This document shows positions 1-64,000 of a DNA stretch of 64,000 nucleotides, piece by piece. How positions within the stretch are numbered: the stretch's first letter is position 1; every line of letters begins with the position of its first letter. Where the stretch lies: NCBI GenBank assembly GCA_050248855.1, contig JBFWRP010000005.1:8389-72388 (forward strand), written 5' to 3'. The translations under genes were made by a program, and so were the position numbers. Source of the DNA: Planctomycetota bacterium. GTDB taxonomy: Bacteria > Planctomycetota > PLA2 > JAEUHO01. The notes below the pieces were generated by a model. The model was not told where the DNA came from. It did not search any database and saw only the letters and a program-made list of their open reading frames with translations.

Positions 1-101
1 GTGCCGTCCGTCCACACGGGGAGTATCCGCGCGAATGGCCGCGGGGGGGAGGATCGGCGTTGCGCGGGCCCGGCGCGGGCCCGGCGCGGGCCCGGCGCCC
101 G

Positions 102-1772
102 CTACTTCCCCAGCTCCTCGGCCAGCTCGTCGAGTGCGTCGAGCACGTCCGGGTCGTCCCCGCCCGCGTCGCGGTATGCCTTGAACTTGGCGAAGGCCTC
201 CTCGAGGCGCTCCTCTTCCAGGTACAGGTCGCCCATCAGGATGAGCAGCTCGAGGGCATCCGGCTTGAGGGCGTAGGCCTTCTCGAGCGCCGCGATGGCA
301 TCGTCGATGCGCCCGCGCTCCATCAGGGCGAACCCCAAGCCGCGCCACGCGAAGAACAGCTTGTCGTCGAGCGCGATCGCTTCGCGGTAACGCTTCTCGG
401 CGTCCTTCCACTTCTTCTGGAAGTACATGTTGTCGCCGAGCCACACCAGGATGTTGGCGTCGCCCGGCGCGACGGCGTGGGCCTGCTCCAGCAGCTTGGC
501 GGCCTTCGGGAAGCTGCCGTTCTCCTCGTGGTCGAAAGCGCAGTTGACGAGCGCGCGCAAGTTGTCCTTGTGCTCGCGCATCTTCAGCACGCTCTCGTAC
601 ACCTTGATGGCGTCCCCCCACTTGGACTGCATGTCCAGGGTGCTGCCGAGGTTGAGTAGCGCCGCGACGAAGCTCTCGTCGACGGCCAGCGCCTTCTTGA
701 ACTGGACCTGCGCCTCGCTGACCCGCCCCTGCTTGAGGAGCGTGTAGCCCACGGAGTTCAGCGCTTCCAGATGCGCCGGCTGGAACGCGAGGATCTCGCG
801 GTAGGCCTCCTCGGCCTCGGGCCACTTCTTGAGGCGCTCCAACGCCCAGCCCTTGCCGTAGAGCGCATGGACATCCTCGCTCGAGCGGTCGATCAGGATC
901 TGGTAGAGCGTCAGCGCGGCGTTGTAGCCGGCTTCCGTCTCGGCGCGCCCGTGCAAGTCGGCCCGCGCCAAGATCACGGGACGCGCATCGGCCGCGATCC
1001 GCGCCGCGCTGTCGAGCACGCCCATGGCCCCCTCGATGTCCTGGAGGCCCACGCGCGCCTCGCTCCGCACCAAGAAGGCGGCGATGTAGCTGGGACGCTG
1101 CTCCAGGACGGTGCGCGCGCGTTGGTCCGCCTTCTCGAACTCCTTGGCCAGCAGGTGGAGGCGAGCCAGGGCGAGGTGCCCGAGCCAGAACTGCGGGTTG
1201 GCGCCGACGGCGCCCTCGAGCCGCTTGCGCGCGGAGTCGACCGCACCCGCGGCCATCTCCGCCTCGGCCATGAGCAGGAGCACGTCCGGCCGGTCCCCGG
1301 GCGCCGTGGCGAGTGCCTTCTCCAGCTCCTTCACGGCCGCCGGGGCATCGCCCATCGCAAGCTTGGCGCGACCGAGCTCGAGATGCAGGTCCGACGACTC
1401 GCCCTGCTTGAGCAGCGCCTCGAGCAGTGGGATGCGCTCGGCCGGGGGCTTGAGGCGCAAGCCGTGTACGTGGATGACCGGCCCATGGGCGGGGAAGTCG
1501 CGCTCGAGGAGCTCGTAGTCGGACATCAGGGAGTCGAGCTCGCTCCCGCTGGCAAGCGACGCATCCTGGAACCGCACGTGCGCACGGTAGAACCCGGGGT
1601 CCAGCGCGATGGCCCGCCAGTAGGCCTGGGCGGCGTCGCCCATGCGCATCTCCTCGCGGGCCGCCTCTCCTTGGTCGAAGGCATCGGCCGCGGTCTCGGC
1701 CCGGGCAGGCGCCGCCACGGCCAGCCCCACGACGAACACCAAGGCGAAGGCTGCGAGGAGGCGGTGCGCCAT
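102..1772 (-). CDS. Secreted tetratricopeptide-repeat (TPR) protein
   Basis: 556-aa ORF. N-terminal signal peptide MAHRLLAAFALVFVVGLAVAAPARA. Multiple 34-residue TPR-like units (AYREILAFQPAHLEALNSVGYTLLKQGRVSEA, ALAVDESFVAALLNLGSTL and similar). Antisense ORFs have junk composition. Confidence 0.8.
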   Translation of the reverse strand: MAHRLLAAFALVFVVGLAVAAPARAETAADAFDQGEAAREEMRMGDAAQAYWRAIALDPGFYRAHVRFQDASLASGSELDSLMSDYELLERDFPAHGPVIHVHGLRLKPPAERIPLLEALLKQGESSDLHLELGRAKLAMGDAPAAVKELEKALATAPGDRPDVLLLMAEAEMAAGAVDSARKRLEGAVGANPQFWLGHLALARLHLLAKEFEKADQRARTVLEQRPSYIAAFLVRSEARVGLQDIEGAMGVLDSAARIAADARPVILARADLHGRAETEAGYNAALTLYQILIDRSSEDVHALYGKGWALERLKKWPEAEEAYREILAFQPAHLEALNSVGYTLLKQGRVSEAQVQFKKALAVDESFVAALLNLGSTLDMQSKWGDAIKVYESVLKMREHKDNLRALVNCAFDHEENGSFPKAAKLLEQAHAVAPGDANILVWLGDNMYFQKKWKDAEKRYREAIALDDKLFFAWRGLGFALMERGRIDDAIAALEKAYALKPDALELLILMGDLYLEEERLEEAFAKFKAYRDAGGDDPDVLDALDELAEELGK

Positions 1773-1899
1773 CGGCGGTCTCCCGTACGAGCGAGGTCGC
1801 GCGTGCGCACCTGGCCCGGGATGGTAGAGAGCGACGCCGCCAAGCGTCCGCCGGGCGTGTCCGACGGCTACGTGGCGGCGTGCAGGTGAGGCGAGGGGA

Positions 1900-2340
1900 T
1901 CAACGAACGGGATCGGTCGCGCCGGCGTCGTCAGCTTCCGCGACGCGCTGCGCCGTGAGCCAGCGCTCCTGGTTCAGCTTGCGGTCCAGGTCCATGAGCG
2001 TCTCGCGACGCTCCTGGATCATCTCGCGTCGCTTCTCTTCGTCGCGCAGCTGCTCCCACTCGCGAGCCGTGCGCTCGGACTTGCCCTCGCCGTCGCGCTT
2101 GGGGCCCGTGCCGCGCGCGCCACCGGAACCGACGCTGCCGGTGCCCGTACCGCCGCGTGCCGAGCCGCGGCCCCCGCCGCGAGCGCCGCGGCCACCGCGA
2201 CCACCGCCGCCGCGACCACCGCCGCCGCGACCACCGCCGCCACGACCGCCGCCGCCGCGAGCGAAGACGTCCTCCGTGAGCATGCCGAGGGAGAGGGCTG
2301 CCATGGCCACGACGAGCCACGTGCGCAAGCGCTTGAACAT
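1900..2340 (-). CDS. Small secreted protein with (GGGGR)n repeat and charged C-terminal coiled-coil
   Basis: ATG at 2340 preceded by GAGGAGG. Signal-like N-terminus MFKRLRTWLVVAMAALSLGML. Five RGGGG repeats, then an E/R/K-rich helical tail. The overlapping + ORF 1880.. gives the antisense PPPPR repeat artefact. Confidence 0.55.
   Translation of the reverse strand: MFKRLRTWLVVAMAALSLGMLTEDVFARGGGGRGGGGRGGGGRGGGGRGGRGARGGGRGSARGGTGTGSVGSGGARGTGPKRDGEGKSERTAREWEQLRDEEKRREMIQERRETLMDLDRKLNQERWLTAQRVAEADDAGATDPVR
2171..2268. repeat. Tandem 15-nt coding repeat (ccaccgccgccgcga, 4+ units) encoding the GGGGR repeat on the minus strand
   Basis: Direct reading of sequence 2171-2268. Confidence 0.8.
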
Positions 2341-2389
2341 GATGAACCTCCTCACGAGGTCCGCGTGTCGGTTCGTGCGCGCCGCGCGC

Positions 2390-3568
2390 TCACGAACCGG
2401 ACAGCTCGGGGTCTTTCTGGATGGCGTCCGTGATCTTCTTGAGAGCGGCTTCCCGACGCGACTCGTTCGCTTTCGGGTTGTAGCCGAAATCCTTGCCCAG
2501 ATGGGCCTTGACGATGGCGATGCCGGAGGTCCGCGCCTCCAGCGACACATCGTAGAGCAGGTCCAGGGCCGCGGAAACCGCGCGTTTGGGGCCCTTGGAC
2601 AAGGCCTCTTCCACGGCAGCGCGCGTGGCGGCGTCCAGGCTCGGGTCCTTGAGGCGGGCGACGAGGGCCCGCGTGGCCTTGCGGTCCCCACCCGCGTGCG
2701 CCTCCATCTCGCCGGCGAGCGCCGGGTCCCGTCCCGCATCGGGCGACAGCTCGAGACGGATGCCCTTCTCCTCGAGCCACGCGGGCGCGAGGCGCCCCGT
2801 GATCACGACTTCACTCACGCGCAGGCGTGCTTCGGCGGAGTAGAAGCCGGCAACGAGGTTTCCAAGCTTGGGTCCCTTGGGCTTGCCTTGCAGCTCGAGG
2901 CCGTCGGGCCCCTCCATCTCGAAGTGGCCCTTGACCCAGCGGGCCACGAGCGGCACGACTTCGCCCGCCTTGTGCTCGGCATTGGGCGGCCGACGGCTGA
3001 TGTAGCGGAAGCCGACGAAATCGTCCGGCGAGTCGCCTTCGCGCCACTGGTCGCCGAACTGGATGATGCTGTGTTGCCCGCCCGTCTGACCGGGATCCCG
3101 CTTGTGGAAGTAGGACTCGACCAGGGTGTAGATGACGTAGTCGTGTGCGCCGTCCGCGGGGGCGAACCACGCTCCGACATCGCTCCAGGCTTCCAGGCGC
3201 AGCTTGGCCGCCATCGTCACGTCGCCCGTCCACGTGGCCTTGTGGCGGGCGCCCTTCTTGGCGGGGATGTCGAGGCTCCCGTCGAACCAGCCCAGCTCCT
3301 CGTCGAGCTTCTCGCCGTACATGCGAAACGGCGCTCCGATCTCCCAGTCCCCCAGCTGCGCCTGGTCGCGGAAGTCGTAGCGGATCGTCACCACGCCCTT
3401 CTTGTCGATGCTGACGCGTCCGGCGAAGTGCTGGTCGAGGGTGCCCTCGGCGCGCGCACCGCGAGCCGCCAGCGCACACATCGCGACCGCCAGAAGGGGC
3501 AGTCCGAGGGCTGCCAGGGCGAGCCTGGCCAGGAGGGGGCCGCGAAAGGCGGAACGAACGGGGGGCAC
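2390..3568 (-). CDS. Secreted hypothetical protein. Start uncertain; the ORF is open to 3712
   Basis: Balanced K/E-rich composition. Internal signal peptide RSAFRGPLLARLALAALGLPLLAVAMCALAARGARA-EG suggests a GTG start near 3568. The C-terminus has helical repeat character. No family assignment could be made from sequence alone. Confidence 0.55.
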   Translation of the reverse strand: MPPVRSAFRGPLLARLALAALGLPLLAVAMCALAARGARAEGTLDQHFAGRVSIDKKGVVTIRYDFRDQAQLGDWEIGAPFRMYGEKLDEELGWFDGSLDIPAKKGARHKATWTGDVTMAAKLRLEAWSDVGAWFAPADGAHDYVIYTLVESYFHKRDPGQTGGQHSIIQFGDQWREGDSPDDFVGFRYISRRPPNAEHKAGEVVPLVARWVKGHFEMEGPDGLELQGKPKGPKLGNLVAGFYSAEARLRVSEVVITGRLAPAWLEEKGIRLELSPDAGRDPALAGEMEAHAGGDRKATRALVARLKDPSLDAATRAAVEEALSKGPKRAVSAALDLLYDVSLEARTSGIAIVKAHLGKDFGYNPKANESRREAALKKITDAIQKDPELSGS

Positions 3569-3676
3569 GGCCGGGAGGTAGCCTCGTCCACGCAGGGCCG
3601 GCTGACCCGCCACGGCGTTGCGTGTGGCAACCTTCAACCCTCGAGGTCGGCGCAGGTCGTGGGTGCGAGAGGCCCG

Positions 3677-4828
3677 ATGGTCGTCGTTCACGAGCGTGCT
3701 CCGAAGCCCCACGGGTCAGGCCCTGATCGGCCGACCGCCGGGACGGGTGCGCCCCGGGTCCTCCTCGTCAGGCTCTCCGCCGTGGGGGACGTCCTGCACG
3801 CCCTCCCGGTTCTGTCCGCCCTCCGGGCCCACTGGCCGGCGGCGCATCTGACGTGGGCGGTGGAGGATCGGGCGGCCTCGCTCCTCCTCGGTCGCAGCGA
3901 CCTGGACCGGGTCATCGTGTTCCCCCGCCGGGCCTTGGCCGCCGCCGCTCGCCGCTCCCCGGGTGCGGGCTGGCGCGCTTTGAGGGAGTTCCTCGGTGAG
4001 CTGCGGGGCCGGCGCGGCTTCGATGCCGCGCTCGATCTCCAGGGGAACCTCAAGAGCGGTCTGGTGACCCGGGCCAGCGGGGCGCCGCTTCGGGTGGGTC
4101 CGGGCCGGCGCGAGGGCCGGGAGCTCAACCACCTGTTCCTGACCCGCCGGGTGCCCGTTCCCGCGGGCGCCCGCCACCGCGTGGAGCGCAACCTCGCGCT
4201 GGCCTCGGCACTGGCGGGCCGGCGGCTGGCCTGGCGGGACCCCGGGTTCGAGCGATCGCCGGCCGCCGCGGCGGCGGCCGACGCGCTCCTGGCGGCCGCG
4301 GGCCGGGCCCCCACGGGCGGCTACGTGCTGGTGCACCCGGGGACGAGCGGGTTCGGGCAGTTCAAGCGCTGGCCGATCGAGCGCTTCGGCGCGTTCGTGC
4401 GGCGCCTCGTGGCCGATGGCCACGATGTCGTGGCCACCGCCGGCCCCGGCGAGGAAGGCCTCGTGCGCGAGGTCCTTGCCGCGAGCGGAACGGGCGCGGC
4501 CCTGCTCGTCCCGCCCGACCTGACGACGCTGGCCGAGCTCCAGTCCCGTGCGCGTCTCGTGGTGGCGCCGGACACCGGTCCGCTGCACCTGGCCGCGCTC
4601 ACGGGGGTTCCCGTGCTGGGCCTGTTCGGCCCGAAAGACCCCGACGTGTACGGCCCCTACGGACGACGCGCCGACGGCACGGTCGGCACGTTGGAGGTCA
4701 TCACGCGCGACGACGTCGCCTGCCGCCCCTGCACGCTCCGTCGCTGCGACCTGCCGCTCTGCATGACGACGTTGGATCCCGACGACGTGCTCGCGCGCGC
4801 GCGGAAGCTGTTGGCGCAGGGTGCCTGA
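3677..4828 (+). CDS. Glycosyltransferase family 9 (ADP-heptose:LPS heptosyltransferase-like)
   Basis: ATG at 3677, in frame. N-terminal RVLLVRLSAVGDVLHALPV motif. C-terminal GT9 signature PDTGPLHLAALTGVPVLGLFGP. About 383 aa. Confidence 0.8.
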   Translation: MVVVHERAPKPHGSGPDRPTAGTGAPRVLLVRLSAVGDVLHALPVLSALRAHWPAAHLTWAVEDRAASLLLGRSDLDRVIVFPRRALAAAARRSPGAGWRALREFLGELRGRRGFDAALDLQGNLKSGLVTRASGAPLRVGPGRREGRELNHLFLTRRVPVPAGARHRVERNLALASALAGRRLAWRDPGFERSPAAAAAADALLAAAGRAPTGGYVLVHPGTSGFGQFKRWPIERFGAFVRRLVADGHDVVATAGPGEEGLVREVLAASGTGAALLVPPDLTTLAELQSRARLVVAPDTGPLHLAALTGVPVLGLFGPKDPDVYGPYGRRADGTVGTLEVITRDDVACRPCTLRRCDLPLCMTTLDPDDVLARARKLLAQGA

Positions 4829-4917
4829 TCCGGCGTCGGGACGCGCCGGGGTACGTGCAGCGGACCTGGATCGCCTGCGGCGGGGGTCGTCCGTTGCGCG
4901 AACGGGACCGTACCGAG

Positions 4918-4998
4918 CCAGGTGAGATTCCCGCTTCACGCTGCGGCGCAACCAACCATGGGGAGATCAACCGGGGCGTGAAGCTGGAATCTCACCCG
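4918..4998. repeat. Large imperfect palindrome (22-bp arms ccaggtgagattcccgcttcacgc / gcgtgaagctggaatctcacccgg, about 33-nt loop) between convergent genes
   Basis: Seen directly. Shares the gtgagattcc/ggaatctcac arm motif with the palindrome at 39262-39360. Confidence 0.75.
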
Positions 4999-5032
4999 GC
5001 TCGTCCCCTGGGGTGCGGAGATGTCTCCGTGC

Positions 5033-5057
5033 GGGACCGAGCATCTGGCGAGCCGCC
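5033..5057. repeat. Copy of interspersed core motif gggaccgagcatctggcgagccgcc
   Basis: Identical 25-mer at 13289-13313. Reverse-complement copy (ggctcgccagatgctcggcc) at 46806-46825. Diverged copy at 18494-18512. Confidence 0.8.
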
Positions 5058-5084
5058 CCCCCGACGGCACAGCCACCGCCCGAA

Positions 5085-5510
5085 TCAGATAGGCAGGCTG
5101 CCGGGGCCGAGCTCGAGGATGGGCCCCCGCGGCCCCAACTGGATCGTGTGGACTCGCTCGAGGACGTCGTCGAGCACGATGCGGTCGGTGGCGTCCCCGT
5201 CGACGAGCATGCCGTTGCCGCCCAGGTTCTCGATCTCGACGCGATCGGACGCGTGGAGCGTGATCCGTACGTGCCGACGGCTGACGGAGGCATAGAGCAA
5301 CGAGCGCTGCACGTCGCGGCGCGCCGCGCCGCGCGATTTGAGGTACGCCGGGGAGCGCTTGAGCGACCAGTCGCACCAGCGGCTGCGCCCGACGACCACG
5401 CTCTGGCCCTCCGCGATGCGCAGGGTCTGGCCCTCGGCCAGCTCGCCCGTGCCGCGCAGCAGGACGTAGCAGGACGAGACGGGGGCCGACGGGGTCTCCA
5501 GCGGGTTCAT
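5085..5510 (-). CDS. FHA-domain protein (phosphothreonine-binding)
   Basis: 141 aa. FHA signature GRSRWCDWSL...VSRRHVRITLH...VEIENLGGNGMLVDG. Lies 45 nt downstream of the kinase gene on the same strand. Confidence 0.8.
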   Translation of the reverse strand: MNPLETPSAPVSSCYVLLRGTGELAEGQTLRIAEGQSVVVGRSRWCDWSLKRSPAYLKSRGAARRDVQRSLLYASVSRRHVRITLHASDRVEIENLGGNGMLVDGDATDRIVLDDVLERVHTIQLGPRGPILELGPGSLPI

Positions 5511-5554
5511 GGCTTTGGTCCTTCCTGGATCCTACGACGACGACGGGCGCGGGA

Positions 5555-8500
5555 CTACCGCTCGGCTTCGGCGGCCAGCTGGGCTTCCCGCTCCGCCCGC
5601 CACCCTTGCTGGACGGTGCCGCGCAAGACGATGTCGTCCACGAGGACCGGCGTCCACGTCAGCAGGCTGATCCGGCCGCTGCCGTGCCGCATGGAGCGCT
5701 GTCGGTCGCTGCGCGTCCCCAGGTCGGCCCAGCCCCCCTCGCGATGGCTGGCCACGAGGCGCCCATCCACGTGCAGCTCGAGCCGGTCGAGCTGGCGCAC
5801 GACGCGCACGCGGTACGAGCGTCCGGGCTCGAACGCGAACAGGCGCCGGTCGGGCGACGCCATCTCCTCGCGTCCGAGCTGCGTCCAGCGCGCTTCGTTC
5901 GCGGCTGCCGCGTAGTCGGGCCACGACCAGCCCTGCAACCACGAGCTGCCGAACGTCGTCAGCGGCGTGGTCTGGACGCCCACGCCCCGGCCCAAGCCGT
6001 AGATGTTCCATTCGGGCGGGCCGGAGCGCTTCTCGCGATCGAGCGGAGGCACTCCCTGCGGCAGGCGCTGCCCCTGGGCCCGCGGGTCGGCGGAGACGAC
6101 GGCGAGCTTGGGCCCGTCCATGTCGAAGGCGATCAGGGGGGCACCCGCGCGCGTGTGGAGCGTGAGCTCCAGCTCGAACGGCAGGGCCGGGTCGAACATC
6201 TGCTCGAACGAGAGCGGACGGTCGTAGATCGGCGCTTCGGCGCCGGCGAGGAGGAGGAGGGCGTAGGGGTCCGTGCCCGCGCCCGGCGTGACGACGCCCT
6301 CGCCCGCGCCTTCGCGGACGAACTCGCCCAGGCCGTGCAAGACGTTGCGTTTCTGCACCTCGGGGGTGTCCAGGTCGAGACGGAACTCGACGGCGTCGGC
6401 GCCGCTGGCCGCGACGCGCGCACCGGGAACCAGCGCACGCAGAACGTCGCGCTCCAGCCCTTCCCGGGTCTTGAGCAGCAGCTCGTCGACGCGGGCGCGT
6501 CGTTCGTCGTACGTCCGTGTCCAGCGCAAGCGGTCCGCCGGATCGCGCAGACGCTCGAGCTCTTCCTGGGCCTCGACGTAGCGCTCCTCCTCCAGGTAGG
6601 TGGACGCGTCGGCCTCGGCCTGGGCCGCGCGCTGCTCGCGAGCCCGCTGCGCCGTCACCACCAGGTCGCGGCGCGCGCGCACGAAGCGAGCCCAGAGGCC
6701 GCCCTCGTCGCCCAGGGCGTCGAATGCGCGACCGGCGCTCTCGTGCGCAGCGACCGTCGGCCGGAGGTCCACACCGGGAGCATCCTCGATCGGTCCGAGG
6801 GCCGACAGCCGCGCGTACGCTTCCACCTCGGGCGTGACCCCCGAGGCGCTCCCGCGCGCCCATGCCAGCAGGACGTCCGGGTGGATGGCCCGGATCGGCA
6901 GGAAGCGCGCATCGGCCTGGCTGCGCTTGGCGTCGACGATCTCGAGGCCGCGGCGCTCGAGGTCCACGCGGCGGACGAAGATGCGCTCGGGCAGGGAACC
7001 GGTGAGCTCGGCGCCGGCACGCAAACGCGGGGCCTCGAGCGGCGCACGGGGGTCGATGCGCTCCAACGCCTTCTGTTCCAGGGCGTCGAGCGGGTCGGCC
7101 GCCGCCAGCAGGGCGGCCAGCCGCGGCTCGGCGCCGAGGGCGGGGTCGCGGTCGCGCTGGCGGCGGGCCACGAGGTCGCGGAGCGCCGCCGCATCGCCGG
7201 CTTGGATGGCCTGGAACGCTTCCGCCTCCGCCTCGGCCCAGGCGGCATCGCGCAGCGCATCGTGGCGGCCCAGGCCTGCGCGCAGCTCGGAGGCCAGACG
7301 CCGCGCCAGCGACCCGCCGTCGGGTTGCTCGCGGTCGGCATCGCGGGCGAGCGCCTCGAGCTTCTCGGCCAGCGCGCGCCACGCCTCCGCATCCGGCGGC
7401 GCACCGCTGTCGAGCCACGTCTTGGCCTGCAGCAGGCGCTCCTGCAGCAGCTGGTGCAGGGCGGCCTGGGTGCGGGCCTCGATCGTCGTGCGCAGCTGCT
7501 CGACGAGCCGACCGAGCACGGCTTCTGCCGGCCCCAGGACGGCGCCGTCGTGCTGCGCGAGCAGCGCCAGCTCGTCCTCGATGCGCGCGTACAGGTCCGC
7601 AAGTCCCCGATCGAGCGCCGAGCGGTAGGCCGCCAACGCCCGCGCATCCAGGGCCTCCCGCGCCCGGGCCTGCGTCCCGCGCGCATCGAGCTCGCCAGCC
7701 GCCGCGCCCAGGCGTTCGACGGCCCGCCCGACGCGACGTGCCTCTTCTCGCGCCCGCTCCAGCGCGAAGCCGGCCGGGACGTTCCGATCGTTGGCCAGCC
7801 ACGCCTCGTGGCTCGCGGCGGACGACACCAAGGCCTCGAAGCTGCGGGCCCCGGCCATCTCGGCCGCGGCGCGCTGCTGCTGCTCGACCAAGCGCCTCTC
7901 CCCGGCGCGCGCGAGGATGCGCTCGAGCTCGGAGCGCGCGCGGATCACCCAGGCACTGACCGAGCCGTCGTCGGTGCCACCCTGCTGGGCGAAGACGGTG
8001 GACGCGGCGCCGAGCTCCTCGGCGGCCAGGGGCGCCTCGAGCGCCTTGAGAAGCTGACCGAGACGCGTGAGATCGCCACTCACGTCCCGCAGACGACGCA
8101 GGTGCTCGTCGACGGCCCTGCGCCGCGTGCTCTTGCTCTGGGCCTGCGCCTCCCAGTCGGCGAGTTCCTTCTCCTGCTCCACGGCCTGTCCCAGGCTGCG
8201 CTCGAGGCGACGGGAGCGCTCCGCCCATTGGCTCTTGAGCCTGTCGTGCGCGCTGATGGCGTTGGCCGTGTCGACCTCGGCCGGGGCGTCGATGTCGCTC
8301 CAGCTCGTGGTCCGCAAGAGGCGCTCGGCGCGCTCATCCGCCTCGACACGCGCCCGGGAACGCTCGCGGTGTTGCAGGAGCAGCCCGGCCGCCACACCGA
8401 GCACCACGACCACGGCGAGTGCGATCCCCGCGCGACGCGCGCCCACGCGCAGGCGTCGACGGAGCAACCACGCTTCCCAGTTGCCCGTGAACCCCACCGG

Positions 8501-9538
8501 GACGATGGAGCGCCCGCCCAGGATGCGATCGACGTCCGTGACGACGTCGGCCGGCGTGGGGTAACGCAGCGACGGGTCCTTGAGCATCATGCGCTCGACG
8601 AGGTAGCCGGCCTCGCCGCTCACGGCCGGGTTCAGGACGCGCAGCGGCGTCGGCTGCTCGTAGAGCACCTTGGTGATGATCTCGGCCAGCGTCGAGCCCT
8701 CGAAGGGCGGTCGGCCCGCGAGCATGGCGTAGAGCGTGGCCCCCAGGCTGTAGATGTCGCTGCGGGTGTCGGCCTTGCGCGGGTCCTGCGCCTGCTCGGG
8801 CGAGATGAACTGCGGCGTACCCACGGTCGCGCCGTGCTGCGTGAGGCCCAGGTCCACCGGCCCCTTGGCCAGCCCCAGGTCCATCAGCTTGGGCACGCCC
8901 TGGCGCGTGAGCAGGACGTTGCCCGGCTTCACGTCCCGATGGACCACGCCCATCCGGCGCGCCTTCTCCAAGGCGTCCGCCAGACCGCGCGTGATCTCGA
9001 GCGCCTTCTCCTCGTCGAGCGCGCCCTCGCGGGCGATCAGGTCACGCAGGCTCTCGCCCTCCACGTACTCCATGACGAAGAACGGGAAGCCGTTGGACTC
9101 ACCCGCATCGAGCGCCCGCACGATGTTGGGGTGGTCGAGGCTGGCGAGCATCTCCGCCTCGCTGCGGAGGCGTTCGACCTGGGTCGGGTCCGCCGCGAGA
9201 TCACGGCGCAGGACCTTGATCGCGACGAGGCGGTTGAGGCGCAGGTGCCGGGCCTTGTACACGGTGCCCATCGCGCCGCGGCCCAGGCGTGCGAGCAGCT
9301 GGTACCCCTCGATCTGCGCGCCGGCGCCGCGCGGCTCGACGCGACTTCGGACGCGACGTGCCTGCTCGTCGGCCAGCCAGCCGCGCTTGACGAGGATGAC
9401 CGCCAAGCGCTCGTCGATCTTGAGGTCCTCGGCCATGCGGCGCTGCAGGAGGAAACCTTCCTCGACCTGCGCCTCGGTCACGTAGCCGAGGTTCTGGGCC
9501 TCTTGCGCGAACAGGAAGTCCTCGTTCGTCGCGCTCAT
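5555..9538 (-). CDS. Membrane Hanks-type Ser/Thr protein kinase with GspE_N-like N-terminal domain and about 900-aa coiled-coil/beta ectodomain
   Basis: ATG at 9538 forms an ATGA overlap with the upstream stop. Residues 14-70 resemble the T2SS GspE N-domain (LGYVTEAQVEEGFLLQRR...ERLAVILVKRGWLADEQ). Kinase subdomains: GRGAMGTVYKA, HRDVKPGNVLL, DLGLAK, GTPQFISPEQ. One TM segment GIALAVVVVLGVAAGLLL. Then a long Ala/Arg/Glu-rich coiled-coil and a C-terminal beta-rich domain. The ORF's extra N-terminal 447 codons (to 10879) are antisense of the upstream gene and are rejected. Confidence 0.85.
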   Translation of the reverse strand: MSATNEDFLFAQEAQNLGYVTEAQVEEGFLLQRRMAEDLKIDERLAVILVKRGWLADEQARRVRSRVEPRGAGAQIEGYQLLARLGRGAMGTVYKARHLRLNRLVAIKVLRRDLAADPTQVERLRSEAEMLASLDHPNIVRALDAGESNGFPFFVMEYVEGESLRDLIAREGALDEEKALEITRGLADALEKARRMGVVHRDVKPGNVLLTRQGVPKLMDLGLAKGPVDLGLTQHGATVGTPQFISPEQAQDPRKADTRSDIYSLGATLYAMLAGRPPFEGSTLAEIITKVLYEQPTPLRVLNPAVSGEAGYLVERMMLKDPSLRYPTPADVVTDVDRILGGRSIVPVGFTGNWEAWLLRRRLRVGARRAGIALAVVVVLGVAAGLLLQHRERSRARVEADERAERLLRTTSWSDIDAPAEVDTANAISAHDRLKSQWAERSRRLERSLGQAVEQEKELADWEAQAQSKSTRRRAVDEHLRRLRDVSGDLTRLGQLLKALEAPLAAEELGAASTVFAQQGGTDDGSVSAWVIRARSELERILARAGERRLVEQQQRAAAEMAGARSFEALVSSAASHEAWLANDRNVPAGFALERAREEARRVGRAVERLGAAAGELDARGTQARAREALDARALAAYRSALDRGLADLYARIEDELALLAQHDGAVLGPAEAVLGRLVEQLRTTIEARTQAALHQLLQERLLQAKTWLDSGAPPDAEAWRALAEKLEALARDADREQPDGGSLARRLASELRAGLGRHDALRDAAWAEAEAEAFQAIQAGDAAALRDLVARRQRDRDPALGAEPRLAALLAAADPLDALEQKALERIDPRAPLEAPRLRAGAELTGSLPERIFVRRVDLERRGLEIVDAKRSQADARFLPIRAIHPDVLLAWARGSASGVTPEVEAYARLSALGPIEDAPGVDLRPTVAAHESAGRAFDALGDEGGLWARFVRARRDLVVTAQRAREQRAAQAEADASTYLEEERYVEAQEELERLRDPADRLRWTRTYDERRARVDELLLKTREGLERDVLRALVPGARVAASGADAVEFRLDLDTPEVQKRNVLHGLGEFVREGAGEGVVTPGAGTDPYALLLLAGAEAPIYDRPLSFEQMFDPALPFELELTLHTRAGAPLIAFDMDGPKLAVVSADPRAQGQRLPQGVPPLDREKRSGPPEWNIYGLGRGVGVQTTPLTTFGSSWLQGWSWPDYAAAANEARWTQLGREEMASPDRRLFAFEPGRSYRVRVVRQLDRLELHVDGRLVASHREGGWADLGTRSDRQRSMRHGSGRISLLTWTPVLVDDIVLRGTVQQGWRAEREAQLAAEAER

Positions 9539-11334
9539 CGGTCCAGCCCCCGCGGCGACGCGTCGTCCTGCCGGACCGCCGGACGACGCCCGCGCTCCTC
9601 GAGCAAGTCGAGCCGCCGGAAGTAGGGGTACGCCTCGAGGTAGCGAAGCAGGTAGCGCTCGCCCTGGTACTTCGTCTTGTCCTCGCCCAACGCGCTGGGC
9701 AGGTTGTTGAGGCCGAACAGCGACCTCGTCATCTCGTCCAACCGCATCGCCACGAGGTCGCGCACGTCGCCGACCAAGAGCCCGTTCGGGTCGTCGACGA
9801 GGTCCTCCAGGGCTTGCAGGGTGGAGCTCGCCGCGAGCGGGAACGTGGGGCTGCGCAGCGCGGCGCCGTACTGGTCCACGAGGCGCCCGAGGGCCTCTTG
9901 GAACGGTCCCTTGGCGAGGATGCCCGCGGCGGCGCGCTCGAGACCCTTGACGGCCACCTCGCGCGTCTCGGCGTCGTCGAACCGTCCCTGGGCCAGGCCC
10001 CGGAGGAGGGCGACCGCCGCGAACGGACGCGGATCCTCCTGATCGCCCGGGATCGGGCGCTTGGACTTCTGCGAGAGCCAGTCGGCGCAGGCCTTCACCC
10101 CTTCCGCCGCACCGGCTTGGCCGGCACGGAAGAGCAGGAACGGGAGGACGCCGGGGCGCAGCTGGCGAGGTGGGTTGACCGCGCAGTCGACGCACTTGGC
10201 GTCGAGCCATACGCGCGGGACGTCGAGGAACAAAAGGGCCTGGACCGCCGCGCGGGCCACGGCGGCTTCGGTGTCGGTGGGCCGGAGCAGGCGCGGCCAC
10301 AGGCCTTCGGCGAGCTGCGCCTCCTGGCCGCGCGCGCGGGCGACGAGCGCACGGGCGAACAAGGCCTCGGCCGCCTCCGCCGGCTGGCCGAGGGCCTCGA
10401 CCGCCTCGAGCGCCGCGCTTAGATCGCCCAGGCGCTCCCCGAGCTCGGCAGGCCGGTCCCTGGCCAGCGCCGCGGCAAGGCCCAACGCCGCGGCAGCGCG
10501 CACGGCGCTCTGCGTCTCGCTCGACAGGAAGCGCAGGTACGTCGCGGCATCGCCGGAGCCGACGAGCCCGCGGGCGAGGAGCGCGGCTTGGCGCGGCGGC
10601 ACGGGCCCGAAGCCGTCGGGGTCGATGGCCTCGACGACTTCCCGGGCCTGCGGCCCGCCAATACGCCCCCAGGCGAGCAAGGCTGCGCAGGCCTCCGGGG
10701 CCGACGCACCCCGCGCAAGGAGGGCGAGGCGATCCCGCCCGACCTGCAGCAGCCGCTCCGCATCGCGGCGGATGCCCGCCGGCACGGCCAGGCTGGCCTC
10801 GACGACGACGAGGTCGGGGGGCGTCACCTCGTTCCAGGGGAACGCCCCGAGCGCCAGGGCGCAGAAGGCGCCGGTCCACTCTTCGTGCCCACCCCCCAGG
10901 CGATCGACCAAGGGGCCGACAACGGAGCGCTGCAGCTCGAGGGCGGGGCCGTACGCGTCACGCAGGGCGGCGACCGTGAGGGCGGCGTTCCACCACGTGG
11001 TGCGGCTGCTGCTCTGGCTGCCCAGCACCTCCCCGAGGATCGGCGCACTCACCAGGCCGAAGCGGCGCACGAGGCGTGCCCGCGCGGGGACGACGCGGTT
11101 CAGGTCCGCGAACGAGCTGTCGATCTCGTGCCGGATGTCCGTGTCCGTCTGCGGGTCCAGGATCCCGGGGTCGTGGAACGGCAGGGCCGGCGGGACGGGC
11201 TGGAGGTCGCGGGGGCCCCCCGCGTCGGCACGACCCACCGTGCACGTCAGCGCCAGGAGCAAAGCCAGCGTCAAGCTCCGGCCGCCGCGGCGTGCGAGCT
11301 CCCTATCGCGCATGCTGGTACCCGCCTTGGACAT
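9535..11334 (-). CDS. Secreted alpha-helical (HEAT/ARM-like) protein, operon partner of the kinase
   Basis: Signal peptide LTLALLLALTCTVGRADA. Ala/Leu-rich helical repeats. Stop overlaps the kinase start (ATGA). Start is either 11334 or the internal ATG at 11313. Confidence 0.65.
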   Translation of the reverse strand: MSKAGTSMRDRELARRGGRSLTLALLLALTCTVGRADAGGPRDLQPVPPALPFHDPGILDPQTDTDIRHEIDSSFADLNRVVPARARLVRRFGLVSAPILGEVLGSQSSSRTTWWNAALTVAALRDAYGPALELQRSVVGPLVDRLGGGHEEWTGAFCALALGAFPWNEVTPPDLVVVEASLAVPAGIRRDAERLLQVGRDRLALLARGASAPEACAALLAWGRIGGPQAREVVEAIDPDGFGPVPPRQAALLARGLVGSGDAATYLRFLSSETQSAVRAAAALGLAAALARDRPAELGERLGDLSAALEAVEALGQPAEAAEALFARALVARARGQEAQLAEGLWPRLLRPTDTEAAVARAAVQALLFLDVPRVWLDAKCVDCAVNPPRQLRPGVLPFLLFRAGQAGAAEGVKACADWLSQKSKRPIPGDQEDPRPFAAVALLRGLAQGRFDDAETREVAVKGLERAAAGILAKGPFQEALGRLVDQYGAALRSPTFPLAASSTLQALEDLVDDPNGLLVGDVRDLVAMRLDEMTRSLFGLNNLPSALGEDKTKYQGERYLLRYLEAYPYFRRLDLLEERGRRPAVRQDDASPRGLDR

Positions 11335-12961
11335 ACGCCCGCCAGCGCTCGTCGAGCCCCCGGTAGTCCACGCCGAACGCGGCCTTCAACGCCTTCTCTT
11401 CGTCGGGCTCGTCGCCCTTGGTCAAGTCGATGAACTGCTTGAACTTGGCGGCGTCCCAGCGGATCAGGCACTCGACGACGCTCCAGCTCTTGACCAGCTC
11501 GACGTAGCGGAACTGGCTGAGCTCCATGCGCGCCAGGCGCTTGAGCGGCGGGTCCGTGCCCGCCAGTACCTCGGCCTTGAGGGCCTCGCGCCATCGCGCG
11601 CTGTCCTGCCAGATGGGGACGTCGGTGTCCTCGCCGGTGGCTTGGCTGCCGGCGCCGCGGCCGAGCGTGAACGTGAGGCTGTAGCCGATCGCATCCATCT
11701 CGAGCACGTAGGCGAAGCCCTCCTGGAGCCACGCCGACGGGAAGCGGTAGTCGCGCTTGTAGATGGTCAGCAAGAGCTTGCCGACCTGGTGGACGGTGTT
11801 GCTGACGAAGGTCTTGTCGGTGTTGGGGAACTGGTAGCAGCCGATGGCGTTCAGGTCCTGCACCCACCACCAGGCGTGCTGGCGCTGCACCGCCCCCACC
11901 CAGCCCTTGACGAGCTCGTCCGCCTTGACGTGGCCCGCGAACCACGTGGCGAAGCGGGTGTAGGACGGCAGCTTGACGTGGAGGACCACGCGCGTGCGCT
12001 GCGTCACGTCGTCTTCGGGCAGGTCGTCGCCCGTGGGCTTCAGGTACCCACGCGCCGCGGCGTAGGCCTTCTCGCACCCATCCGCGATGGTCCCGAGCAG
12101 GGGCTCCTGCACGTCCCCCATGAGGTCGAACCACGGCGCCCAGCGGTAGACGAGCGGCAGCCGCGAGCCCTTGGAGGCGAGGTCGACGAAGGCCTTGCCC
12201 TCGGCTTCGCCGAAGCGAACCCAGGCCCCGTCCACCTGGCGCTCGCCGCGGCGCCGGCGCCACTCTTCCTCGGTGACCCAGTCGTTGCCGTCCTTGCGCA
12301 GGCCCTTCTCGCGGGCCTCCTTCTCGGCGGGGGTGATCCACTCCCCCTCGTAGGGCACCAGGCCACGGGCCCGGAGCTCGGCCTCGCGCGCGGCCGCCTC
12401 GCGGCGTGCCTGCTCCTCGGGGCTCATCCACTCGCCGTCGACCTTGACGTGGCCGAGCGCCTCGCGCGCCTTGCGATGCTGGGGGTCGGCCGCGACGACC
12501 TGCTGCAGGATCGCGGGGAGCTCGCTCTCGAAGCCGGCCTTCTTGGCCCACTGCCATACCGCCCACAGGGCCTTGGCGTCGCCCTCGGCCTGCTGGGTGC
12601 GGAAGGCCAGCTGCTCGCGCAGCGGGGGCTTGCGCGTGTCGACCGACTTGACGTCCGCTCTCGGCACCGTGCGCGTGCCGTCGAAGGTGGTCTCGATGAC
12701 GACCTTCTCGTCGTCCTCCACGAGCACCTTTCCCTCGTAGGTGGTCCCGTCCCGCGTGACGACGACGTCGGCCCGCGCCGCTTCCGCGAGCGGCCCGGCG
12801 ACGAGGGCGCCGCCCAGCAGGACGGCACCGAGCAGGACGGCACCGGACAGGACGGCGAGCGCCAGGGCGCCGGGCCCCGCGCCCCCGATGCCCGGGCGGG
12901 TCGGGGCGACGCCGGACGCAGCGCCTCGCGCGAGCGCGGGAGCGTTCCGTAGCATCCTCAC
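11303..12961 (-). CDS. Secreted or membrane-anchored hypothetical protein, first gene of the kinase operon
   Basis: N-terminal hydrophobic segment ALALAVLSGAVLLGAVLLGGALVAG. W/K/E-rich globular composition. 32-nt overlap with the next gene. No family could be assigned from sequence. Confidence 0.6.
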   Translation of the reverse strand: MRMLRNAPALARGAASGVAPTRPGIGGAGPGALALAVLSGAVLLGAVLLGGALVAGPLAEAARADVVVTRDGTTYEGKVLVEDDEKVVIETTFDGTRTVPRADVKSVDTRKPPLREQLAFRTQQAEGDAKALWAVWQWAKKAGFESELPAILQQVVAADPQHRKAREALGHVKVDGEWMSPEEQARREAAAREAELRARGLVPYEGEWITPAEKEAREKGLRKDGNDWVTEEEWRRRRGERQVDGAWVRFGEAEGKAFVDLASKGSRLPLVYRWAPWFDLMGDVQEPLLGTIADGCEKAYAAARGYLKPTGDDLPEDDVTQRTRVVLHVKLPSYTRFATWFAGHVKADELVKGWVGAVQRQHAWWWVQDLNAIGCYQFPNTDKTFVSNTVHQVGKLLLTIYKRDYRFPSAWLQEGFAYVLEMDAIGYSLTFTLGRGAGSQATGEDTDVPIWQDSARWREALKAEVLAGTDPPLKRLARMELSQFRYVELVKSWSVVECLIRWDAAKFKQFIDLTKGDEPDEEKALKAAFGVDYRGLDERWRAYVQGGYQHAR

Positions 12962-13288
12962 GATCCTACCTGCGGCTCCGCCTCGGGACGTTCCGGACGT
13001 CGGTGACCCTTCGCAGCAGGAGGGCCGCCAGTCAGGTGCACGCCTACACCGCTGGGTACCCGCTCACCTACCCCGAAAACAAGCCGCCAGGCGCGCATAG
13101 ACGCCGCTCGGAGCGGAGCGCCACCTCCACGAACCGGGTCGCCAGGGCGACGGTAGCGCGCCCGCATCGGCGACGACTCGTGGTCTGGTCCCCCGTTGGC
13201 GTTCCGCGCTCACGCGCGGATTCGGTGCTCCGGCTTCGCCTGCGCAGCAGGGGTGCTGGTTCCGCACCACCCCTGCACCCCTCACGGT

Positions 13289-13313
13289 GGGACCGAGCAT
13301 CTGGCGAGCCGCC
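13289..13313. repeat. Copy of core motif gggaccgagcatctggcgagccgcc
   Basis: Identical to 5033-5057. Confidence 0.8.
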
Positions 13314-13420
13314 CGTCCGCACTCCAGGGGCTGAACACTGCAATGGAAGGTGCCTGAACTCCGGGCTCGGACAGGACAGCCACGCTTCCATGGGAGGGGG
13401 TGCCGCGCGCATCGAGACGC

Positions 13421-13520
13421 GGTACGGAGGCGGGGATTTCTTCCGCAACTTGCCGCCCTGCGCTTCGGCATGCGGAAGTGCCCATCGGCAAGTTGCGGAA
13501 GAATTCCCCGCCTCCGTACG
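13421..13520. repeat. Giant palindromic element (35-bp arms, 30-nt loop)
   Basis: Left arm ggtacggaggcggggatttcttccgcaacttgccg. Right arm cggcaagttgcggaagaattccccgcctccgtacg. Its loop contains catgcggaag, the reverse complement of cttccgcatg in the loop of the 39262-39360 element. Confidence 0.8.
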
Positions 13521-13544
13521 GGCTTTGCCGTCGGCATGAAGAAC

Positions 13545-15230
13545 TTACACCGCTGGGTCGCGGCGCAGGGCCCGAAGCCCCTCGAAGAGGACGAGCGCCT
13601 CGAGCGCGAGGAACAGGGCGCCGAACGTGACGACGACGGCGTTGCCCCGCTCGGTCTCGGCCACGAGGCCCTGGATGCCCGCCCAGGTCGTCATGGCCAG
13701 CAGGAACAGCAGGGGCACCAGGATGACGATGCGCGGCCGCCCCGCGCGCCGCAGGACGACGTAGAGGACGAGCAGCGTGAGGGCCCCGATCAGCTGGTTC
13801 GTCGTGCCGAAGACCGGCCACAGGATGAACCCGCCGCTGCCGATGCCCTTGCCCCCGTCGGTGAGCAGCGCCAGGAGGGCCGCAGGCACGACCGCCACGG
13901 TCGTCGCCACGTAGCGGTTGCGCAGGGACGTCACGCCGAAGGCATCGCCGAGCTCGGTCAGGCAGAAGCGCTGGATGCGGGCCGCGGTGTCCAAGGTGGT
14001 GGCGGCGAACGAGATGACGATGACGGCGATCACCGTCTGCGCGAGCTGGGTGTCGCCGGCGAGCAGCGGCTCGAGGAAGCGACTGGCCCCCGCCACGAAG
14101 TGCGTGATGCCGGTGTTGCCCACCTGCTGCCAGTCGCCGTACTGGGCGCGCCACTCTGCGGCGCTCCCCAGCCCCGCGGTCGTGGCGAGCACCGCCAGCA
14201 TGGCCAAGACGCCCTCGCCGAGCATGCCGCCGTAGCCGATGGTGCGCGCATCGCGCATGCGGTCCAGCTGCTTGGCGGTGGTCCCACTGGCAACCAGACC
14301 GTGGAAGCCGCTGATGGCTCCGCACGCGATCGTGATGAACAACATCGGCAGGAGCCCCGGCGTTCCGGGGGGGACGTCGTGGTTGATCGCCGGTGCCGTC
14401 ACCTCCAGGCCCGGCGAAAGGGCAAGGCCCAGCAGGAGGCCCCCGAGGCCCAGGAACAGCTGGTGCGAGTTGATGTAGTCGCGCGGCTGGAGAAGCACGC
14501 GCACCGGGAGCACGCTGGCAACCCAGGCGTAGGCCAGCAGGAACACCACCCACGTGGCGATCGGCGAGCCCGCCAGCTCGAGCGCCGGTGGGAGCACGCC
14601 GGCCTCGGGGTGCCGCGCGAACACCACGACCAGCGCGTAGAGCACGGCCAGGGCGAGCAGCGAGGGCACGAGCAGCCGCCCGCCGCGGCCGTAGACCCAC
14701 CAGCCCAAGACGAGCGCCACGACGATCTCGAGGTTGATGGGCCAGACGCTGGCCGGCACGTTCGTGAACAGCACGGCGATCAGGTACGCGAAGACCGCCA
14801 GCACGATCCACGTGAGCAACACGATGATGCCTAGGAACCCGACGCGGGCGCGCGGCGAGAGGATGGTGCCCGCCAGGTCGCCGATGGTGCGGCCGCCGCG
14901 CTGCGCCGAGAGGGCCAACGCGCCGAAGTCGTGGACGGCGCCGATGAAGATGGTGCCGAGCACGACCCACAGCAGGGCGGGCAGCCAGCCCCAGATCACC
15001 GCGATGGCCGGGCCCACGATGGGCGCGGCGCCGGCCACCGAACAGAAGTGGTGCCCGAACAGGACGTGCTTCCCGCAAGGGACGCAGTCGACACCATCGG
15101 GCGCGGTGTGGGCGGGCGTCGGCTGCGCGTCGTCGAGGGCAAACACCTTCCGCTCGAGCCAGCGGGCGTAGGTACGGTGCGCGACGACGAAGGCCGCAAG
15201 GGCCCCCGCGGCAAGCAGGGCGGCGTTCAT
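13545..15230 (-). CDS. cstA: Carbon starvation protein A (CstA family peptide/pyruvate transporter)
   Basis: 561-aa polytopic membrane protein with the characteristic CstA N-terminus (CVPCGKHVLFGHHFCSVAGAAPIVGPAIAVIWGWLPA). Confidence 0.85.
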   Translation of the reverse strand: MNAALLAAGALAAFVVAHRTYARWLERKVFALDDAQPTPAHTAPDGVDCVPCGKHVLFGHHFCSVAGAAPIVGPAIAVIWGWLPALLWVVLGTIFIGAVHDFGALALSAQRGGRTIGDLAGTILSPRARVGFLGIIVLLTWIVLAVFAYLIAVLFTNVPASVWPINLEIVVALVLGWWVYGRGGRLLVPSLLALAVLYALVVVFARHPEAGVLPPALELAGSPIATWVVFLLAYAWVASVLPVRVLLQPRDYINSHQLFLGLGGLLLGLALSPGLEVTAPAINHDVPPGTPGLLPMLFITIACGAISGFHGLVASGTTAKQLDRMRDARTIGYGGMLGEGVLAMLAVLATTAGLGSAAEWRAQYGDWQQVGNTGITHFVAGASRFLEPLLAGDTQLAQTVIAVIVISFAATTLDTAARIQRFCLTELGDAFGVTSLRNRYVATTVAVVPAALLALLTDGGKGIGSGGFILWPVFGTTNQLIGALTLLVLYVVLRRAGRPRIVILVPLLFLLAMTTWAGIQGLVAETERGNAVVVTFGALFLALEALVLFEGLRALRRDPAV

Positions 15231-15313
15231 CGCAACACCCTACGGCGTACGGGGACGCTCCTCCCCGCCGGCGAACGACGCGCGCAGGCGCGAGCCGGGC
15301 ACCCCCGCGCGGG

Positions 15314-17233
15314 TCAGGCCTCCATGCCGTACTTCTCGAGCTTGCGCTGGAGGGTGAAGCGGCTGATGCCGAGCAGGTCGGAGGCCTTGGTCTTGTTGCC
15401 TTCCGCCTGGACCAGCGCCTTCTCGATCTCCGTCCGCTCGACGTGCTCCACGAGATCGACCAGGTTGCGGACGGGGCCGTCGTCGCTGGACGGGCGGCCG
15501 CTGCCGCCGCGGCGGATGGGCTCGGACAGCACGTCGATGGTGATGACGTCATCGCCCAACGCGACCATCCGCTTCACCTCGTTCTCGAGCTCGCGGATGT
15601 TGCCGGGCCAGTCGTAGGCCTGGAGCGCCTGCGCGACGCCGGGGCCCAGCGTCTTCGGCGCGCGGCCCTTGCCGGCATGCAGGCGCAGGAAGTGGTCCGC
15701 CAGCAGCGGAATGTCCTCCTTGCGGTCGCGCAGCGGCGGCAGGTCGATCGTGAGCACGCGCAGGCGGTAGTAGAGGTCCTCGCGGAACTCCCCGGCCCGC
15801 ACCAAACGGTCCAGGCGCTTGTTGCTGGCCGAGACGATGCGGACGTCGACCTTGCGCACGGACTTGCCGCCGACCGGGCGTACCTCGCCCTCCTGGAGCG
15901 TACGCAGCAGCTTCTTCTGCATGTCGGGGCTCATGTCCGCGACTTCGTCGAGGAAGAGCGTGCCCTGATCGGCCAGCTCGAAGAGGCCCTTCTTGTCGCG
16001 GTCCGCGCCGGTGAACGAGCCGCGTACGTGGCCGAAGAGCTCGCTCTCGAGCAGCGTGTCGGTAAGCGCGGCGCAGTTCTCCGACAGGAAGGCCTGTCGC
16101 GCTCGCGGGCCGTGGGCATGGATGGCGCGGGCAATGAGCTCCTTGCCCGTTCCGCTCTCGCCGGTGATCAGCACGGGCTCGTCCGTGCGCACGATCTTGT
16201 CGAGCAGGCGCAGCACGTCCCGCATGGCCTGCGACTCGCCGATGATCTGCGGGTAGACGCCCTGCGGGGCCCCCACCTTGCGCAGCCGGTCGCGGACTTC
16301 CGTCAGCTCGCGGGCTTGGCCTTCGACGCGCAGCTCCAGGCGCTGGTTGAGGTCGTCGACCTCGATGAGTCGCCTCTCGTTCTCCTCGTAGAGCGAGGCC
16401 CGCTCGATGGCGGTGGCCGCAAGATCGACGAGCGACGTCAGCATGTCCCGCTCGGCATCGCCGAAGGCGCCCGCCTGCAGGCGGTTGTCCACGTAGACGG
16501 CGCCCGCCGTGCGGCCCCGGACCTGGAACGGCAGGCACAGCACGCTACGGGCGCGGATGGCGCTGATCGACAGTGCCCCGGAGAAGCGCTCGTCCTCGAC
16601 CGCATTGGCCGTGAGGACGGGCTCGCCGGTGGCCAGCACGCGGTCGACGATGGACTGGGAGAAGGCCGCCTCGGGGCTCTGCACGTCCTCCTGCTCGAAG
16701 TTGCGGGCCACGTGGACCGTGGCCCCGCCATCCGGGCCCGGGCGGCGCAGCACGAGGAAGCCCCGCTCCGCGCCGGCGATCTCGACGACGTGGTCGAGGA
16801 TGATCCTGAGCAGCGGGTCCAGATGCAGCTCGCTGTTCAGGGCCTTGACGACGCGCTGGAGGCGCTCGAGCCGATCGCGCTCGTCGTCCAGCCCGATGAC
16901 CTGGGTGGAGTGGCCGGGGTCGTCGTCCGTGTCGGCGTCCGGCGGCGGGGCCTGCTCGAACCAGAGCCGGGCGTTGCCGACACGAAGCTCGTCCCCGGGC
17001 CGGATGCGCGAGCGCTCGACGAGGTGGCCGTTCAGCCGGGTGCCGTTCTGGCTGCCGAGGTCGCGCACGACGTACTGGTCCGGGGCGACGCGCTCGACGG
17101 TGCAGTGCTCGCGGGAGGCCCGGAGGTCGAGAACCGCGATGTCGTTCTGCGGGGCGCGGCCGATGCGCACGACATCCTTGGGCAGGTCGTAGACCGTCCG
17201 GGTGTCCTTCTCGTCCAGGATGTAGCGCGGCAC
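15314..17233 (-). CDS. Sigma-54-dependent transcriptional activator with N-terminal FHA and GAF domains
   Basis: GTG at 17233 preceded by AGGAGG. FHA motif TVYDLPKDVVRIGRAPQNDIAVLD...SREHCTV. GAF region. AAA+ sigma-54 activator motifs GESGTGKE and GSFTGA (GAFTGA variant). C-terminal Fis-type HTH. Confidence 0.9.
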   Translation of the reverse strand: MPRYILDEKDTRTVYDLPKDVVRIGRAPQNDIAVLDLRASREHCTVERVAPDQYVVRDLGSQNGTRLNGHLVERSRIRPGDELRVGNARLWFEQAPPPDADTDDDPGHSTQVIGLDDERDRLERLQRVVKALNSELHLDPLLRIILDHVVEIAGAERGFLVLRRPGPDGGATVHVARNFEQEDVQSPEAAFSQSIVDRVLATGEPVLTANAVEDERFSGALSISAIRARSVLCLPFQVRGRTAGAVYVDNRLQAGAFGDAERDMLTSLVDLAATAIERASLYEENERRLIEVDDLNQRLELRVEGQARELTEVRDRLRKVGAPQGVYPQIIGESQAMRDVLRLLDKIVRTDEPVLITGESGTGKELIARAIHAHGPRARQAFLSENCAALTDTLLESELFGHVRGSFTGADRDKKGLFELADQGTLFLDEVADMSPDMQKKLLRTLQEGEVRPVGGKSVRKVDVRIVSASNKRLDRLVRAGEFREDLYYRLRVLTIDLPPLRDRKEDIPLLADHFLRLHAGKGRAPKTLGPGVAQALQAYDWPGNIRELENEVKRMVALGDDVITIDVLSEPIRRGGSGRPSSDDGPVRNLVDLVEHVERTEIEKALVQAEGNKTKASDLLGISRFTLQRKLEKYGMEA

Positions 17234-17402
17234 GTGCCTCCAACCTCCTGACGGCCTGCGGGGAGGTCGTAGGATACGGGCCGCGGGCCGTCGTCCCCCG
17301 ACCGCGCCGACCGACGCATCTGGGGGAGGCGTCCCGTAGGCTGCCGCTCGACCCCCCAGGGCCCCCCTACCCCGGGTCCGGTCGTGTGCGGTCGCGGAAG
17401 GG

Positions 17403-18467
17403 ATGGCCATGCCCAAGCACTTCCTCCTCGAGGAGCTCGCCGGTCTTGCCGGGGTGCCGGTGCGTCAGGTGCAGGCCTGGGAGACCGACGGCCTGCTCGG
17501 GGACGTCCCGCGCGACGCCTCCAAGCGCCCGCTCTACGGCTTCGAGCACGCCGAGCGCTGCGTGGAGCTGGGCGGACGAGGGCTCCAGCGCCGCCTGTGC
17601 GTGGTCAACCAGAAGGGCGGCGTCGGCAAGACGACCACGGCCTTCACCCTCGCCGCGGCGCTGGCGGACCTCGGGCGCCGCGTGCTCTGCGTCGACCTCG
17701 ACGCGCAGGCCAACCTCACCACGTCTTTCGGTTTCGATCCCGACGCGCTCGATCGCACCAGCGCGGACCTTCTCACCGAAGACGACGTCGGCCCCGAAGA
17801 CGTCATCCTCGAGACCAACCTCGAGGGCGTCCACGCGATTCCCGCCGACATCAAGCTGGTCAACGTGGAAGCCCGCATCCAGGACGAGATGCAGCGCGAG
17901 CGCATCCTCGACCGCAAGCTGTCGCCGCTCTACGACCGCTACCACTTCATCGTGTTCGACTGCCCGCCCAACCTCTCCCGCGTCACGATCAACGCGCTCT
18001 GCGCCAGCGAGGAAGTGATCGTGCCGATCGAGACGCAGTCCTACTCGATCAAGGCCATCAGCGACCTGACGCACACCTTCACGCTGCTCAAGCGCAAGAT
18101 GGGTCACGACCTCACGGTCTGGCTGCTCCCCACCAAGGTGGACCGCAGCGTCAAGATCGCCACCGACATCCTCGACGCGCTCGACGACGCGTTCCGCGGT
18201 CGCCTGCTGGACCCGATCCACGTCGACCCCACCCTGATTCGCGCCCCGCTGCTGTGCGAGCCGATCACGCGCGCCTACCCGAACGCCCCCTCGGCGCTCG
18301 AGTACGCGCGCCTGGGGCGGTTCCTCACCTTGCACGACGCCGAGCGCGCGCAGTGGATGGGCCTCACGCTGGCCGAGCGTCGCCGGATCATCGAGAAGGC
18401 CGCGCGCGACGTCGCCGACGAGGCGGATCTTCCGCCGGCCATCAAGAAGAAGCGGCTATGGGGATGA
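17403..18467 (+). CDS. ParA/MinD-family ATPase with N-terminal MerR-like HTH
   Basis: Deviant Walker A NQKGGVGKTTTA. N-terminal LLEELAGLAGVPVRQVQAWETDGLL resembles a MerR HTH. 354 aa. Confidence 0.75.
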   Translation: MAMPKHFLLEELAGLAGVPVRQVQAWETDGLLGDVPRDASKRPLYGFEHAERCVELGGRGLQRRLCVVNQKGGVGKTTTAFTLAAALADLGRRVLCVDLDAQANLTTSFGFDPDALDRTSADLLTEDDVGPEDVILETNLEGVHAIPADIKLVNVEARIQDEMQRERILDRKLSPLYDRYHFIVFDCPPNLSRVTINALCASEEVIVPIETQSYSIKAISDLTHTFTLLKRKMGHDLTVWLLPTKVDRSVKIATDILDALDDAFRGRLLDPIHVDPTLIRAPLLCEPITRAYPNAPSALEYARLGRFLTLHDAERAQWMGLTLAERRRIIEKAARDVADEADLPPAIKKKRLWG

Positions 18468-18480
18468 TGGTTGCTTGGCG

Positions 18481-18650
18481 TGCGGCTAGGCGGCTCGCCG
18501 AGTGCTCGGCGGCGCCGGCGCGATCCGCTCCTCGAGTGAACAGACCACGAGTCGTCGCGGATCGCTTGGCGGCGCCTTCGCCCTGACGAGCCGAGGTGCG
18601 ACGGCCGCGACTCGAACCCAGGCGTGCTTGCTTCTGGGTGGCTTGCGCAC
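18481..18650. repeat. Interspersed structured repeat element (paralogue of 46769-46956)
   Basis: Shares ctcctcgagtgaacagaccacgagtcgtcgc (30/30) and gccctgacga with the copy after ftsK. Here the shared core is flanked by an internal inverted repeat gcgatccgc...gcggatcgc. Sits between convergent genes. Confidence 0.8.
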
Positions 18651-18668
18651 GCGGGGAGGCACCGTGCG

Positions 18669-19742
18669 TTACCCCGACACGAGGCTCCGCACCTCTTGGA
18701 GCACCCGCTCCACGGGGATCTTCGCGAGGCACGGATGGCCGGGCACGGGGCACTCGCGCAGGAAGCACGGACTGCACGGCTCGGGGTCGTGGACCAGCCG
18801 GAGCTCGCCGGGGCCGAGCGGCGCACTGACGATCGGGTCGGTTGCGCCGAACAGCGCGACGACCGGTGTCCCCACCGCCGTCGCGCAGTGCATGGGTCCC
18901 GTGTCGTTCGTCACGAGCAGGTCCGCACTGGCGAGCAGCCCCAGGAGCACGCCCAGGTCCGCCGTGCGCCCGACGCCGCGCAGCAGGTCGGGCGCACGGG
19001 CCGCCACCTGCGCCTCGATCGCCGCTGCCGCCGGCGTGCCCACCGTCACCACGTCGATCCCGCGCTCGCCGAGCCGCCGCGCCAGCTCCGCGAACGAAGC
19101 GACGGGCCAGCACTTGGCCGGCCCGTAGCTGGCCCCGGCCTCGATGGCCACGAGCGGTCGCTCGCTGCGCCGACCGAGCGCAAGCAACAGGCGCCGCGCA
19201 CGCTCGCGCTCGCCCTGGCTCACGGCGAGCGGCGGCGGCTCGGCTTCGGGAACCTCCACGCCGAACGGCGCCGCAAGCGCGGCGAAGAACCGGCTGCGGT
19301 GGGCGCTACGGAGCGGCTGCCAGCCACGCACCCCGTGCGTCAAGAGCGGCCCCTTGCCGCGCGCGCCGAAGCCCACGCGCACCGGGATGCGCGCCAAGAA
19401 GGGCGCCAGCGCCGCACGATGCCCCCGCGGAAAGACCACCGCCGCGTCGAACGCGCCGTCCCGAAGCACGCGCCGGCTGGCGAGCAGGTCCCGCGGCGTG
19501 CGGTCGCGGCCGGTTGGGAGCACGTCGTGGACGCCGGGGAGCCGCGCGGCGAGCGGCAGGAACGGCTGCGGCGCCTGCGCCACGAACGTGGCGTCGGGCA
19601 GCGAGGCCGTGATGGCCGCCACGGCGGGCCGCGCCATGACGACATCGCCAAGCCACGAGGGCAAGCGCAGCAAGACGCGCTGCAAGCCGGGCGAAACAGG
19701 GGGAGCGGACGTCGTCGCCGGGACGACGTCGGTCGGGCTCAC
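18669..19742 (-). CDS. Glycosyltransferase family 9 (heptosyltransferase-like), second copy in window
   Basis: GTG at 19742 in a GTGA overlap with the upstream stop. LQRVLLRLPSWLGDVVMARP N-terminus. C-terminal NDTGPMHCATAVGTPVVALFG GT9 signature. Confidence 0.8.
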   Translation of the reverse strand: MSPTDVVPATTSAPPVSPGLQRVLLRLPSWLGDVVMARPAVAAITASLPDATFVAQAPQPFLPLAARLPGVHDVLPTGRDRTPRDLLASRRVLRDGAFDAAVVFPRGHRAALAPFLARIPVRVGFGARGKGPLLTHGVRGWQPLRSAHRSRFFAALAAPFGVEVPEAEPPPLAVSQGERERARRLLLALGRRSERPLVAIEAGASYGPAKCWPVASFAELARRLGERGIDVVTVGTPAAAAIEAQVAARAPDLLRGVGRTADLGVLLGLLASADLLVTNDTGPMHCATAVGTPVVALFGATDPIVSAPLGPGELRLVHDPEPCSPCFLRECPVPGHPCLAKIPVERVLQEVRSLVSG

Positions 19743-19972
19743 GCGCCGTCCGTCGCCCCGTCCACGGCGCCATCGCCGGGCTGCTCGGGAGCGGCGGCCG
19801 GAGTGTCCTTCTTCATGCGCGCCGTGGACATCTGCGCGTCGACCAGGTACTTGCCGAGGTAGATCACGAACGACAGGCCCAGCAAGGCGACGGCCAGGAG
19901 GTACCAACGGGGGACCGGCGCGACGCCCTCGGTGATGCCTGAGTCGGAGTGGTAGACGGGGCCGTCGCTCAT
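19739..19972 (-). CDS. Small membrane protein (77 aa) in the cbb3 maturation sub-operon
   Basis: One predicted TM (WYLLAVALLGLSFVIYLGKYL). ATGA overlap with ccoS and GTGA overlap with the downstream gene support that it is real. Confidence 0.45.
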   Translation of the reverse strand: MSDGPVYHSDSGITEGVAPVPRWYLLAVALLGLSFVIYLGKYLVDAQMSTARMKKDTPAAAPEQPGDGAVDGATDGA

Positions 19973-20196
19973 CGTGCTGCGCGCTCCCGTGCAAGCCGTG
20001 CCTCGTGGGCAGCGAGGTCAGCCGCACTGATGGTGTCTTGCGCGTCCTGCTCGAGCAGGTCGCGGGCCGCCCGCTCGACGTCGTCGTACTGCCCGGACTT
20101 GATGCTCCAGGTGAAGACGAGCCAAGCGCCGAGGCCCATCACGAGGCAGACCGCGAAGATCCACCAGATGACGGACATGGCGAGGACGGGCGTCAT
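19969..20196 (-). CDS. ccoS: cbb3 oxidase maturation protein CcoS/FixS
   Basis: 75 aa. One TM. W...K.GQ.DD motif (WSIKSGQYDD) typical of CcoS. Lies immediately downstream of ccoI. Confidence 0.7.
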   Translation of the reverse strand: MTPVLAMSVIWWIFAVCLVMGLGAWLVFTWSIKSGQYDDVERAARDLLEQDAQDTISAADLAAHEARLARERAAR

Positions 20197-20205
20197 GGCG
20201 GCAGT

Positions 20206-22338
20206 CTACGCCGAGGGGGCCGTGGAGGGGGTCGCCGGGCGCACCGCCGCAGGCCCGGGAGGGCGTCGCAGGAGCGCCTCGAGCCGGGCCCGGAGCGCCA
20301 CCGTCGAACCGATCACGGCCAGGCTGCTGACGATCATGGCCAGGGCGGCCAAGAGCGGTGGCAGCCCCACCACCACGGCCACGCCGATGGCGACCACGTT
20401 GTAGAGGAACGCCTGGAACAGGTTCCACGCCACGGCCCGGCGCGTGGCCCGCGCCGCGACGAGGAGCGCCGGGATCCGGGTGAGGTCCGAGCCGAGCAGG
20501 CTCACGTCGGCCGTCTCGCGGGCGAGGTCCGTGCCCGAGCCCACGGCGACACCCAGGTCGGCCGCGGCCAGGGCCGGGGCGTCGTTGAGGCCGTCGCCGA
20601 CGAACGCGACGGGGCGGGCACCCTCGAGCAGGGCCTCGACCTTGGCGTCGGGCAACAGCCCGCCGCGCCCGACGAGGCCGGGGACGCCCAAGCGCCGGAC
20701 GAGGTCGTCAACGGCGATCGGGGCGTCGCCGCTGGCAATCTCCACGCCCACGCCGCCGGCCACGAGCTGCCGCAGGGCGCCCGCCGCTTCCGGGCGCGCC
20801 TCGTCACCCAGCACGATCGCGCCCACGACGCGGCCATCGGCCTCGACCCCCACGACGCCGGGTGTGTCCGCCTCGGGCACCGGTCCCGCGAGCCACGCCG
20901 GCGCCCCGACGCGCACCGCCCGCTCGGCGCCGCCCTCGAGCACGGTGGCCTCCACGCCGCGCCCCGGGACGACACGCGAGGCGCGAGCGAGCGCCGGTGC
21001 GTCGGTCGCGGCGCGGATGCCCCGGGCGAGCGGGTGCTCGCTGCCGCTCTCGGCCGCAGCGGCCAGGGCGAGCACACGCCGGGCGGACTCCCCGTGCGCC
21101 GACACCACGCGCACGACGCGTGGCGTGCCGACGGTCAAGGTGCCGGTCTTGTCGAACACGACGCGGCGCACGCGCGGCAGCGCGCCAAGCGCTTCGCCCG
21201 TGCGCACGAGAACGCCGCGCTCGGCCAGGGCGCCGAGCGCCGTCGTCACCGCGAGGGGCGTGGCGATGCCCAGGGCGCAGGGACAGCTGACCACGAGCAC
21301 GGACAGTGCGTGGAGCAGCCCATCGGCCAGGGGGCGGCCTACCGCGAGATCGTGGGCCAGCACGCCGCCCGCGAGCAGCAGCACGAGCGGCACGAACACG
21401 GCGCTGATGCGGTCGGCGAGGCGCTCGAGCGGTGCGCGGCGCATGCGCGCCGCGGCCAGCACGTCGGCGATGCGCCCAAGCAAGGTCTCGGCGCCCACGG
21501 CCTCCACGGCCACGACGAGGGCGCCGTCGCGGGGCACGGTCGGCGCACGGACCAGGTCCCCGGGCCCCACGGCTCGCGGAAGCGGCTCGCCGGTGAGCGC
21601 GGCTTCATCCACGAACGCGCGCCCTCCGACGACACGGCCGTCGGCGGGCACGCGCTCGCCCGGCAGCACGCGCACGTGGTCCCCCGCGGCCAGCTGGTCG
21701 GCCGCGACGTGCTCGTCGTCCTCCGGCGGTGCGTCGGCCCGAGGCAGACGCCGCGCCGGTCGCTCGGCCGCGGAGAGGAACGCGGAGAGCGATCGCGTGG
21801 CGCGACGCTTGGCGGAGGCCTCCATCCAGCGCCCGACGGTCATCAACGTGGCCAGCGCCGCCACGGTGTCGAACCAGAGCGGCTCGGTCCGGCCCTCCAA
21901 CACGGTCCACCACGACGCCGCGTAGCCGGCGAGCAGCGCGATGCCCACGAGGAGGTCGGCCCCGATCCGCGCGCGGGAGAGCCCGGAGGCCGCCGACAGC
22001 AGGATCGGCAGACCGAGGCCAAGGAGCACGGGCAGGCAGAGCAGGCCCTGGACCCACGGCGCAACGCGCGCGTAGGTGGGATCGTCCGCGGCACTCGGGT
22101 CCAGGTACTGGATCCACTGCACCAGCATGACGGCCATCGTGAACACGAAGCCCAGACCGATGCGCGCGAGGAGCGCCGCCGAGACGCCTCCCCCACCGCG
22201 GTGGCTCGGTCCTGCGAAGCGCCACGCGATGGAGCAGCCCAGGCAGCAGAACGCGTGAGGCGCGCCGGCCACCTTGCGCTCGACGCGACCGGCGCCCAAC
22301 GGCAGCCCGCAGTGGTCGCAGCCGTGTACGGCGCTCAC
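20206..22338 (-). CDS. ccoI: Copper-translocating P1B-type ATPase CcoI/FixI
   Basis: GTG at 22338 (GTGA overlap). N-terminal CDHCG. CPC motif SCPCALG. DKTGTLT phosphorylation site. GDGLNDAPAL hinge. The ORF extension to 23004 is rejected. Confidence 0.85.
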   Translation of the reverse strand: MSAVHGCDHCGLPLGAGRVERKVAGAPHAFCCLGCSIAWRFAGPSHRGGGGVSAALLARIGLGFVFTMAVMLVQWIQYLDPSAADDPTYARVAPWVQGLLCLPVLLGLGLPILLSAASGLSRARIGADLLVGIALLAGYAASWWTVLEGRTEPLWFDTVAALATLMTVGRWMEASAKRRATRSLSAFLSAAERPARRLPRADAPPEDDEHVAADQLAAGDHVRVLPGERVPADGRVVGGRAFVDEAALTGEPLPRAVGPGDLVRAPTVPRDGALVVAVEAVGAETLLGRIADVLAAARMRRAPLERLADRISAVFVPLVLLLAGGVLAHDLAVGRPLADGLLHALSVLVVSCPCALGIATPLAVTTALGALAERGVLVRTGEALGALPRVRRVVFDKTGTLTVGTPRVVRVVSAHGESARRVLALAAAAESGSEHPLARGIRAATDAPALARASRVVPGRGVEATVLEGGAERAVRVGAPAWLAGPVPEADTPGVVGVEADGRVVGAIVLGDEARPEAAGALRQLVAGGVGVEIASGDAPIAVDDLVRRLGVPGLVGRGGLLPDAKVEALLEGARPVAFVGDGLNDAPALAAADLGVAVGSGTDLARETADVSLLGSDLTRIPALLVAARATRRAVAWNLFQAFLYNVVAIGVAVVVGLPPLLAALAMIVSSLAVIGSTVALRARLEALLRRPPGPAAVRPATPSTAPSA

Positions 22339-23057
22339 GACGGCCGCTCCGGAGCGGTCGGGTGCACGTGGCCGGGCGCGTGGTGCTCGTGCCCCCCGGG
22401 GCCGTGCAGCAGCTCGGGGAAGACGCCGCGCACGACCGTGACGAGTCCGAGCACGATCACGACGATCCCGGCCGCGCGCACGGCGCGCGCCCGTCCACGC
22501 GGGCCCAACGTGGCGCCCATCAACACGACGAGCGCCAACGCCGGCACGGTGCCCAGCGCGAGCGTCGCCATGACCCCCATCGCCGGCAGGGTGCGTCCCG
22601 TGGAGAGCGCCTCCATGAGGAAGGCGTAGACCAGGGGACACGGCAAGAAGCCCGTGAGCAGGCCCAGCGCGATCGGCGCGGTGGGTCCGCGCAGGTTGAC
22701 CACGGCCTTGACGGCGCGGTCGTACAGCGACCCCGGCCCGAAGAGCCCGCCCAAGGGCAGCTCCTTGAGCCAGCCGGCGATCTGCAGGCCCGCCAGCACC
22801 ATGAGCGCGCCGGCCAGCGCCGACAGGAGCGCCTGCGCGGCGGCAAACCAGGCGGCCTTCAGCCAGAGGCCCCCGAGCGTGCCCACGAGCGCGCCCAGGA
22901 ACACGTACGTGCCCGCTTTGCCGACGTGGAACAGGCCCTGCCAGGCGATGCGTCGCCACGGCACGGCGCCCGGCCGGTCCAGCGCCAGCACGAAGCCGCC
23001 GCACATGCCGACGCAGTGCAGCGAGCCGGCGATGGCGGTGACGAGGAGGACGAGCAT
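22335..23057 (-). CDS. DsbD_2-family (cytochrome c biogenesis transmembrane region-like) membrane protein
   Basis: 240 aa, polytopic. SLHCVGMCGGF motif. C-terminal His-rich tail HGPGGHEHHAPGHVH suggests metal binding. Confidence 0.65.
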   Translation of the reverse strand: MLVLLVTAIAGSLHCVGMCGGFVLALDRPGAVPWRRIAWQGLFHVGKAGTYVFLGALVGTLGGLWLKAAWFAAAQALLSALAGALMVLAGLQIAGWLKELPLGGLFGPGSLYDRAVKAVVNLRGPTAPIALGLLTGFLPCPLVYAFLMEALSTGRTLPAMGVMATLALGTVPALALVVLMGATLGPRGRARAVRAAGIVVIVLGLVTVVRGVFPELLHGPGGHEHHAPGHVHPTAPERPS

Positions 23058-23098
23058 GGCCCCTCCTCCTCCGGGCTCACGAGGTGGCGGCTACCGGA

Positions 23099-25165
23099 CT
23101 ACTCGTCTTCGGAGTAGCTGACCGGCCAGACGGCCTTGTCGCCGTACATCAGGCGGTAGACGTACCAGACCAGGGCCCAGTCGTCGCCGAAGGTGCCACG
23201 GCGGCCGAAGATCACCGTCCGCTTGAGCGACGTGAGGTACTCGCCGACCGATCCGTCCTTCTCCTCGCGCTCGACGCCGGGGAGATCTTCGCCGAGCACG
23301 CTGAAGAGCTTGACGCGAGCCGTCTGCTTGGCGGCCGCGACGGCCTCGGCCGAACCGCCCTCCTTCTCCAGACGCTCCAACGCGTCGGCCGCCTTCCAGC
23401 CGGTCTCGAAGTCGACCTGCGACGACGGCATGCCCGTGCCATCCAGGCCGGTGAACACCGTGCGGTAGATGTCCCGCGGCGTGGCGCCTCCGCGCATGCG
23501 CAGCTCGGGCTGGTCGTGCTCGGAGCGCTTGGCGAAGTCGCGCGGGCGGACCAGGCCGCCGTTGTCCTTGGTGGTGCCGTTCCAGCCCGGCCCGTCGCCG
23601 CGACCCGTGGTGCCGTGGCAGTTGTTGCACTTCATGGCCACGTAGACGGCCTTGCCGCGGGCGAACAGCTCGTCGGCCTCCTCGATGGCCATCGGAGGCA
23701 TCGGGGGGATCGCCAAGCGCAGGCTCTCGTCGTTGAACGGCTTGGCCCCGCCGTCGACGCTCTCCTGGAAGTGCTTGATGTAGTCCACGAGCAGCCAGAG
23801 GTGCTCCTCGGGCAGGTCGCGCCACGGCGGCATGGACGTGCCGGGAAGCCCCTGCCACAGCGAGCGGAACAGGTCGCCGTCCAGCGGCAGGTTGCCGACC
23901 TGCGTGCTGCGGTAGCGGTACTTGGCGATCGTGAAGTCACGCGGGCGCACCGGGAGGAACTGGGCCCCGGGGCCGTTGCCACGCCCCTCCTCCCCATGGC
24001 ATCCCACGCAGTAGCGGTCGTAGAGCTGCTTGCCGCGCGTGAGGCGGTCGTCCCACGTAGGGTTCAGCTTGCGCCAAGCGGCCATCCGCGCCGCGTACTC
24101 CTCCACGAGGAAGCGCGTGTCCTCGCGCTCCGCGGCCGTCTGCTGGTCGGCGGCCACGCCGTAGACGCGCGCCTCCCGCGGCCGCAGCGGCATGCGGCCG
24201 TCGTCCAGGGGCGTCGCGATGCCCGCCTCGCGCTTGGGCTGGCCGTTCTCGTCGAGCACCGGCTTGCCCTCGTCGTCGAACGCCTGGAACGAGCCGAACG
24301 CGAACTCGTCGAACCCCCACATCGGCGGGGCGTGCGTGCGGATCGGCGTGTCCATGCTGATCGGCTTGCGCCAAGGACCGATGGCCGTGCCGAGGCGCTG
24401 CATGTACGTGATCAGGTTGTCGAGGTCCTTGGTGTTGCGCGGGCGGGCGTCGTAGTCGGTGACGAGACCGTCCGGCGTGTCCGCTTCGGTGTAGCGGTCC
24501 ACATAGGCCTTGAGCTCGGCCTCGCTCTCGCCCTGCTTTCCCTCGGGCGCGAGCACGCCGCCCGCGTCGATGTCGGGCGACTTCAACATCTCCTTGAGGC
24601 TTTCGGGCCACAGGCTTGCCTTGTCGAACTTGGGCGAGACGATCCCGTCCCCATCCGTGTCGAGCTGCCGCAGGAGGTCGTGGATGGCATCGGCCTTGGC
24701 GTAGGGCCGGAAAAGCCACGGGAAGCTCGGCATGACCGACTGCGGCACGGTGTAGCGCGGGTCGTAGAAGTGGGCGACGTGCCAGTCGTCGACCCGGCGC
24801 AGCCCCTCGCGGGCGAGGTCCGGGCCGATGCGGCGCGTGCCGAACAAATGCGGGCGGTCGACCATGGACTCGCCCGCCTGGCTCACGGGCCCCCAGCGCA
24901 GGTTCTCGTCGTTGACGGGTCGGACGAACTGGCTGTGGCAGTGCCAGCAGATCTGCTTGGCGTAGACGTCGCGCCCAGCGGCCTCCTCCTCGGTGTACTC
25001 GGGCACCCGGACGCGCTCGCCCGACGTGACCTCGATCACGTAGGGCTCCTCCGCATCGGTCACCCAAGCGGGTGCCATCACGATGAGCAAGAAGGCGAAG
25101 AAGTAGCAGACGACGCCGGCCAGCAAGGCGACGCCACCCCACCGCTCGTAGAACTTGATCGACAT
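23099..25165 (-). CDS. Fused cbb3 oxidase subunit II (CcoO, monohaem) and subunit III-like dihaem cytochrome c (CcoP)
   Basis: N-terminal TM plus CWHCHS as in CcoO. Two further CxxCH motifs in the C-terminal half (CVGCHG, CNNCHG). 688 aa, immediately downstream of ccoN. Confidence 0.75.
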   Translation of the reverse strand: MSIKFYERWGGVALLAGVVCYFFAFLLIVMAPAWVTDAEEPYVIEVTSGERVRVPEYTEEEAAGRDVYAKQICWHCHSQFVRPVNDENLRWGPVSQAGESMVDRPHLFGTRRIGPDLAREGLRRVDDWHVAHFYDPRYTVPQSVMPSFPWLFRPYAKADAIHDLLRQLDTDGDGIVSPKFDKASLWPESLKEMLKSPDIDAGGVLAPEGKQGESEAELKAYVDRYTEADTPDGLVTDYDARPRNTKDLDNLITYMQRLGTAIGPWRKPISMDTPIRTHAPPMWGFDEFAFGSFQAFDDEGKPVLDENGQPKREAGIATPLDDGRMPLRPREARVYGVAADQQTAAEREDTRFLVEEYAARMAAWRKLNPTWDDRLTRGKQLYDRYCVGCHGEEGRGNGPGAQFLPVRPRDFTIAKYRYRSTQVGNLPLDGDLFRSLWQGLPGTSMPPWRDLPEEHLWLLVDYIKHFQESVDGGAKPFNDESLRLAIPPMPPMAIEEADELFARGKAVYVAMKCNNCHGTTGRGDGPGWNGTTKDNGGLVRPRDFAKRSEHDQPELRMRGGATPRDIYRTVFTGLDGTGMPSSQVDFETGWKAADALERLEKEGGSAEAVAAAKQTARVKLFSVLGEDLPGVEREEKDGSVGEYLTSLKRTVIFGRRGTFGDDWALVWYVYRLMYGDKAVWPVSYSEDE

Positions 25166-25186
25166 GGGGACCCCCTTCGCTGCCTG

Positions 25187-26647
25187 TCAGCTGGCCACCG
25201 CGGCGACGGCCACGCGCGCGCCCGCACCTTCGTGCGTGACGTCCTCGTGGCTGTCGAGCGGCACCCGGCGCCCGTGGATCAGGGTCATGACGACGTTGTA
25301 GAAGAACAGGGCCAAGCCCACGTCCATCAGCGTGCCGCCGAACGTGCGAGCCACCCACAGCGGGCGGATCGCCGTCACCGTGTCGATGAACATGTTGCTG
25401 CCGCTCTGCTGCATCTCGCCCTGGACGAAGCCGCTGATCGAGAGCACGCAGAACATGAGGCCAAAGCCCACGATCTGCAGCCAGTAGTGCCACCACGCCA
25501 GCCGCTTGCTCCAGAGCGCGCGGCCGGTGATGCGCGTGACGCAGAAGTACGTCGCCGCCATCATCCAGGTGGCGAATGCGCCGTAGACCGCGCTGTGCGC
25601 GTGGCCGACGTTGTAGTCGCCGAAGTGCGTGAGCGCCTGCATGTCGCGGAAGGCCTCGGTCGGCCCCTGGATGCAGGTGATCAGGTACCAGAGCGCCGCG
25701 AGCATCGTGAGCTTGACGACGTAGTTGTCGCTGGACATCAGCTTCCAGCGCCCGCGCATGGTGCCCCACATGTTGGCCGTGAACGCGAGCACGGGGACGA
25801 GCAGCATGAGCGAAGCGCCGATCGCGATGGTCTGGGCCCAGTCGGCAATCGGGCTGTAGATGTAGTGGTGCACGCCGTTCAAGGGATAGAAGAACGCGAG
25901 CGCCCAGAACCCGATCAGCGACAGCTTGTGGCTGTACAACGCGTTCTTCGCGGCGACCGGCAGCATGTAGTAGGCCGCCCCCAGGCCCATCGGCGTGATC
26001 CAGAGGCCCACGACGTTGTGCAGGTAGAAGCCATGCATGGCCGCGCTGGTCGCACCGGCAGTCTGGGGCAGCACCAGGAACCCGAGCGGCAGGTTGATGG
26101 CCGTCCAGAGCATCCCGGCCACCCAGTACCAGAGCGAGGCGTAGAGGTGCTGGTGGCGGCGCTGCGCGATGGTGACGAAGAAGGGGATCGTCACGAACAG
26201 GAAGGCAATGGTGTTCGAGATGTCCACGGGCAGCGGGTACTCGCCCGCCTCGACCGGCTGGATGTAGCCCATCAGCAGGCAGGTCTCGCCGATGACGACG
26301 CCGACCTGGAACAGCGCCATGCCCCACCACGCCAAGCGCGGCAGCGCGAGGGGCCGGCCGCACAGCTTGGGCACGGCATAGCACATGAACCCGAAGACGG
26401 CCGTGCTGAAGAGACCGAAGACGACGCCGTTCACGTGGGCGATGCGCAGACGCGCGAACTGCAGCCACTCGACGTTCGCCAGGAAGTACGGGTCGTCCAG
26501 CTTCATCGCGGCGAGCAGGCCCAGCACGGGGCCCACCACCATCCAGAACAGCGTTCCGGTGAACCAAGCCTTCACCAGCTTGCGGTCCACCAAGGGGATC
26601 CCGTGGGGAGTCGGCTCCGCCAGGGCCGCGCTCGCGCTCGCCGTCAT
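25187..26647 (-). CDS. ccoN: cbb3-type cytochrome c oxidase subunit I
   Basis: 486-aa polytopic haem-copper oxidase subunit. Conserved His ligands in the HHYIYSP and NVGHAHS contexts. Confidence 0.9.
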   Translation of the reverse strand: MTASASAALAEPTPHGIPLVDRKLVKAWFTGTLFWMVVGPVLGLLAAMKLDDPYFLANVEWLQFARLRIAHVNGVVFGLFSTAVFGFMCYAVPKLCGRPLALPRLAWWGMALFQVGVVIGETCLLMGYIQPVEAGEYPLPVDISNTIAFLFVTIPFFVTIAQRRHQHLYASLWYWVAGMLWTAINLPLGFLVLPQTAGATSAAMHGFYLHNVVGLWITPMGLGAAYYMLPVAAKNALYSHKLSLIGFWALAFFYPLNGVHHYIYSPIADWAQTIAIGASLMLLVPVLAFTANMWGTMRGRWKLMSSDNYVVKLTMLAALWYLITCIQGPTEAFRDMQALTHFGDYNVGHAHSAVYGAFATWMMAATYFCVTRITGRALWSKRLAWWHYWLQIVGFGLMFCVLSISGFVQGEMQQSGSNMFIDTVTAIRPLWVARTFGGTLMDVGLALFFYNVVMTLIHGRRVPLDSHEDVTHEGAGARVAVAAVAS

Positions 26648-26737
26648 GCTGCTCTCCCTGCCGCCGCCCCCCGGGCGGACGCACCTCGATCCGCTGGGGA
26701 CGGCCGGCCTCCCGAGCCTGCCGCCCCCGAAATCGTC

Positions 26738-27757
26738 CTACTTGCCGGGCGCCGGCGCGGTCAGCTCGACCGTGGCCGCCTTGCCCGCCTCCACCGTGAC
26801 GGTGACGGTCTCTTCCCAGTCCGCCCCGTACTCGTAGCTGGAGATCTTGTTGTCCACGACCACGGGCGTCTCTTCCATGCCCTCGTGCCAGACCTTCACC
26901 GTGTACTCGCCGGGCGGCACGCCTTCGAGGACGAACTTGCCCTTGGCGTCGGTCACGGCGAAGTAGGGGTTGGTCACGGCATGGATGTAGGCGTTCATCC
27001 AGGGATGGATGTCGCACTTGACGATGTACTTGCCTGGCTTCGCCAAGTAGGCCTCGGCCACGATCTGCTGCTTGGTCCCCGCGCCGGAGCCGAAGTTGAA
27101 CACGGTGTTGAGCATCGACTCCAGGTAGCCGTGGATGTTGTGGAGCGCGTTGTCGCTGTTGTCCACGGCCAGCTGCGTCTTCTCGCGCGTGACCATGACG
27201 TGCGGGATGTACTGGCAGGACTTCTGGTCGATCGTCGTCAGACGGTCCTTCGGACGCAGCGCTTCGGGCCAGTCCTTGCCCTTCTCGATGCCCTCGATCA
27301 CGACGACGCAGTTCGCCAGCCCAAGCGTCTCGGGATCGAACACGCAGCGCTCCGACGGATGGCTCTCGTGGCCGCACGCCTCGAGATCCTTGTCGACGAC
27401 GATGGTGCCGATGACGGGCTGGCCGGAGAGCTTGATGGTGCCTTCGATGCGGCCGGCGTTGGCGACGGCAGACTCGTCCACCTCATAGCTGTCCTTCTTG
27501 GAACCGCTGCGACTCCCGCGGCCGCGCGCGGGCGCCGCCACCTGCGGCTCGCTCTTCGGCGCGGGCGCGGGACGGGTGAGGTTGGCCGCGGCGACCTCCA
27601 CGACACCGCCGTCGTCCGCGGTGCGCGGGCGCGGCTTCATGGCACCCGTGCGACGCGCGCCTTCCCCCTGGAGATCCACGTCGGGGTGGCCGCAGGCCGG
27701 GACGAGGGCGAGCAGGGCGCCCAGGGCGAGCGAGGGAACGAGCGAGGCGATGCGCAT
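26738..27757 (-). CDS. Lipoprotein with cupredoxin-like (type-1 copper, amicyanin-type C-x2-H-x2-M) domain plus C-terminal beta-sandwich domain
   Basis: Lipobox LVPACG. ALHNIHGY followed about 45 residues later by KCDIHPWM, which is His...Cys-x2-His-x2-Met spacing as in amicyanin. C-terminal GKFVLEGVPPGEYTVKVWHEG. Calling it a cupredoxin is inference. Confidence 0.55.
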   Translation of the reverse strand: MRIASLVPSLALGALLALVPACGHPDVDLQGEGARRTGAMKPRPRTADDGGVVEVAAANLTRPAPAPKSEPQVAAPARGRGSRSGSKKDSYEVDESAVANAGRIEGTIKLSGQPVIGTIVVDKDLEACGHESHPSERCVFDPETLGLANCVVVIEGIEKGKDWPEALRPKDRLTTIDQKSCQYIPHVMVTREKTQLAVDNSDNALHNIHGYLESMLNTVFNFGSGAGTKQQIVAEAYLAKPGKYIVKCDIHPWMNAYIHAVTNPYFAVTDAKGKFVLEGVPPGEYTVKVWHEGMEETPVVVDNKISSYEYGADWEETVTVTVEAGKAATVELTAPAPGK

Positions 27758-27957
27758 GCGGTTCTCCGGGACGTCCGACCGGAGAGCGAGGGAGACCGGC
27801 CGCCGTCGGGCAGGATTCTAGGGGGCGGCGGCCGACACGCCCGGCAGGAACGGAGCGCTGCCCGGCCGCGGCCCGGGGACCTCGTACGCTCGTTCGAATC
27901 CCGACGGAAGCGATCCGGACTCCGGGGGCGACCGGCGCCTCTGCGAGGGCGACGCGA

Positions 27958-28878
27958 TCAGCGCGGCGGGATGGTCCGCTCGACCCGCACCGTCTGGCCG
28001 GACCCGAGGGTGACGGGGATCTCCTCGACCCAGTCCTCGCTGTACTCGTAGGAGCTGATCTTGTTGTCCACGAGGATCGGGACCTCGCCCATGCCCTCGT
28101 GCCAGATCTTCAGCTTGTAGGACCCGGGCGGCACACCCTCCAAGGCGAAGGTCCCCGAGGTGTCCGTGACGGCGAAGTAGGGGTTGGTCACGGCGTGGAT
28201 CGTGCCGTTCATCCACGGGTGGATGTCGCACTTGAGGAGGTACTTGCCGGGCTTCGCGAGATAGGCCTCGGCGATCACGTGCCGCGTGCCTGCGGACCCC
28301 ATCCCGAAGCTGCTGCCGGTTCTCGACATGCGCTCGTGATACGCATGCAGGTTGTGGAGGGCGTTGTCCTGGTTGTCGACGACGATCCAGGTCTTCTCGC
28401 GCAGCACCTGCACGTGCGGCACGAACATGCACTGCCGCATGACCAGCGTGCCCTTGCGGTCCTTGGGCTTCATCGCCTCGGGCCAGTCCTTGCCCTTCGC
28501 AATGCCCTGCAGGGTGATCACGCAGCTGGCCAAGCCCAGCGTCTCGGGGTCGAAGACGCAGCGCTCCGACGGGTGGCTCTCGTGGCCACACGCCTCGACA
28601 TCCTTGTCGATCACGATGCGGCGAAGCTCGGGCTTGCTCTCGAGGCGAAGGACGCCTTCGATGCGCCCCGCGTGCTCGAGCACGGACGCGTCCACGACGT
28701 AGTCGTCCTTCTTGGACCCACCCCGCGAGCCCCGGCCACGCACGGGGGACGGGGCTGGCGCCGACGGTGCCTTCGCGTGTTCGTCCGCGGGAGCGGGTGC
28801 CAGCGCGCCGTCGCCCCCGCCGCCACAACCGACACCGGTCAGGAGGGCGAGGGTGAGAAGCCAGGCGGCGTGGCGCAC
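27958..28878 (-). CDS. Paralogous cupredoxin-like lipoprotein (tandem duplicate of 26738-27757)
   Basis: GTG at 28878 preceded by GGAAGGAGG. Lipobox LLTGVGCG. Same ACGHESHPSERCVFDPETLGLA and KCDIHPWMN motifs. About 60% identity to the neighbour by eye. Confidence 0.55.
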   Translation of the reverse strand: MRHAAWLLTLALLTGVGCGGGGDGALAPAPADEHAKAPSAPAPSPVRGRGSRGGSKKDDYVVDASVLEHAGRIEGVLRLESKPELRRIVIDKDVEACGHESHPSERCVFDPETLGLASCVITLQGIAKGKDWPEAMKPKDRKGTLVMRQCMFVPHVQVLREKTWIVVDNQDNALHNLHAYHERMSRTGSSFGMGSAGTRHVIAEAYLAKPGKYLLKCDIHPWMNGTIHAVTNPYFAVTDTSGTFALEGVPPGSYKLKIWHEGMGEVPILVDNKISSYEYSEDWVEEIPVTLGSGQTVRVERTIPPR

Positions 28879-29149
28879 GGTGGGCCTCCTTCCGGGAGGC
28901 CCACTGTCCCATGCGCGGTGGGCGCCCGTGTCCGCTACTCCGCGGCGTCCGGGGCGCCCCACTCGATCGGGGCCGGCACGGGCCGCGGCCCCAGCGTGCG
29001 TCGCGTCGGCGACTCGGGCTCGCGGGCGCCGCGCGCGGCGCGGTCGCCGGCCGCGAGGCAGGGAGCGAGCACGATCGCGGCCAGGAACACGACCACGAGC
29101 GCCAGGAAGCCGGCGTGGCGGACGAGGAACGCCTTCACGACGACACCCT

Positions 29150-32100
29150 CTAGCGGCCTGCGGCCGGCTCCGTCGGCGGGGCCGGCGGACGGTAGTGGTG
29201 CAGCAGGTAGTGCGTGAGCGCCCGGATCTGGACCTCGGCGAGGCGCTTGACTGCGTCGGTCTTGCGCTCCGCGTCCTCCGAGGCGTAGTCGGCACGCCAC
29301 TGCTCGTCGTCGCGCAGCCAGAACTGGAACGCCTGCCAGTCGGCATTCACGTCGCGGCCGTACTGACGCTTCATGGAGTAGAACTGGGGCATCTTCGTGC
29401 CGTTGATCAAGTGCGCCGGGTTGTAGAGCAGCGCCTCCACCCACGACGTGCGCAACCGGTCCGCCGACAGCGCGAACGATGGCGCCACGCCACCGTCCGT
29501 CGGGTCCGCGCCGGGCGAGCCCTTCGGCAGGTGGCACTTGTTGCAGTTGATGGTCTCGAAGAGCGCGCGGGCCTCTTCCACCCATCCCGTCAGCGGCCCC
29601 ACGGCCGGCCTCGTCTCGGTGGCCGGGATACTCAGCGGTGTCTCGAAGCGATGACCCACGAGCGCGCTGTCGTCCTGCGGCATCAGGATCGACGCGTCCT
29701 CGCCCGCCAGACGCACGAAGTACTTGGCCAGGGCGCGCGCCTCGTCGTCGGACATGCCGAAGCGCGGCATGTGCACGTTGACGATGGGGCGCAACCAGAT
29801 CGGTTCCTTCAGGAACTTCACGAGCCACTCGCTGCGCGTGCGGTAGCCCTGACCGAACAGGTTGGGCGGCAGCGTCGCCGGGTCCACGCCCAGGTCCGCC
29901 TTCTGCTGCCAGAGCAGGCCGGCCATGCCCTCGAGGGTGTGGCACTGGTTGCAGCCGTAGCGCTTGGCCACGTTGCGGCCCTCGATCAGCTCCAGCTCTT
30001 CCTCCGAGGGGTTGGCAAGCGCTCCCGACTGGATCTTGTCGGCGGTGAAGCCCGCCACCATGGCCGTGACGGCGCGACGCGTCTCCATGGGCCAGCTGAA
30101 GGTCTCGCCTTCCTCGGGCTCGTAGTCGGCCGGGACGGGCAGCTCGCCCTGCGGGGGGGTCCAGAAGTTGAAGCGCGGCATGCGCAGCTTGTCGGGCCAG
30201 GGCTTGAGCTTGCCGACGTCCCAGACGCGCGGCGTGCGCAGCTTGTGGAAGAAGAAGTTGGATCGGGAGTGCGGCACGAGGTCCTTGGGCACCACGCCGA
30301 AGTCGAGCTGGTGCAGGTCCTTCGAACCGTGCTCGCTGAGCTCGACGCCGATCGGGTTCTCGTCCTGGTGCCCGGCGACCTCGTGGCAGCCGAAACAGCC
30401 GTTGCGCGACAAGAGCTTCTCGCCGACGCGCGCCAGCTGCGTGGCGAGGTTCTCGCCGCTCAAGGAACCGATCTCGCCCTTGATCACGTCGCGCCGCACC
30501 CACTCCCCGGTCTCGGCGTCCTTGCCGAAGAACACCTCGATCATCTCGCGCAGGATCGGCTCGAAGCGCGGGCTCCAGCCGAGGTCGGGCAGCGCGTCGA
30601 ACTCCTCGTGCTTGGAGGCCATGAGGTACGCGATGATGTCCGCACGCATCTGCGCGCCGTCAGCCACCTTGACGCCCTGCGCGTCGTACTTGTCGACCAG
30701 ACGCATGTCGGGCATGCGCGTGGTGGACGTGTAATGGCGCGGGTTCTTCAGCCACGCGTTGAGCCACGCCGTGTCCTTGAGCTTGCTGCCCAGACCGATG
30801 AGCGACGGGCCCTGCATGCGCAGGGGGTCGTAGGCGAAGCGCGCGGGGCCATCGGCCTCCCAGCCGTCGGGGCCCATCACCTCGGGCACGATGTGACAGG
30901 CCGTGCAACCCTTCTCGTCGACGAGGGAGCGCCCGCGCTCGGCGTCGCCCTCGGGCAAAACCTCGTCGTAGTCGGGGTTGTAGGTGGCCGGGTCGGACGG
31001 ATCACGCTGGGTCGTGATGCGCGGCTCGCCGTCGTCCGTGAACTTGGGCTGGTTCATCAGGTACGTCGCCATGGCGACGACCTGCAGCTTCATCATGTCC
31101 TCGTCGTCCGTGGACGTCTGCGGGCCCAGCTCGAGGGCGAACTCGGGGTCCAGCATGTGCGCATCGGTGACGGGCAGGATCCTGAGGCTGCCGTCCTCGT
31201 TGCGCGACGGTTGCCACTGCCAGTCCTTGTCCAGGAACCAGAAGAAGCTGGGCATCTTCGTGGTGGGCCGGAAGACGTCCGGGTGCAGGATCCACTTGTA
31301 GAGCCACTCGATGTCGACCTTGTCGGCCAGGGTGGACAGGGTCGGCGCCACGCGCGGCGGGTCCTCGTAGCCCACTTGCTGGCCGAAGTCCTTGATGATG
31401 TGGCAGCCCTGACAGCCGTAGGCGACGATGGTGTCGTACCCGCGATCGTAGCGCTCGGCGCGCCAGTCGTAGTCGTGGACGACCGAGTCGACCCAGCGAT
31501 CGGCCAGGGTCTTGCCGTCCGGACCGGGTGCAGGGTTGCCGAAGCCCTCCTCGGGATCGTCGCTGGCCAGGAACTCGTACACAGGCAGCTCTTCGAGCTG
31601 CAGCTTCTGTTGGGCGATGACATCGGCCATGGTCACCGGCGCCGGCGTCCACGAGGTTGCCGGCCTCGGGGCCGGAGGCAGCGCGTACTCGCTGTGGGCC
31701 TCCCAGGGACCGAGAAGCCGATTGGCCGGTGTGGCAACGCGCGGGTCGTCGGCCGGATACCGCATCTGGCCGATCTCGGACTTCTCGCCCAGCACCACGT
31801 CCTCGCCATGGACGTAGCCGTGTTCGAGGCTCTCGGGATAGTGCACAGGCCAGGCAATACCGTCCTTGTGGCACTTCCAGCACTGGCCTTCCGCGTAGTC
31901 GGTCGCCAACATCGGGTACTCGATGTAGTGCGGCTCGTGGTAGCCGTGCTCGTCCTTCCAGCGCTGCTCGGTCTTGGCATCTTCCGGGTGGTGGGCCGCG
32001 CGACTGAAGTCGGTGGCCCAGCCCACGCCGTGGTGGCAGACGGTGCAGCCGAAACGCTCGATCGGATGCGGCCCGCCAGCCCCCACCATGAGATCGAGGC

Positions 32101-33094
32101 CCGGGTGCGCCTGCATCCAAACCGGCAGCTCGTACTTCTCGACGTTCTGCGGCTCGCCCATGCTGGGCACGGCGGCGCCCACGTGGCACGTCATGCAACG
32201 GTCCACGCGCTTGTTCGTGGCGAAGTTCCAGTTGTCGTGGATGTCGTCAAGGACGACCTGCTTCACCTCGATGGAGCGGGCGATGAAGTCCACGAAGGGC
32301 GCGTTGCGCCAGGAGTTCTTCTCGTACAGCGCCTCGAAGCCCTTGAGCGTCGCCTCGGCTACCGCCTTGTCCTGCAACAGCGAGGTCAGACGGGCCTGGG
32401 CGTCGGTCCAAGGCCTCTCCATGGCCGTCAGGCGCCGCTCGGCGTCCTGCCAGTTGGCCGCCGCCGTGAGGTACCGATCCTCGGCCTCGTAGAGCATCTG
32501 ACCGTAGCGCAAGACGGGCTCGCGCGCGGCCTCCATGGCCTCCCGCGCAGCTTCGACGTCCGCCGCGGAGACGGCCGGCATGCCCAAGGCGGCCGTGTCC
32601 TGTGCGAGCTGCGCATCGCGAATGCGCTCGGCGCGCTGGAAGGCCGCGCGCTTGGTCTCGAAGATGTAGCGCGCGGGCGAGAGGAGGCCCTTGACGCCCT
32701 TCACCTCCTTGTCGCGCTCGTCCATGACGCGCTTGAGCTCATGCCGCTCGGCCATCAGCTCTTCGCGGCTGATGGGCTTCTTGACCTTGTCGAGCTCGGC
32801 CTTGGCCTCGTCCACGGCGACCCGCGCCGCCTGCACCTCTTCCTCCAGCGTGAACACCTCGGCGCGCTTCGCCCGGGCCTGGTCGCGTGCGATCTCGATC
32901 TGCTTGTCGAAGTAGGCCTTCTGGTAGGTCTTCCAGGGCCGGGCGTAGTCCTTCCAGACCATGGCCACGATGGCCACGACGAGCAGGACCGAGAACACGA
33001 GGAACCACACGCTCAAGAGCCCCGGGCGGTAGAGCCGCTCGTGGTCTCGGTTGCGGTGGCGCAGGGCGGCAGGCGTCGGTCGGCTGGCGGCCAT
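29150..33094 (-). CDS. Membrane-anchored octahaem c-type cytochrome (1314 aa), cytochrome c subunit of the Rieske/cyt b complex
   Basis: N-terminal TM LLSVWFLVFSVLLVVAIVAMVW, then a coiled-coil region. Eight CxxCH motifs: CMTCH, CTVCH, CWKCH, CQGCH, CTACH, CFGCH, CNQCH, CNKCH. Confidence 0.8.
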   Translation of the reverse strand: MAASRPTPAALRHRNRDHERLYRPGLLSVWFLVFSVLLVVAIVAMVWKDYARPWKTYQKAYFDKQIEIARDQARAKRAEVFTLEEEVQAARVAVDEAKAELDKVKKPISREELMAERHELKRVMDERDKEVKGVKGLLSPARYIFETKRAAFQRAERIRDAQLAQDTAALGMPAVSAADVEAAREAMEAAREPVLRYGQMLYEAEDRYLTAAANWQDAERRLTAMERPWTDAQARLTSLLQDKAVAEATLKGFEALYEKNSWRNAPFVDFIARSIEVKQVVLDDIHDNWNFATNKRVDRCMTCHVGAAVPSMGEPQNVEKYELPVWMQAHPGLDLMVGAGGPHPIERFGCTVCHHGVGWATDFSRAAHHPEDAKTEQRWKDEHGYHEPHYIEYPMLATDYAEGQCWKCHKDGIAWPVHYPESLEHGYVHGEDVVLGEKSEIGQMRYPADDPRVATPANRLLGPWEAHSEYALPPAPRPATSWTPAPVTMADVIAQQKLQLEELPVYEFLASDDPEEGFGNPAPGPDGKTLADRWVDSVVHDYDWRAERYDRGYDTIVAYGCQGCHIIKDFGQQVGYEDPPRVAPTLSTLADKVDIEWLYKWILHPDVFRPTTKMPSFFWFLDKDWQWQPSRNEDGSLRILPVTDAHMLDPEFALELGPQTSTDDEDMMKLQVVAMATYLMNQPKFTDDGEPRITTQRDPSDPATYNPDYDEVLPEGDAERGRSLVDEKGCTACHIVPEVMGPDGWEADGPARFAYDPLRMQGPSLIGLGSKLKDTAWLNAWLKNPRHYTSTTRMPDMRLVDKYDAQGVKVADGAQMRADIIAYLMASKHEEFDALPDLGWSPRFEPILREMIEVFFGKDAETGEWVRRDVIKGEIGSLSGENLATQLARVGEKLLSRNGCFGCHEVAGHQDENPIGVELSEHGSKDLHQLDFGVVPKDLVPHSRSNFFFHKLRTPRVWDVGKLKPWPDKLRMPRFNFWTPPQGELPVPADYEPEEGETFSWPMETRRAVTAMVAGFTADKIQSGALANPSEEELELIEGRNVAKRYGCNQCHTLEGMAGLLWQQKADLGVDPATLPPNLFGQGYRTRSEWLVKFLKEPIWLRPIVNVHMPRFGMSDDEARALAKYFVRLAGEDASILMPQDDSALVGHRFETPLSIPATETRPAVGPLTGWVEEARALFETINCNKCHLPKGSPGADPTDGGVAPSFALSADRLRTSWVEALLYNPAHLINGTKMPQFYSMKRQYGRDVNADWQAFQFWLRDDEQWRADYASEDAERKTDAVKRLAEVQIRALTHYLLHHYRPPAPPTEPAAGR

Positions 33095-33118
33095 GGAGGA
33101 CCTCCGTCGCGTCGGGCG

Positions 33119-34222
33119 TCAGATGTTCAGCTGGATGTCGGGCAGGTTGACGATGTACTTCAGGTTGAACATCCACCGGAGCACCATCTTGATGGGCACG
33201 GCGGCCATGATCAGACCCAAGTTGGCGACCACGCCGAAGCGGATGGCGCCCAGCTCCCGGAAGAGCTTCTTGCCGATCGTGTTGGCGAAGATCACGGGCA
33301 GTACGCCCATGTAGCCGACGACCAGCAGGATGCCCGGCAGCTCACGCAAGAGCACGCTCTCCGGCTCCATGCCGCCGAGCAGCTTCACGTAGAAGATCTC
33401 GCTCACGTCGATGTTGAGCAGCGGCTCGACCTTGTTCACGTCCCAAGGCTCGAACACACCGAAGAAGTTCCACCCGGGCCCGCGCAGGAACGTGCCGAGG
33501 AACACCTGCAGGACCCAGAGGATGAGGAAGCCGAAGAGGAAGACCGAGATGGCCCCCTTGCGCCCCTTCAACGTGTAGTAGCCGTTGCCCTTGGGGTTGC
33601 GATCCACGTAGGGGATGGCCATGAGCCCGATCATGATCAGCATGGGGATCAGGATGCCGGCCAGCCACGGGTCGAAGTAGACGAGCAGCTCCTGCAGGCC
33701 GAGGAAGTACCACGGCGCCTTGGCCGGGTTGGGCGTGCGACCGGCGTTGGCCGGCTCCTCCAGCGGCGCCTCGAGCAACACGGCCCACACGATGAGGACC
33801 ACCGCGCAGGCGACCATGGCAATGAGCTCGGTATAGACCAAGTCCGGCCAGACCAGGACCTTGCGCGTCTTCTCGGCGGCCTCGACGGGCGGCTCGCCCT
33901 TGGCGATGCGCGCGTCGTTGACCGAAGCCTTGCGCAGCGACAGCCAGTAGAAGAAGAACAACAGGCCCAAGATCATGACGATCGGGACGTTGTCCGGCTT
34001 GGTGAGGCTTCGCACGAACTCGGCGTGGCCCTCGACCAGCCCGATCGGCAGGCAGGCGTAGACGAGCAACAGGACCAGGAACGCGCCGATCGCCAGGGCA
34101 ATCGGCGGCCGGGTCCAGACGTGCGCGAACTTCAAGCTGAGGATCAACAGCACGATGCTGATGGCGGAGAGGATCTCCGGCCGGGTCAGCACGTTGAGGA
34201 TGCGGTCGATGGTCTCGAACAC
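33119..34222 (-). CDS. Cytochrome b C-terminal portion (subunit IV-like) of a b6-type bc complex
   Basis: PEWY-type motif APWYFLGLQELLVYF. Polytopic membrane protein. Immediately downstream of the cytochrome b6 gene. Confidence 0.8.
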   Translation of the reverse strand: MFETIDRILNVLTRPEILSAISIVLLILSLKFAHVWTRPPIALAIGAFLVLLLVYACLPIGLVEGHAEFVRSLTKPDNVPIVMILGLLFFFYWLSLRKASVNDARIAKGEPPVEAAEKTRKVLVWPDLVYTELIAMVACAVVLIVWAVLLEAPLEEPANAGRTPNPAKAPWYFLGLQELLVYFDPWLAGILIPMLIMIGLMAIPYVDRNPKGNGYYTLKGRKGAISVFLFGFLILWVLQVFLGTFLRGPGWNFFGVFEPWDVNKVEPLLNIDVSEIFYVKLLGGMEPESVLLRELPGILLVVGYMGVLPVIFANTIGKKLFRELGAIRFGVVANLGLIMAAVPIKMVLRWMFNLKYIVNLPDIQLNI

Positions 34223-34246
34223 GGGTGCCTCCCTCGCCTCGGCCGA

Positions 34247-35014
34247 TCAGAGCGGGCCGCTGATGCCGCCGTCCTTGCGGACGCGCCAGAAGTGGACCGC
34301 CATGAGCACCATCGCGATCACGGGCACCGCGATGCAGTGGAGCACGTAGAAGCGCAGCAGCGTCTGCTCGCCCACGAACCGTCCGCCGAGGAGGGCGTAC
34401 CGGATGTCGTTGCCTGACGTGACGAACTGGATGTCGTCCAGCACGAGCAGGTTGGAGAGCGGGCCCTCCGTGCCGATGGCCGGGTGGGCGCGGGCCATGT
34501 TCGAGCCGACCGTCACGGCCCAGATGGCCAGCTGGTCCCAGGGCAGCAAGTACCCCGTGAACGACATGAACAGGGTCACGACGAGCAAGATGACGCCGAT
34601 GCCCCAGTTGAACTCGCGCGGCGGCTTGTACGACCCCGTCATGAAGACGCGGAACATGTGCAACCAGACCGTGATGACCATCGCGTGGGCGCCCCAGCGA
34701 TGGATCTCGCGCATGATGCCGAGCGGGATGTCTTCGCGCAGCGCCATGATGTCGGAGTAGGCGCTGGCGGCGACCGGCCGGTAGTAGAACATCAGCAAGA
34801 TGCCGGTGACGGTCTCGACGAGGAACAGGAAGAACGTCAGCCCACCCATGCACCACGTGAACGAGAGCCGGATGCCCGAGGCGCGGGCCCGCACCGGGTG
34901 CAGGTGCAGGAAGACGTTGGCCAGCATGACCATGGCGCGGTTGCGCGCCGTGGTCGGCGGACCGTGTCGGAAGATGCTCTTCCAGATCTGCGATTCGCGA
35001 AGGGCCTTGAGCAT
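34247..35014 (-). CDS. Cytochrome b6 (haem-binding N-terminal half of cytochrome b)
   Basis: His-pair helices VFLHLHPVR...HRWGAHAMV...HFWRVRKDGG. 255 aa. Confidence 0.85.
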   Translation of the reverse strand: MLKALRESQIWKSIFRHGPPTTARNRAMVMLANVFLHLHPVRARASGIRLSFTWCMGGLTFFLFLVETVTGILLMFYYRPVAASAYSDIMALREDIPLGIMREIHRWGAHAMVITVWLHMFRVFMTGSYKPPREFNWGIGVILLVVTLFMSFTGYLLPWDQLAIWAVTVGSNMARAHPAIGTEGPLSNLLVLDDIQFVTSGNDIRYALLGGRFVGEQTLLRFYVLHCIAVPVIAMVLMAVHFWRVRKDGGISGPL

Positions 35015-35029
35015 GCTGGTCTCCGCCGG

Positions 35030-35668
35030 TCAGGCCGGGAGATAGAACTGGGGGGCGTCGCAGGTGCCCTGCTCGGGCTGGCACTTGGCCGTCTTGTCGA
35101 CGAGCACCTTGCCCGTGACCGGGTCCAGCGCCACACGGAAGCGCTCCAGCGGGCGCGGCGTGGGGCCTTCGAAGTTGACGCCGTCGATGTAGTAGCCCGA
35201 GCCGTGGCAGGGGCACTTGTACTTGGCGTCGCCGGGCAGCCAGTTGGGCGTGCAGCCCAGGTGCGTACACACGGTGGACAGCGCCATGATCCGGCCGCCC
35301 GTGTTGACCATCCAGACGCCGTTCGTCTCCTTCCACGTCTCGTCCACCTTCTCGGCCGTGAAGGTGCTCGGCGCAGCCGTCAGGAACTTCTGCGGCGGCT
35401 CGAACGACACGTTGGGGAACAGGAAGCGCACGGTGGCCAGCGTGCCGATGCCGCCTGCGGTGGCGAATGCGGCCCAGCCGTGGAACGCGGCGCTGAACAC
35501 GCCGCGGCGCGTGACCTTCATGGGCTCGCGGCCGTCCTTGGGCGCCAGGCGTTCGATCTGCTTGGCCGTCTTCGAGCCGTCCTCGACGGGGAAGTCGTAG
35601 GGCCAGGGGCTCGGCCACGCCGGCGGCGGCGTGGTTCCCTTCACGGGAGCAGAGGATTCGTCGCTCAT
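35030..35668 (-). CDS. Rieske [2Fe-2S] iron-sulfur protein
   Basis: CTHLGC...CPCHGS boxes. N-terminal TM. 212 aa. Confidence 0.85.
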   Translation of the reverse strand: MSDESSAPVKGTTPPPAWPSPWPYDFPVEDGSKTAKQIERLAPKDGREPMKVTRRGVFSAAFHGWAAFATAGGIGTLATVRFLFPNVSFEPPQKFLTAAPSTFTAEKVDETWKETNGVWMVNTGGRIMALSTVCTHLGCTPNWLPGDAKYKCPCHGSGYYIDGVNFEGPTPRPLERFRVALDPVTGKVLVDKTAKCQPEQGTCDAPQFYLPA

Positions 35669-36762
35669 CGCTGTCCTCCGGTGGATTCGGCCGGGCCTGC
35701 GTCCCAGCGCGCCAGGGCCTGGCGGGCGGCGGCGCGAACCGCGTCGTCGCCCTCGTGGGCCGTGTCGGTCAGCCGCTCGACGAGCGGCTTCAAGTCGGGG
35801 TCGCGCAGCGCCAAGGCCGAGCCGATGGCGTTGCCGAGCGCCGCGGACTGGAACGCCGGGTCGATGCCCAGCTCCTCCAGACCGCCGCGGGACAGCGACT
35901 GTGCGAGGAGGTGCTTGCCCGACGCATCGCCGCGGCGAGCCAACCCGTACGCGGCGTTCAGGCGGATGCCCGCGCTGGGGGCATCGAGCCCCGACGTCAG
36001 CAGCTGGCGCGTCTGGGGGCTGTCGGCTTGCGCGCCCCCGTGGCGGGGCAGCCCGAGCAACGCCAAGCCGCTCATGCCCATCGTGCGCACCTCGACGTCT
36101 TTCTCTGCAGGTCCCGCCATGGTCACGTAGGCGGACTCGGCAAGGCGCGACTCGAAGTGCAGCAAGCCCGCAGCCGCCGCGCGACGCACGTCGCTGGATG
36201 CAGCCTTGCGGCCTTCGCCCGGGTAGAGGACGTCGAGCAACACGGGCAAGGCGCCGATCACCTCGGCGCGACCCAACGCGCGCGCGAGGCCCTGCTGGCG
36301 CTCCTCGCTCTCCTCCTCGCGGGCGAGACGGAACGCCCTGAGCAGCCGCTCCTGGAAGTCGGGGGCCGCGTAGAACGGCGCGGGCTCGACGGGCTCGCCC
36401 GCGCGGCGCTGCGCCTCGACGCGGTTGCGCTCTTCGGCGATGGCGATGGCCAGCTGCTGCGAGGCCTGCTGCTGGCGGTTCTCCCCGCCGTCCAAGAGCA
36501 CCGTCAGCATGCCCTCCGGCGTCGTCTCCTCCTTGCCGAGCAGGCCGAACAGGAGGAACAGACCGACCGCCGCGACCACGATCAAGACGGGGAAGAAGAA
36601 GTACTGCCAGAGCAGCAGGGAGCGCTTGCCCCCCGGGGTCTCGGGCTGCTGCCGCTGGAACAGCGGGTCCCCCGCATTCGCCTTCGACGGCGCCGCGCCG
36701 GCGGCGCCGGTCCCGGCGTCAGGGCCGCCCTGGGGCGGTTCGGGGGAGGGCGTCGAGGGCAC
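35665..36762 (-). CDS. Membrane-anchored HEAT-repeat (PBS-lyase-like) protein, first gene of the bc-complex operon
   Basis: One TM (FFFPVLIVVAAVGLFLLFGLLG). Repeated AAAGLL/AAYGLARRGD HEAT-like units. ATGA overlap with the Rieske gene. Confidence 0.6.
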   Translation of the reverse strand: MPSTPSPEPPQGGPDAGTGAAGAAPSKANAGDPLFQRQQPETPGGKRSLLLWQYFFFPVLIVVAAVGLFLLFGLLGKEETTPEGMLTVLLDGGENRQQQASQQLAIAIAEERNRVEAQRRAGEPVEPAPFYAAPDFQERLLRAFRLAREEESEERQQGLARALGRAEVIGALPVLLDVLYPGEGRKAASSDVRRAAAAGLLHFESRLAESAYVTMAGPAEKDVEVRTMGMSGLALLGLPRHGGAQADSPQTRQLLTSGLDAPSAGIRLNAAYGLARRGDASGKHLLAQSLSRGGLEELGIDPAFQSAALGNAIGSALALRDPDLKPLVERLTDTAHEGDDAVRAAARQALARWDAGPAESTGGQR

Positions 36763-37222
36763 GTATGTCCGCTGGTGCTCGGGAGGCAGGGATGGACCGC
36801 TGGCGACCCCCGGCCTCCCCGCCGGGATCGCGCCGTGAGTCTAGGGATCTGGGCCCCCCCTCCGAAGGTTTGCCGCCCCCGCGACCGTGCGCGCGAGGCC
36901 TCCTCGCAGGGGCTGGTCGGCGAACGTGCGTTCGTCGGGTCGGAGGCGCGCCGGGCGAAACCACAGCGCTCGTGCGATACATGAGAACGGCTCGCAGGAT
37001 GAAGGTGGCTCTCGACCTCTGCTCGGGAGCCACCCTGGGGCGTTCGCAATGTCGCGCGCGCTCGACACGCAGCGCCCCGGTGACGAGTCGTCTGGACGCT
37101 CGATCCGGGCGAGGCCCAGGTTTCCGGGCCTCGACCTCGCGGTCCCCCTCTTGCGTTCGAGGCGGTCGTGGTGGAGGACAGACGCGTCCGGCGGCAACGC
37201 CTGCGCGTCGCGAGGACCCGCC

Positions 37223-39244
37223 ATGCCCATCCTCATCCGCTCCGTTCGCCGCTTGCCCCTCGCCCTCCAAGCCGCCGCCGTGGCGACCCTCCTCACCGCG
37301 TGCGGTGCTCCTACCGACACGCTGCGTCCGGCGACGCTGTCGATGTCGCCGCGCGTCGTGGACGCCAGTGCCAGCGCGCCGTGCGTGATCCGGGGCATGG
37401 ACTTCGGTGACGGGCCCGTCTCGGTGCGCCTCATCGACCATGACGGTCGCATCGTGGGCCCCGTGCGGACCACCGAGCCCAGTGCCGACGGCCACCAGCT
37501 GGCCATGCTGACGGCGATCCTGCCCGAGCTCGAAGACGACACGTGGGTGCGCGTGCAGATCCAGACGGCCGACGGGCGCATCGCCTGCACGGACGAGAAC
37601 GTGCTCGTGAAGGCCGGCGTCGAGGCGCCGCGCCTGATCGATGGCCGCGAGACCAACCCGTCGGACGCCGCCATGGGCTCGACCGGAATCGGTCTGCGAC
37701 GCGATGTGCCGCCGGCCTTCGCCGATGGGGTGGCGACGCTGGCCCGACCCGAGCAGAAGAACCCGCGCACCATCAGCAACACGTTGGTGGCGCAGCCGGC
37801 GGCCCTGCCGCCCGTGACCGGGGCGGTGCCCTCGGACCTGTTCTGGTGCTTCGGCCAGTTCCTCGACCACGACCTGGACCTCTCGCCCGAGAGCGAGAGC
37901 GGCGAGCGCGCCGACGTGGCGATCCCCGCAGGTGACCCGTGGTTCGACCCGTTCGCGACGGGCGCCGTCGTGCTGCCCTTCAAGCGCTCGGCCGCCCTCA
38001 CCGGGAGCGGCGACGGGCCTGGCGACCCGCGCCGGCCCATGAACGCCATCACGGCGTGGATCGACGGCTCGAACGTGTACGGCTCCGACCCGGAACGGGC
38101 CCGCGCGCTGCGCACGCTCGACGGCACGGGGCGCCTGCGGGTCGACGCCGAAGGCTTCCTGCCCCTCAACACGGAGGGCTTTCCCAACGCGCCTACGCCG
38201 CACGACCCCACGCTGTTCCTCGCGGGCGACGTCCGCGCCAACGAACAGGTCGGTCTGACGGCATTGCACACGATCTTCGTCCGCGAGCACAACCTCGTGG
38301 CCGACGAGCTGCGCGCGGCCAACCCGCACCTGTCCGGGGACGAGATCTACGAGGCGGCCCGCCGCTTCGTCGGCGCCGAGCTGCAGGCGATCGCCTACGA
38401 GGAGTTCCTCCCGACGCTGCTCGGCGAGGGCGCGCTGCCGCCGTACGCAGGCCTGCGCACGGACGAAGACGCCTCGATCGGCGTGTTGTTCTCGACGGCC
38501 GCGTTCCGCCTGGGCCACACGATGGTCGGCGGCACGATCCTCCGGCTCACGCGCTACGGGACGCCGCTTGCCGAGGGCCATCTGAGCCTGCGCGACGCGT
38601 TCTTCCAGCCGCAGATCCTGCGTACGGAGGGCGGTGTGGATCCCGTGCTACGCGGCTTGGCGGCCAACCCGGCCCAGGCGATCGACCCGTTCATCGTGGA
38701 CGACTTGCGCAACTTCCTGTTCGGCCCTCCCGGCGCCGGCGGCCTCGATCTCGCAGCCTTGAACATCCAGCGCGGTCGCGACCACGGCCTGCCGTCGTAC
38801 AACGCGTGTCGCGTGGCCTACGGCTTGGCGCCGCGCGCGTCGTTCGACGAGGTGACGAGCAACCCCGAGGTGCGCACGCGTCTCGCGGCCTGCTGGGACA
38901 GCCCCGATGTCGCCGACCCGTGGCCGGTGCTCCTGGCCGAGGACCGTGCTCCGCTCTCGCTCGTGGGCGAGACGCTGACGACGGTGCTCGCCGACCAGTT
39001 CCGCCGCGTGCGTGACGCCGACCGGTGCTGGTACGAACGGATCTACCTCGGCGAGACGTTGGCGCGTCTGAAGGCCACACGGCTCGCGGACGTGATCCGT
39101 CGCACGACGACGATCCGCAACGAGATCTCGAGCACGGCCATGCTGGTGCCCGAAGTCGGGGCCGCTTCCACCAAGGGCGCCGTGCGCGAGAGCACGCGCA
39201 GCGCCGCGGAGCTGGGCAAGGTGGCGCTGGCCTTGGCGAAGTAG
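37223..39244 (+). CDS. Animal-type haem peroxidase (An_peroxidase family) lipoprotein
   Basis: ATG at 37223. Lipobox LLTACG. Distal His motif FGQFLDHDL. Proximal region FRLGHTMV. Ca-binding-like LDGSNVYGS. 673 aa. The antisense 620-aa ORF is rejected. Confidence 0.8.
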   Translation: MPILIRSVRRLPLALQAAAVATLLTACGAPTDTLRPATLSMSPRVVDASASAPCVIRGMDFGDGPVSVRLIDHDGRIVGPVRTTEPSADGHQLAMLTAILPELEDDTWVRVQIQTADGRIACTDENVLVKAGVEAPRLIDGRETNPSDAAMGSTGIGLRRDVPPAFADGVATLARPEQKNPRTISNTLVAQPAALPPVTGAVPSDLFWCFGQFLDHDLDLSPESESGERADVAIPAGDPWFDPFATGAVVLPFKRSAALTGSGDGPGDPRRPMNAITAWIDGSNVYGSDPERARALRTLDGTGRLRVDAEGFLPLNTEGFPNAPTPHDPTLFLAGDVRANEQVGLTALHTIFVREHNLVADELRAANPHLSGDEIYEAARRFVGAELQAIAYEEFLPTLLGEGALPPYAGLRTDEDASIGVLFSTAAFRLGHTMVGGTILRLTRYGTPLAEGHLSLRDAFFQPQILRTEGGVDPVLRGLAANPAQAIDPFIVDDLRNFLFGPPGAGGLDLAALNIQRGRDHGLPSYNACRVAYGLAPRASFDEVTSNPEVRTRLAACWDSPDVADPWPVLLAEDRAPLSLVGETLTTVLADQFRRVRDADRCWYERIYLGETLARLKATRLADVIRRTTTIRNEISSTAMLVPEVGAASTKGAVRESTRSAAELGKVALALAK

Positions 39245-39261
39245 CGACCACGGCGCCGTGC

Positions 39262-39360
39262 CGTACGGAGTCGGGTGAGATTCCAACCTCGGGCCGCCAT
39301 GCCCTTCCGCATGGGTTGGGTCCTTGCGGCCCGAGGTTGGAATCTCACCCGACTCCGTAG
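39262..39360. repeat. Giant near-perfect palindromic element (35-bp arms, 29-nt loop) between convergent genes
   Basis: Left arm cgtacggagtcgggtgagattccaacctcgggccgc. Right arm gcggcccgaggttggaatctcacccgactccgtag. 34/35 pairing. The loop contains cttccgcatg. Confidence 0.85.
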
Positions 39361-39402
39361 CGCGGAAGCAGCGTCTACGGGTCGGAGCCCGAGGCCGCGA
39401 GG

Positions 39403-40425
39403 TCAGCGACCGGCGCGAGCGCCCTGCGTGACCTTCGCCAGGAGGCGCAGGTCGTCGGCGAGGTCGCGGAAGGCGTCGGGCTCCAGGGCCTGTTCGGCGT
39501 CGCAGCGGGCGCGCTCGGGACGCGCGTGCACCTCGACCATCACGCCATCGGCGCCCGCGGCGCACGCAGCGCGCGCCATGGGCGGCACGAAGCGGGCCTG
39601 CCCCGTGGCATGGCTCGGGTCCACGATCACCGGCAAATGCGACCGGGCCTTGGCCACCGGGACGGCAGCGAGGTCCAGCAGGTTGCGCGTGGCCGGGTCG
39701 AAGCCACGGACCCCACGCTCGCAGAGCACCACGTTGGGGTTGCCCTGCGCCAGCACGTACTCGGCCGCCAGCAGCCAGTCGGCCACGGTGGCGGAACGTC
39801 CGCGCTTCAAGAGCACGGGATGGCCGCTGCGCCCGACCTCGACCAGCAGGTCGAAGTTGCTCATGTTGCGCGTGCCGATCTGCAACATGTCGACGTTGCT
39901 GACGCACGCCTCGACGTGGCGCGGGTCCGTGACTTCGCTCACCACCGGCAGCCCCGTCGACAAGCCGACTTCGCGCAGGATGCGCAGGCCCTCGAGGCCC
40001 ATGCCGCGGAACGCATAGGGGCTGGTGCGCGGCTTGTAGGCCCCACCGCGCAGCATGTCGGCACCGGCCGACTTCACGGCCTGCGCCGTGGCCATCAGCT
40101 GGTCGCTGCTCTCGACGGCGCAGGGGCCCGCGATCAGCGTGAACCCGCCACCCCCGATGCGATGGCCGCGCACCGTCACGACCGTCGGCTCGGACTGGTG
40201 CTCGCGACCGGCCAGGGCGTAGGGCTCGGTGAGCGTGACCACCTTGCGCACGCCCGGCAGCAGCGTCAGTGGCGTGTGGCGCAGCTCGTCGAGGTCGCCC
40301 TCGACGACCCAGAGCGCACCGTAGGGGCTCTGGGTCTCGCGCCACGTGCAGCCGGCGCTCTTGACCACGTCGTCCAGCGCGTCGCGGTCGGCCTCGCGGA
40401 TGCGGGGGTCGAGGAGGATCAGCAT
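39403..40425 (-). CDS. 3-deoxy-7-phosphoheptulonate (DAHP) synthase, class I-beta with N-terminal regulatory domain
   Basis: ATG at 40425. LIAGPCAVES...KPRTSPY...GLPVVSEV...DPSHATG motifs of the KDO8P/DAHP synthase I-beta family. 340 aa. Confidence 0.85.
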   Translation of the reverse strand: MLILLDPRIREADRDALDDVVKSAGCTWRETQSPYGALWVVEGDLDELRHTPLTLLPGVRKVVTLTEPYALAGREHQSEPTVVTVRGHRIGGGGFTLIAGPCAVESSDQLMATAQAVKSAGADMLRGGAYKPRTSPYAFRGMGLEGLRILREVGLSTGLPVVSEVTDPRHVEACVSNVDMLQIGTRNMSNFDLLVEVGRSGHPVLLKRGRSATVADWLLAAEYVLAQGNPNVVLCERGVRGFDPATRNLLDLAAVPVAKARSHLPVIVDPSHATGQARFVPPMARAACAAGADGVMVEVHARPERARCDAEQALEPDAFRDLADDLRLLAKVTQGARAGR

Positions 40426-40568
40426 GGCGGGCGGAGTGTACGGCTGGCGGCACCGCCCGCCCCCGGGTGTCCGGGCGTGAGAGCGTCCCGACCGGGGGTG
40501 CGCGGGCGCGGTTCGCCGCGTGCCCGGCGGCGCCTGCTCCGGAGGCCCGTGGCGGGTACGCTCCCGCC

Positions 40569-41318
40569 ATGAACGCTTCGCGCATCCCTCTCGTCGCCGG
40601 CAACTGGAAGATGCACGGGTCCCGCGCCGAGGCGCGGGCCTGGGCTCGCGCGGCGGCGGGGAACGCCGCACGCGCATCGTGCGACGTGGCCGTCTTTCCA
40701 CCGGCACCTTGGCTCGTGGACGTCGTGGAGGCGGCAGGCCCCAAGGTGCTCGTGGGCGCACAGGCCTGCGACGCGCGCGCGTCGGGGGCTTTCACCGGCG
40801 CCGTCTCGGCCGCGATGGTCGCGGACACGGGCGCCACCCTCGTCCTCTGCGGCCACTCCGAGCGCCGCCACGTCTTCGGCGAGTCGGACGAGCACGTCGC
40901 CGCCAGCGCGGAACGGGCCTGGGAGGCGGGGCTGACGCCCGTCCTCTGCGTGGGCGAGACCCTCGCGGAACGTCGGGCGGGGCGCACGCGCGAGGTCGTC
41001 CTGCGCCAGCTGCTCGCCGTGTTGGGTCGGGTGCCCGGGCCCAGCGCCCCCCTGATCCTCGCCTACGAGCCGGTCTGGGCCATCGGCACGGGCCAGGCGG
41101 CCACGCCCCTGGAGGCCGCCGAGGCCCACGGCTGGCTCCGGGCAGCCGTGGCCGAGCGGGACGCCGATCGGGCCGCGGCGCTGCGAATCCTCTACGGGGG
41201 CAGCGTCAAGCCCGACAACATGGGGGGCTTCCTCGCCGTGGACGATGTGGACGGCGCCCTCGTGGGCGGCGCATCCCTCGACCCGGAGAGCTTTGCCCGC
41301 CTCCTGCTCCTGGCCTGA
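40569..41318 (+). CDS. tpiA: Triosephosphate isomerase
   Basis: AGNWKMHG start. CGHSERR. AYEPVWAIGTG. 249 aa. Confidence 0.9.
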   Translation: MNASRIPLVAGNWKMHGSRAEARAWARAAAGNAARASCDVAVFPPAPWLVDVVEAAGPKVLVGAQACDARASGAFTGAVSAAMVADTGATLVLCGHSERRHVFGESDEHVAASAERAWEAGLTPVLCVGETLAERRAGRTREVVLRQLLAVLGRVPGPSAPLILAYEPVWAIGTGQAATPLEAAEAHGWLRAAVAERDADRAAALRILYGGSVKPDNMGGFLAVDDVDGALVGGASLDPESFARLLLLA

Positions 41319-41330
41319 CGAGAGAACCGC

Positions 41331-41870
41331 ATGGACTTCCTGACCTCCGACCTCCTCACGCTCGCCGCTTGGACGGACATCCTCCGCGGCGTCGTGCTGG
41401 TGCTCTTCGTGCTGAGCGCGCTGCTCGTGCTGCTCGTCGTGCTCGCCCAGGAAGGCAAGGGTGGTGGTCTCTCCGGCGCCTTCGGTGGCGCGGGTGCGGA
41501 GACGTTCGGCGTGAAGGCGGGCACCGTGAATGCCTTCACCTCGTGGATCGCCGTGGCGTTCCTCGGCTTGGCGCTCGTCTACGCGGGCCTGAGCTCGGTA
41601 GGCAAGGACCGCGAGGGAGCTTCGGGCGTCAGCACGGAGCAGTTCACGGGGGAGACGGAGGCGACCGACGCCTCGGGGACCGAGAGCGGCGCGGCGGGCG
41701 CGGAAGCGGCCGGCACCGCGGGCGACGCCAGCGGTGACAGCGACGCCAGCGGTGACAGCGACGCCAGCGCTGGCAGCGAGGCCGGCAGCGGCACGGCGAC
41801 CAACGGCGGCGACGGGACCGGGACCGGCGACGACGGTGGTGGTACCAACGGCGGCGACGAGGGTCGTTGA
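41331..41870 (+). CDS. secG: Preprotein translocase subunit SecG with extended acidic Gly/Asp/Ser-rich tail
   Basis: Two TM segments. LAQEGKGGGLSGAFGG signature. Conserved tpiA-secG synteny. About 80-aa low-complexity tail. Confidence 0.8.
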   Translation: MDFLTSDLLTLAAWTDILRGVVLVLFVLSALLVLLVVLAQEGKGGGLSGAFGGAGAETFGVKAGTVNAFTSWIAVAFLGLALVYAGLSSVGKDREGASGVSTEQFTGETEATDASGTESGAAGAEAAGTAGDASGDSDASGDSDASAGSEAGSGTATNGGDGTGTGDDGGGTNGGDEGR

Positions 41871-41905
41871 CCGCGCAGGCGACTGACGCGATGTCGCCTC
41901 GGCCC

Positions 41906-42784
41906 ATGGCCCGCGTCCGCTCCATGACCGGTGCCGCGACAGCCTCCAAGGACGTCGCCGGGGGCCGCCTCGATCTCGAGGTCCGCTCCGTCAACCACCG
42001 CTTCCTCAAGGTGGGCGTGCGCGTAGAGGGCCGGCTACCCCGCGTGGAGCCGCTGGCCGAAGCGGCAGCCAAGGCGCACCTCGAGCGGGGCCACGTGTCC
42101 TACGGTCTGCGGCTGGCGTCCCCGGGGGGCCCCTCGCTGGCGTCCCTGGACGAGGCCGCGTTCGCCGAGGCCGCCGCGACGTTGAGGCGCTTGGCCACGA
42201 TGCATGGCCTGGAGACCGTCAGCGTGCGCGACGTGCTCCAGGTGCCCGGCGTACTGCGTGGGGCCGGCGAGCCGGACGAGGCCCTGGAACCTGCGATCGC
42301 CGCGCTGCTCGACGAAGGGACGCGAGCCCTCGTCGTCAGCCGCGAGCGCGAAGGCCAGGCGCTGGCAGGGGCGCTCGGAGCGCATCTGGATCGCATCGCG
42401 GAGCTGGTCGGCGAGCTGACGGCGCGCGCCGATGCCGTGCCCGAGGCGCTTCGTGCGCGTGTCCGCGAGCGCGTCGAGGTGCTTCTCGAGGGCACCGGCA
42501 CCAGCCTCGATGCAGGCCAGCTCGAGCGGGAGATCGCCTGGCTCGCCGACCGCGCCGACGTCCGGGAGGAGCTGGCACGGCTGGAGGCCCACGTCGGCCA
42601 CGCGCGCGACTTGCTCTCCGAGGGCGGCGCGATCGGCAAGCGACTGGACTTCCTCGCGCAGGAGCTGCTGCGCGAGGTGAACACGGTCGGCAGCAAGACG
42701 CCCGACCTCGCGTCCACGCACCATGTCCTGGCGCTCAAGACCGAGGTGGAGCGCCTGCGCGAGCAGGTCCAGAACGTGGAGTAG
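41906..42784 (+). CDS. yicC: YicC-family stress-induced protein
   Basis: RSMTGAA start (YicC_N). C-terminal GKRLDFLAQELLREVNTVGSKT (DUF1732). The start could be 41867. Confidence 0.75.
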   Translation: MARVRSMTGAATASKDVAGGRLDLEVRSVNHRFLKVGVRVEGRLPRVEPLAEAAAKAHLERGHVSYGLRLASPGGPSLASLDEAAFAEAAATLRRLATMHGLETVSVRDVLQVPGVLRGAGEPDEALEPAIAALLDEGTRALVVSREREGQALAGALGAHLDRIAELVGELTARADAVPEALRARVRERVEVLLEGTGTSLDAGQLEREIAWLADRADVREELARLEAHVGHARDLLSEGGAIGKRLDFLAQELLREVNTVGSKTPDLASTHHVLALKTEVERLREQVQNVE

Positions 42785-42792
42785 CGCCCGCG

Positions 42793-43401
42793 ATGTCGCG
42801 CGCCCCAGCCTCTCCCTACCCGTTCCTGCTCGTGGTGAGCGGCCCCAGCGGTGCGGGCAAGACGAGCCTCGCCCGCATGCTGTTGGAGCGGGATGCTCGC
42901 TTCGCCCGTGCCGTCACGGCCACGACACGCGCCCCGCGCGGCGACGAGCGCCATGGCGTCCACTACCACTTCCTCGACCCCGCGACCTTCGAGGCGGGCG
43001 TGGAAGAGGGCGCGTTCCTCGAGCACGCCGAGGTCTACGGCCATCGCTACGGCACGCCGCGAGCGAGCGTCGAGACCGTCCTCGCGGCGGGGCGCCTGGG
43101 CCTGCTCGTGGTGGACGTCCAGGGGGTCCGGAACCTGCGCGCCGTCCTGGCCGGCGCGCCCTGGCCCGTGCACTTCGTGTTCGTCCGGACACCCGACTTG
43201 GCCACGCTCGAGGCGCGCCTGGCGGCCCGCGGCGAGGACGATGCGGCCACCATCGCCCGGCGGCTGGAGGAGGCCCGGGTCGAGGAGGCCGAGGCCCCGA
43301 CCTTCGACCTCGTCGTGGTCAACGACGACCTCGAATCGGCGTTCGGGAGGCTCGAAGAGGCCGTCCAGGGATGGACGGAGGCCCCGCCGCGGGCACACTG
43401 A
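42793..43401 (+). CDS. gmk: Guanylate kinase
   Basis: P-loop GPSGAGKTS. HYHF and RYGT motifs. 202 aa. Confidence 0.9.
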   Translation: MSRAPASPYPFLLVVSGPSGAGKTSLARMLLERDARFARAVTATTRAPRGDERHGVHYHFLDPATFEAGVEEGAFLEHAEVYGHRYGTPRASVETVLAAGRLGLLVVDVQGVRNLRAVLAGAPWPVHFVFVRTPDLATLEARLAARGEDDAATIARRLEEARVEEAEAPTFDLVVVNDDLESAFGRLEEAVQGWTEAPPRAH

Positions 43402-43441
43402 ACGGTTGCCGGGGGGACTTCCTCCCGGCCTGGAGGACGCC

Positions 43442-43648
43442 ATGGAAGAGAAGATCCGCATCTTGGACGAGCTCGAAGAGCGCGTGGGCGGACGGTTCTC
43501 CCTGACGGCCCTCCTGCAAAAGCGCGTGCGCGAGCTCGTCGCCGGAGCACCGCGCCTGGTCGAGAGCAAGTCCGACAACCCGATCGACATCGCCATCGAG
43601 GAAGTGCGCGCGGGCAAGATCGAGCTGGTCCCCGAGGATGCAGACTGA
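43442..43648 (+). CDS. rpoZ: DNA-directed RNA polymerase subunit omega
   Basis: 68 aa, MEEKIRILDELEERVGGRFSLTALLQKRVREL. Conserved gmk-rpoZ synteny. Confidence 0.85.
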   Translation: MEEKIRILDELEERVGGRFSLTALLQKRVRELVAGAPRLVESKSDNPIDIAIEEVRAGKIELVPEDAD

Positions 43649-44231
43649 CCCGCGCATGACCCGCGTCGTCGTGGCCGTAGGCGGCAGCATCGCCGCCTAC
43701 AAGGCCTGCGATCTCGTCTCCAAGCTCGTGCAAACACGGATCACGGTCGACGTGGTCCTCTCGCGCAACGCCCTGAGGTTCGTGCAGCCCCTCGCGTTTG
43801 CGGCCCTCACCCATCGCCCGACGTTCACCGACGAGCGCCTCTGGGACGATCGCCTGGGCGAAGGCGGCCCGGCCAAGCACCTGCGCATCACCGAGCAGGC
43901 CGACCTGCTCGTCGTGGCGCCGGCCACCGCCGACTTGATCGGCAAGATGGCCAACGGCATCGCCGACGAGATCGTCTCCACGACCTACCTCGGCGCGGCG
44001 TGCCCCGTCCTGGTGGCGCCCGCCATGAACCACCGCATGTGGGCCAGTCCCCGCGTGCAGGCCAACCTCGAGGTCTTGAAGGGCGACGGGGTCGAGGTCG
44101 TCGGCCCCGTCACGGGCTGGCTCGCCGAGGGCGAGCACGGCATGGGCCGGATGGAGGAGCCCGAGCTGATCCGGGCCGCCATCGCGGCACGCCTGCTCGA
44201 GCGTGGCGGCACGCCGGCGGCGGAAACGTAG
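43638..44231 (+). CDS. coaC: Phosphopantothenoylcysteine decarboxylase (flavoprotein, CoaC domain only)
   Basis: VGGSIAAYKA flavin-binding start. PAMNHRMW motif. 197 aa. The start may be the ATG at 43656. Confidence 0.8.
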   Translation: MQTDPRMTRVVVAVGGSIAAYKACDLVSKLVQTRITVDVVLSRNALRFVQPLAFAALTHRPTFTDERLWDDRLGEGGPAKHLRITEQADLLVVAPATADLIGKMANGIADEIVSTTYLGAACPVLVAPAMNHRMWASPRVQANLEVLKGDGVEVVGPVTGWLAEGEHGMGRMEEPELIRAAIAARLLERGGTPAAET

Positions 44232-44328
44232 GCACCACGTAGCCCGCCCGCCGCCCTCCGGGGCGCCGCCGGCCGGATCCGCCGCCGCCCTGAATCGACA
44301 GGGGCCCTCGCCCGATCCATGCGCCTGT

Positions 44329-46770
44329 ATGGCCGCACGATCCACCTCTGCCGCCGCGAGCAAGAGCCGCGCGCGGACCCGTAGTCCTGCCGTCGAGGCG
44401 GAGCCCATCGGCCTCGAGCTGATCGGCTTGGCCCTCGGTCTGGCCTCCTTGCTGTTGTTGGCGGCATTGGCGACCCAGGCTCCCGCGTCCGCGGGCGGGG
44501 GCTGGCGCAACGCCGTCGGAGCGACGGGTCGCGTGGTCGCGCAGGCGCTGACGGGGGCGCTGGGCCTCGGGGCGCTGGCCGCACCGATCTTCGGCCTGAC
44601 CTGGGCGATCGCCTGCCTGCGCGGGCGGCCGCCTGGACGCTGGGCGCTCAAGGCCGCCCTGCTGCCCGTCGCGATGGCCCTCGTGGCCGTGCTGGCGGCC
44701 CTGCTCTTCGAGCGGCTGCACCTGCCGGGCGTCGACCGCTACGGACCCGGGGGCTACTTCGGCCTCGCGCTGGGCACCGCGCTGTATGACGTGATCGGAC
44801 CGTCCTCGAGCCTCGTGCTCGCCGTCGGTCTGCTCGCGGTCGGGGCGTTGCTCGTGGACTTGTCCATCTCCGGCGTCGCGCGGGGCGTCCTGTCCCGCGC
44901 CGGCTCCCCGTCCACCGCGAAGACCTCGCGCAAGGCCAAGCCGCGCCGCGCTCGCGAGGCCGACGAAGTCACGAGCGAAGACGAGACGTGGGACGACGCG
45001 GAGGACGAGGACGAGGAGGGCGACGAGGAGTACGACGAGGACGAGTACGAAGACGACGAGGAGTGGGACGAGGAGGACGAAGACGACGAGGAGGACGAGG
45101 ACGACGAGGCGGAGGCCGAGGACGACGACGATCCCGCGCGTGCGGAGGCGGCGGCCCGGCGGGCCGCGGCCCGCGAGCGCCGCGAGCTGCCTCCGGTCCC
45201 CCGCGACAAGAAGCCCTGGAAGCCCAAGGGCAAGTACGTCCCGCCCCCCATCGAGCTCCTGGCCTGCGGCAAGTCCGTCGAGGAGGCCAACGTCAAGGAG
45301 GAGGTCGAGGCCCGCGCCGACACCCTCGAGGAGACGCTCCGGGCCTTCCGGATCGAGGCCAAGGTGGTCAGCTACCGCCGCGGCCCGGTCATCACGTTCT
45401 ACGAGGTCCAGGTGCCGCCGGGCGTGGCGGGCAGCCAGGTCGCCAAGCGCGCCGACGACATCGGCCGGGCGCTCAAGGTCGGCAAGGTCCGCGTCGTCAC
45501 GAACATGCGCGGCTTGGACACGATCGGCATCGAGGTAGGCAACGAGCAGCGCGACGACGTGACGCTGCGTGACTTGCTCGAGGAGTCGGGGCCCAAGATC
45601 GACCGTCTCGAGATCCCGCTGCTGCTCGGCCGCGACACGTCGGGACGCCCCGTCGTGGAGGATCTGGCCAAGATGCCGCACTGCTTGATCGCAGGCGCCA
45701 CGGGCGCGGGCAAGAGCGTGTGCATCAACTCCGTGCTGCAGTCGATCCTGTTCACGCGCGGGCCCGACGAGGTCAACCTGATCCTCGTGGACCCCAAGCA
45801 GGTCGAGCTGGCCTCCTACGAGGGCATCCCGCACTTGGCCACGGGCGTCGAGACCGACCCCAAGCGGGCCGGCAAGATCCTGCAGTGGGCCGTGGAGCGG
45901 ATGGAGGAGCGCTACCACCAGCTCAAGTGCACGGGCGTGCGCAACGTCAAGGGCTACAACGACCTGCCCGCGGCCCGGCGCGCAGCCTCCCGCGAGCGCC
46001 ACGGGATGGACGAGGAGACGCTGCCCGACCGCCTGCCCTACATCGTGATCGTGGTCGACGAAATGGCCGACCTCATCATGACGGGCGGCAAGGACGTCGA
46101 GCTGGCCATCACCCGCTTGGCGCAGAAGAGCCGCGCGGTCGGCATCCACCTGATCCTGGCCACGCAGCGCCCCGAGCGCACCGTCATCACGGGCCTCATC
46201 AAGGCCAACATGCCGACGCGCATCGCCTTCACCGTGTCGAGCAAGCTCGACAGCCGCGTCGTGCTCGACCAGAACGGCGCCGAGGCCCTGCTCGGCATGG
46301 GCGACATGCTCTTCCTCTCGCCGCGCAGCATGTTCCCGATCCGCGGCCAGGGCGCGCTGGTCACCGACGACGAGGTGCTCGAGGTCGTGCAGGACCTCAA
46401 GAACAAGTACCCGGACGTCGAGTACCAGGACCTGCTCAAGCAGCAGCAACAGACGCAGGGCGATCCCATGGCCCGCGACGAGCTCTACAACGACGCCGTG
46501 CGGCTCGTGCTCTCCAAGAAGCTCGGTAGCGCCAGCATGCTCCAGCGCTGCATGGGCATCGGCTACACACGGGCCTCGCGGCTCATCGAGATGATGGAGG
46601 AGCAGGGCGTGGTGGGCCCCCACCAGGGCAGCAAGGCGCGCGAGCTCTACGTGGACCTGGACGAGTGGGAGGCCGACCTGGCCGCCCGCGGCCCGGCCGA
46701 GAGCCCGGAAGGCCCGACGGCCGAGTACGACCACGACGACCCGCCCGCCGTCGACACCAGCTGGGACTAG
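44329..46770 (+). CDS. ftsK: DNA translocase FtsK
   Basis: N-terminal 4-TM domain. Long acidic linker. Motor with Walker A GATGAGKS and Walker B [8 protein letters not shown]. C-terminal gamma winged helix [31 protein letters not shown]. 813 aa. Confidence 0.9.
   Translation: [813 protein letters not shown]
44995..45135. repeat. Low-complexity GAN/GAG acidic coding tract (D/E run in the FtsK linker)
   Basis: Encodes [46 protein letters not shown]. Confidence 0.7.
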
Positions 46771-46984
46771 AGGTGTCGCTACTGCCCGGCGTGGGGAGGT
46801 GCGGCTCGCCAGATGCTCGGCCGCGCACCACCATCGGCTCCTCGAGTGAACAGACCACGAGTCGTCGCCGATGGTGGCGCGCTGCCGTCGCCCTGACGAC
46901 CCGATCCGCGTCGTAGGCCCAGAAGGCCGGGCCCACGCGGACTCGGCCACGAAGATCCGCCCGCCGTCGACACTAGCTGGGACT
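46741..46984. mobile_element. 188-bp structured repeat element flanked by a 28-bp direct duplication of the ftsK 3-prime end (putative MITE-like insertion)
   Basis: DR1 at 46741-46768 is ccgcccgccgtcgacaccagctgggact. DR2 at 46957-46984 is ccgcccgccgtcgacactagctgggact (27/28). The interior carries the reverse-complement core ggctcgccagatgctcggcc and the 30-mer shared with 18518-18550, flanked by the inverted repeat caccaccatcggc...gccgatggtggcg. Confidence 0.65.
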
Positions 46985-47163
46985 GGCCGGCGGTGCCGGG
47001 CTCCTCCGCGTGCCGAGCCAGGCCCCCCGCACCCTTCAGCGCCCGTTGGGCAGGTCCGATCCAGCGGTACGGGGCGGCGTGCCGATCCGGCGGCGCGTCG
47101 TGCCCCCGTTCGGGGCGACTCCCCCCCTGTTCCGTGGGGGAGTCGTCCATTAGGGTCTTGCCG

Positions 47164-49134
47164 ATGCAGTCGGTCTTGCGACTCCTGCCTTCGTTCCTCG
47201 GGCCGGGACTGCTCCTCTTCCTCGTCTCCGTCCAGATCGCATGCGGCATGGACGGCTTCGAGTCCGGAGGCGGTCTTCTCGGCTTGCTCGAGGTGCCTGG
47301 CGTCCTCCTCGGCTGGGGCGGCGTCGCGTTGTTGCTGCCTCTGTTGACGTGGCTGCTGCTCGACTGGTGGGGCTACTCCCCCAGCGGCTTCGCGCTCAAG
47401 AGCCTCGGTGGCCTGGCGCTGGGGATCGCGGTCGGCGGGCTCGGCGGCCTGATGGGCGGGAAGGCCGGCGGCGGCCTGGTGGGCGCCGACCTCGCGGCCA
47501 TGCTCGCGGACAACCTCGGCTCGGCGTTTGCGATCTTCGCGCTGCTCTTGATGGCCGTGCCCGCGGGCATCCTCTCCTTCGCCAAGCTCGGCGTCGGCAC
47601 CGGGCGCAGCGTCGCGCCCAGCTCGACCACCACGCCAGCTCGCCCGCGCCGGGAGGCCCACGCGCCCAGCTCCGGCGATGGGCCGGCCGCCGGCGCCTCG
47701 GCTTGGCTCAGCGGGCTCGCAGCGCGCATGCCGCGTCGACGACCCAAGGTCACGACGGATCTCGAAGCGCTGGCGCGACGCAACGCGGGCGGCCGCGCGC
47801 GCTACCCACGGCAGCAGTTCGACGACCAGGGCAACGAGCTGCCCATGGCCTTCGAGGGCTCGCGCGACGTCGGCGTCATCCGGTTCGCGGACGGCAGCGA
47901 GCCCGATCCGGCCGCGGCCCCGGCCCGCGTGTCGCCGCCACGCTCCGCGCCCGTCGCACGCGACGACGGTCTGCCCACGCTCCGCGACGTCCTCTCGGGC
48001 CAAGCCGACGTGCCCGCGTCGACCGCCGGGGACGAGGCCGGCGGTGGGCTCGAAGCCGGGGCCGAGCCGGGCGAAGCCGGCGACGACACGGACGCGATGG
48101 GCGCGGCCTCGTCCGACGAGCCCACCTACGACGACATCGAGAGCGAGTTCGACGAGGAAGACGGCCCGATCCACGTGGACGCCCACGGCCGCCCCGTGCC
48201 CCGCCCCAAGCCCACGGCCGGGCGGCCCGCGGAGCCCGCGAACACGAGCAAGGTCCGCGGGCGCCCCGCGCGAGGGCCGGAGCTTCGCGACTCGCGCGAC
48301 GACGCGCCTGCGGCCGACGTCGTCCACCTGCCCGAGGCCGGGCCGCCCGCGAGCGTGCTGCTCGCGCGCGACCGTACGCAGAACGACGCCGAGGCACTGC
48401 CGCCGGGCGTGCGCTTCGCCGACGAGCCGGCGCCCGCCCCCACCGAGGAAACGTCCGGGCCTGCGCGCCGTCCCTCCCTGTCGGCGGAGGCCTCGACCCC
48501 ACGGAGCACGACGTCCGCGCCTGCCCCGACAGCCCCTGAGGCCGCCGGAGAACCGGTGCTGGAGGCCTTGAAGGGCACCACCGCGCAACGCGTGGCGATC
48601 CAGAAGGCGGAGGCCCGCGACCCCGAGACGCGCGCCGAGGAGATGCGCGCCGTTCGCAGCAGCGTGCGTCGCACCCTGGCGCCGGTCACCGACGAAGGCG
48701 CCGACCCGGTGCACCTGCGCAAGCTCGAGGCCTGCGGTCTGTTCGAGCCGACGACTGCCCCGGGCAGCAGGGGGTCGTCGCCGCCGAGCGGCGCGGCCCC
48801 GACCGCGCCCCTCGCCTCCTGGGCGGCCAAGGCGGATCGCGTGGCCGAGTCGGGGCCCCGCGTCGAGGCCGCACGTCTGGCCGCCCAGAAGGCGCTCGTC
48901 CACGAGCTCAAGGGCGAAGGGCGCGACCCGCTGTTCGCCGACGCCGTCGAGGTCGCCCTCTCCAGCGGGGCCGTGTCCGCCGCCCTTCTCGCGCGCCGCC
49001 TCGCCACCAGCCAGGAGCGGGCGCGCGAGCTGCTCCGGCGCCTCTTGGCCACCGACGTGGTCGGCGCGCCGGGCCCCTCGGGCACCTGCGCCACGGTGCT
49101 GACGCGCACCGTGTGGGACGAGATCCGGGGCTGA
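47164..49134 (+). CDS. Motor-less FtsK-like protein: FtsK-type multi-TM N-domain, long disordered linker, C-terminal FtsK-gamma-like winged helix
   Basis: ATG at 47164. Gly-rich TM bundle reminiscent of FtsK_4TM. About 400-aa Pro/Ala/Asp-rich linker. C-terminus DPLFADAVEVALSSGAVSAALLARRLATSQERARELLRRLLATDVVGAPGPSG parallels the FtsK gamma domain of the upstream gene. No Walker motifs. Confidence 0.55.
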   Translation: MQSVLRLLPSFLGPGLLLFLVSVQIACGMDGFESGGGLLGLLEVPGVLLGWGGVALLLPLLTWLLLDWWGYSPSGFALKSLGGLALGIAVGGLGGLMGGKAGGGLVGADLAAMLADNLGSAFAIFALLLMAVPAGILSFAKLGVGTGRSVAPSSTTTPARPRREAHAPSSGDGPAAGASAWLSGLAARMPRRRPKVTTDLEALARRNAGGRARYPRQQFDDQGNELPMAFEGSRDVGVIRFADGSEPDPAAAPARVSPPRSAPVARDDGLPTLRDVLSGQADVPASTAGDEAGGGLEAGAEPGEAGDDTDAMGAASSDEPTYDDIESEFDEEDGPIHVDAHGRPVPRPKPTAGRPAEPANTSKVRGRPARGPELRDSRDDAPAADVVHLPEAGPPASVLLARDRTQNDAEALPPGVRFADEPAPAPTEETSGPARRPSLSAEASTPRSTTSAPAPTAPEAAGEPVLEALKGTTAQRVAIQKAEARDPETRAEEMRAVRSSVRRTLAPVTDEGADPVHLRKLEACGLFEPTTAPGSRGSSPPSGAAPTAPLASWAAKADRVAESGPRVEAARLAAQKALVHELKGEGRDPLFADAVEVALSSGAVSAALLARRLATSQERARELLRRLLATDVVGAPGPSGTCATVLTRTVWDEIRG

Positions 49135-49200
49135 CCGCGAGGCCCCACAGGGCGCACACGCTCGGGAATCTTGGGCACGCGGCCCGGCCCCTCCCGTGGG

Positions 49201-50589
49201 ATGGAAGGGATGCCCGCCCCCGTGACCACCCCGACCGCGCGCTTGGCCCTGCTCTCGCTCGGCTGCGCCAAGAACCTCGTGGACAGCGAGCGGCTCGTCG
49301 GTGCCTTGACCGGTGCGGGCTTCGAGCTGGTCGAGCGGCTCGACGGCGCCGACCTCGCGCTCGTCAACACGTGCGGGTTCATCGAGGCCGCCAAGGAAGA
49401 GTCGATCGACACGATCCTCCAGGTCGCCCGCCACAAGGAGTTCGGCCGGCTGCGCGGGCTGCTCGTGGCCGGCTGCCTCGTCGAGCGCTACCGCGAGGAG
49501 CTGGCTCGCGAGATCCCCGAAGTCGATCGCTGGCTCGGCTTCGAGGACTACGCGCGCATCGTCAGCACCGCGCGCGAGCTCCTGGCCCTCCCGGCCGTTC
49601 GCGAGCTGCCGCCGCCGCGCGTGCTGTTGACGCCCACGGCTTACGCCTACCTGAAGATCTCGGAGGGCTGCGACCAGAAGTGCGCGTTCTGTGCGATCCC
49701 CTCGTTCCGCGGCCGCTTGGCCAGCCGCACGATCGAGGAGAACGTGGCCGACGCGCGCACGATCGCGGAGCGGGGTGTCGGCGAGATCGACATCGTCAGC
49801 CAAGACACCACGGCCTACGGCCGCGATCTCTACGGCAAGCCGCGGCTCGCGGACCTCCTGCGCGAGCTCACGCGGATCGACGGTCCGCGCTGGTGGCGCG
49901 TGCTGTACCTCTACCCCACGACGCTGCGCGACGACGTGCTGGACGAGATGGCGTCCAACGACCGCATCGCCAAGTACGTCGACATGCCGATCCAGCACGT
50001 GAGCGACCGCATGCTCAAGGCCATGCGGCGCGGCATCAGCGGCCCCAAGCAGCGCGCCCTGCTCGAGCGCATCCGCGAGCGGATCCCCGGTGTGGCGCTG
50101 CGCACCACGTTGATCACGGGTTTCCCCGGCGAGACGGACGCCGACCACCAGGAGGTCCTCGACACCGTACGGGAAGGCTGGTTCGACCGCCTGGGGGTGT
50201 TCACGTACAGCCCGGAGGAGGGCACGGCGGCCTACGACCGACCCGATCCGGTGCCCGAGGCGTTGATGGCAGAGCGTCGCGACGAGATCATGGCCGCCCA
50301 GCGGGAGGTCCACCATGCCCGCAACGCCGCGAAGGTCGGACGCGAGATCGAGGTACTCGTCGAGCGCCACGAGCCGCTCACGCGCCGCGCGTTCGGTCGT
50401 ACCGAGCACGATGCCCCAGACGTGGACGGATCGGTGCGGGTGACGGGCGTGGAGCATGCCCGCCCGGGTGCCGTGCTCCGCGTACGCGTGACCGCTTCGG
50501 AGGGCTACGACCTCGTCGCGGAGGCGCTGGGCACCGCCTCGACGCCGCCGCCGGGAAGCGCTCCCGCGGGCGGCCAGCCCGTACAGTAG
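49201..50589 (+). CDS. rimO: Ribosomal protein S12 methylthiotransferase RimO (radical SAM, MiaB family)
   Basis: LGCAKNLVDSE and NTCGF (UPF0004 domain). Radical SAM CDQKCAFC. TRAM domain. The start is 49171 or 49201. Confidence 0.85.
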   Translation: MEGMPAPVTTPTARLALLSLGCAKNLVDSERLVGALTGAGFELVERLDGADLALVNTCGFIEAAKEESIDTILQVARHKEFGRLRGLLVAGCLVERYREELAREIPEVDRWLGFEDYARIVSTARELLALPAVRELPPPRVLLTPTAYAYLKISEGCDQKCAFCAIPSFRGRLASRTIEENVADARTIAERGVGEIDIVSQDTTAYGRDLYGKPRLADLLRELTRIDGPRWWRVLYLYPTTLRDDVLDEMASNDRIAKYVDMPIQHVSDRMLKAMRRGISGPKQRALLERIRERIPGVALRTTLITGFPGETDADHQEVLDTVREGWFDRLGVFTYSPEEGTAAYDRPDPVPEALMAERRDEIMAAQREVHHARNAAKVGREIEVLVERHEPLTRRAFGRTEHDAPDVDGSVRVTGVEHARPGAVLRVRVTASEGYDLVAEALGTASTPPPGSAPAGGQPVQ

Positions 50590-50630
50590 GAGCGGCCTCG
50601 CCAGGGAGCGCGGCGAAAGGAGCGGGCAAG

Positions 50631-51254
50631 GTGAGGGGCCTCGGTCTGGCGAACCAGGTCACGATGGCGCGCGCCCTCGCGACGCTGGCCGTGTGGGTGC
50701 TCCTCGTCCTGGGGGGCAGCTCGCCCTCGACGACGCTCGTGGTCGTCACCTTCATCGTGTTCACGGCCGCGGCGGCCACGGACTTCCTCGACGGCATGCT
50801 GGCGCGGCGCACGGCCACGGTCAGCGTGTTCGGCCGCATCGCCGACCCGCTCGTGGACAAGATGCTGACCATCGGCACGCTGATCGTGGTGCAGGGTCAG
50901 CCCGCCGCGCAGGCCATCGTGCCGCCCTGGATGGTGGCCGTGATGCTGGTCCGCGAGCTGCTCGTGACGGCGCTCCGCGCGCAGGTGGAGAACGGCGGCG
51001 GCAACTTCCAGGCGGCCTGGGTCGGCAAGTGGAAGATGATCCTGCAGGCCATCGCGGCGGGCGCGGCGATCCTCGCACCGTGGGCAACGTCGTGGACGCA
51101 CGCGCTCGTGCCGGGCTTCGATGCGCTGCCGGGCGGCGCCTCCACGTGGAAGCTCGGCCACCTGCTGGCGTGGGCCGCGTTGCTCCTGACGGTCATCTCG
51201 CTCGTGCCGTACGTGCGCCGCGCCGTCCGGGCGCTGGCACCCCGCGAGTCGTGA
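50631..51254 (+). CDS. pgsA: CDP-diacylglycerol--glycerol-3-phosphate 3-phosphatidyltransferase
   Basis: GTG at 50631 after AAGGAG. CDP-alcohol phosphatidyltransferase motif DFLDGMLAR...G...DPLVDK. 207 aa. Confidence 0.8.
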   Translation: MRGLGLANQVTMARALATLAVWVLLVLGGSSPSTTLVVVTFIVFTAAAATDFLDGMLARRTATVSVFGRIADPLVDKMLTIGTLIVVQGQPAAQAIVPPWMVAVMLVRELLVTALRAQVENGGGNFQAAWVGKWKMILQAIAAGAAILAPWATSWTHALVPGFDALPGGASTWKLGHLLAWAALLLTVISLVPYVRRAVRALAPRES

Positions 51255-51265
51255 GCGGACACCCG

Positions 51266-51781
51266 ATGGGCGTTCCGTCCGAGGGAGTGGGTGCGTCCCT
51301 GGGCCGGGCCCAGCGCCTCGCCCTCGCGGCCTGCGGGCTCGGCTGGCTGCCTGGGGCTCCCGGCACGTGGGCGTCGCTGGGCACCGTCCTCGTCGCCCTG
51401 CCGTTCCTGGGCTCGTGCCTTGCGGGTGGCGCCGTGCTGGCACTCTTGCTGCTTGCGGGCTCGCTGGCGTGCCTGTCCTGGGGTGGCCGCGCCGTGCGTC
51501 CGGACGGACGGGGCGACCCGGGCTGGGTCGTGGCCGACGAGGTCGCGGGCCAGGCCCTTGCGCTCGGCGGCGCACTTCCCGCCGTGGTGACCCGTGAGCT
51601 CGCCACGTCGTGGTGGCTCGTGGCGCTTGCTTTCGTGCTGTTCCGCGCCCTCGACGTGGTCAAGCCTGGTCCGATCCGACGCCTCGAGCGCTTGCCCGGC
51701 GGACTCGGCGTGCTCGCCGACGACCTCGGTGCCGGAGCTGCCGCGGCTGTCGTCGTGGGCGTCGTCGGCCACTTCGCCTGA
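51266..51781 (+). CDS. pgpA: Phosphatidylglycerophosphatase A
   Basis: DEVAGQ...FRALDVVKPGPI motifs. 171 aa. Follows pgsA. Confidence 0.75.
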   Translation: MGVPSEGVGASLGRAQRLALAACGLGWLPGAPGTWASLGTVLVALPFLGSCLAGGAVLALLLLAGSLACLSWGGRAVRPDGRGDPGWVVADEVAGQALALGGALPAVVTRELATSWWLVALAFVLFRALDVVKPGPIRRLERLPGGLGVLADDLGAGAAAAVVVGVVGHFA

Positions 51782-51851
51782 GCGAGCGACCACGAGCCGC
51801 CGCGGGCCTATACTCCGCGCCGCGCGGGTTCGCCGCGAAGGGAGGACGCAC

Positions 51852-53972
51852 ATGGCCACTTCGCCCCGGCGATCGAGGGGACGCGACGACGAGCGCCGGC
51901 CCCGCCGGCCCCGCGACGGCGACACGCCGCCTGCGGCCAAGCCCGTGGTCCCGCCGGTGGTCCCGCCTGCAGCGAAGCCCGTGGTCCCGCCTGCAGCGAA
52001 GCCCGTGGTCCCGCCTGTAGCGAAGCCCGTCGTACCGTCCGCGGCAAAGCCGGTGGTCCCGCCCGCGGCCGCCACCCCCGTGGCCAAGCCGGTCGCCAAG
52101 CCTGCACCGCAGGCGCCGGCTCGACCCAGCTCACCGCCCTCCGCGGCCAAGGCCTCCTCCTCGTCGCGCGGCCCCCGGGCTCGCGAAACGGAGGTGGGCG
52201 GCCGCGGCCGCTCGCAGCGTCGCGGCGGCGGCATGTCGATCGGCTTGGCCTCGGCCCTGGTGGCCGCCGGCATCACCTTCCTCGTCCTGCTCGTGCAGCT
52301 GCTGATGTCGGGCCGCAAGGACGCCGAGGGCTCGCCCACGCGTGACGCCTTCGGCAGCGCCGCGGCAGCCGCCCTCGCGGGCGGCGACGACGCCGCGTGG
52401 ACCGGGGGCGCGCGCGCCGTGGCCTACGATGTGAAGTGGATCGAACGCCAGATCAGCAGCTTGTTCGGTGAACGCGGCGAACGTTGGTTCGACGACGAGA
52501 AGGCGCGCATCAACCCGGACCCGAAAGAGCTCGAGTCCATGGCCATGGACGAGATCGAGGCGATCCAGAAGCGCAAGGCCAAGTGGGACGAGACGGTCGA
52601 GAGACTGGCGGGGGCCAGCGTGGGCGCAGGCGACGACGACTCGCAGCGCATGAGGCGCCTCCTCAACAGGAACTTCCACCGCCTGTACTCGAAGGACGGC
52701 GTCTACCGCGTCATCGCGGCCCACGTGCTCAAGAACCCGGGCGCGGGCGCGCAGATCGTGGTCAGCCAGCCCGACAACGCCACGATTGCCCCCGACTGGT
52801 CCACGTACAGCACGAGCGCATCCAAGGGCGGCTCCGTCTCGGGCCAAGCCTCCATCGGGAGCGACTCCTGGCCCGTCACGATCTACCTGGCGGAGCTTCC
52901 CGGCAGCACCACCACGAGTCGCCTCATGGCCTCGGCAGCCGTCTACGAAGCCGGCTCGGCCGGCGGCGGCGGCGGAGCGGGACTGGGGCTGATCCTGTTG
53001 GTCTTGGGGCCCCTGCTTGCGGGCTTTGCCACCTTCGCGGTCGCCAACGGCTTCGGCGCCAAGATCAAGGCGCTGGCGCGCGAGATCGACCGCTTGGGCA
53101 GCACGGGCGACCCGACGCGATCGCTCCGCGCAGACGGTGCGGAAGCGTCCCTCGTGGCCCGCTCCGTCGAACGCATGGTGAGCACGCTCGAGTTCCGCTC
53201 CAAGCACGATGGCGCGGACCTGGACGAAGTGGCCCAGCGGGAGCGGGCCGTCGCCGAGGAGATCCACAAGGGTCTCGTCTCCAAGCACCCGCCGCGCCTG
53301 GACGGCTACGAGGTGGAGACGCTGTTCAAGCCCGGCTTCGAGATCGGCGGCGACCACTTCGAGTACTTCCGCATCGACGACACGCACCTGGGCCTGATCC
53401 TGCTCGACACGAACGTGCGTGGCCTGCAGGCCGCCTTGGTCATGGCATCCACGCGCGCGTACGTGCGCACGGCGGCGCCCGGCGTGCTCTCGCCAGCCCA
53501 GGTGCTGCGCGAGGTCAACCGTCACCTCGCCGGCGAGCTGCCGCCCGGCCGGCACGTGACGGCGCTCTACGCCGTGCTCGACATGAACGCGGGCACCGCC
53601 ACGCTGGCCAGCGCCGGGCACCTGCCGCTGCTCGTCTACCGCCACGCCGCGGGCAAGCTGTCCATGGTCAACCCCGAGGGGTTGGCCCTGGGCATGGACA
53701 CGGGCCCCGTGTTCGACGACGCGCTGCAGGAGGGCGAGATCCCGCTCGGAGTCGGCGACCGCATCGTCATGTACACGGACGGCGCGCTGAAGATCCAGAA
53801 CGCCGACGGCGAGGAGTTCGGCGAGCAGCGCTTCTACCAATCCGTGTCGCGCGAAGCGCCCAAGAACAGCCAGGCGTTCGTCAACTTCGTCGGCGGCGGC
53901 ATCGACGCGTTCCACGTGGGCGCCCAGCAGAACGACGACATCACGATCAGCACGATCAAGCGGCTGCGCTGA
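51852..53972 (+). CDS. PP2C/SpoIIE-family Ser/Thr phosphatase with N-terminal Pro-rich (AAKPVVPP)n repeat, TM segment and sensor-like middle region
   Basis: ATG at 51852 after AAGGGAGGA. Six PVVPPAAK-type repeats. TM GLASALVAAGITFLVLLVQLL. C-terminal PP2C motifs GGDHFEYF, LDTNVRGLQAAL, YTDGALK, NDDITI. Confidence 0.8.
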   Translation: MATSPRRSRGRDDERRPRRPRDGDTPPAAKPVVPPVVPPAAKPVVPPAAKPVVPPVAKPVVPSAAKPVVPPAAATPVAKPVAKPAPQAPARPSSPPSAAKASSSSRGPRARETEVGGRGRSQRRGGGMSIGLASALVAAGITFLVLLVQLLMSGRKDAEGSPTRDAFGSAAAAALAGGDDAAWTGGARAVAYDVKWIERQISSLFGERGERWFDDEKARINPDPKELESMAMDEIEAIQKRKAKWDETVERLAGASVGAGDDDSQRMRRLLNRNFHRLYSKDGVYRVIAAHVLKNPGAGAQIVVSQPDNATIAPDWSTYSTSASKGGSVSGQASIGSDSWPVTIYLAELPGSTTTSRLMASAAVYEAGSAGGGGGAGLGLILLVLGPLLAGFATFAVANGFGAKIKALAREIDRLGSTGDPTRSLRADGAEASLVARSVERMVSTLEFRSKHDGADLDEVAQRERAVAEEIHKGLVSKHPPRLDGYEVETLFKPGFEIGGDHFEYFRIDDTHLGLILLDTNVRGLQAALVMASTRAYVRTAAPGVLSPAQVLREVNRHLAGELPPGRHVTALYAVLDMNAGTATLASAGHLPLLVYRHAAGKLSMVNPEGLALGMDTGPVFDDALQEGEIPLGVGDRIVMYTDGALKIQNADGEEFGEQRFYQSVSREAPKNSQAFVNFVGGGIDAFHVGAQQNDDITISTIKRLR
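51931..52072. repeat. Tandem 24-nt coding repeat (gcagcgaagcccgtggtcccgcct, about 6 units)
   Basis: Direct reading of the sequence. Encodes AAKPVVPP units. Confidence 0.85.
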
Positions 53973-53976
53973 CCTC

Positions 53977-54300
53977 GTGGGCTCTCGCGAGCAACCCGCC
54001 GGCGACCTGGCCGCCTTCCAGGCGTCCATCGAGGCCACCTACGGGGAGCGCGACCGGGCCCGCGGCCTGGCTCCGACCTACATGTGGTTCATCGAGGAGG
54101 TCGGCGAGCTGGGCCGGGCGCTGCGCAAGGGGGACGCCGAGAACCTCCGTGAGGAGGTCGGCGACGTGCTGGCCTGGCTCACGAGCCTGGCCTCCATGGC
54201 GGGCATCTCCCTGGAGGAGGCCGCCAGCCGCTACCGGGACGGCTGCCCGCGCTGCGGCCAGTGCCCGTGTGCATGTCGCCGAGGACCTGCTCGCAGCTGA
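53977..54300 (+). CDS. MazG-like nucleotide pyrophosphohydrolase domain protein
   Basis: GTG start. EEVGELGRALRKGD...EEVGDVLAWL paired EExxE/D motifs. Cys-rich tail CPRCGQCPCAC. 107 aa. Confidence 0.65.
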   Translation: MGSREQPAGDLAAFQASIEATYGERDRARGLAPTYMWFIEEVGELGRALRKGDAENLREEVGDVLAWLTSLASMAGISLEEAASRYRDGCPRCGQCPCACRRGPARS

Positions 54301-54530
54301 GCGGTCCAAAGGACTTTGGACCCGACTAGGCGTCGAACGCCGGGCGACCGCTACCGCATCGATCGTGCAACCCTTTGTGGGCAAGTGACTTGCGAGAATC
54401 CACGGATTTTTGTGCCAAGCGATTGGCCATACTTGGTCACACAAGGTAAGTTCCCGGTGTCGATCCAAAGGACGCGGCATCATCCCCCCCCTGGATGCCA
54501 AAGACCTCGGGTCGGCGAACAACGGGTGAC
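54301..54530 (+). ncRNA. Candidate small RNA or structured leader (low-GC non-coding stretch ending at an intrinsic terminator)
   Basis: About 50% GC island in a 70% GC genome. No credible ORF. Perfect 9-bp hairpin ggtccaaag-gac-ctttggacc at 54303-54323. tccaaaggac occurs again at 54465. Ends in a canonical terminator. No family could be assigned. Confidence 0.35.
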
Positions 54531-54570
54531 GGCCCCCCGGCGAAAGCCGGGGGGCCGGTTTTCGTTTTGG
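54531..54570 (+). terminator. Rho-independent terminator
   Basis: GGCCCCCCGGC-GAAA-GCCGGGGGGCC (11-bp perfect stem, GNRA loop) followed by GGTTTTCGTTTTGG. Confidence 0.8.
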
Positions 54571-54829
54571 GCCACTCCCCCGGCCCCGAACGAGCGCCGT
54601 TTCGGCGCCGCAGGCGCTCCGCGACCACCCTGCGCCCGGGGCCGTGCGTGCTAGATTCGGCCGACCTGCTGGAGGGCGGGGCCTCGAAGGAGCGACGCAC
54701 GCGACCGCTGCGCCCAAGGCCGGCGGTCCGTGGACCGATCCCGAGAGCATCCGCAAGGCCCGTGGAGGGCCTCCAGCAGCCGGTCAGGGGTGGGGCCCGC
54801 GCTCCCTCCGCCGTACGGGAGGGTCACGC

Positions 54830-57148
54830 ATGCGGACGCGAACCTGGGCCTGGCTGGCCATGAGCTTCCTCCTGGCCACGGCGTGCCGGTCAACCCCGCT
54901 GGACACGATCTGGCCGGGCTGCCCCACCTGCACGCCGGACTGCCCGCAGCCCATGGTCTGCCCCCCGACGGCCGTTTCGCCCCAGGTGGACCGTGGCCCC
55001 GACCGGGTGCCGACGCAGGTGGTGATCGACGAGTCCATCTCGCCCGCCGTCGACTGCAACCCGATCATGACGCAGCACACGCTCGTGGCGACGGTGCTGG
55101 ACCAGTTCGGCCAGCCCATGCCCGGCCAGCGCGTCGAGTGGATCCTGGGTCGCTTCGGGGACGCCGTCGGCGACATCATCGCCGTCGACGACCAGTACGG
55201 GTCGGGCACCATCGCCCCGATCGCCAATGCGCGCGTCACCAACTCCGGCAACAAGTTCGACAACACGTACGTGGCCAGCGTGACGAACTACGGCCCCGAG
55301 CTGATCGACGCCGGCAACAACTTCCCCTACACGAACAGCGACGGCTCGCGACTGCCCGACTTCACCGTGGGTGCGGGGCAGTCGTGGTGCACGATCACGT
55401 CCGGGCGCGAAGGCGTTACGGACATCATCGTCTACGTCCCGGCCATCCGCGACGGCACCAAGCACAAGATCTGGGCCAAGAAGATCTGGGCCGACTTCGC
55501 CGTGGAGTTCCCGGCCGACGCCGTCAACCTGCTGCCCGAGGACACGCACCGCTTCCCGGTCCGCGTGCACCGCAGCGATGGCACGGGCATCCCCGGCCAG
55601 ACGATCGAGGCCGAGATCCTCGACGGGCCGGCCGCCGTCTTCCAAGGCGCCGGCGGCACGACCACGCGCGTCACGTCCAACGCCGACGGCATTGCCGAGC
55701 TCGTCGTGCGCAACACGGCGGGCGCACCGGGCGTCAACCGCATCAAGATCACGGCGGTAGGCGGCTTCTACGGCGAGTCCTGCCCCCGCTCGCAGATCGT
55801 CGAGAAGCGCTGGCAGCGTGTCGCCCTCGAGGTGGCCTGCACGATGCCGGCGACGGCTCCGCTCGGTCGCACCTTCGAGAAGACGATCACCGTCACCAAC
55901 ACGGGGGACGCGCCCGCCGAGAACGTGATCCTCGAGGACACCCCCGGCGGCGCCCTGGCCTTCGCGGGTGGCGTCTCGTTCCCCATGGATCTCGGCACGA
56001 TTCCCGCGGGCGAGACCGTCACGCGCACGATCACGATGGTCGGCAACGCGGCCGGCACGTTCACCAACGACGTGACCGCTCGCGGCGGCACGGCGAGCGC
56101 CCAGAGCGGCTGCGCGGTCGAGATCGTGCAGGGCCAGCTGGAGATCACGAAGGTCTGCGACCCGGCCCGCACGCAGGCTGGCAGCAGCGTCAGCTTCGTC
56201 GTGACCGTCTCCAACACGGGCCGCGGCCCGCTCGAGAACGTCGTCGTGACCGACCGCTACCCGGCCGGCATCACGCCCGCCAGCCAGGACCGCACCACGC
56301 TCGGCACGCTGCTGCCCGGCGAGAGCCAGGAGGTCGTGTTCGCCGGCGTGGCGAACGAGCCGGGCACCTACACGAACACCGCCGTCGCCACGGCCGACGG
56401 CGTGCCCGAGGCCACGGCGACGTGCACGCTCGAGGTGGTGCAGTGCCAGCTCGAGATGCAGCTGATCGGACCCGAGACGATCTACTTCGGCGAGCCCGGC
56501 AACTTCACGCTCGAGGTGAAGAACGTCGGCGATGGCGATGCCTCGGGGTGCACCGTGCGCATCACCTACGGCGGCTGCCTGGGCGGCGGCTTCGAGGACT
56601 TCGAGATCGGCCCGCTGGCTCCGGGTGAAGTCTGGCGCAAGGACTGGAGCCGCACGGCGCAGACCGTCGGCCCCTGCTCGATCCGCGCGGACTCCAGCTG
56701 CGGCACGAGCTGCACGAAGTACGCCGAGGGGCAGCTCAGCGTCCACGGCCTGACGGCGCTCCAGGTCGAGATGATCGACAAGGCGCTCGATGGCAGCGAG
56801 GAGGGCGTCTTCCGCGTAGGCGAGACGTTCCTCTACCGCTCCCGCATCGAGAACGACGCCGGCACCGAAGCGACGCCCGAGATGTTCGCGGACTGGATGC
56901 TCCCGCCCGAGCTGGAGTTCATCTCCGGCCGCAGCCTCGACGGCCGCGTGGACGTCACGGGTACGGGCCGCTCCGCCAAGAGCGGCCGCTTCGTCCTGCC
57001 CGTCGGCGGCGCCCTCGACTTCGAGATCACCGTCCGCGCCGTCGCGGCGCCGGCCAGCACGCTCACGAAGACCACCATGAACATCCGCCGCGCCTCGGAC
57101 GAGGCCGACCTCGCCGACGAGACCGAGAGCACCACGATCTGGCGATAG
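54830..57148 (+). CDS. Large surface lipoprotein with DUF11-like conserved repeat domains
   Basis: ATG at 54830 after GGGAGGG. Lipobox LLATAC. Cys/Pro-rich CPTCTPDCPQPMVCPP. Repeated ...VTVTNTGDAPAENV.../...VVTVSNTGRGPLENVVV.../...LEVKNVGDGDA... modules typical of DUF11. Confidence 0.75.
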   Translation: MRTRTWAWLAMSFLLATACRSTPLDTIWPGCPTCTPDCPQPMVCPPTAVSPQVDRGPDRVPTQVVIDESISPAVDCNPIMTQHTLVATVLDQFGQPMPGQRVEWILGRFGDAVGDIIAVDDQYGSGTIAPIANARVTNSGNKFDNTYVASVTNYGPELIDAGNNFPYTNSDGSRLPDFTVGAGQSWCTITSGREGVTDIIVYVPAIRDGTKHKIWAKKIWADFAVEFPADAVNLLPEDTHRFPVRVHRSDGTGIPGQTIEAEILDGPAAVFQGAGGTTTRVTSNADGIAELVVRNTAGAPGVNRIKITAVGGFYGESCPRSQIVEKRWQRVALEVACTMPATAPLGRTFEKTITVTNTGDAPAENVILEDTPGGALAFAGGVSFPMDLGTIPAGETVTRTITMVGNAAGTFTNDVTARGGTASAQSGCAVEIVQGQLEITKVCDPARTQAGSSVSFVVTVSNTGRGPLENVVVTDRYPAGITPASQDRTTLGTLLPGESQEVVFAGVANEPGTYTNTAVATADGVPEATATCTLEVVQCQLEMQLIGPETIYFGEPGNFTLEVKNVGDGDASGCTVRITYGGCLGGGFEDFEIGPLAPGEVWRKDWSRTAQTVGPCSIRADSSCGTSCTKYAEGQLSVHGLTALQVEMIDKALDGSEEGVFRVGETFLYRSRIENDAGTEATPEMFADWMLPPELEFISGRSLDGRVDVTGTGRSAKSGRFVLPVGGALDFEITVRAVAAPASTLTKTTMNIRRASDEADLADETESTTIWR

Positions 57149-57286
57149 CGCGTGGCGGCCCCGGGAAGCCGGGGCCGCGGCTTCGCGCGGGGTCTGCTCG
57201 AAAGGCCCTCCTCGGGCGCTCGCCGGGGATGATCCCCCGGCGGCGCGCCTCGTGCGCCCGGCCACCTCTCACGCCCGGGGAGTCCC

Positions 57287-58981
57287 ATGAAGTCGGACCT
57301 GGAGATCGCCCGCGAGGCCACGCTGCGCCCGATCGAGGAGATCGGCACCGAAGCCGGCCTGCTCGCTTCGGAGATCGAGCCCTACGGACGCCACATGGCG
57401 AAGGTGTCCCTCGATGCGATCGCGCGCCTCGCCGACCGGCCCCAGGCCCGCTACATCGTCGTGACCGCCATCACGCCGACGCCGCTCGGCGAGGGCAAGA
57501 CGGTCCACACGATCGGCCTCTCGCTCGGCCTTGCCAAGCTGGGCCGCAAGGTGGTGACGTGCATCCGCCAGCCCAGCATGGGCCCGCTGTTCGGCATCAA
57601 GGGCGGCGCCGCCGGCGGCGGCTACAGCCAGGTCGTCCCGATGGAGAGCTTCAACCTCCACCTCACGGGAGACATCCACGCGGTACAGGCCGCGCACAAC
57701 CTCGTCGCGGCGCACATCGATGCCTCGGTGCTGCTGGGCAACCGGTTCGATTTCGACCCGGAGGCCATCGCCTGGCGCCGCGTGACGGACACGAACGACC
57801 GCGCGCTGCGCGAGGTCATCACGGGGTTGGGGGGCAAGGACAACGGCGTACCGCGTCGCACGGGGTACGACATCGCGGTGGCCAGCGAGTTCATGGCCGT
57901 GCTGGGCCTGGCCGACGGCCTGAAGGACATGCGCGCCCGGCTCGGCCGCGTCATCGTGGGCTACCGCCGGGACGGCTCCGCCATCACGGCGGAGGACATC
58001 CATGCGGCGGGTGCGGCCACCGTCGTGATGAAGGAGACGATCAAGCCCACGCTGATGCAGACGATCGAGGGCACGCCGTGCTTCGTGCACGCGGGCCCCT
58101 TCGCCAACATCGCGCACGGGAACTCGTCGATCGTGGCCGACCGCATCGCCGTACGCCTCGGCGACTACGTGGTCACGGAAGCAGGCTTCGGCGCCGACAT
58201 CGGCGCCGAGAAGTTCTTCAACATCAAGTGCCGTGCGTCGGGCTTGAAGCCCAGCGCGGCGCTGCTCGTCTGCACGGTCCGCGCGCTCAAGAGCCACAGC
58301 GGGCGGTTCAAGATCGTTCCCGGCAAGGCCTTGCCGAAGGCACTGTTGGAAGAGGACCTCCAGAGCCTTGGCGAGGGCATGTCCAACCTCGAGAAGCAGA
58401 TCGGGAACGTCCGCGCGCACGGCCTGCCCGTCGTGGTGGCCATCAACCGTTTCCCGACCGACACCGACGCCGAGCACCGCGCCATCCGGGAGGCCGCCTT
58501 GGCCGCAGGCGCCAGCGGCTGCGAGACAAGCGACGTGTTCATGAAGGGCGGTGAGGGTGGCCTCGCGATCGCACGCGCCATCGAGAAGGCGTGCGAGGAA
58601 GGCGCCGACTTCCGTCACCTCTATCCGCTGGACGCCCCCGTCCGCGAGAAGATCGAGACGATTGCCCGGCGCATGTACGGCGCCGACGGCGTCGACTTCG
58701 CGCCGGCGGCCGATGGCGACATCGACCGCTACGAGGCGCTCGGGTACGGCCAGCTGCCGATCTGCATGGCCAAGACGCACCTCTCGCTGTCGCACGACGG
58801 CGACCTGAAGGGCCGTCCGACGGGCTTCCGCCTGCCGGTGCGCGAAGTGCGCTTGGCCGCGGGCGCCGGGTTCCTCTACCCGCTCTGCGGCACCATGCGG
58901 ACCATGCCGGGCCTGGGCAGCAAGCCGGCCCTGGAGCAGGTGGACCTGGACGCCGACGGCAACGTCGTCGGCCTGTTCTAG
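57287..58981 (+). CDS. fhs: Formate--tetrahydrofolate ligase
   Basis: 564 aa. PTPLGEGKTT nucleotide loop and GGAAGGGYSQVVPME motif. Full-length FTHFS. Confidence 0.9.
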   Translation: MKSDLEIAREATLRPIEEIGTEAGLLASEIEPYGRHMAKVSLDAIARLADRPQARYIVVTAITPTPLGEGKTVHTIGLSLGLAKLGRKVVTCIRQPSMGPLFGIKGGAAGGGYSQVVPMESFNLHLTGDIHAVQAAHNLVAAHIDASVLLGNRFDFDPEAIAWRRVTDTNDRALREVITGLGGKDNGVPRRTGYDIAVASEFMAVLGLADGLKDMRARLGRVIVGYRRDGSAITAEDIHAAGAATVVMKETIKPTLMQTIEGTPCFVHAGPFANIAHGNSSIVADRIAVRLGDYVVTEAGFGADIGAEKFFNIKCRASGLKPSAALLVCTVRALKSHSGRFKIVPGKALPKALLEEDLQSLGEGMSNLEKQIGNVRAHGLPVVVAINRFPTDTDAEHRAIREAALAAGASGCETSDVFMKGGEGGLAIARAIEKACEEGADFRHLYPLDAPVREKIETIARRMYGADGVDFAPAADGDIDRYEALGYGQLPICMAKTHLSLSHDGDLKGRPTGFRLPVREVRLAAGAGFLYPLCGTMRTMPGLGSKPALEQVDLDADGNVVGLF

Positions 58982-58989
58982 GCCGAGGG

Positions 58990-59796
58990 GTGCGCGACAC
59001 GGGCACGCCTCCGGCGGCACCGATCGACGTTCCGCCCCCGCTGCCGCCGTTTCCGCCCGGGCCTCTGGGTCCCTTGCGCGCGGCTTGGTTCGGCCTGTCG
59101 TCCTTCGCATGGACCTTCGTCTCGTTCCTGCTGGGCTTGCCGTTCCTGCTGTCCCATCCCAAGACGGGTGGTGACGGCCAGTGGTGCACACGCATCTGGG
59201 CAGGCGGGGTGTTTGCGCTGAACGGGCTGTGGATCCGCGTCCACGGGCGCGAGCATCTGGATCGCCGCACCCCGCGGATGTTCGTGGCCAACCACAGCTC
59301 GTTCCTCGACCCGCCGGCCATGGTTCTCCTGGTCCCTGGACGCAGCCGCTTCCTGCTCAAGCGGGAGCTGCTGAAGATGCCGTTCGTCGGCTGGTACGCG
59401 AAGATGTCCAGGCACTTCCTGATCGACCGCAGCGACCCACGCCAGGCGATGGCCCTGCAACAGCGCGCCGTGGACCAGATCCGCACGCGCGGCCACGTGC
59501 CGATCATCTTCCCGGAAGGGACCCGCAGCGCGGACGGGCGCCTGGCCCCGCTCAAGGCCGGCGCGTTCGACTTGGCGCTGAAGGCAGGTATCGACGTCCA
59601 ACCCGTGTGGATCGAGGGCACCTACCGACGCATGCCGCGCGACGCGATGTACCCACGCCGGGGCGGGCGCGTGCACCTCCACATCGGGCCGCCGATCCGC
59701 ATCGAGGGGCTCGCCGGCAGCAGCGGGCGGCGCGCGCTCGCCGAACAGGCCGACGCCGCACTCCGCGCGCTCGAGGCGCAGGCACGCGGCGTCTGA
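58990..59796 (+). CDS. plsC: 1-acyl-sn-glycerol-3-phosphate acyltransferase
   Basis: GTG at 58990. NHSSFLD (HX4D) and FPEGTRS motifs. N-terminal TM. Confidence 0.8.
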   Translation: MRDTGTPPAAPIDVPPPLPPFPPGPLGPLRAAWFGLSSFAWTFVSFLLGLPFLLSHPKTGGDGQWCTRIWAGGVFALNGLWIRVHGREHLDRRTPRMFVANHSSFLDPPAMVLLVPGRSRFLLKRELLKMPFVGWYAKMSRHFLIDRSDPRQAMALQQRAVDQIRTRGHVPIIFPEGTRSADGRLAPLKAGAFDLALKAGIDVQPVWIEGTYRRMPRDAMYPRRGGRVHLHIGPPIRIEGLAGSSGRRALAEQADAALRALEAQARGV

Positions 59797-59808
59797 CCGG
59801 GAAGCGCC

Positions 59809-60804
59809 CTACCGCGCGCGCACCAGCCAGTGGGCCGGAAGGCCTCGCCGGGCGACGACATGCTCGACGTCCTTCAGGAACCGCCGCCCGTCGGTCACGT
59901 AGCCCGCAGTCGGACGAACGCCCGGGCAGGCCTCGGCGAACCACGCGTTGAACCGCTCCATGAACAGCTCGCGCACGAGCTTGGCCATCACGCTGGCCCA
60001 GGCCACCGCGAGGTCGTCGCCGTCGGCGCGCGTGCGGAAGGCCAACCACAAGCGGCGGTCGGGAAGCTCGATGCGGTAGCGGCTGGCACGGGCATCGCGC
60101 GCAAGCTCCTCCAGGGGGGCGAAGGGGAAGAGGGCCGACAGCCACGCACGGTAGTCGCGGCGGCCCCCGTGGCGATCGAACACGACGTGGGCGTCCTCGC
60201 CCGGGAAGCGATCGAGAAGACGCGTCAACAAGCAGCCACCGAAGCGAGCCAGCACGTCGGCCTTCGACGCGCCCTCGACCGCATCGTTGAACGCCGGAAC
60301 GTCGACCGGCCAAGCGCGCAAGTCGAGCGCACGCACGCCCTGCGCTGCGAAGCGCCCTGACAGCGGGCCCGTCCACGGGTAGCGCGGCACCCGGCCGCCC
60401 TCCAGGTCCGCGAACCAGGGCAAGGCACGGAACGCGGCGGCGGGAACGTCGCCATGGCGCTCGAGCAGGTCGGCGAGGTCGACGGGGGGCGCGTGGTCCA
60501 GCGCCGCGCAGAACGCACCGACGGCGCGAGCCAGCCCCACGACGCCATCGCGCGCATGGAGACGCTTGCTGTCGTCGACGGGCACCGGCAGCGCGTCGGC
60601 CCCCCGACGCCCACGCACGGCGACGACGAACGGCTCGAGCCGTGCCGCGAGAACCGCTCCGGGGTCGTCGTCGGCGCGGAGACCCTCGACGCGCCACGCT
60701 GACACGGCGATGACCAAGGGCCCCAGGAGCGGCCCGTAGCCGGCTTCGTCGATTCCCAGGTGCAGCACGGGAAACGGGCCTCCTCGCGTCGGATGGCCTG
60801 GCAT
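59809..60804 (-). CDS. RNase HII-like (RNase H2 fold) domain protein
   Basis: GIDEAGYGPLLGPLVIAV and DSKRL motifs resemble the RNase HII catalytic core. The start could be 60861 or 60804. Longer than canonical RnhB. Confidence 0.5.
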   Translation of the reverse strand: MPGHPTRGGPFPVLHLGIDEAGYGPLLGPLVIAVSAWRVEGLRADDDPGAVLAARLEPFVVAVRGRRGADALPVPVDDSKRLHARDGVVGLARAVGAFCAALDHAPPVDLADLLERHGDVPAAAFRALPWFADLEGGRVPRYPWTGPLSGRFAAQGVRALDLRAWPVDVPAFNDAVEGASKADVLARFGGCLLTRLLDRFPGEDAHVVFDRHGGRRDYRAWLSALFPFAPLEELARDARASRYRIELPDRRLWLAFRTRADGDDLAVAWASVMAKLVRELFMERFNAWFAEACPGVRPTAGYVTDGRRFLKDVEHVVARRGLPAHWLVRAR

Positions 60805-60937
60805 GCCCCGGCTCGCCCAAGGCGCCGCAAGCCGCAGCCGATCCAAGACCACGGGGTACATTCGTACCCCCCTGTCATGCCCGACGCACGGGACGGACGT
60901 CCTGCGCGGCCCAGGCAGGCCCCTGGGAGGACCGACC

Positions 60938-62368
60938 ATGCGTGAACGCGCTACCAGCCGCTGGCACCGGCTCGCCGTCATCGCGACGGCGCTGGCCGTC
61001 GTGGCCGCCGGCCCCGCGGGCGCGGACGAGGGTCGCTACGTCGTCCGCTACGACGACGCGCGCTCCACGGTCGCCTCCGAGCGCCTGCTCGACAACCTCG
61101 AGCGCGCCTTCAGCGAGGTCCTCGAGGCCAAGCCGGATGCCGTCGCCCTGCGCCACGCGGCAGACCGTCTGGTGGCCTCGCGCGAGATGCACACGGGCCA
61201 GATGGCCGAGGCCGAGGCCACGCGCGTGGCGGTGGAGGAAGCCAAGGCCCGCCTGGAGCGCGACGAGCGCCAGCTGCTGCAGCGCCGCACGACTCCGGCG
61301 TGGGAGCAGATGACGGCCGCCGAACGGACTGCCCAGGAGAGCCGCGAGAACGAGTACCTCGGGCGCATCCGTGCCGCGCTGGCCAACCGCGAGACCAAGG
61401 CGCGGCAGGCCGAGACCGCCTTGGCCCCCACGCGCGCGCTCCTGGCCGCCTACGGTGGTTCGTGGGGTGCGCTCGCCATCGAGCGGGCCGTGATCGAGCC
61501 CCAGCGCATCCTGCGCCTCTCGGGCACGTCGTGGCAGCGCGCCATGCTGCAGCACGCCGATCGCTTCAACGCGTACGTCGACAGCCGCCACGGTTCGTCG
61601 CCGTGCGTGCTGGCCGAGGCGACGCGTCCCTTGCTCTCGCACCGCATCCCCGCAGGCGCGATGGCCACGGGCATGAACGAGCCGGGTCCGGCCGCGCCGC
61701 GCATGGGGCCTGACCTGCCCGCACCGGCCCCGGACCAGCCTGCACCGCCCCCGTACGGCCGTCCGGCGCCCTACGACCCCTACGCCCCCACCCCGACCGC
61801 ACGGCCGTCTACCGCGCTAGGCCCGGCCGACGCGCCGGGCCCCGCCGACCCGCTCGGCCCGAGAGGCGCTGGCCGCGACGCGCCCTACGGCGCGCCCGGC
61901 GGCGAGTTCGAGCCCGTGTTCCCCGGCGCCCCCGGCAAGCCGGTGCTCGCCCCCGGTGGCGCGCCGACGCGTGCGCCGCACACGGAGATGCACGGCGGCT
62001 TCCTTTGGTACCTCGACTGGGACGACGCCGCTGCGGAGGCACGTCGGACGGGTCGCCTCGTCTACTGCCTCAGCACGCGCGACCAGTGCCACATGTGCGA
62101 GGCCGTGCGGGACGAGAGCGTCGCCGCGTACTCGAGCGAGATGCAGCGCTTCTGCGTGGGCTACCTCTACGACATCATGAACCCCGCAAAGGACCCGCGG
62201 ATCTCGCGCGTCGATGGGTTCCTGCGAACCAATCTCGTGGGCTATTCGATGATGCCGCTCACCGGTTGGGTCACGCCGGACCTGAAGTGGGTGCATGGAT
62301 TCCACGGCTGGAAGAAGCCCGACGACTTCCGCGCGGAGATGACCCGCGCCCGCGCGCTCATGCGGTAG
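60938..62368 (+). CDS. Secreted protein: signal peptide, coiled-coil region, Pro-rich linker, C-terminal thioredoxin-like domain (CHMC)
   Basis: ATG at 60938 after GGGAGGA. Signal AVIATALAVVAAGPAGA. C-terminal FLWYLDWDDAAAEARRTGRLVYCLSTRDQCHMCEAV resembles the thioredoxin-like_7/DUF255 arrangement. Confidence 0.5.
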   Translation: MRERATSRWHRLAVIATALAVVAAGPAGADEGRYVVRYDDARSTVASERLLDNLERAFSEVLEAKPDAVALRHAADRLVASREMHTGQMAEAEATRVAVEEAKARLERDERQLLQRRTTPAWEQMTAAERTAQESRENEYLGRIRAALANRETKARQAETALAPTRALLAAYGGSWGALAIERAVIEPQRILRLSGTSWQRAMLQHADRFNAYVDSRHGSSPCVLAEATRPLLSHRIPAGAMATGMNEPGPAAPRMGPDLPAPAPDQPAPPPYGRPAPYDPYAPTPTARPSTALGPADAPGPADPLGPRGAGRDAPYGAPGGEFEPVFPGAPGKPVLAPGGAPTRAPHTEMHGGFLWYLDWDDAAAEARRTGRLVYCLSTRDQCHMCEAVRDESVAAYSSEMQRFCVGYLYDIMNPAKDPRISRVDGFLRTNLVGYSMMPLTGWVTPDLKWVHGFHGWKKPDDFRAEMTRARALMR

Positions 62369-62538
62369 GCAGGCCGATGCTCGCGCCTGGGCGCGCCTCC
62401 CAGGCTCTCCCCTCCCTGCTGCGCTTCAGCCCGGGCCCCGCCCCCAGGTACGATGCCGGGACTCCGGCGGATCCGGCGCCGGGGCTGCGACCGCATCCGG
62501 GCGGTCTTCGACCTTTCCCGCAAGGAGGATCGACGACC

Positions 62539-62802
62539 ATGACCACTGCTGGACCTGACGTCCCCGTCGCCGAGGGCACGAGGACGGCCCGCGCCTCCGC
62601 ACGTACGCGGCTCGCGCTGGCGCTGCTCGCCCTGGGCCTCGCTCCGCTGGCGACCGCCTGCGGCTCGGGCGCCGTCACGGGGGCCGTCCTGGGTGCCGCC
62701 GTCGGCGCCGCGATCGGCAGCGAGTACGACGAGGACGACTGCTACTACGACGACTGCTACTACTACAAGTCCGGTGACCCGGCGCTCACGTCGAGCTTCT
62801 GA
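62539..62802 (+). CDS. Small lipoprotein with glycine-zipper segment and DDCYY repeat tail
   Basis: ATG at 62539 after AAGGAGG. Lipobox LATACG. GAVTGAVLGAAVGAAIG glycine zipper. SEYDEDDCYYDDCYYYKSG tail. Confidence 0.55.
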   Translation: MTTAGPDVPVAEGTRTARASARTRLALALLALGLAPLATACGSGAVTGAVLGAAVGAAIGSEYDEDDCYYDDCYYYKSGDPALTSSF

Positions 62803-63689
62803 GCCGTACCTGGCAGGTCCACGAGGCCCGGAGCCAAGCAGTCGACGAGCGGAGGCAGGCCCCTGGGCAGCTCGAAGCTGCCACAGCCTGGCGTCGGGTT
62901 GAGGTCCACGGGCTCGGGTCGACCGTCCACGTGGACGTACTCGACCTTGCCGAAGTCCAAACCGTGCTCGCGCCGCCAACGGTCGATGCGCGTGTCCGTC
63001 GGCACGATCTCGCGTCGCCGGATCCAACGACCCTTGACCAGGGGACGGTCCGCGAACGCCCGCCACGTCAGCGAGCGGTCGCCGAAGAACCACGCCTTGT
63101 GCAGCACGTAGCCGTCTCCGCTCCGTTCGGGCACGAAGCGCTCCACGACCCAGGTCGGGTCGTCCCAGACGGCCGCCGGAACGTCGTCGCGATGGTCGTG
63201 GACGGCGTACGCGGCAGGGTCCGCAGGCGCCCTGAGGCGACGTGCCGCTCGCCGCGCACGAGCCCGTGCGATCGGCCGCAGCGCTTCGGCGTCCGCGCGA
63301 AGCCGCGCCCGCGCCAGCTGAAGCTCGGGGACGCCGCCGTAGTTGAGGTCGGTCTTGACGATGACGGGCCCGTCCCACGTCGAGTCGCGCAGGACGCGCA
63401 GCGTGCTGGTCTTGGACTTGGCGGCATCCACCGCGTGGCCGTTGACGGTACGCGGGAAGCGCTGGCTCCACGCCCGCCAGGCCGCGGGAACGTAGGTCAG
63501 GTCCACGTGCAGAACGGCGAGATCGGCGTCCACGTGGTGCGCCGGGTCGTCGAGCGTCACGACCTCGATGCCCGCGGCTCGCCAGCGTGCGGCCAGATGG
63601 CCGAGCACGTAGAGACGCACGTCCTGCTCGGGCAGGACGAGCAGGGCGACGCGACGAGCCGGACCGCCGTCGCGTCGCCCCGGGTCCAC
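62763..63689 (-). CDS. Hypothetical protein (308 aa), possibly ATP-grasp-like fold
   Basis: Reasonable composition. Lies downstream of the partial gene at the window end. 40-nt convergent overlap with the small lipoprotein gene. Function not assignable. Confidence 0.4.
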   Translation of the reverse strand: MDPGRRDGGPARRVALLVLPEQDVRLYVLGHLAARWRAAGIEVVTLDDPAHHVDADLAVLHVDLTYVPAAWRAWSQRFPRTVNGHAVDAAKSKTSTLRVLRDSTWDGPVIVKTDLNYGGVPELQLARARLRADAEALRPIARARARRAARRLRAPADPAAYAVHDHRDDVPAAVWDDPTWVVERFVPERSGDGYVLHKAWFFGDRSLTWRAFADRPLVKGRWIRRREIVPTDTRIDRWRREHGLDFGKVEYVHVDGRPEPVDLNPTPGCGSFELPRGLPPLVDCLAPGLVDLPGTAQKLDVSAGSPDL

Positions 63690-63706
63690 GACGCGCTGCT
63701 GGCGCG

Positions 63707-64000
63707 CTACTCGCCGGCAGGCGGCGCTTCGTCGACGGCGGGTGCCTCGCCGCCGTCCTCCTCGACGACCGCGGTCTCCTCGGCGCCTTCGGCCACGTCG
63801 ATGGTGACCGTGCCGTCACCCTGGTCGGTCCACGTCAGCCCGTGGGCCTTCGTGAGGTGGTCCAGCGCCTCGGCGAGGCTCACATCCTTGAAGTCGAGCG
63901 TGACCGGACCCATGCGCTCACGCGCAGCAGCGCTGACGACGATGTTGACGCCGGCCGTGCGAGCCAAGGCCTCCACGACGCCCAGGCACGTCTCGCTGGT
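63707..64000 (-). CDS. Partial gene (5-prime end beyond window) encoding a C-terminal STN/secretin-N-like domain
   Basis: NIVVSAAARERMGPVTLDFKDVSLAEALDHLTKAHGLTWTDQGDGTVTI resembles secretin/TonB N-terminal (STN) domains. The ORF is open to the window edge. Confidence 0.35.
   Translation of the reverse strand, partial: TSETCLGVVEALARTAGVNIVVSAAARERMGPVTLDFKDVSLAEALDHLTKAHGLTWTDQGDGTVTIDVAEGAEETAVVEEDGGEAPAVDEAPPAGE

What the first reader, a model, noticed from the sequence alone, without database searches (positions are those of the whole stretch)
5033..5057. Interspersed 25-nt core motif gggaccgagcatctggcgagccgcc present in at least four intergenic sites
Identical 25-mers occur at 5033 and 13289. 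A reverse-complement 20-mer lies at 46806. A diverged copy (ggctcgccgagtgctcggc) lies at about 18494. Every copy sits next to one of the large hairpin elements, within about 30-110 nt of its stem: the palindrome at 4918-4998, the palindrome at 13421-13520, and the 30-mer-bearing hairpins at 46840-46880 and 18518-18560. So the core and the hairpin appear to be two modules of one composite element.
Basis: seen in the sequence. Interest (0 to 1): 0.55.

Follow-up and report, generated by a model that had tools for sequence, protein, structure and literature searches.

The report
Dispersed hairpin repeat abutting stop codons
The 25-base motif is the left arm of a roughly 140-base hairpin-forming repeat that has spread to the spot right after the stop codons of unrelated genes in a group of uncultured Planctomycetota; it is a new family of a familiar kind of small repeat (REP/MITE-like), with unusual placement.

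Summary
There are two exact 25-mers, one reverse-complement copy with 3 mismatches, and one diverged copy; none is expected by chance.

The core is not a free-standing module. It is the 5' strand of the basal stem of one long imperfect hairpin of about 105 nt (about 136-150 nt with leader and trailer). Core CGGCTCGCCAG pairs with a 3' tail CTG(G/A)CGACCCG. An inner stem shows compensatory changes.

The window holds two intact copies (A, 46769-46920; B, 18468-18610), one copy with about 100 nt nested in its apex (C, 13118-13328, minus strand) and one leader-plus-core fragment (D, 5029-5084, minus strand). The big palindromes at 4914-5003 and 13422-13519 belong to a separate TA-flanked MITE family that shares the same spacers.

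Ten more copies occur in related Planctomycetota contigs. Orthologous sites in close relatives lack the element. In 12 loci the core-side end starts at the stop codon of the gene reading into it.

Best reading: a non-autonomous mobile quasi-palindrome that ends up transcribed in 3' UTRs. It has no Rfam match. No transposase was seen in the sequence sampled, and its function is unproven.

The parts
46769..46920 (+). Copy A, intact. The leader starts at the ftsK stop codon. Core 46800-46824, inner stem and apical loop 46822-46880, tail 46884-46903, short trailer.
   Evidence: CM R1 scores 149 bits at 46785-46920. It folds as one hairpin, -69.5 kcal/mol sense and -79.5 antisense. The orthologous ftsK spacers in L150 and L149 lack it.
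18468..18610 (+). Copy B, intact, of a diverged subtype (core GGCTCGCCGAGTGCTCGG, inner stem GATCCGC/GCGGATC). It starts directly after the parA-like stop codon.
   Evidence: CM R1 scores 118.5 bits at 18474-18610. Its 31-mer apex is identical to copy A. It is absent from the syntenic spacer of the sister species.
13118..13328 (-). Copy C, complete but with about 100 nt of another hairpin repeat (Q module, about 13191-13288) nested in the 5' half of its apex. Core 13289-13313; 3' half and tail 13130-13190.
   Evidence: CM R1 scores 42.8 bits and matches the whole model with an 83-nt insertion. Arms 13135-13145 and 13301-13311 are 91% complementary.
5029..5084 (-). Copy D, a leader-plus-core fragment only (core 5033-5057). 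It starts directly after the FHA-gene stop codon (5085-5087) and runs into palindrome P1.
   Evidence: It shares 26 nt of identity with copy C. CM R1 gives only 14 bits. A tail remnant is not significant. Orthologues L165 and L166 keep the same C-terminus but lack the core.
4914..5003 (.). Palindrome P1. It belongs to a separate repeat family, not to the core element.
   Evidence: Its arms are 33 nt and 88% complementary. The same type sits beside a core element in L145.
13422..13519 (.). Palindrome P2. Separate family, GTAC...GTAC-flanked.
   Evidence: Its arms are 49 nt and 86% complementary. The same type lies beside a core element in L131 and, without any core, in the sister species' parA spacer.
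39264..39359 (.). Palindrome P3. Same separate family, flanked by TA on both sides, with no core element nearby.
   Evidence: Its arms are 41 nt and 93% complementary. The sequence and TA flanks are shown.
13000..13559 (-). A 560-nt mosaic block (new stop codon, P2, copy C, 'GGTAGGTGAGCG' module) inserted 14 codons before the native cstA stop. The remnant of the native 3' end lies at 12958-12999.
   Evidence: Alignment with the sister species' cstA ends (571 aa versus 561 aa here) is.
46728..46768 (+). Direct repeat 1: the current 3' end of ftsK.
   Evidence: A 41-nt repeat at 90% identity, 216 nt apart. The score is 29, against a shuffled maximum of 13.
46944..46984 (+). Direct repeat 2: the decayed ancestral 3' end of ftsK. 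The sequence after it matches the spacers of L149 and L150.

Best explanation
The 25-mer is the left (5') arm of a lineage-specific, non-coding, hairpin-forming dispersed repeat of about 136-150 nt. It is the same general kind of thing as REP/REPIN, ERIC, Correia and other MITE-like elements.

Shown:
- It is multicopy and dispersed: 4 copies in 64 kb, and 10 more in contigs of related Planctomycetota.
- Its whole length folds into one imperfect hairpin whose arms are kept complementary.
- It is present or absent at orthologous sites of close relatives.
- Copies nest with, or lie beside, other small repeats.
- Its core-side end starts at the stop codon of the gene that reads into it.

Inferred:
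- Copies are made by a transposase acting in trans that was not found here.
- TA-containing stop codons, rare AT-rich sites in a 70% G+C genome, are the preferred entry point. The two diverged copies are cleanly TA/CTAG-flanked.
- The palindrome is kept by the needs of transposition, by quasi-palindrome template switching, or both.
- Because it sits between the stop codon and the terminator, it is transcribed as a very stable 3'-UTR hairpin. That may incidentally affect mRNA 3'-end stability.
For: Repeat status: (0 matches expected by chance). Copies elsewhere: L070 and L099 in MAG HK-STAS-PLAN-1, and 8 of the 35 metagenome hits to the exact 20-mer. The flanking genes are unrelated, and only the repeat is shared.

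Hairpin: arms of 37 nt are 76% complementary. RNAalifold predicts 38 pairs, 8 with compensatory changes. In the inner stem, 9 of 14 pairs change on both sides; 94.6% of cells pair, against 78% in shuffles and 19-51% when the partner is slid. The diverged copy L115 182-314 has a fully compensated basal stem, GGCGGGACGTCAG/CTGACGCCCCGCC.

Mobility: the ftsK spacers of L150 (84% FtsK identity) and L149 (80%) lack the element. The sister species (98% ParA identity) has no copy in the syntenic 21 kb. FHA orthologues L165 and L166 lack it. A 560-nt block was inserted into the cstA 3' end.

Nesting: the Q module sits in copy C, and there are apical insertions in L121, L136 and L145.

MITE-like ends: L151 reads TA|GAGGTGGTT...AAACCACCTC|TA and L111 reads CTAG...CTAG.

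Stop-codon abutment: the distance from the stop to GGCTCGCC is 30 nt in 5 copies. The upstream gene's stop lies 7-19 nt before the model start in 11 loci and overlaps it in L111. Homology with empty sites ends at the stop codon.

An assembly breaks inside the core. [quoted passage not shown]
Against: - No transposase or autonomous partner was found. Window genes scanned with Pfam and the annotated loci L147, L149, L151 and L152 show none. A whole genome could not be scanned.
- No clean target-site duplication could be defined for the standard subfamily. Only copy A has a flanking repeat, and that one is 41-75 nt long, unlike any ordinary transposase stagger.
- In classical MITEs the termini are the conserved part. 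Here the apical loop is the most conserved part (GCTCCTC is invariant in 8 variants), while the arms and termini differ between subfamilies.
- The 12:1 polarity at stop codons is not expected of a neutral palindromic insertion.
Confidence: 0.6

Rival explanations
1. A selected cis-acting 3'-UTR RNA module. The sense hairpin, placed just after the stop codon, would protect the mRNA 3' end or be processed by RNase III. Its conserved apical loop, with an anti-Shine-Dalgarno-like CUCCUC, would bind a protein or a complementary RNA. Mobility would be secondary, as proposed for REP/BIME and Correia elements.
For: - The core-side end abuts the stop codon of the gene reading into it in 12 loci, against 1 for the tail side.
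- In tandem gene contexts the sense strand is the transcribed one in A, C, L070 and L099.
- The asymmetric loop is conserved in genomes whose FtsK proteins are only 65% identical.
- The stems covary.
- In L070 the element lies between the stop codon and a canonical U-tract terminator, so it would be transcribed.
Against: - The host genes are unrelated housekeeping genes: ftsK, parA-like, cstA and an FHA-domain gene.
- Close relatives do without the element at the same genes.
- L151 carries it in the opposite orientation.
- The apex is replaceable (L070, L145) or interrupted (C, L121, L136), and D is a fragment.
- The antisense strand folds 5-16 kcal/mol better in 9 of 9 copies.
- There is no Rfam match.
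- Compensatory changes in quasi-palindromes can arise by template switching without selection (established knowledge).
Confidence: 0.22
2. A REPIN-like element moved as single-stranded DNA by a Y1 (HUH) transposase of the RAYT/IS200-IS605 type. The enzyme would recognise the hairpin on one strand and insert 3' of a short GTAG/TAG-like tag.
For: - Structure is conserved more than sequence.
- One strand consistently folds better through G.T-type pairs.
- GTAG(G) recurs next to the 5' leader (L115, L131, L141, L145, L070) and just 3' of the tail (A, L131, L115).
- Rhodopirellula baltica, a planctomycete, has many REP families and tyrosine transposases (PMC3733652).
Against: - No Y1 transposase was seen in any sampled locus.
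- The core is not itself a short palindrome, so the element is not a doublet of REPs.
- The GTAG is absent from many copies (B, D, L121, L136).
- The 3' 'TAG' lies inside a conserved trailer context rather than at a clean boundary.
- Two copies in opposite orientation lie within 200 nt of each other in L115 and L136, which argues against a replication-strand rule.
Confidence: 0.12
3. An independent small-RNA gene, riboswitch, ribozyme or intrinsic terminator.
For: The fold is stable: z = -2.1 for the sense strand and -3.8 for the antisense strand.
Against: - No Rfam family matches, even at E=10.
- There is no sigma-70-like promoter and no U-tract.
- Copies lie downstream of genes, including between convergent genes, so this is not a 5' leader.
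- CUGANGA is broken by A-to-G in many copies, so it is not a hammerhead.
- The antisense ATG and Shine-Dalgarno-like sequence are not conserved, so it does not encode a peptide.
Confidence: 0.04

Closest known systems
REP / BIME / REPIN elements (Enterobacteria, Pseudomonas, Stenotrophomonas 'SMAG'; GTAG-tagged super-family)
   Same: Both are extragenic, G+C-rich, hairpin-forming and multicopy. Both lie mostly downstream of ORFs and between convergent genes, and cluster in mosaics with other small repeats. Their termini can coincide with, or supply, the stop codon (PMC3733652).
   Different: This element is one long hairpin of about 105 nt with a conserved asymmetric loop. It is not a 20-40-nt palindrome or an inverted pair of such units. 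The GTAG tag is inconsistent, and no RAYT was found. There is no sequence similarity.
ERIC / IRU (127-nt imperfect palindromes of Enterobacteria)
   Same: Similar size. Both are imperfect palindromes in transcribed spacers, with longer variants made by insertions at internal sites.
   Different: Different phylum and sequence. ERIC is not reported to abut stop codons with a fixed polarity (from my own knowledge; not tested here).
Correia elements (Neisseria) and other TA-targeting MITEs (IS630/Tc1 or IS5 type)
   Same: Both are 100-160-nt non-coding inverted-repeat elements that form RNA hairpins in transcripts. The diverged copies L151 and L111, and the co-resident P palindromes, have TA/CTAG flanks.
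   Different: Standard copies show no clean TA duplication or conserved terminal inverted repeat. The apex, not the termini, is the conserved part.
Integron attC sites
   Same: Both are imperfect hairpins just downstream of, and co-oriented with, an ORF. In both, structure is conserved more than sequence and one strand is favoured.
   Different: There are no R/L boxes (GTTRRRY), no integrase and no cassette array. The host genes are core housekeeping genes.

Membership tests
[quoted passage not shown] | Small (<300 nt), non-coding, multicopy and dispersed | tested here: met
   The element is about 136-150 nt. There are 4 copies in the window and 10 in other contigs, beside unrelated genes. No conserved ORF.
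[quoted passage not shown] | Terminal inverted repeats | tested here: inconclusive
   Core and tail form inverted arms (11 nt at 91%, 37 nt at 76%). Leader and trailer extend beyond them and differ between subfamilies. Clean terminal repeats occur only in L151 and L111.
[quoted passage not shown] | Target-site duplication of fixed length | tested here: inconclusive
   L151 and L111 have TA/CTAG flanks. Standard copies show no repeat above the shuffled background, apart from the 41-nt repeat at copy A.
[quoted passage not shown] | Presence/absence at orthologous sites | tested here: met
   The ftsK, parA, cstA and FHA sites of relatives lack the element.
[quoted passage not shown] | A parent IS or transposase with matching ends | not testable with these tools
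   No transposase domain appears in window genes or annotated loci.
REP / REPIN | Unit is a 20-40-nt palindrome; a REPIN is two such units inverted | tested here: not met
   The core 25-mer is not self-complementary. The element is a single hairpin with a 28-31-nt asymmetric loop.
REP / REPIN | Conserved GTAG (or CGTC) tag at one end | tested here: inconclusive
   GTAGG lies next to the leader in 5 copies and after the tail in 3. It is absent in B, D, L121 and L136.
REP / REPIN | Cognate RAYT (Y1 transposase) gene flanked by the repeat | not testable with these tools
   None was seen in about 150 kb of related sequence. A whole genome was not available.
Rfam RNA families (all 4227) | Covariance-model score at or above the gathering threshold | tested here: not met
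   There are no hits at gathering score. At E<=10 none of the 5 weak hits overlaps a core element.
Intrinsic (Rho-independent) terminator | G+C-rich hairpin followed by a U-tract | tested here: not met
   There is no T-run after the hairpin on either strand. Canonical terminators exist elsewhere, for example L070 downstream of the element and window 54529-54562.
Integron attC | R''/L''...L'/R' boxes with GTTRRRY, inside a cassette array next to intI | tested here: not met
   The sequence lacks these boxes. The flanking genes are ftsK, parA-like, cstA and an FHA-domain gene.

The most novel reading that the evidence does not exclude
The element may be a mobile '3'-end module' that homes, in a fixed polarity, to the position immediately after a stop codon. 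Its target choice would be tied to the stop codon itself, or to the ribosome-free single-stranded DNA or R-loop that begins there. Its conserved anti-Shine-Dalgarno-like apical loop would give host mRNAs a shared 3'-UTR regulatory handle. The odd 41-75-nt duplication at ftsK would then be the trace of a nick-and-variable-second-cut insertion mechanism not known for bacterial MITEs.
Probability: 0.1. Interest if true: 0.75.

Novelty: new member of a known kind. Interest (0 to 1): 0.36.

Why it matters
It explains several "mysterious" motifs and hairpins of this window with one object and separates them from a second repeat family. It documents a previously undescribed small-repeat family in uncultured, activated-sludge-type Planctomycetota, a phylum where such elements are little studied.

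The repeats have practical effects. They break short-read assemblies. They remodel gene 3' ends: CstA lost 14 native codons and gained 4, and the ftsK end was duplicated.

If the stop-codon placement and polarity hold genome-wide, the family would be a good system for asking how small repeats choose gene ends. It would also allow a test of whether hosts exploit them as 3'-UTR hairpins.

Tried and rejected
- The genome-collection scan used a degenerate 18-mer and returned mostly chance hits in unrelated G+C-rich genomes. Only the HK-STAS-PLAN-1 loci were real.
- Rfam at gathering and at E<=10 gave nothing at the elements.
- The hammerhead idea (CUGACGA in the tail) was dropped, because many copies read CUGGCGA.
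- The antisense small-ORF idea (GAGGAG-N3-ATG) was dropped, because the ATG is absent in B, L111 and L151 and the peptide is not conserved.
- A generic search for flanking direct repeats was significant only for copy A.
- I proposed TAG...TAG or TGA...TGA 3-nt duplications. They are not convincing, because the 3' triplet lies inside a conserved trailer.
- A tail remnant for copy D beyond palindrome P1 gave p=0.16.
- "Co-orientation with the upstream gene" was first counted as 13 of 13. I then saw that it is automatic in convergent spacers, and replaced it with the question of which end abuts the stop codon (12:1) plus the tandem contexts (4:1).
- A viral-contig scan with the loop 19-mer gave two chance matches inside coding sequence. 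The plasmid search gave none.
- The consensus scan for promoters and terminators found none.
- A Pfam scan of window genes for a transposase found none.

Full report
OBSERVATION. The 25-mer GGGACCGAGCATCTGGCGAGCCGCC occurs exactly at 5033-5057 and 13289-13313. It occurs with three mismatches on the other strand at 46800-46824. No match appeared in 100 dinucleotide-preserving shuffles. A diverged copy, ggcggctcgccgagtgctcgg, lies at about 18490. BLAST and a covariance model find no further copies in the window.

ANATOMY. I call the strand that reads GCGGCTCGCCAGATGCTCGG "sense". On that strand all copies align. The parts, in order, are:
- a leader of about 30 nt;
- the core;
- an inner stem (for example CACCACCATCGGC / GCCGATGGTGGCG);
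- an asymmetric apical loop of 28-31 nt, CTCCTCGAGTGAACAGACCACGAGTCGTC;
- a tail, GCGCTACCGTCGCCCTG(G/A)CGACCCG;
- a short trailer.

The core pairs with the tail. CGGCTCGCCAG and CTGGCGACCCG are 91% complementary in copy C. In copy A, 37-nt arms are 76% complementary. RNAalifold on nine standard copies gives a single hairpin of 38 pairs, 8 of them with compensatory changes. Copy A folds at -69.5 kcal/mol.

On eight distinct variants of the inner hairpin, 9 of 14 pairs change on both sides. Of all cells, 94.6% pair, against 78% in shuffles and 19-51% when the 3' partner is slid. A diverged copy in L115 has a fully compensated basal stem, GGCGGGACGTCAG / CTGACGCCCCGCC. So the "core" is the 5' strand of the basal stem, not an independent module.

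THE FOUR WINDOW COPIES. Scores are from covariance model R1.
- A is intact: 149 bits at 46785-46920.
- B is intact: 118.5 bits at 18474-18610.
- C matches the whole model, but with an 83-nt insertion in the 5' half of the apex: 42.8 bits at 13118-13328, minus strand. The inserted sequence is another small hairpin repeat. It also occurs, inverted, in L136.
- D scores only 14 bits. A supposed tail remnant beyond palindrome P1 is not significant (p=0.16). D is therefore a leader-plus-core fragment.

THE LARGE PALINDROMES ARE A DIFFERENT FAMILY. P1 (4914-5003), P2 (13422-13519) and P3 (39264-39359) share the terminus CGGAGnCGGGTGAGATTCC. P3 is flanked by TA on both sides and has no core nearby. 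In the sister species, a P2-type palindrome occupies the parA/GT9 spacer where this window has copy B. P-type palindromes also lie next to core elements in L131 and L145. The two families share insertion hot spots, but they are not one element.

DISTRIBUTION. The window is part of GCA_050181445.1, contig JBFXDE010000010.1. Its proteins' nearest relatives are from Planctomycetota MAGs.

Real copies were found in MAG HK-STAS-PLAN-1 (L070, L099). They were also found in 8 of the 35 metagenome contigs that carry the exact 20-mer: L115, L120, L121, L131, L136, L139, L141 and L145. The other 27 hits are isolated matches that model R1 does not recognise; they appear to lie in coding sequence. In every real copy the hairpin follows the core.

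Between loci, only the repeat is similar and the flanks are not. A short-read contig ends inside the core.

Two more distant relatives are L151 and L111. They keep the apical loop (GTG[AG]ACAGACCACGCCTGCGG, with GCTCCTC invariant). They have different arms and clean TA/CTAG flanks.

MOBILITY.
- ftsK: the orthologous spacers in L150 (84% FtsK identity) and L149 (80%) have no element.
- Sister species (98% ParA identity): the syntenic 21 kb contains no copy.
- cstA: in the sister species it is 571 aa and is followed almost at once by the next gene. In the window, a 560-nt mosaic block (13000-13559) sits 14 codons before the native stop. The block supplies four new codons and TAA, and the native 3' end survives at 12958-12999.
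- FHA gene: orthologues L165 and L166 keep the C-terminus ...LPI* but have no core after it.
- Copy A alone is bracketed by a 41-nt duplication of the ftsK 3' end, which may extend to about 75 nt. The downstream copy, together with what follows it, matches the ancestral spacer. I cannot explain this duplication with an ordinary transposase stagger.

PLACEMENT. In 11 loci a real upstream gene (GC3 of 0.88 or more) ends 7-19 nt before the model start, and in L111 its stop overlaps the start. The distance from the stop codon to GGCTCGCC is exactly 30 nt in five copies. For ftsK, parA and the FHA gene, homology with the empty sites stops at the stop codon. The leader therefore belongs to the insertion.

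Leaders fall into three types: TAGGTAGG, TGATTCGG and TAGAGGTG.

"Co-orientation with the upstream gene" is automatic in convergent spacers. The informative count is which end faces the stop codon of the gene reading into the element. That gives core side 12, tail side 1 (L151), a two-sided binomial p of about 0.003. In tandem gene contexts the sense strand is the transcribed one in A, C, L070 and L099, and not in L151.

REP termini that supply TAG stop codons are already described (PMC3733652). So this placement is unusual in its regularity, not in kind.

WHAT IT IS NOT.
- No Rfam family matches, even at E=10.
- There is no promoter-like site and no U-tract terminator. Canonical terminators exist in the clade; in L070 one lies just downstream of the element, so the element lies inside the 3' UTR.
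- It is not a hammerhead, and it does not encode a peptide.
- There are no phage or plasmid relatives.
- No transposase gene was found in the window or in the annotated related loci.

UNRESOLVED.
- The antisense strand folds 5-16 kcal/mol better in all nine standard copies, because A.C mismatches on the sense strand become G.U pairs. This fits an antisense RNA or a single-stranded-DNA intermediate better than a sense 3'-UTR hairpin. It rests on only a few positions.
- Compensatory changes in a quasi-palindrome can arise by template switching without selection (established knowledge). The covariation therefore does not prove an RNA function.
- The conserved part is the apex, not the termini. 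That is the reverse of a classical MITE.

VERDICT. The object is a new, lineage-specific member of the small hairpin-repeat class (REP/ERIC/MITE-like), nested among other repeats at gene ends. Its regular start at stop codons, its polarity and its conserved anti-SD-like loop are the features worth a genome-wide follow-up. Mobilisation mechanism and function remain inferred.

Noticed in passing
window 4914-5003, 13422-13519, 39264-39359; L152 about 11080-11180: A second repeat family: palindromes of about 96-100 nt with terminus CGGAGnCGGGTGAGATTCC. P3 is flanked by TA and P2 by GTAC, which suggests a TA-targeting (IS630/Tc1-like) MITE. In the sister species one of them occupies the parA/GT9 spacer, where this window has core element B.
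   Followed up: partly
window 46728-46768 and 46944-46984: A 41-nt duplication of the ftsK 3' end (90% identity, possibly extending to about 75 nt) brackets element A. The downstream copy is the decayed ancestral gene end (TGA changed to TGG). This is too long for a normal target-site duplication.
   Followed up: partly
window 12958-13559: cstA was remodelled. A 560-nt mosaic of repeats was inserted 14 codons before the native stop and supplies a new ending, DPAV*. CstA is 561 aa here and 571 aa in the sister species. The old 3' end is still recognisable at 12958-12999.
   Followed up: yes
window about 13191-13288; L136 1580-1669: A third small hairpin repeat (accgtgaggggtgcagggg...cccctgc...gagcaccgaatccgcgcg) is nested inside the apex of element C. 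It appears in the opposite orientation inside another copy in L136.
   Followed up: partly
window 13056-13075; L139, L120, L145: The motif GGTAGGTGA(A/G)CGnnTAC recurs next to elements, downstream in C and L139 and upstream in L120 and L145. In L145 the element seems to have been inserted into it with a 7-nt GTGAGCG repeat. Tandem GTAG runs (TAGGTAGGTAGG in L115) could be excision footprints.
   Followed up: no
standard copies (alignment A2): The antisense strand of the element folds 5-16 kcal/mol more stably than the sense strand in 9 of 9 copies, because conserved A.C mismatches become G.U pairs.
   Followed up: partly
L163 (Logan contig), its last 25 nt: A short-read contig of the same strain ends inside the core motif. 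This is the expected behaviour of assemblers at a multicopy repeat.
   Followed up: yes
window 26749-28751: Two stretches of about 300 nt repeat in a 1214-nt register at about 75% identity. They look like tandem paralogous genes.
   Followed up: no
window 44962-45152: A GAC/GAG-rich repeat with 9-nt periodicity (a run of Asp/Glu) lies inside the ftsK reading frame.
   Followed up: no
window 36887-39244: A 785-aa protein with a full-length animal haem peroxidase domain (PF03098, E=2e-134). This is uncommon in bacteria.
   Followed up: no
window 54529-54562: A canonical G+C-rich hairpin with flanking A/T runs, picked up as a weak 'BSnc120' hit. It looks like an ordinary intrinsic terminator, so this genome does use U-tract terminators.
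   Followed up: no

Follow-up and report, generated by a model that had tools for sequence, protein, structure and literature searches.

What is the short sequence that recurs behind two genes of a planctomycetotal genome, and does the hairpin around it have a function? In the 64,000-nucleotide stretch of DNA analyzed here (the window; 71.6% G+C), the 30-mer CTCCTCGAGTGAACAGACCACGAGTCGTCG has exactly two matches, both on the plus strand, at 18528-18557 and 46838-46867; no other site in the window matches it with three or fewer mismatches, and none is expected by chance; 0 of 100 dinucleotide-preserving shuffles contained it even with three mismatches allowed. An earlier note on this DNA had linked the two segments through the 30-nt match and gccctgacga, placed the 30-mer inside different self-complementary stems in the two copies, and read the pattern as a conserved loop on diverged, compensated stems, that is, as a functional RNA hairpin. 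Both shared words lie where it had put them, with GCCCTGACGA located 3′ of the 30-mer in either copy (18580-18589 and 46890-46899), and the inverted repeats around the 30-mer are as it described: gcgatccgc/gcggatcgc at 18520-18528/18558-18566 in the first copy (copy A) and caccaccatcggc/gccgatggtggcg at 46826-46838/46867-46879 in the second (copy B). Its gene context also holds, the ParA-like gene ending at 18467, the convergent heptosyltransferase gene at 18669 and ftsK at 46770. The shared part, however, is not limited to the 30-mer and the 10-mer: the similarity between A and B spans ∼103 to 105 nt (18491-18593 versus 46802-46903) and includes a conserved base helix and internal loops. The two copies, residing in one genome, are only ∼78% alike.

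Copy A follows a gene for a ParA-like AAA_31 ATPase (17403-18467, plus strand), whose TGA stop (18465-18467) precedes the first paired base by 23 nt; the gene converging on it from the other side encodes a family-9 glycosyltransferase (heptosyltransferase). The linker (18468-18490) carries a weakly conserved GTGCGG motif and is otherwise free in sequence, with three mismatches and four gaps in 22 nt relative to the orthologous copy at locus L101. It leads into a 103-nt imperfect hairpin (18491-18593, plus strand; 113 bits with the covariance model) composed of a base helix (CGGCTCG/CGAGCCG), internal loops, an upper stem (GCGATCCGC/GCGGATCGC) and an apical region that holds the 30-mer. A tail with a GCGACTCGAACCC motif (18594-18640) comes next and is poorly conserved relative to the orthologue; akin tails, GCGAC(C/T)TGAT(C/T)C, occur 3′ of many other copies. 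Copy B is built alike on the plus strand: the TAG stop codon of ftsK (46768-46770) lies 31 nt before its first paired base, and a linker (46771-46801) is followed by a 102-nt imperfect hairpin (46802-46903; 142 bits) with the upper stem CACCACCATCGGC/GCCGATGGTGG and the 30-mer at 46838-46867. A tRNA or tmRNA origin, considered for a GACTCGAACCC tail, was dismissed, as ARAGORN finds neither in the window.

The earlier note counted two copies. A profile built from these two (nhmmer), followed by a covariance model, located a disrupted third copy and a short relative as well. The third, copy C (13135-13314, minus strand), has its 5′ arm at 13289-13314 and its 3′ half, beginning with AGACCACGAGTCGTCG, at 13135-13186; the arms are parted by a 102-nt insertion of another repeat (13187-13288). 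The same inserted module occupies the same arm position at loci L028 and L072 and appears in the opposite orientation at L067. A larger structured RNA, suggested by a GNRA-like GUGA loop in copy C, was rejected, since its extra domain is a separate repeat found in both orientations. In the short relative, D (4996-5057, minus strand), the same 5′ arm (GGCGGCTCGCCAGATGCTCGG) and the same base helix (GGCTCG/CGAGCC) frame a small hairpin. An ORF on its strand (5085-5531) ends with TGA ∼20 nt upstream of it, and a further palindromic repeat lies on its downstream side. When the whole window was searched with the covariance model and filters off, the two full copies and the disrupted one were recovered, the remaining matches being generic long palindromes.

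Across 36 distinct copies, the alignment is nearly gapless and describes one long imperfect hairpin, with a base helix (CGGCTCG.../...CGA(C/G)CCG), three conserved internal loops (GAT/CC, TC/GTC and CC/CT), a 13-pair upper stem and an apical region. In this 36-pair structure, 89% of the cells are standard pairs. Changes on both sides of a pair occur at 19 of the 36 pairs, amounting to 109 cells over the 36 copies, although the independent events are fewer than this cell count because many compensated variants are common to several copies; in 500 shuffles such values never occurred, and only 12 to 18 cells remain when the partners are shifted by one to three columns. Single columns alternate between pairs, for example, AU18/GC15, CG18/UA16, AU16/GC14 and GC24/CG9, and subfamilies share compensated stem variants (ACC/GGT versus AGC/GCT versus GCC/GGC). 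The covariation extends to helix 1, which joins the 5′ arm with the 3′ arm and shows both-side changes at 7 of its 10 pairs. The compensatory stem change proposed from two copies is thus strongly supported by the larger set, and every copy that carries the 30-mer carries it in a paired context. The proposed contrast between a conserved loop and diverged stems survives only in part: the loop is conserved, but the base helix and the internal-loop motifs GATGCTCGG and CCGTCGCC are equally so. Conservation covers the base helix, the apical 30-mer and three internal-loop motifs; the middle stem is the part that changes, and only through compensatory substitutions. Nor do all members share a single loop, as there are subfamilies with a different or expanded apical region.

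The six apical pairs show no variation across copies, so that we infer rather than demonstrate how the 30-mer folds. It likely forms CUC/GAG and GUG/CAC helices around a CGAG/CGAG tandem G·A, closed by a 7-nt loop (AACAGAC), and the subfamilies that carry GUAGC-UCG-GCUAC or a 40-nt hairpin at the same place are compatible with such an apical fold. Each arm further contains a small palindrome (GGCG-GCT-CGCC and GTCG-CCCTGA-CGAC). A helix extending into linker and tail was ruled out, as its pairing is inconsistent and the TGCG motifs on both sides are a feature of the consensus, not repeats within each copy. A small ORF in the element was likewise discarded: copy A, differing in length by 1 nt, does not preserve the 27-aa frame of copy B (ATG...TGA; MLGRAPPSAPRVNRPRVVADGGALPSP), the TGA of that frame reads CGA in 15 of the 36 copies and covaries with its pairing partner, and loop-length variants shift the frame.

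How far does this hairpin extend beyond the window? We scanned one genome per GTDB species with a 17-mer common to all three window copies (AGACCACGAGTCGTCGC), which matched 76 loci. Some 33 of these, with ∼35 copies, come from one MAG, Planctomycetota bacterium HK-STAS-PLAN-1; true copies also occur in at least six other Planctomycetota MAGs (Ww498, PL25a_bin.13, MO_197.B21, MO_035.B4, bin_bo_oilr1.015 and casp150-mb.218), and the rest of the loci lack the element and are chance matches. The fetched loci yielded 58 nhmmer matches and 68 covariance-model matches, among them tandem pairs of copies at L024, L040 and L042 and an inverted pair at L048. A stricter pattern hit only 17 metagenome contigs, most of them from the same organisms and several ending inside the repeat; the repeat breaks metagenome assemblies. 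A phage or plasmid origin was rejected, because plasmids gave no match to the element pattern and viral contigs gave a single one, judged to be due to chance. With Rfam 15, the whole window has no match at gathering thresholds; in E-value mode there are only generic long-hairpin matches to miRNA precursor models (best, 20.8 bits against a threshold of 88), with Pxr at 13.6 against 80. The homologues of FtsK and of the ParA-like protein put the window in the Planctomycetota, where the organisms most closely related to it are uncultured and stem from samples of the same types. The element is a new family of a familiar kind, the intergenic hairpin repeats of bacteria, present in dozens of copies per genome in a small group of uncultured Planctomycetota: dispersed, lineage specific and with a maintained hairpin.

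Members of this family usually lie 20 to 37 nt downstream of the stop codon of a gene on their own strand. Upstream of 22 copies, a long same-strand ORF with high GC3 ends 0 to 37 nt before the hairpin, with TAG as its stop codon in 19 cases and TGA in three; 12 of the 19 TAG codons lie 26 to 29 nt from the hairpin, the mode of the spacing, and by eye a TAG stands at that distance in about three quarters of all copies. Among the HK-STAS-PLAN-1 loci, 12 of 13 ORFs adjacent to the element terminate in TAG, compared to 40 of 102 other ORFs (Fisher p = 2.8e-4). TAG is by itself a common stop here, accounting for 14 of the window's stop codons (against 12 TGA and 2 TAA) and for 39 to 50% of stops in the lineage. 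The sequence of the linker is not conserved except for a GGGTGCG motif, and a G precedes the TAG in about two thirds of copies (GTAG). The hairpin foot is bordered 5′ by G(T/G)GC and 3′ by GAT, with the TAG 17 to 37 nt upstream. A single copy lies 34 nt after a tRNA gene, and six matches have a convergent ORF ending within ∼60 nt downstream. The bias in position and orientation is real, and the location of some copies between convergent genes suits a role at 3′ ends, not one as a promoter.

The reading that we prefer, tentatively and at somewhat less than an even chance, is that of a REPIN-, ERIC- or Correia-like dispersed hairpin repeat that is probably transcribed in 3′ UTRs and acts there as an mRNA 3′-end or protein-binding hairpin. 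The element would have dispersed as a small, REPIN/MITE-like unit, itself non-autonomous, that the host then retained; it would be transcribed with the upstream gene, in its 3′ UTR, and likewise with the opposite gene where the two converge; its stable hairpin would define or protect the mRNA 3′ end, as a terminator or an exonuclease block; and a protein may recognize its invariant loops. A canonical intrinsic terminator was rejected, as the hairpin measures 103 nt and no T run lies 3′ of it: a U-tract is absent on either strand, GGTGCGACGG and TCCGCGTCGT being what follows. Against the preferred reading, neither the tight spacing of 26 to 29 nt nor the TAG bias is predicted by a simple role in termination or stabilization. 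We also entertain, as unlikely, a host-selected structured module, almost the same in all species and set at a fixed distance behind the mostly UAG stops of dozens of unrelated genes, which would be a common docking site for a lineage-specific protein or RNase. Such a module would govern termination, ribosome release or 3′-end formation, having spread in a mobile-like manner before becoming fixed; if true, it would represent a genome-wide 3′-UTR signal of a kind undescribed in bacteria.

A more direct coupling to UAG, in which the hairpin, bound by a protein, would influence RF1-dependent termination, read-through or the release of ribosomes, could draw on the TAG enrichment in both counts above, on a spacing that is constrained while the linker sequence is free, on the invariant loops, and on ftsK, which ends in TAG with the element and in TGA without it. 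It meets several difficulties. A foot placed 27 nt or farther past the stop is outside the mRNA channel of a terminating ribosome; some copies come after TGA or TAA stops, after a tRNA gene or after another repeat; no reading frame runs through the element, whose indels shift the frame between subfamilies; FtsK keeps its native C terminus; and TAG was already common in the lineage. A link to UAG termination is thus possible but mechanistically weak, and we regard it as quite improbable.

The preferred reading of a transcribed 3′-UTR hairpin also has to be set against the question of which strand folds. On the plus strand, A·C mismatches number 60 compared to 20 G·U pairs and are concentrated at three positions, at which C-G, C·A and U-A states coexist, the pattern expected if the complementary strand (C-G, U·G, U-A) is the one that folds. 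Counted per column, the figures are 12 versus 10, and the A·C excess amounts to a tilt towards the complementary strand, not to proof. The predicted energy is lower for the reverse complement in all 36 copies (mean, −64.8 versus −52.9 kcal/mol). These data weaken a simple sense 3′-UTR RNA reading and fit a bidirectional hairpin or one acting in single-stranded DNA; the covariation would equally be expected from a hairpin required in single-stranded DNA. Of the functional RNA hairpin of the earlier note, the covariation stands, but a discrete RNA of 60 to 150 nt is not established: the element is a dispersed repeat with ∼35 copies in one genome, intermingled with other palindromic repeat families and interrupted by them, a promoter or terminator of its own is not in evidence, and its reverse-complement strand consistently folds better.

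Independent small-RNA genes, with the 5′ arm GGCTCGCCAGATGCT as a σ54 −24/−12 promoter and the upper hairpin as the body of the sRNA, would fit the GG-N10-GC spacing of the arm, the σ54 activator encoded in the window (15314-17416) and the occurrence of the 5′ arm ahead of different downstream sequences. We find this very improbable. The arm has three mismatches to TGGCACG-N4-TTGCW, and sites of that quality number 68 in the window, where chance alone predicts 96; six copies have TC at columns 18/119 and so lack the GG; convergent genes lie ahead of some copies; and the 5′ arm covaries with the 3′ arm, which places it within the folded strand, not upstream of a transcription start. The promoter candidate was accordingly rejected, its match being no better than chance and the arm belonging to a covarying helix. 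The greater stability of the complementary strand also recalls attC and other site-specific recombination sites, which would fold as bottom-strand hairpins and mark gene cassettes, and the element shares with them a location immediately 3′ of ORFs in fixed orientation as well as an imperfect palindrome of 100 to 130 nt that is very similar within a genome and variable in its center. However, the core sites RYYYAAC/GTTRRRY are absent from the ends of the element, the copies are scattered by core genes (ftsK, parA-like, tRNA and the cbb3 oxidase region) instead of forming cassette arrays, and the apical part is the most conserved here, whereas the central part is the least conserved in attC. Without core sites or array organization, this reading is effectively refuted.

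Is the hairpin maintained between species? Over 6 kb of the ParA/heptosyltransferase locus, nucleotide identity between the window and L101 (JACKGX01) is 85.6%. Within this locus, the hairpin has 0 mismatches in 105 positions (105/105 identical), compared to 26 in the last 300 nt of the ParA-like gene, 22 in the 74 nt of trailer after the hairpin and 47 in the last 300 nt of the heptosyltransferase gene. At the ftsK locus, the hairpins of the window and L077 are identical at 103 of 104 positions, with 21 mismatches in 300 nt of ftsK and 8 in 82 nt of a duplicated remnant of the ftsK end (a pseudo-copy). Overall, the flanks of orthologous copies differ by 7 to 30% between genomes, and hairpins that are far more conserved than their flanks point to selection. 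Homogenization among copies does not explain the identity of the orthologues, since A and B are only ∼78% alike in the same genome. Orthologous copies are thus under strong constraint between species, and their identity argues for purifying selection on nearly every position of the hairpin as the simplest reading.

The ftsK locus also gives a view of gain and loss. The element is present at the three closest FtsK orthologue loci (window, L077 and L079) and absent at three more distant ones (L080, L078 and L081), whose FtsK proteins (84%, 78% and 77% amino acid identity) are encoded by genes ending in TGA. At L079 (FtsK, 90% amino acid identity), the element follows a TAG, and nearly all of its helices are re-paired with different bases. 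All of the FtsK proteins retain the C terminus ...AVDTSWD, so the gene was not truncated by the element. In the window, the final 68 nt of ftsK, stop codon included, are found a second time immediately 3′ of the element (46703-46770 and 46917-46986), and in L077 the second copy of the ftsK end still finishes in TAG. We considered this duplication as the TR/VR pair of a diversity-generating retroelement and rejected it, because the differences are of mixed types and A in the in-gene copy stands against G/C downstream, the reverse of what is expected; the 25 most frequent Pfam families summarized for 31 window ORFs contain no reverse transcriptase. At the ParA locus, most close strains have a TAG stop and, in place of the element, another palindromic repeat. 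Outside a 1.3-kb patch (L101 2499-3847), L101 and L099 match at 100% of positions, and the confinement to this patch of their presence/absence difference, the only one seen between near-identical strains, indicates that it arose by homologous recombination, not by transposition. A clean empty site was thus not obtained at the ParA/heptosyltransferase locus, where the alternative allele has another palindromic repeat within the recombination tract and insertion boundaries are unreadable.

Signs of mobility were sought around the copies. Target-site duplications are not in excess (mean best 7-mer match of 5.17 within copies versus 5.03 between copies), and local alignment of the flanks reveals nothing except the unique ftsK duplication; a 15-mer that recurs near L012 falls within the following gene and was taken as a coincidence. 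Apart from the hairpin arms, terminal inverted repeats are absent, and in the loci examined no pair of arms encloses an ORF that would mark a full-length parent element. Pfam summaries of the 25 most frequent families contain no Y1_Tnp/HUH transposase, either among 98 ORFs at 26 copy-bearing loci (∼7% of one genome) or among the 31 window ORFs. The only transposases among these are IS110-family and DDE_Tnp_1 matches near copies, and the IS110-family insertion sequence, in two identical copies, sits inside a different palindromic repeat family. The carrier genomes hold several such long palindromic families, often directly 3′ of the element or of stop codons, and one of them has inserted into copies of the element at different places and in both orientations. 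The lineage is rich in REP-like repeats, and the element is one family among them. As the search yielded neither a mobilizing enzyme nor target-site duplications nor a clean pair of empty and filled sites, a mobile origin rests on copy number, subfamilies and analogy to known repeats.

The main rival to the preferred reading is a purely selfish REPIN/MITE-like element without host function, whose hairpin would be the single-stranded DNA substrate of a trans-acting transposase (HUH/Y1 RAYT-like or other) that inserts it 3′ of a TAG-containing target. We consider it rather unlikely as stated; the idea of a selfish REPIN-like single-stranded DNA element is nonetheless compatible with the preferred explanation and does not exclude it. 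The left ends of IS200/IS605 elements have a fixed distance between a flanking trinucleotide and the hairpin foot, which the spacing seen here recalls. The high copy number, the subfamilies with common compensated stem variants, the tandem and inverted pairs, the mosaics and nested insertions with other palindromic repeats, and the better folding of the complementary strand all speak in its favor, as do the GTAG in about two thirds of copies, as in tagged REPs (PMC3733652), and the small palindrome in each arm, similar to the “clover” form of REPINs (PMC3116915). On the other side, orthologous copies remain 99 to 100% identical between diverged flanks when dead copies should decay neutrally, the target is not duplicated, a Y1/HUH transposase is not among the Pfam family summaries of the 98 near-copy and 31 window ORFs, and the linker between TAG and hairpin is unconserved in sequence, unlike a transposon end.

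The known systems closest to the element are the REPINs, together with co-transcribed repeats of the ERIC and Correia kind. ERIC/IRU, RUP/BOX and SMAG-type repeats are co-transcribed hairpins of 100 to 170 bp that affect mRNA processing or stability through RNase III or RNase E, and these, like Correia, form species- or genus-specific families, as the present element does. Intrinsic terminators, including the U-tract-less “I-shaped” hairpins proposed for high-GC bacteria, are similar in being stable GC-rich hairpins a few tens of nucleotides past the stop that can act bidirectionally between convergent genes; the present element, however, lacks a U-tract, measures ∼100 nt instead of 20 to 40 nt, and is a repeated sequence with invariant loops, not a set of individually evolved hairpins. 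With REPINs it shares the extragenic hairpins of ∼100 nt in tens to hundreds of copies, the conserved inverted ends whose pairing is kept by compensatory changes (here at 19/36 pairs), the predicted folding in single-stranded DNA or mRNA, the vertical inheritance and long persistence, and the occurrence as singlets, tandem arrays and inverted pairs. It differs in that its apical loop is as conserved as its ends, whereas the spacer is the least conserved part of a REPIN; in having no GTAG at the hairpin foot but a (G)TAG ∼27 nt upstream, which is usually a stop codon; in that no RAYT was found; and in its strong orientation bias relative to the upstream gene. Correia elements (CREE) are 100- to 170-bp repeats that form long RNA hairpins in transcripts next to genes; they are co-transcribed with genes and affect mRNA processing and stability via RNase III or RNase E (PMC2649163), but their 26-bp terminal inverted repeats, TA target duplication, and IHF and promoter sites have no counterpart here. 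Tagged REPs (GTAG, CGTC) have been reported in the PVC superphylum, including Planctomycetes (Di Nocera et al. 2013, PMC3733652); they too are palindromic repeats at gene ends, and GTAG often lies upstream of the present element and CGTC in its 3′ arm. Such REPs measure 20 to 40 bp with stems of 5 to 13 bp abutted by the tag (PMC3733652), in contrast to a 103-nt hairpin of at least 30 pairs with a tag-like TAG at a distance. Membership in REPINs or tagged REPs is not established, given that the tag lies away from the hairpin foot and that no RAYT was found.

The family described here joins a well-defined hairpin with strong covariation to a location at the 3′ ends of dozens of genes, and it is found unchanged across species that are ∼14% apart. 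To our knowledge, almost no noncoding elements have been described in the Planctomycetota. As a repeat that breaks assemblies, the family is worth modeling for binning and annotation. If the element is a REPIN-like replicator, it would add a new phylum to those with persistent repeat populations under vertical inheritance, and it would do so with a new architecture that combines a conserved apical loop with stop-codon-linked placement. If, on the other hand, it is a 3′-end or protein-binding signal, it would show how transcripts may be ended or protected in a high-GC lineage that does without classical U-tract terminators at these sites.

Copies of the ~103-nt hairpin element usually lie just 3′ of stop codons, and, in one of the loci retrieved from other genomes (L numbers, each with its own coordinates), a copy follows a tRNA gene at a distance of 34 nt from its CCA end (L051:2640-2840); the elements therefore seem to be placed close behind gene ends in general, not behind stop codons alone. 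Among the 28 high-GC3 open reading frames of the window, TAG is the commonest stop codon (14 TAG, 12 TGA, and 2 TAA). The window has a G+C content of 71.6%, and at such G+C, TGA is usually the dominant stop. Hairpin elements also occur in pairs, as three head-to-tail tandems (L024:2288-2515, L040:412-609, and L042:5714-5942) and one tail-to-tail inverted pair (L048:447-613 on the plus strand and 739-874 on the minus strand).

Behind ftsK, the final 68 nt of the gene, with its stop codon among them (46703-46770), recur beyond the hairpin element at 46917-46986, with an identity of ∼90% across the best 41 nt. The terminal TAG has become TGG in this downstream copy and is retained in that of a close strain (L077), and a more distant genome (L079) carries the hairpin element without the duplicate. 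An explanation as a normal target-site duplication was rejected. Directly 3′ of the TAG of its duplicated ftsK end, L077 carries an additional insert of ~205 nt (L077:5677-5880) with terminal inverted repeats of ~30 nt (GGGTGCCTGATTCCGCGCTGCGG...); the insert is absent from the window (compared at 46987), and this difference resembles a MITE insertion polymorphism of recent origin.

Some copies of the hairpin element harbor an inserted ~100-nt module (CGTGAGGGGTGCAGG...CCGCGCGTGAGCGCGG), found in the window at 13187-13288 on the minus strand and elsewhere at L028:5690-5780, L072:95-190, and L067:3615-3740. It occupies the identical 5′-arm position of the element in three loci and, in one further copy, the loop position in reversed orientation. 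The module thus far described behaves as a mobile repeat in its own right. An IS110-family insertion sequence is present in two copies (L063:1707-3218 and L066:4180-5700), which encode identical 378-amino-acid transposases (DEDD_Tnp_IS110 plus Transposase_20) and share the insertion point GGGGTCTGA|TGGTGTTAAG within yet another palindromic repeat, which is reminiscent of REP-targeting IS110/IS1111 elements.

A third palindromic family, GGGTGAGAT(C/T)T(T/C)CC...GGAGATCTCACC, is present in the window at 4899-5018 and 39250-39374 and in L049, L025, L051, L066, and L017, often downstream of the hairpin element; the copy at 39250 starts ~24 nt past a TAG stop (gene end, 39244). The second family, a ~110-nt palindrome (GTACGGAGGCGGGGAATTCTTCCGC...GCGGAAGAATTCCCCGCCTCCGTAC), likewise lies shortly 3′ of stop codons and is found at 13405-13535 (both strands), L060:980-1085, L001:398-497, L088, and L099:3585-3680.

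In most close strains, this second family replaces the hairpin element in the spacer between the ParA-like and heptosyltransferase genes. Two metagenome-assembled genomes compared at this locus, L101 and L099, show 100% identity in the sequence that flanks a 1.3-kb patch on either side (L101:2499-3847), within which the ParA-like gene diverges by 4%, through synonymous changes only, and the spacers are unrelated in sequence. The patch is a homologous-recombination import, which exchanged one intergenic repeat for another.

Follow-up and report, generated by a model that had tools for sequence, protein, structure and literature searches.

Three long inverted repeats in a planctomycetal contig

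The window, i.e. the whole 64-kb stretch of DNA analysed here, has a G+C content of about 72% and contains three long inverted repeats, designated wA, wB and wC (Table 1). By exact protein matches it is assigned to contig JBFXDE010000010.1 of NCBI assembly GCA_050181445.1 (positions 8389-72388). Genes were called by third-position GC (GC3), followed by a Pfam check. wA is located between the convergent genes for a haem peroxidase (stop 39244) and a DAHP synthase (stop 39403). The same arrangement is found for wC, which lies between the convergent genes for a glycosyltransferase-9 protein (stop 4828) and an FHA protein (stop 5085). wB separates two co-directional genes, namely CstA (stop 13545) and a hypothetical gene. 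The three copies are intergenic and two of them lie between convergent genes, as had been stated in a preliminary description of this DNA.

Table 1. Coordinates of the hairpins and associated features in the window.
Feature	Position	Strand	Remarks
Hairpin wA	39263-39360	.	left arm 39263-39297 (GTACGGAGTCGGGTGAGATTCCAACCTCGGGCCGC), 28-nt loop 39298-39325, right arm 39326-39360
Hairpin wB	13422-13519	.	diverged subfamily; outer arm GTACGGAGGCGGG as in wA; 98 nt
Hairpin wC	4914-5003	.	most decayed copy; diverged outer arms
Non-coding block	13058-13545	-	488 nt; holds wB; absent from three relatives (junction alignment)
Haem peroxidase gene	probable start 37223, stop 39244		wA 17 nt past stop

In an inverted-repeat scan of the entire window, wB, wA and wC were recovered at ranks I1, I2 and I4, respectively, and the repeat at rank I3 is situated inside a coding sequence. 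All three loci of related inverted repeats that had been described are present. The third copy, previously given as 4918-4998 with 22-bp arms, has to be redrawn: it extends over 4914-5003, with arms of 33 nt that are 88% complementary. The length of wA, wB and wC is about 98 nt each. Counted inward from the GTAC ends, 34 of 36 stem positions are paired in wA, 33 of 36 in wB and 29 of 36 in wC. The predicted RNA folds of the three elements reach -60 to -89 kcal/mol (z -7 to -15 versus dinucleotide shuffles), and the corresponding DNA folds -35 to -51 kcal/mol (z -7 to -12).

The 11-mer GGTGAGATTCC occurs four times in the window, on both arms of wA and wC, where 0.8 occurrences would be expected and none of 100 shuffles reached four. 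In wC the mid-stem 11-mers GGTGAGATTCC/GGAATCTCACC have a spacing of 54 nt, just as in wA. The outer arm GTACGGAG(G/T)CGGG connects wA with wB, as described before; it is exact in both arms of wB and in one arm of wA, the other wA arm having one mismatch. The outer arm of wC, GTACCGAGCCAGG, is a diverged form of GTACGGAGTCGGG. The middle and inner stem of wB differ from the family (GGGGATTTCTTCCGCAACTTGCCG). The inner stem of wC (CGCTTCACGC/GCGTGAAGC) is unlike that of wA, yet its two sides are complementary.

The loops are related as well. The 10-mer CTTCCGCATG is found at 39304-39313 on the + strand in wA and at 13469-13478 on the - strand in wB. The earlier observation of a loop 10-mer in opposite orientations is hereby confirmed, and with it the claim that the elements occur in both orientations. 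The oriented loop motif CCCATGCGGAAG is located on the - strand in wA. A related motif, GCATGCGGAAG, is present on the + strand in the loop of wB, and the loop of wC carries CCATGGGGAGA, also on the + strand.

Members of the family and their distribution

The species-representative genomes (about 185,000) were scanned with the two-arm pattern GGTGAGATTCC-N44-64-GGAATCTCACC, and two genomes matched. Eight sites are located in the Planctomycetota MAG HK-STAS-PLAN-1, each with exactly 54 nt between the 11-mers. In all eight, the similarity extends outward (GTACGGAGTCG...CGACTCCGTAC), and the inner stem is complementary on the inward side. A covariance model trained on 11 copies adds one truncated copy in the HK-STAS-PLAN-1 loci. 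Within the window, the model gives the best score to wA (108 bits), followed by wB (97) and wC (80). Applied to metagenome contigs, the same two-arm pattern returned three copies that were already known and three new ones. In total, the family comprises 14 distinct full copies and one partial copy, distributed over two MAGs and several metagenome contigs. The HK-STAS-PLAN-1 assembly has about nine of these (eight with the exact core and one partial), and three are present in 72 kb of the source contig; these 72 kb include an extension of 8.4 kb beyond the window, which yielded no additional copy.

The geometry of the family is fixed: arms of 35 nt enclose a loop of 28 nt (35-28-35 nt), with GTAC at both ends. 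The core 11-mers are spaced by exactly 54 nt in wA, wC and all 11 full copies outside the window. The consensus arm reads GTACGGAGTCGG GTGAGATTCC A(A/C)C(C/T)TCGGGCCGC and is followed by the 28-nt loop and the inverse of the arm. In multi-copy alignments the arms are about 95% conserved over their 35 nt and the 28-nt loop is variable. About half of the loops contain CCCATGCGGAAG or a near variant, by which the element acquires an orientation. wA is 91% identical to copy L002, which belongs to another MAG. Several copies are adjoined by decayed partial arms.

wA, wB and wC are copies of one dispersed family, lineage-specific to uncultured high-GC Planctomycetota. It could be imagined that the three are unrelated terminators that evolved independently, or chance palindromes, and their position at the 3' ends of genes is the one property that fits this. 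They are, however, of the same length, have 11- and 13-mers and a loop motif in common, and belong with 14 alignable copies from different genomes. The further copies in other genomes and the alignable arms refute this explanation, which we regard as practically eliminated. The preliminary description had asked whether more copies exist elsewhere and whether the arms align beyond short segments. Eight full copies and one partial copy in HK-STAS-PLAN-1 and three in metagenome contigs answer the former, and the arms can be aligned over the full 35 nt once the new copies are included. Both results support its suggestion of a REP/BIME- or MITE-like family.

The family is rare in public data. Collections of plasmids, phages and viral contigs gave no match; nothing in them suggests that the element stems from a plasmid or a phage, or that an insertion sequence bears the same ends. 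Protein databases were searched with the two open translations of the hairpin, and no predicted protein was found to overlap them. At the gathering threshold, Rfam has no match over the hairpins; at E<=1 the sole match is mir-434 with 26.8 bits against a threshold of 100, which is meaningless. A scan of the window for tRNA and tmRNA was negative. A literature search for the 11-mer returned unrelated primer and shRNA matches only. In agreement with the preliminary description, no named element corresponds to the hairpins.

Other long hairpins with the 11-mer were also considered. L007, L017 and L019 are contigs of unrelated low-GC bacteria (G+C content of 50-58%), in which a long hairpin behind gene ends carries the same 11-mer on both arms; L007 and L017 have a few more flanking bases in common. 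They were rejected as members, a few chance matches to an 11-mer being expected (by a rough estimate) in very large collections. Because such matches are expected among the long hairpins of the databases, the three are kept as a lead only. L018, L021 and L022 look like chance matches.

Location behind stop codons

The copies adjoin unrelated housekeeping genes at non-orthologous sites. Their neighbours encode aminotransferases, enoyl-CoA hydratase, KAS III, a Bax inhibitor, a Rce1-like protease, CstA and DAHP synthase. Thirteen of the 15 copies either overlap a stop codon or are at most 25 nt away from one, the gaps measuring 3 to 24 nt. The outer arm itself contains the stop codon in L004 and L009; read in one of its frames, the arm supplies a TGA (...GGG TGA). 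The space between two convergent stop codons is filled by at least five copies; in L001, where 108 nt separate the stops, 98 of them belong to the hairpin. L006 is the copy located between divergent genes, in the promoter region. Contigs L011 and L028 break off within some tens of bases behind a stop codon, at or beside the repeat.

This location is the basis of the main rival explanation, in which the hairpins are purely host-functional 3'-end elements. They would act as bidirectional terminators that are independent of a U-tract, or as stabilisers of mRNA 3' ends, and their spread would be secondary. Besides the proximity to stop codons and the filled convergent gaps, the stability of the stems speaks for such a function: both strands of wA and wB fold as RNA at -78 to -89 kcal/mol. 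Like intrinsic terminators, the elements are GC-rich stem-loops that directly follow stop codons and are often common to two convergent genes. Unlike intrinsic terminators, wA and wB have no T-run (U-tract) on either side; their surroundings are GC-rich and contain no terminator-like site. The conserved stem of 35 bp goes far beyond the needs of termination, at about four times the required length. Moreover, it is the sequence and not the structure alone that is conserved across loci and genomes, whereas a function that depends on structure only would not fix the arm sequence across genomes while the loop drifts. The distribution over genes is also at odds with a general 3'-end function. Only about three of the roughly 45 genes in the window carry a hairpin, and the same genes in relatives do without; L006 occupies a promoter region, and wB is inserted in a two-gene unit that is tightly coupled in relatives. 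A purely host-functional 3'-end element is accordingly considered unlikely. The strongly conserved sequence of the arm could likewise reflect a binding site for a host protein.

The flanks were compared as well. Beyond GTAC nothing is conserved except for a one-sided T: a T directly behind GTAC is found on exactly one flank in 9 of 13 copies (p ~8e-4 at this base composition). In the six one-sided-T copies that have the loop motif, the T always lies 3' of the motif strand (6/6), small as these numbers are. The nearest gene is found on the 5' side of the element in L003 and L005 and on its 3' side in L013 and L016. Because the nearest gene lies on either side, the polarity of the element does not follow transcription. 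In these small numbers, the polarity behaves as would be expected of a process at the DNA level.

Compensatory changes in the stem

Pairing was evaluated in an alignment of 17 sequences with 34 stem pairs. Standard pairs are present in 94.9% of the cells, compared to 80.4% when the 3' partners are shuffled, and the fraction falls to 29-46% when the partners are slid by 1-3 columns. Changes on both sides occur in 26 of the 34 pairs, a value that was not reached in any of 500 shuffles, and there is no pair that varies on one side only. The pairing is thus maintained by constraint, through compensatory changes. Only five cells contain G-U, as opposed to 66 double changes. The mismatches in single copies are divided into T-G (5) and C-A/A-C (8), so that neither strand is favoured.

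Selection at the RNA level normally tolerates G-U pairs. Because five G-U cells stand against 66 double changes, a constraint at the DNA level, or one templated during copying, is favoured over RNA selection. We take the data to suggest a constraint on a folded single strand in which Watson-Crick pairs are demanded, as might be imposed by hairpin DNA or by the copying of one arm on the other.

The same numbers bear on structured small RNAs, transcribed independently or processed by RNase III, an alternative that had been raised in the preliminary description. Very stable hairpins with covariation would fit such RNAs, and an interaction site might be provided by the loop motif CCCAUGCGGAAG, which is oriented and semi-conserved. 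The near absence of G-U among the variable pairs and the even split of mismatches between T-G and C-A, by which no strand is preferred, are not what a small RNA would display. The loop motif is missing in about half of the copies, no Rfam family corresponds to the element, and the polarity of the element is independent of the direction of the nearest gene. Nor was a promoter-like site found nearby, including a sigma-70-like promoter around wA and wB; the copies abut coding ends and leave no room for transcription signals of their own. The small-RNA proposal is therefore unsupported and very improbable.

Syntenic regions in relatives

The sites of wA and wB were compared with relatives in which the flanking proteins are 69-92% identical, and the hairpins are absent at the syntenic sites. 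For wB, three relatives with a CstA that is 84-92% identical have the same gene order, with the start of the next gene 2 nt behind CstA. In a relative with a 69% identical CstA this gap is 47 nt. In the window, about 590 nt separate the CstA gene from the next gene, wB included. In the alignment, homology is interrupted by an extra block of ~560 nt, which stands in place of the last codons of CstA, and resumes on either side of this block. Within it lies the 488-nt non-coding block (Table 1), in which wB is accompanied by an 89-nt element and by one copy of a second repeat family. The 488-nt block is bounded by an exact direct repeat of 13 bp, TACACCGCTGGGT, at 13045-13057 and 13546-13558, for which 0.03 matches are expected in the window. 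The covariance model found no member of the family in 44 kb of syntenic CstA-region DNA from relatives.

At the wA site, in relatives with a DAHP synthase that is 85-87% identical, the gene is immediately followed by the hyp387-Rieske-cytochrome b (cytochrome bc) operon. This operon and the conserved upstream sequence are retained in the window, with an extra 2.4 kb in between. The extra DNA consists of the lipoprotein-type haem peroxidase gene (2.0 kb), 17 nt, wA and 42 nt, and the whole segment is additional relative to three related genomes. The model detected no family member in the DAHP-synthase loci L023-L027 of the relatives. A hairpin-sized empty site for wA was sought through the DAHP synthase homologues, and the comparison gave the 2.4-kb segment instead; there is no clean gap of hairpin size because the relatives have a different downstream neighbour. 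wC was found as an identical copy in an independent sample (L038).

Since the relatives do not have the family in their syntenic DNA, the hairpin-bearing DNA is lineage-specific. The presence/absence differences that had been anticipated between genomes are found for the regions that bear wA and wB. They are not found for the hairpin alone, which in both cases is part of a larger segment, and among the compared sites there is no isolated pair of filled and empty sites for it. Polymorphism between strains, which had been proposed as a check, was not seen at wC. As the extra segments exceed the hairpin and wC is identical in the second sample, the mobility of the hairpin itself is an inference.

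The gene-sized insertions bring to mind integrons. The hairpins could be attC-like recombination sites that accompany such insertions, cassettes such as the peroxidase gene being integrated at the hairpin by a site-specific or single-strand recombinase. wA lies close behind the peroxidase stop codon and forms the 2.4-kb insertion together with this gene, wB is contained in an inserted block, and the 298-aa gene of L004 has a hairpin at each end. Like an integron attC, the element is an imperfect palindrome at a gene 3' end that would operate as a folded single strand, and its size of ~100 nt falls in the attC range (57-141 nt). Unlike attC, it has no R''/R' integron core sites (GTTRRRY/RYYYAAC) and no extrahelical bases, the stems being nearly perfect. 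The DNA examined contains neither cassette arrays nor an integrase, and most copies flank ordinary housekeeping genes without any sign of insertion. An attC-like role is hence quite improbable. In a broader version, the hairpins would be the working sites of a single-strand recombination or transposition system that copies the hairpin and also imports adjacent DNA. The 2.4-kb peroxidase segment, the 488-nt block with wB and the L004 gene between two hairpins could be such imported DNA. This version, too, is considered improbable.

Comparison with known classes of repeats

REPINs are hairpin-forming doublets of REP sequences whose mobility is attributed to RAYT tyrosine/HUH transposases (Bertels & Rainey; PMC3337134, PMC3116915). 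They consist of conserved inverted units and a spacer that varies between copies yet keeps the hairpin, with a length of about 89-110 nt (PMC3337134). The planctomycetal element resembles them in several respects. It is an element of ~90-110 nt with two highly conserved inverted units and a less conserved spacer that preserves the hairpin, it is extragenic and occurs in both orientations, and the same unit sequence persists in different genomes. Decayed singlets next to intact copies are also reminiscent of REPINs and of REP/BIME clusters.

There are, however, differences from REPs and REPINs. A REP unit of 20-40 nt folds on itself, whereas a single arm of the present element is not a stable imperfect palindrome. 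A REP-like mini-hairpin within one arm was considered for wA (GTAC GGAGTC GGGTGA GATTCC) and dismissed, the fold being not stable (-1.2 kcal/mol, z 0.18); the single wB arm has a z of -1.4 with a different pairing. The arm is therefore not a classical REP unit. REP units carry a conserved tag, GTAG (or CGTC), which is located at one of their ends and is unpaired (PMC3733652). The end tag found here is a self-complementary, paired GTAC instead, and a GTAG can be read at one end of wA only. REPs and REPINs reach tens to hundreds of copies per genome; here the copy number is apparently in the tens at most rather than in the hundreds. Because of the non-palindromic arm and the paired GTAC tag, the family is not classified as a REPIN.

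A second comparison is offered by the "TIR repeats" (Di Nocera et al. 2013, PMC3733652), which are found on either side of RAYT-like TIRYT genes where a species lacks classical REPs. These are moderately abundant families of long inverted repeats that often form dimers, and some TIRs have a GGGGWSAS motif in common (PMC3733652). The present hairpins are likewise long inverted repeats that are often arranged as dimers. At the place equivalent to GGGGWSAS, the arm has cGGGTGAG, which matches in 7 of 8 positions and is a weak lead. In contrast to the TIR repeats, the DNA examined revealed no TIRtron, the defining arrangement in which a Y1 transposase gene has the repeat on both sides. The element may thus work like a REPIN or a TIR repeat by analogy, without being filed as a member of either.

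Bacterial MITEs with long terminal inverted repeats include Correia/NEMIS of Neisseria and RUP of S. pneumoniae. Such MITEs are ~100-150 bp long, non-coding and intergenic near gene ends, and they can supply stop codons and RNA hairpins. All of these properties apply here: the element is below 500 bp (98 nt), is non-coding with inverted ends of 35 bp, resides near gene ends and can provide both stop codons and RNA hairpins. Presence and absence between related genomes, for the larger segments that bear wA and wB, is a further similarity. Ends of the form G-TA-element-TA-C would fit a TA duplication at a GTAC target; IS630 produces a comparable TA duplication, at CTAG. On the other hand, the element differs from a MITE in being a perfect foldback over almost its entire length (35+35 of 98 nt), and its inner stem differs between copies with both arms changed together. 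A transposase that binds double-stranded ends does not need compensated changes in the inner stem. A parent insertion sequence with these ends was not found in the fetched DNA or in the plasmids, phages and viral contigs. No unambiguous target-site duplication was found; the GTAC ends are palindromic, and a target-site duplication is indistinguishable from them.

Proposed mode of spread

The best explanation, to which we assign a probability of roughly 0.6, is a lineage-specific, non-coding, hairpin-forming interspersed repeat that either is a non-autonomous mobile element or was one until recently. Its copying to new sites would be the work of an enzyme whose gene lies elsewhere in the genome. 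This enzyme would act on a folded, single-stranded hairpin, most likely of DNA, and would recognise in it the conserved sequence of the arm. The presumed mobilisation of REPINs by RAYT tyrosine (HUH) transposases, or that of "TIR repeats" by TIRYTs, may serve as a model. New copies would persist mainly in the few bases behind stop codons, because insertions at this position do little harm.

The genes of the window and of the fetched loci were inspected for a transposase, a RAYT (Y1_Tnp, HUH + Y) or another candidate enzyme, and none is among them. In REP systems the cognate RAYT gene is present in a single copy with the repeats on its flanks. The gene L004:79-972 (298 aa), with its two flanking hairpins, was also considered as a transposase and was discarded, as it has no Pfam support.

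As transcripts include the element in their 3' ends, the hairpin very probably functions as an RNA stem too, one by which read-through or 3' exonucleases are stopped. This is regarded as a side effect and not as the reason for the existence of the family.

Significance

REPs, REPINs and MITEs are well characterised in Proteobacteria and have hardly been studied in the Planctomycetota, a group known for the most part from MAGs. As it stands, the hairpin family extends a known class of bacterial repeats by an example from the Planctomycetota and does not open a new kind of system. In practice the family is a nuisance, as short-read assemblies break at the hairpins (contigs L011 and L028). Should a conserved enzyme recognise GGTGAGATTCC in L007, L017 and L019 as well, a system resembling attC or REPINs would extend across phyla. 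If the mobilising enzyme were found, the fixed 35-28-35 nt geometry, the GTAC ends and the compensatory stems would make a clean system for the recognition of hairpin DNA. For the lineage itself, the hairpins mark the remodelling of the genome, as seen at the rebuilt 3' end of the carbon-starvation gene CstA and at the junction of the acquired peroxidase gene.

A second repeat family in the window

Besides the dispersed 98-nt hairpins (the main family), the window contains copies of another repeat, about 110 nt long (family 2), that likewise forms a long imperfect hairpin. Its conservation pattern is the reverse of that in the main family: the conserved portions are a 5' stretch, GGCGGCTCGCCAGATGCTCGG, and the loop, TCCTCGAGTGAACAGACCACGAGTCGTC, while the inner stem varies from copy to copy, with changes on both sides. 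All four copies are located immediately 3' of a gene and in the sense orientation of that gene. The family has no match in Rfam and was not found in the loci fetched from other genomes. A role as a functional 3'-UTR RNA seems more plausible for family 2 than for the main hairpin family.

Three coding-region repeats in the window, also listed in the table, bear no relation to the hairpin finding.

Locations of repeats and associated features (window coordinates unless a fetched locus, L, is named)
Feature	Location	Strand	Remarks
Family-2 copy	46788-46904	+	
Family-2 copy	18477-18594	+	
Family-2 copy, two pieces	13135-13190 plus 13289-13314	-	
Family-2 short copy	4998-5058	-	Abuts main-family hairpin wC
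89-nt element	13201-13289; L006 1095-1183		
13-bp direct repeat TACACCGCTGGGT	13045-13057 and 13546-13558		Exact
2.4-kb segment	about 37001-39402		Haem peroxidase gene, its upstream 220 nt and main-family hairpin wA
Conserved non-coding stretch	36841-36960; L023 about 7120-7260; L024 about 1730-1860		
Long hairpins outside the lineage	L007 6811-6919; L017 2-103; L019 about 134-239		
Coding-region repeat	44962-45150		FtsK-like gene; acidic Asp/Glu-rich run, periodicity 9-15 nt
Coding-region repeat	51929-52072		SpoIIE-phosphatase gene; five 24-nt tandem units
Coding-region repeat	26749-27537 vs 27963-28751		Tandem paralogous gene pair; ~75% identity, 1214 nt apart

The block behind CstA

In the window, the loop of one family-2 copy harbors an 89-nt element with 95.5% identity between this genome and HK-STAS-PLAN-1, another Planctomycetota MAG with main-family hairpins (locus L006). 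In the regions compared, this element and the hairpins are all that the two genomes share at the nucleotide level. Two small stems can be recognized, GCAGGGGTG...CACCCCTGC and TTCCGCGC-GTGA-GCGCGGAA; folding gives a z-score of only about -2, and Rfam returns no match. The element represents a conserved small RNA or else a further mobile repeat.

The 488-nt non-coding block 3' of the CstA gene, which is missing in relatives, is flanked at both ends by the direct repeat TACACCGCTGGGT. This repeat takes in the last codons of CstA and the TA of its stop codon, and terminal inverted repeats are absent from the block. The direct repeat has the appearance of a microhomology junction or of a long target duplication.

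Hairpin fragments, assembly breaks and look-alikes

Short pieces resembling hairpin ends adjoin intact main-family copies, both in the window (39375-39402) and in the left flanks of the fetched loci L003, L004, L005 and L015. The piece CTACGGGTCGGAGCCCGAGG is found 14 nt past wA; GTCGGGTGAG precedes the L004 copy, GAGTCGG that of L005, and CCGTAC-CTGGC-GTACGG that of L015. The last piece is also present at the 3' end of DAHP synthase in L028 (1665-1690), from a 92% relative, and the available L028 sequence contains no full hairpin. Such fragments may be remnants of decayed copies or the footprints of excision.

Two short-read (Logan) contigs end at or beside hairpin repeats: L011 terminates 29 nt past the CstA stop and L028 65 nt past the DAHP synthase stop. 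This suggests that the repeats fragment assemblies of this Planctomycetota lineage.

Long hairpins are also encountered in three contigs of lower GC content (50-58%; L007, L017 and L019), one of which comes from a Deltaproteobacteria MAG. Their mid-stem bears the same GGTGAGATTCC/GGAATCTCACC as the main family, and they lie behind gene ends wherever genes are identifiable: between convergent FMO-like and ADH genes in L007, and next to 6-phosphogluconate dehydrogenase in L017, where the hairpin is an almost perfect palindrome with 50-nt arms. These hairpins could be distant relatives of the main family or chance matches.

The peroxidase segment and the cytochrome bc operon

The haem peroxidase, encoded from a probable start at 37223 to a stop at 39244, carries a lipoprotein-type signal peptide. 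In three related genomes its 2.4-kb segment is missing at the site between the cytochrome bc operon and DAHP synthase, so the gene was probably acquired. Upstream of the HEAT-repeat/hyp387 gene lies a non-coding stretch, GGGGCGGCAA(A/T)CCTTCGGAGGGGGGG...ATCCCTAGACTCACGGCGCGATCC, that is more conserved across three genomes (the window and the DAHP-synthase loci L023 and L024 from relatives) than the surrounding DNA. This stretch may serve the cytochrome bc operon as a leader or as a regulatory site.
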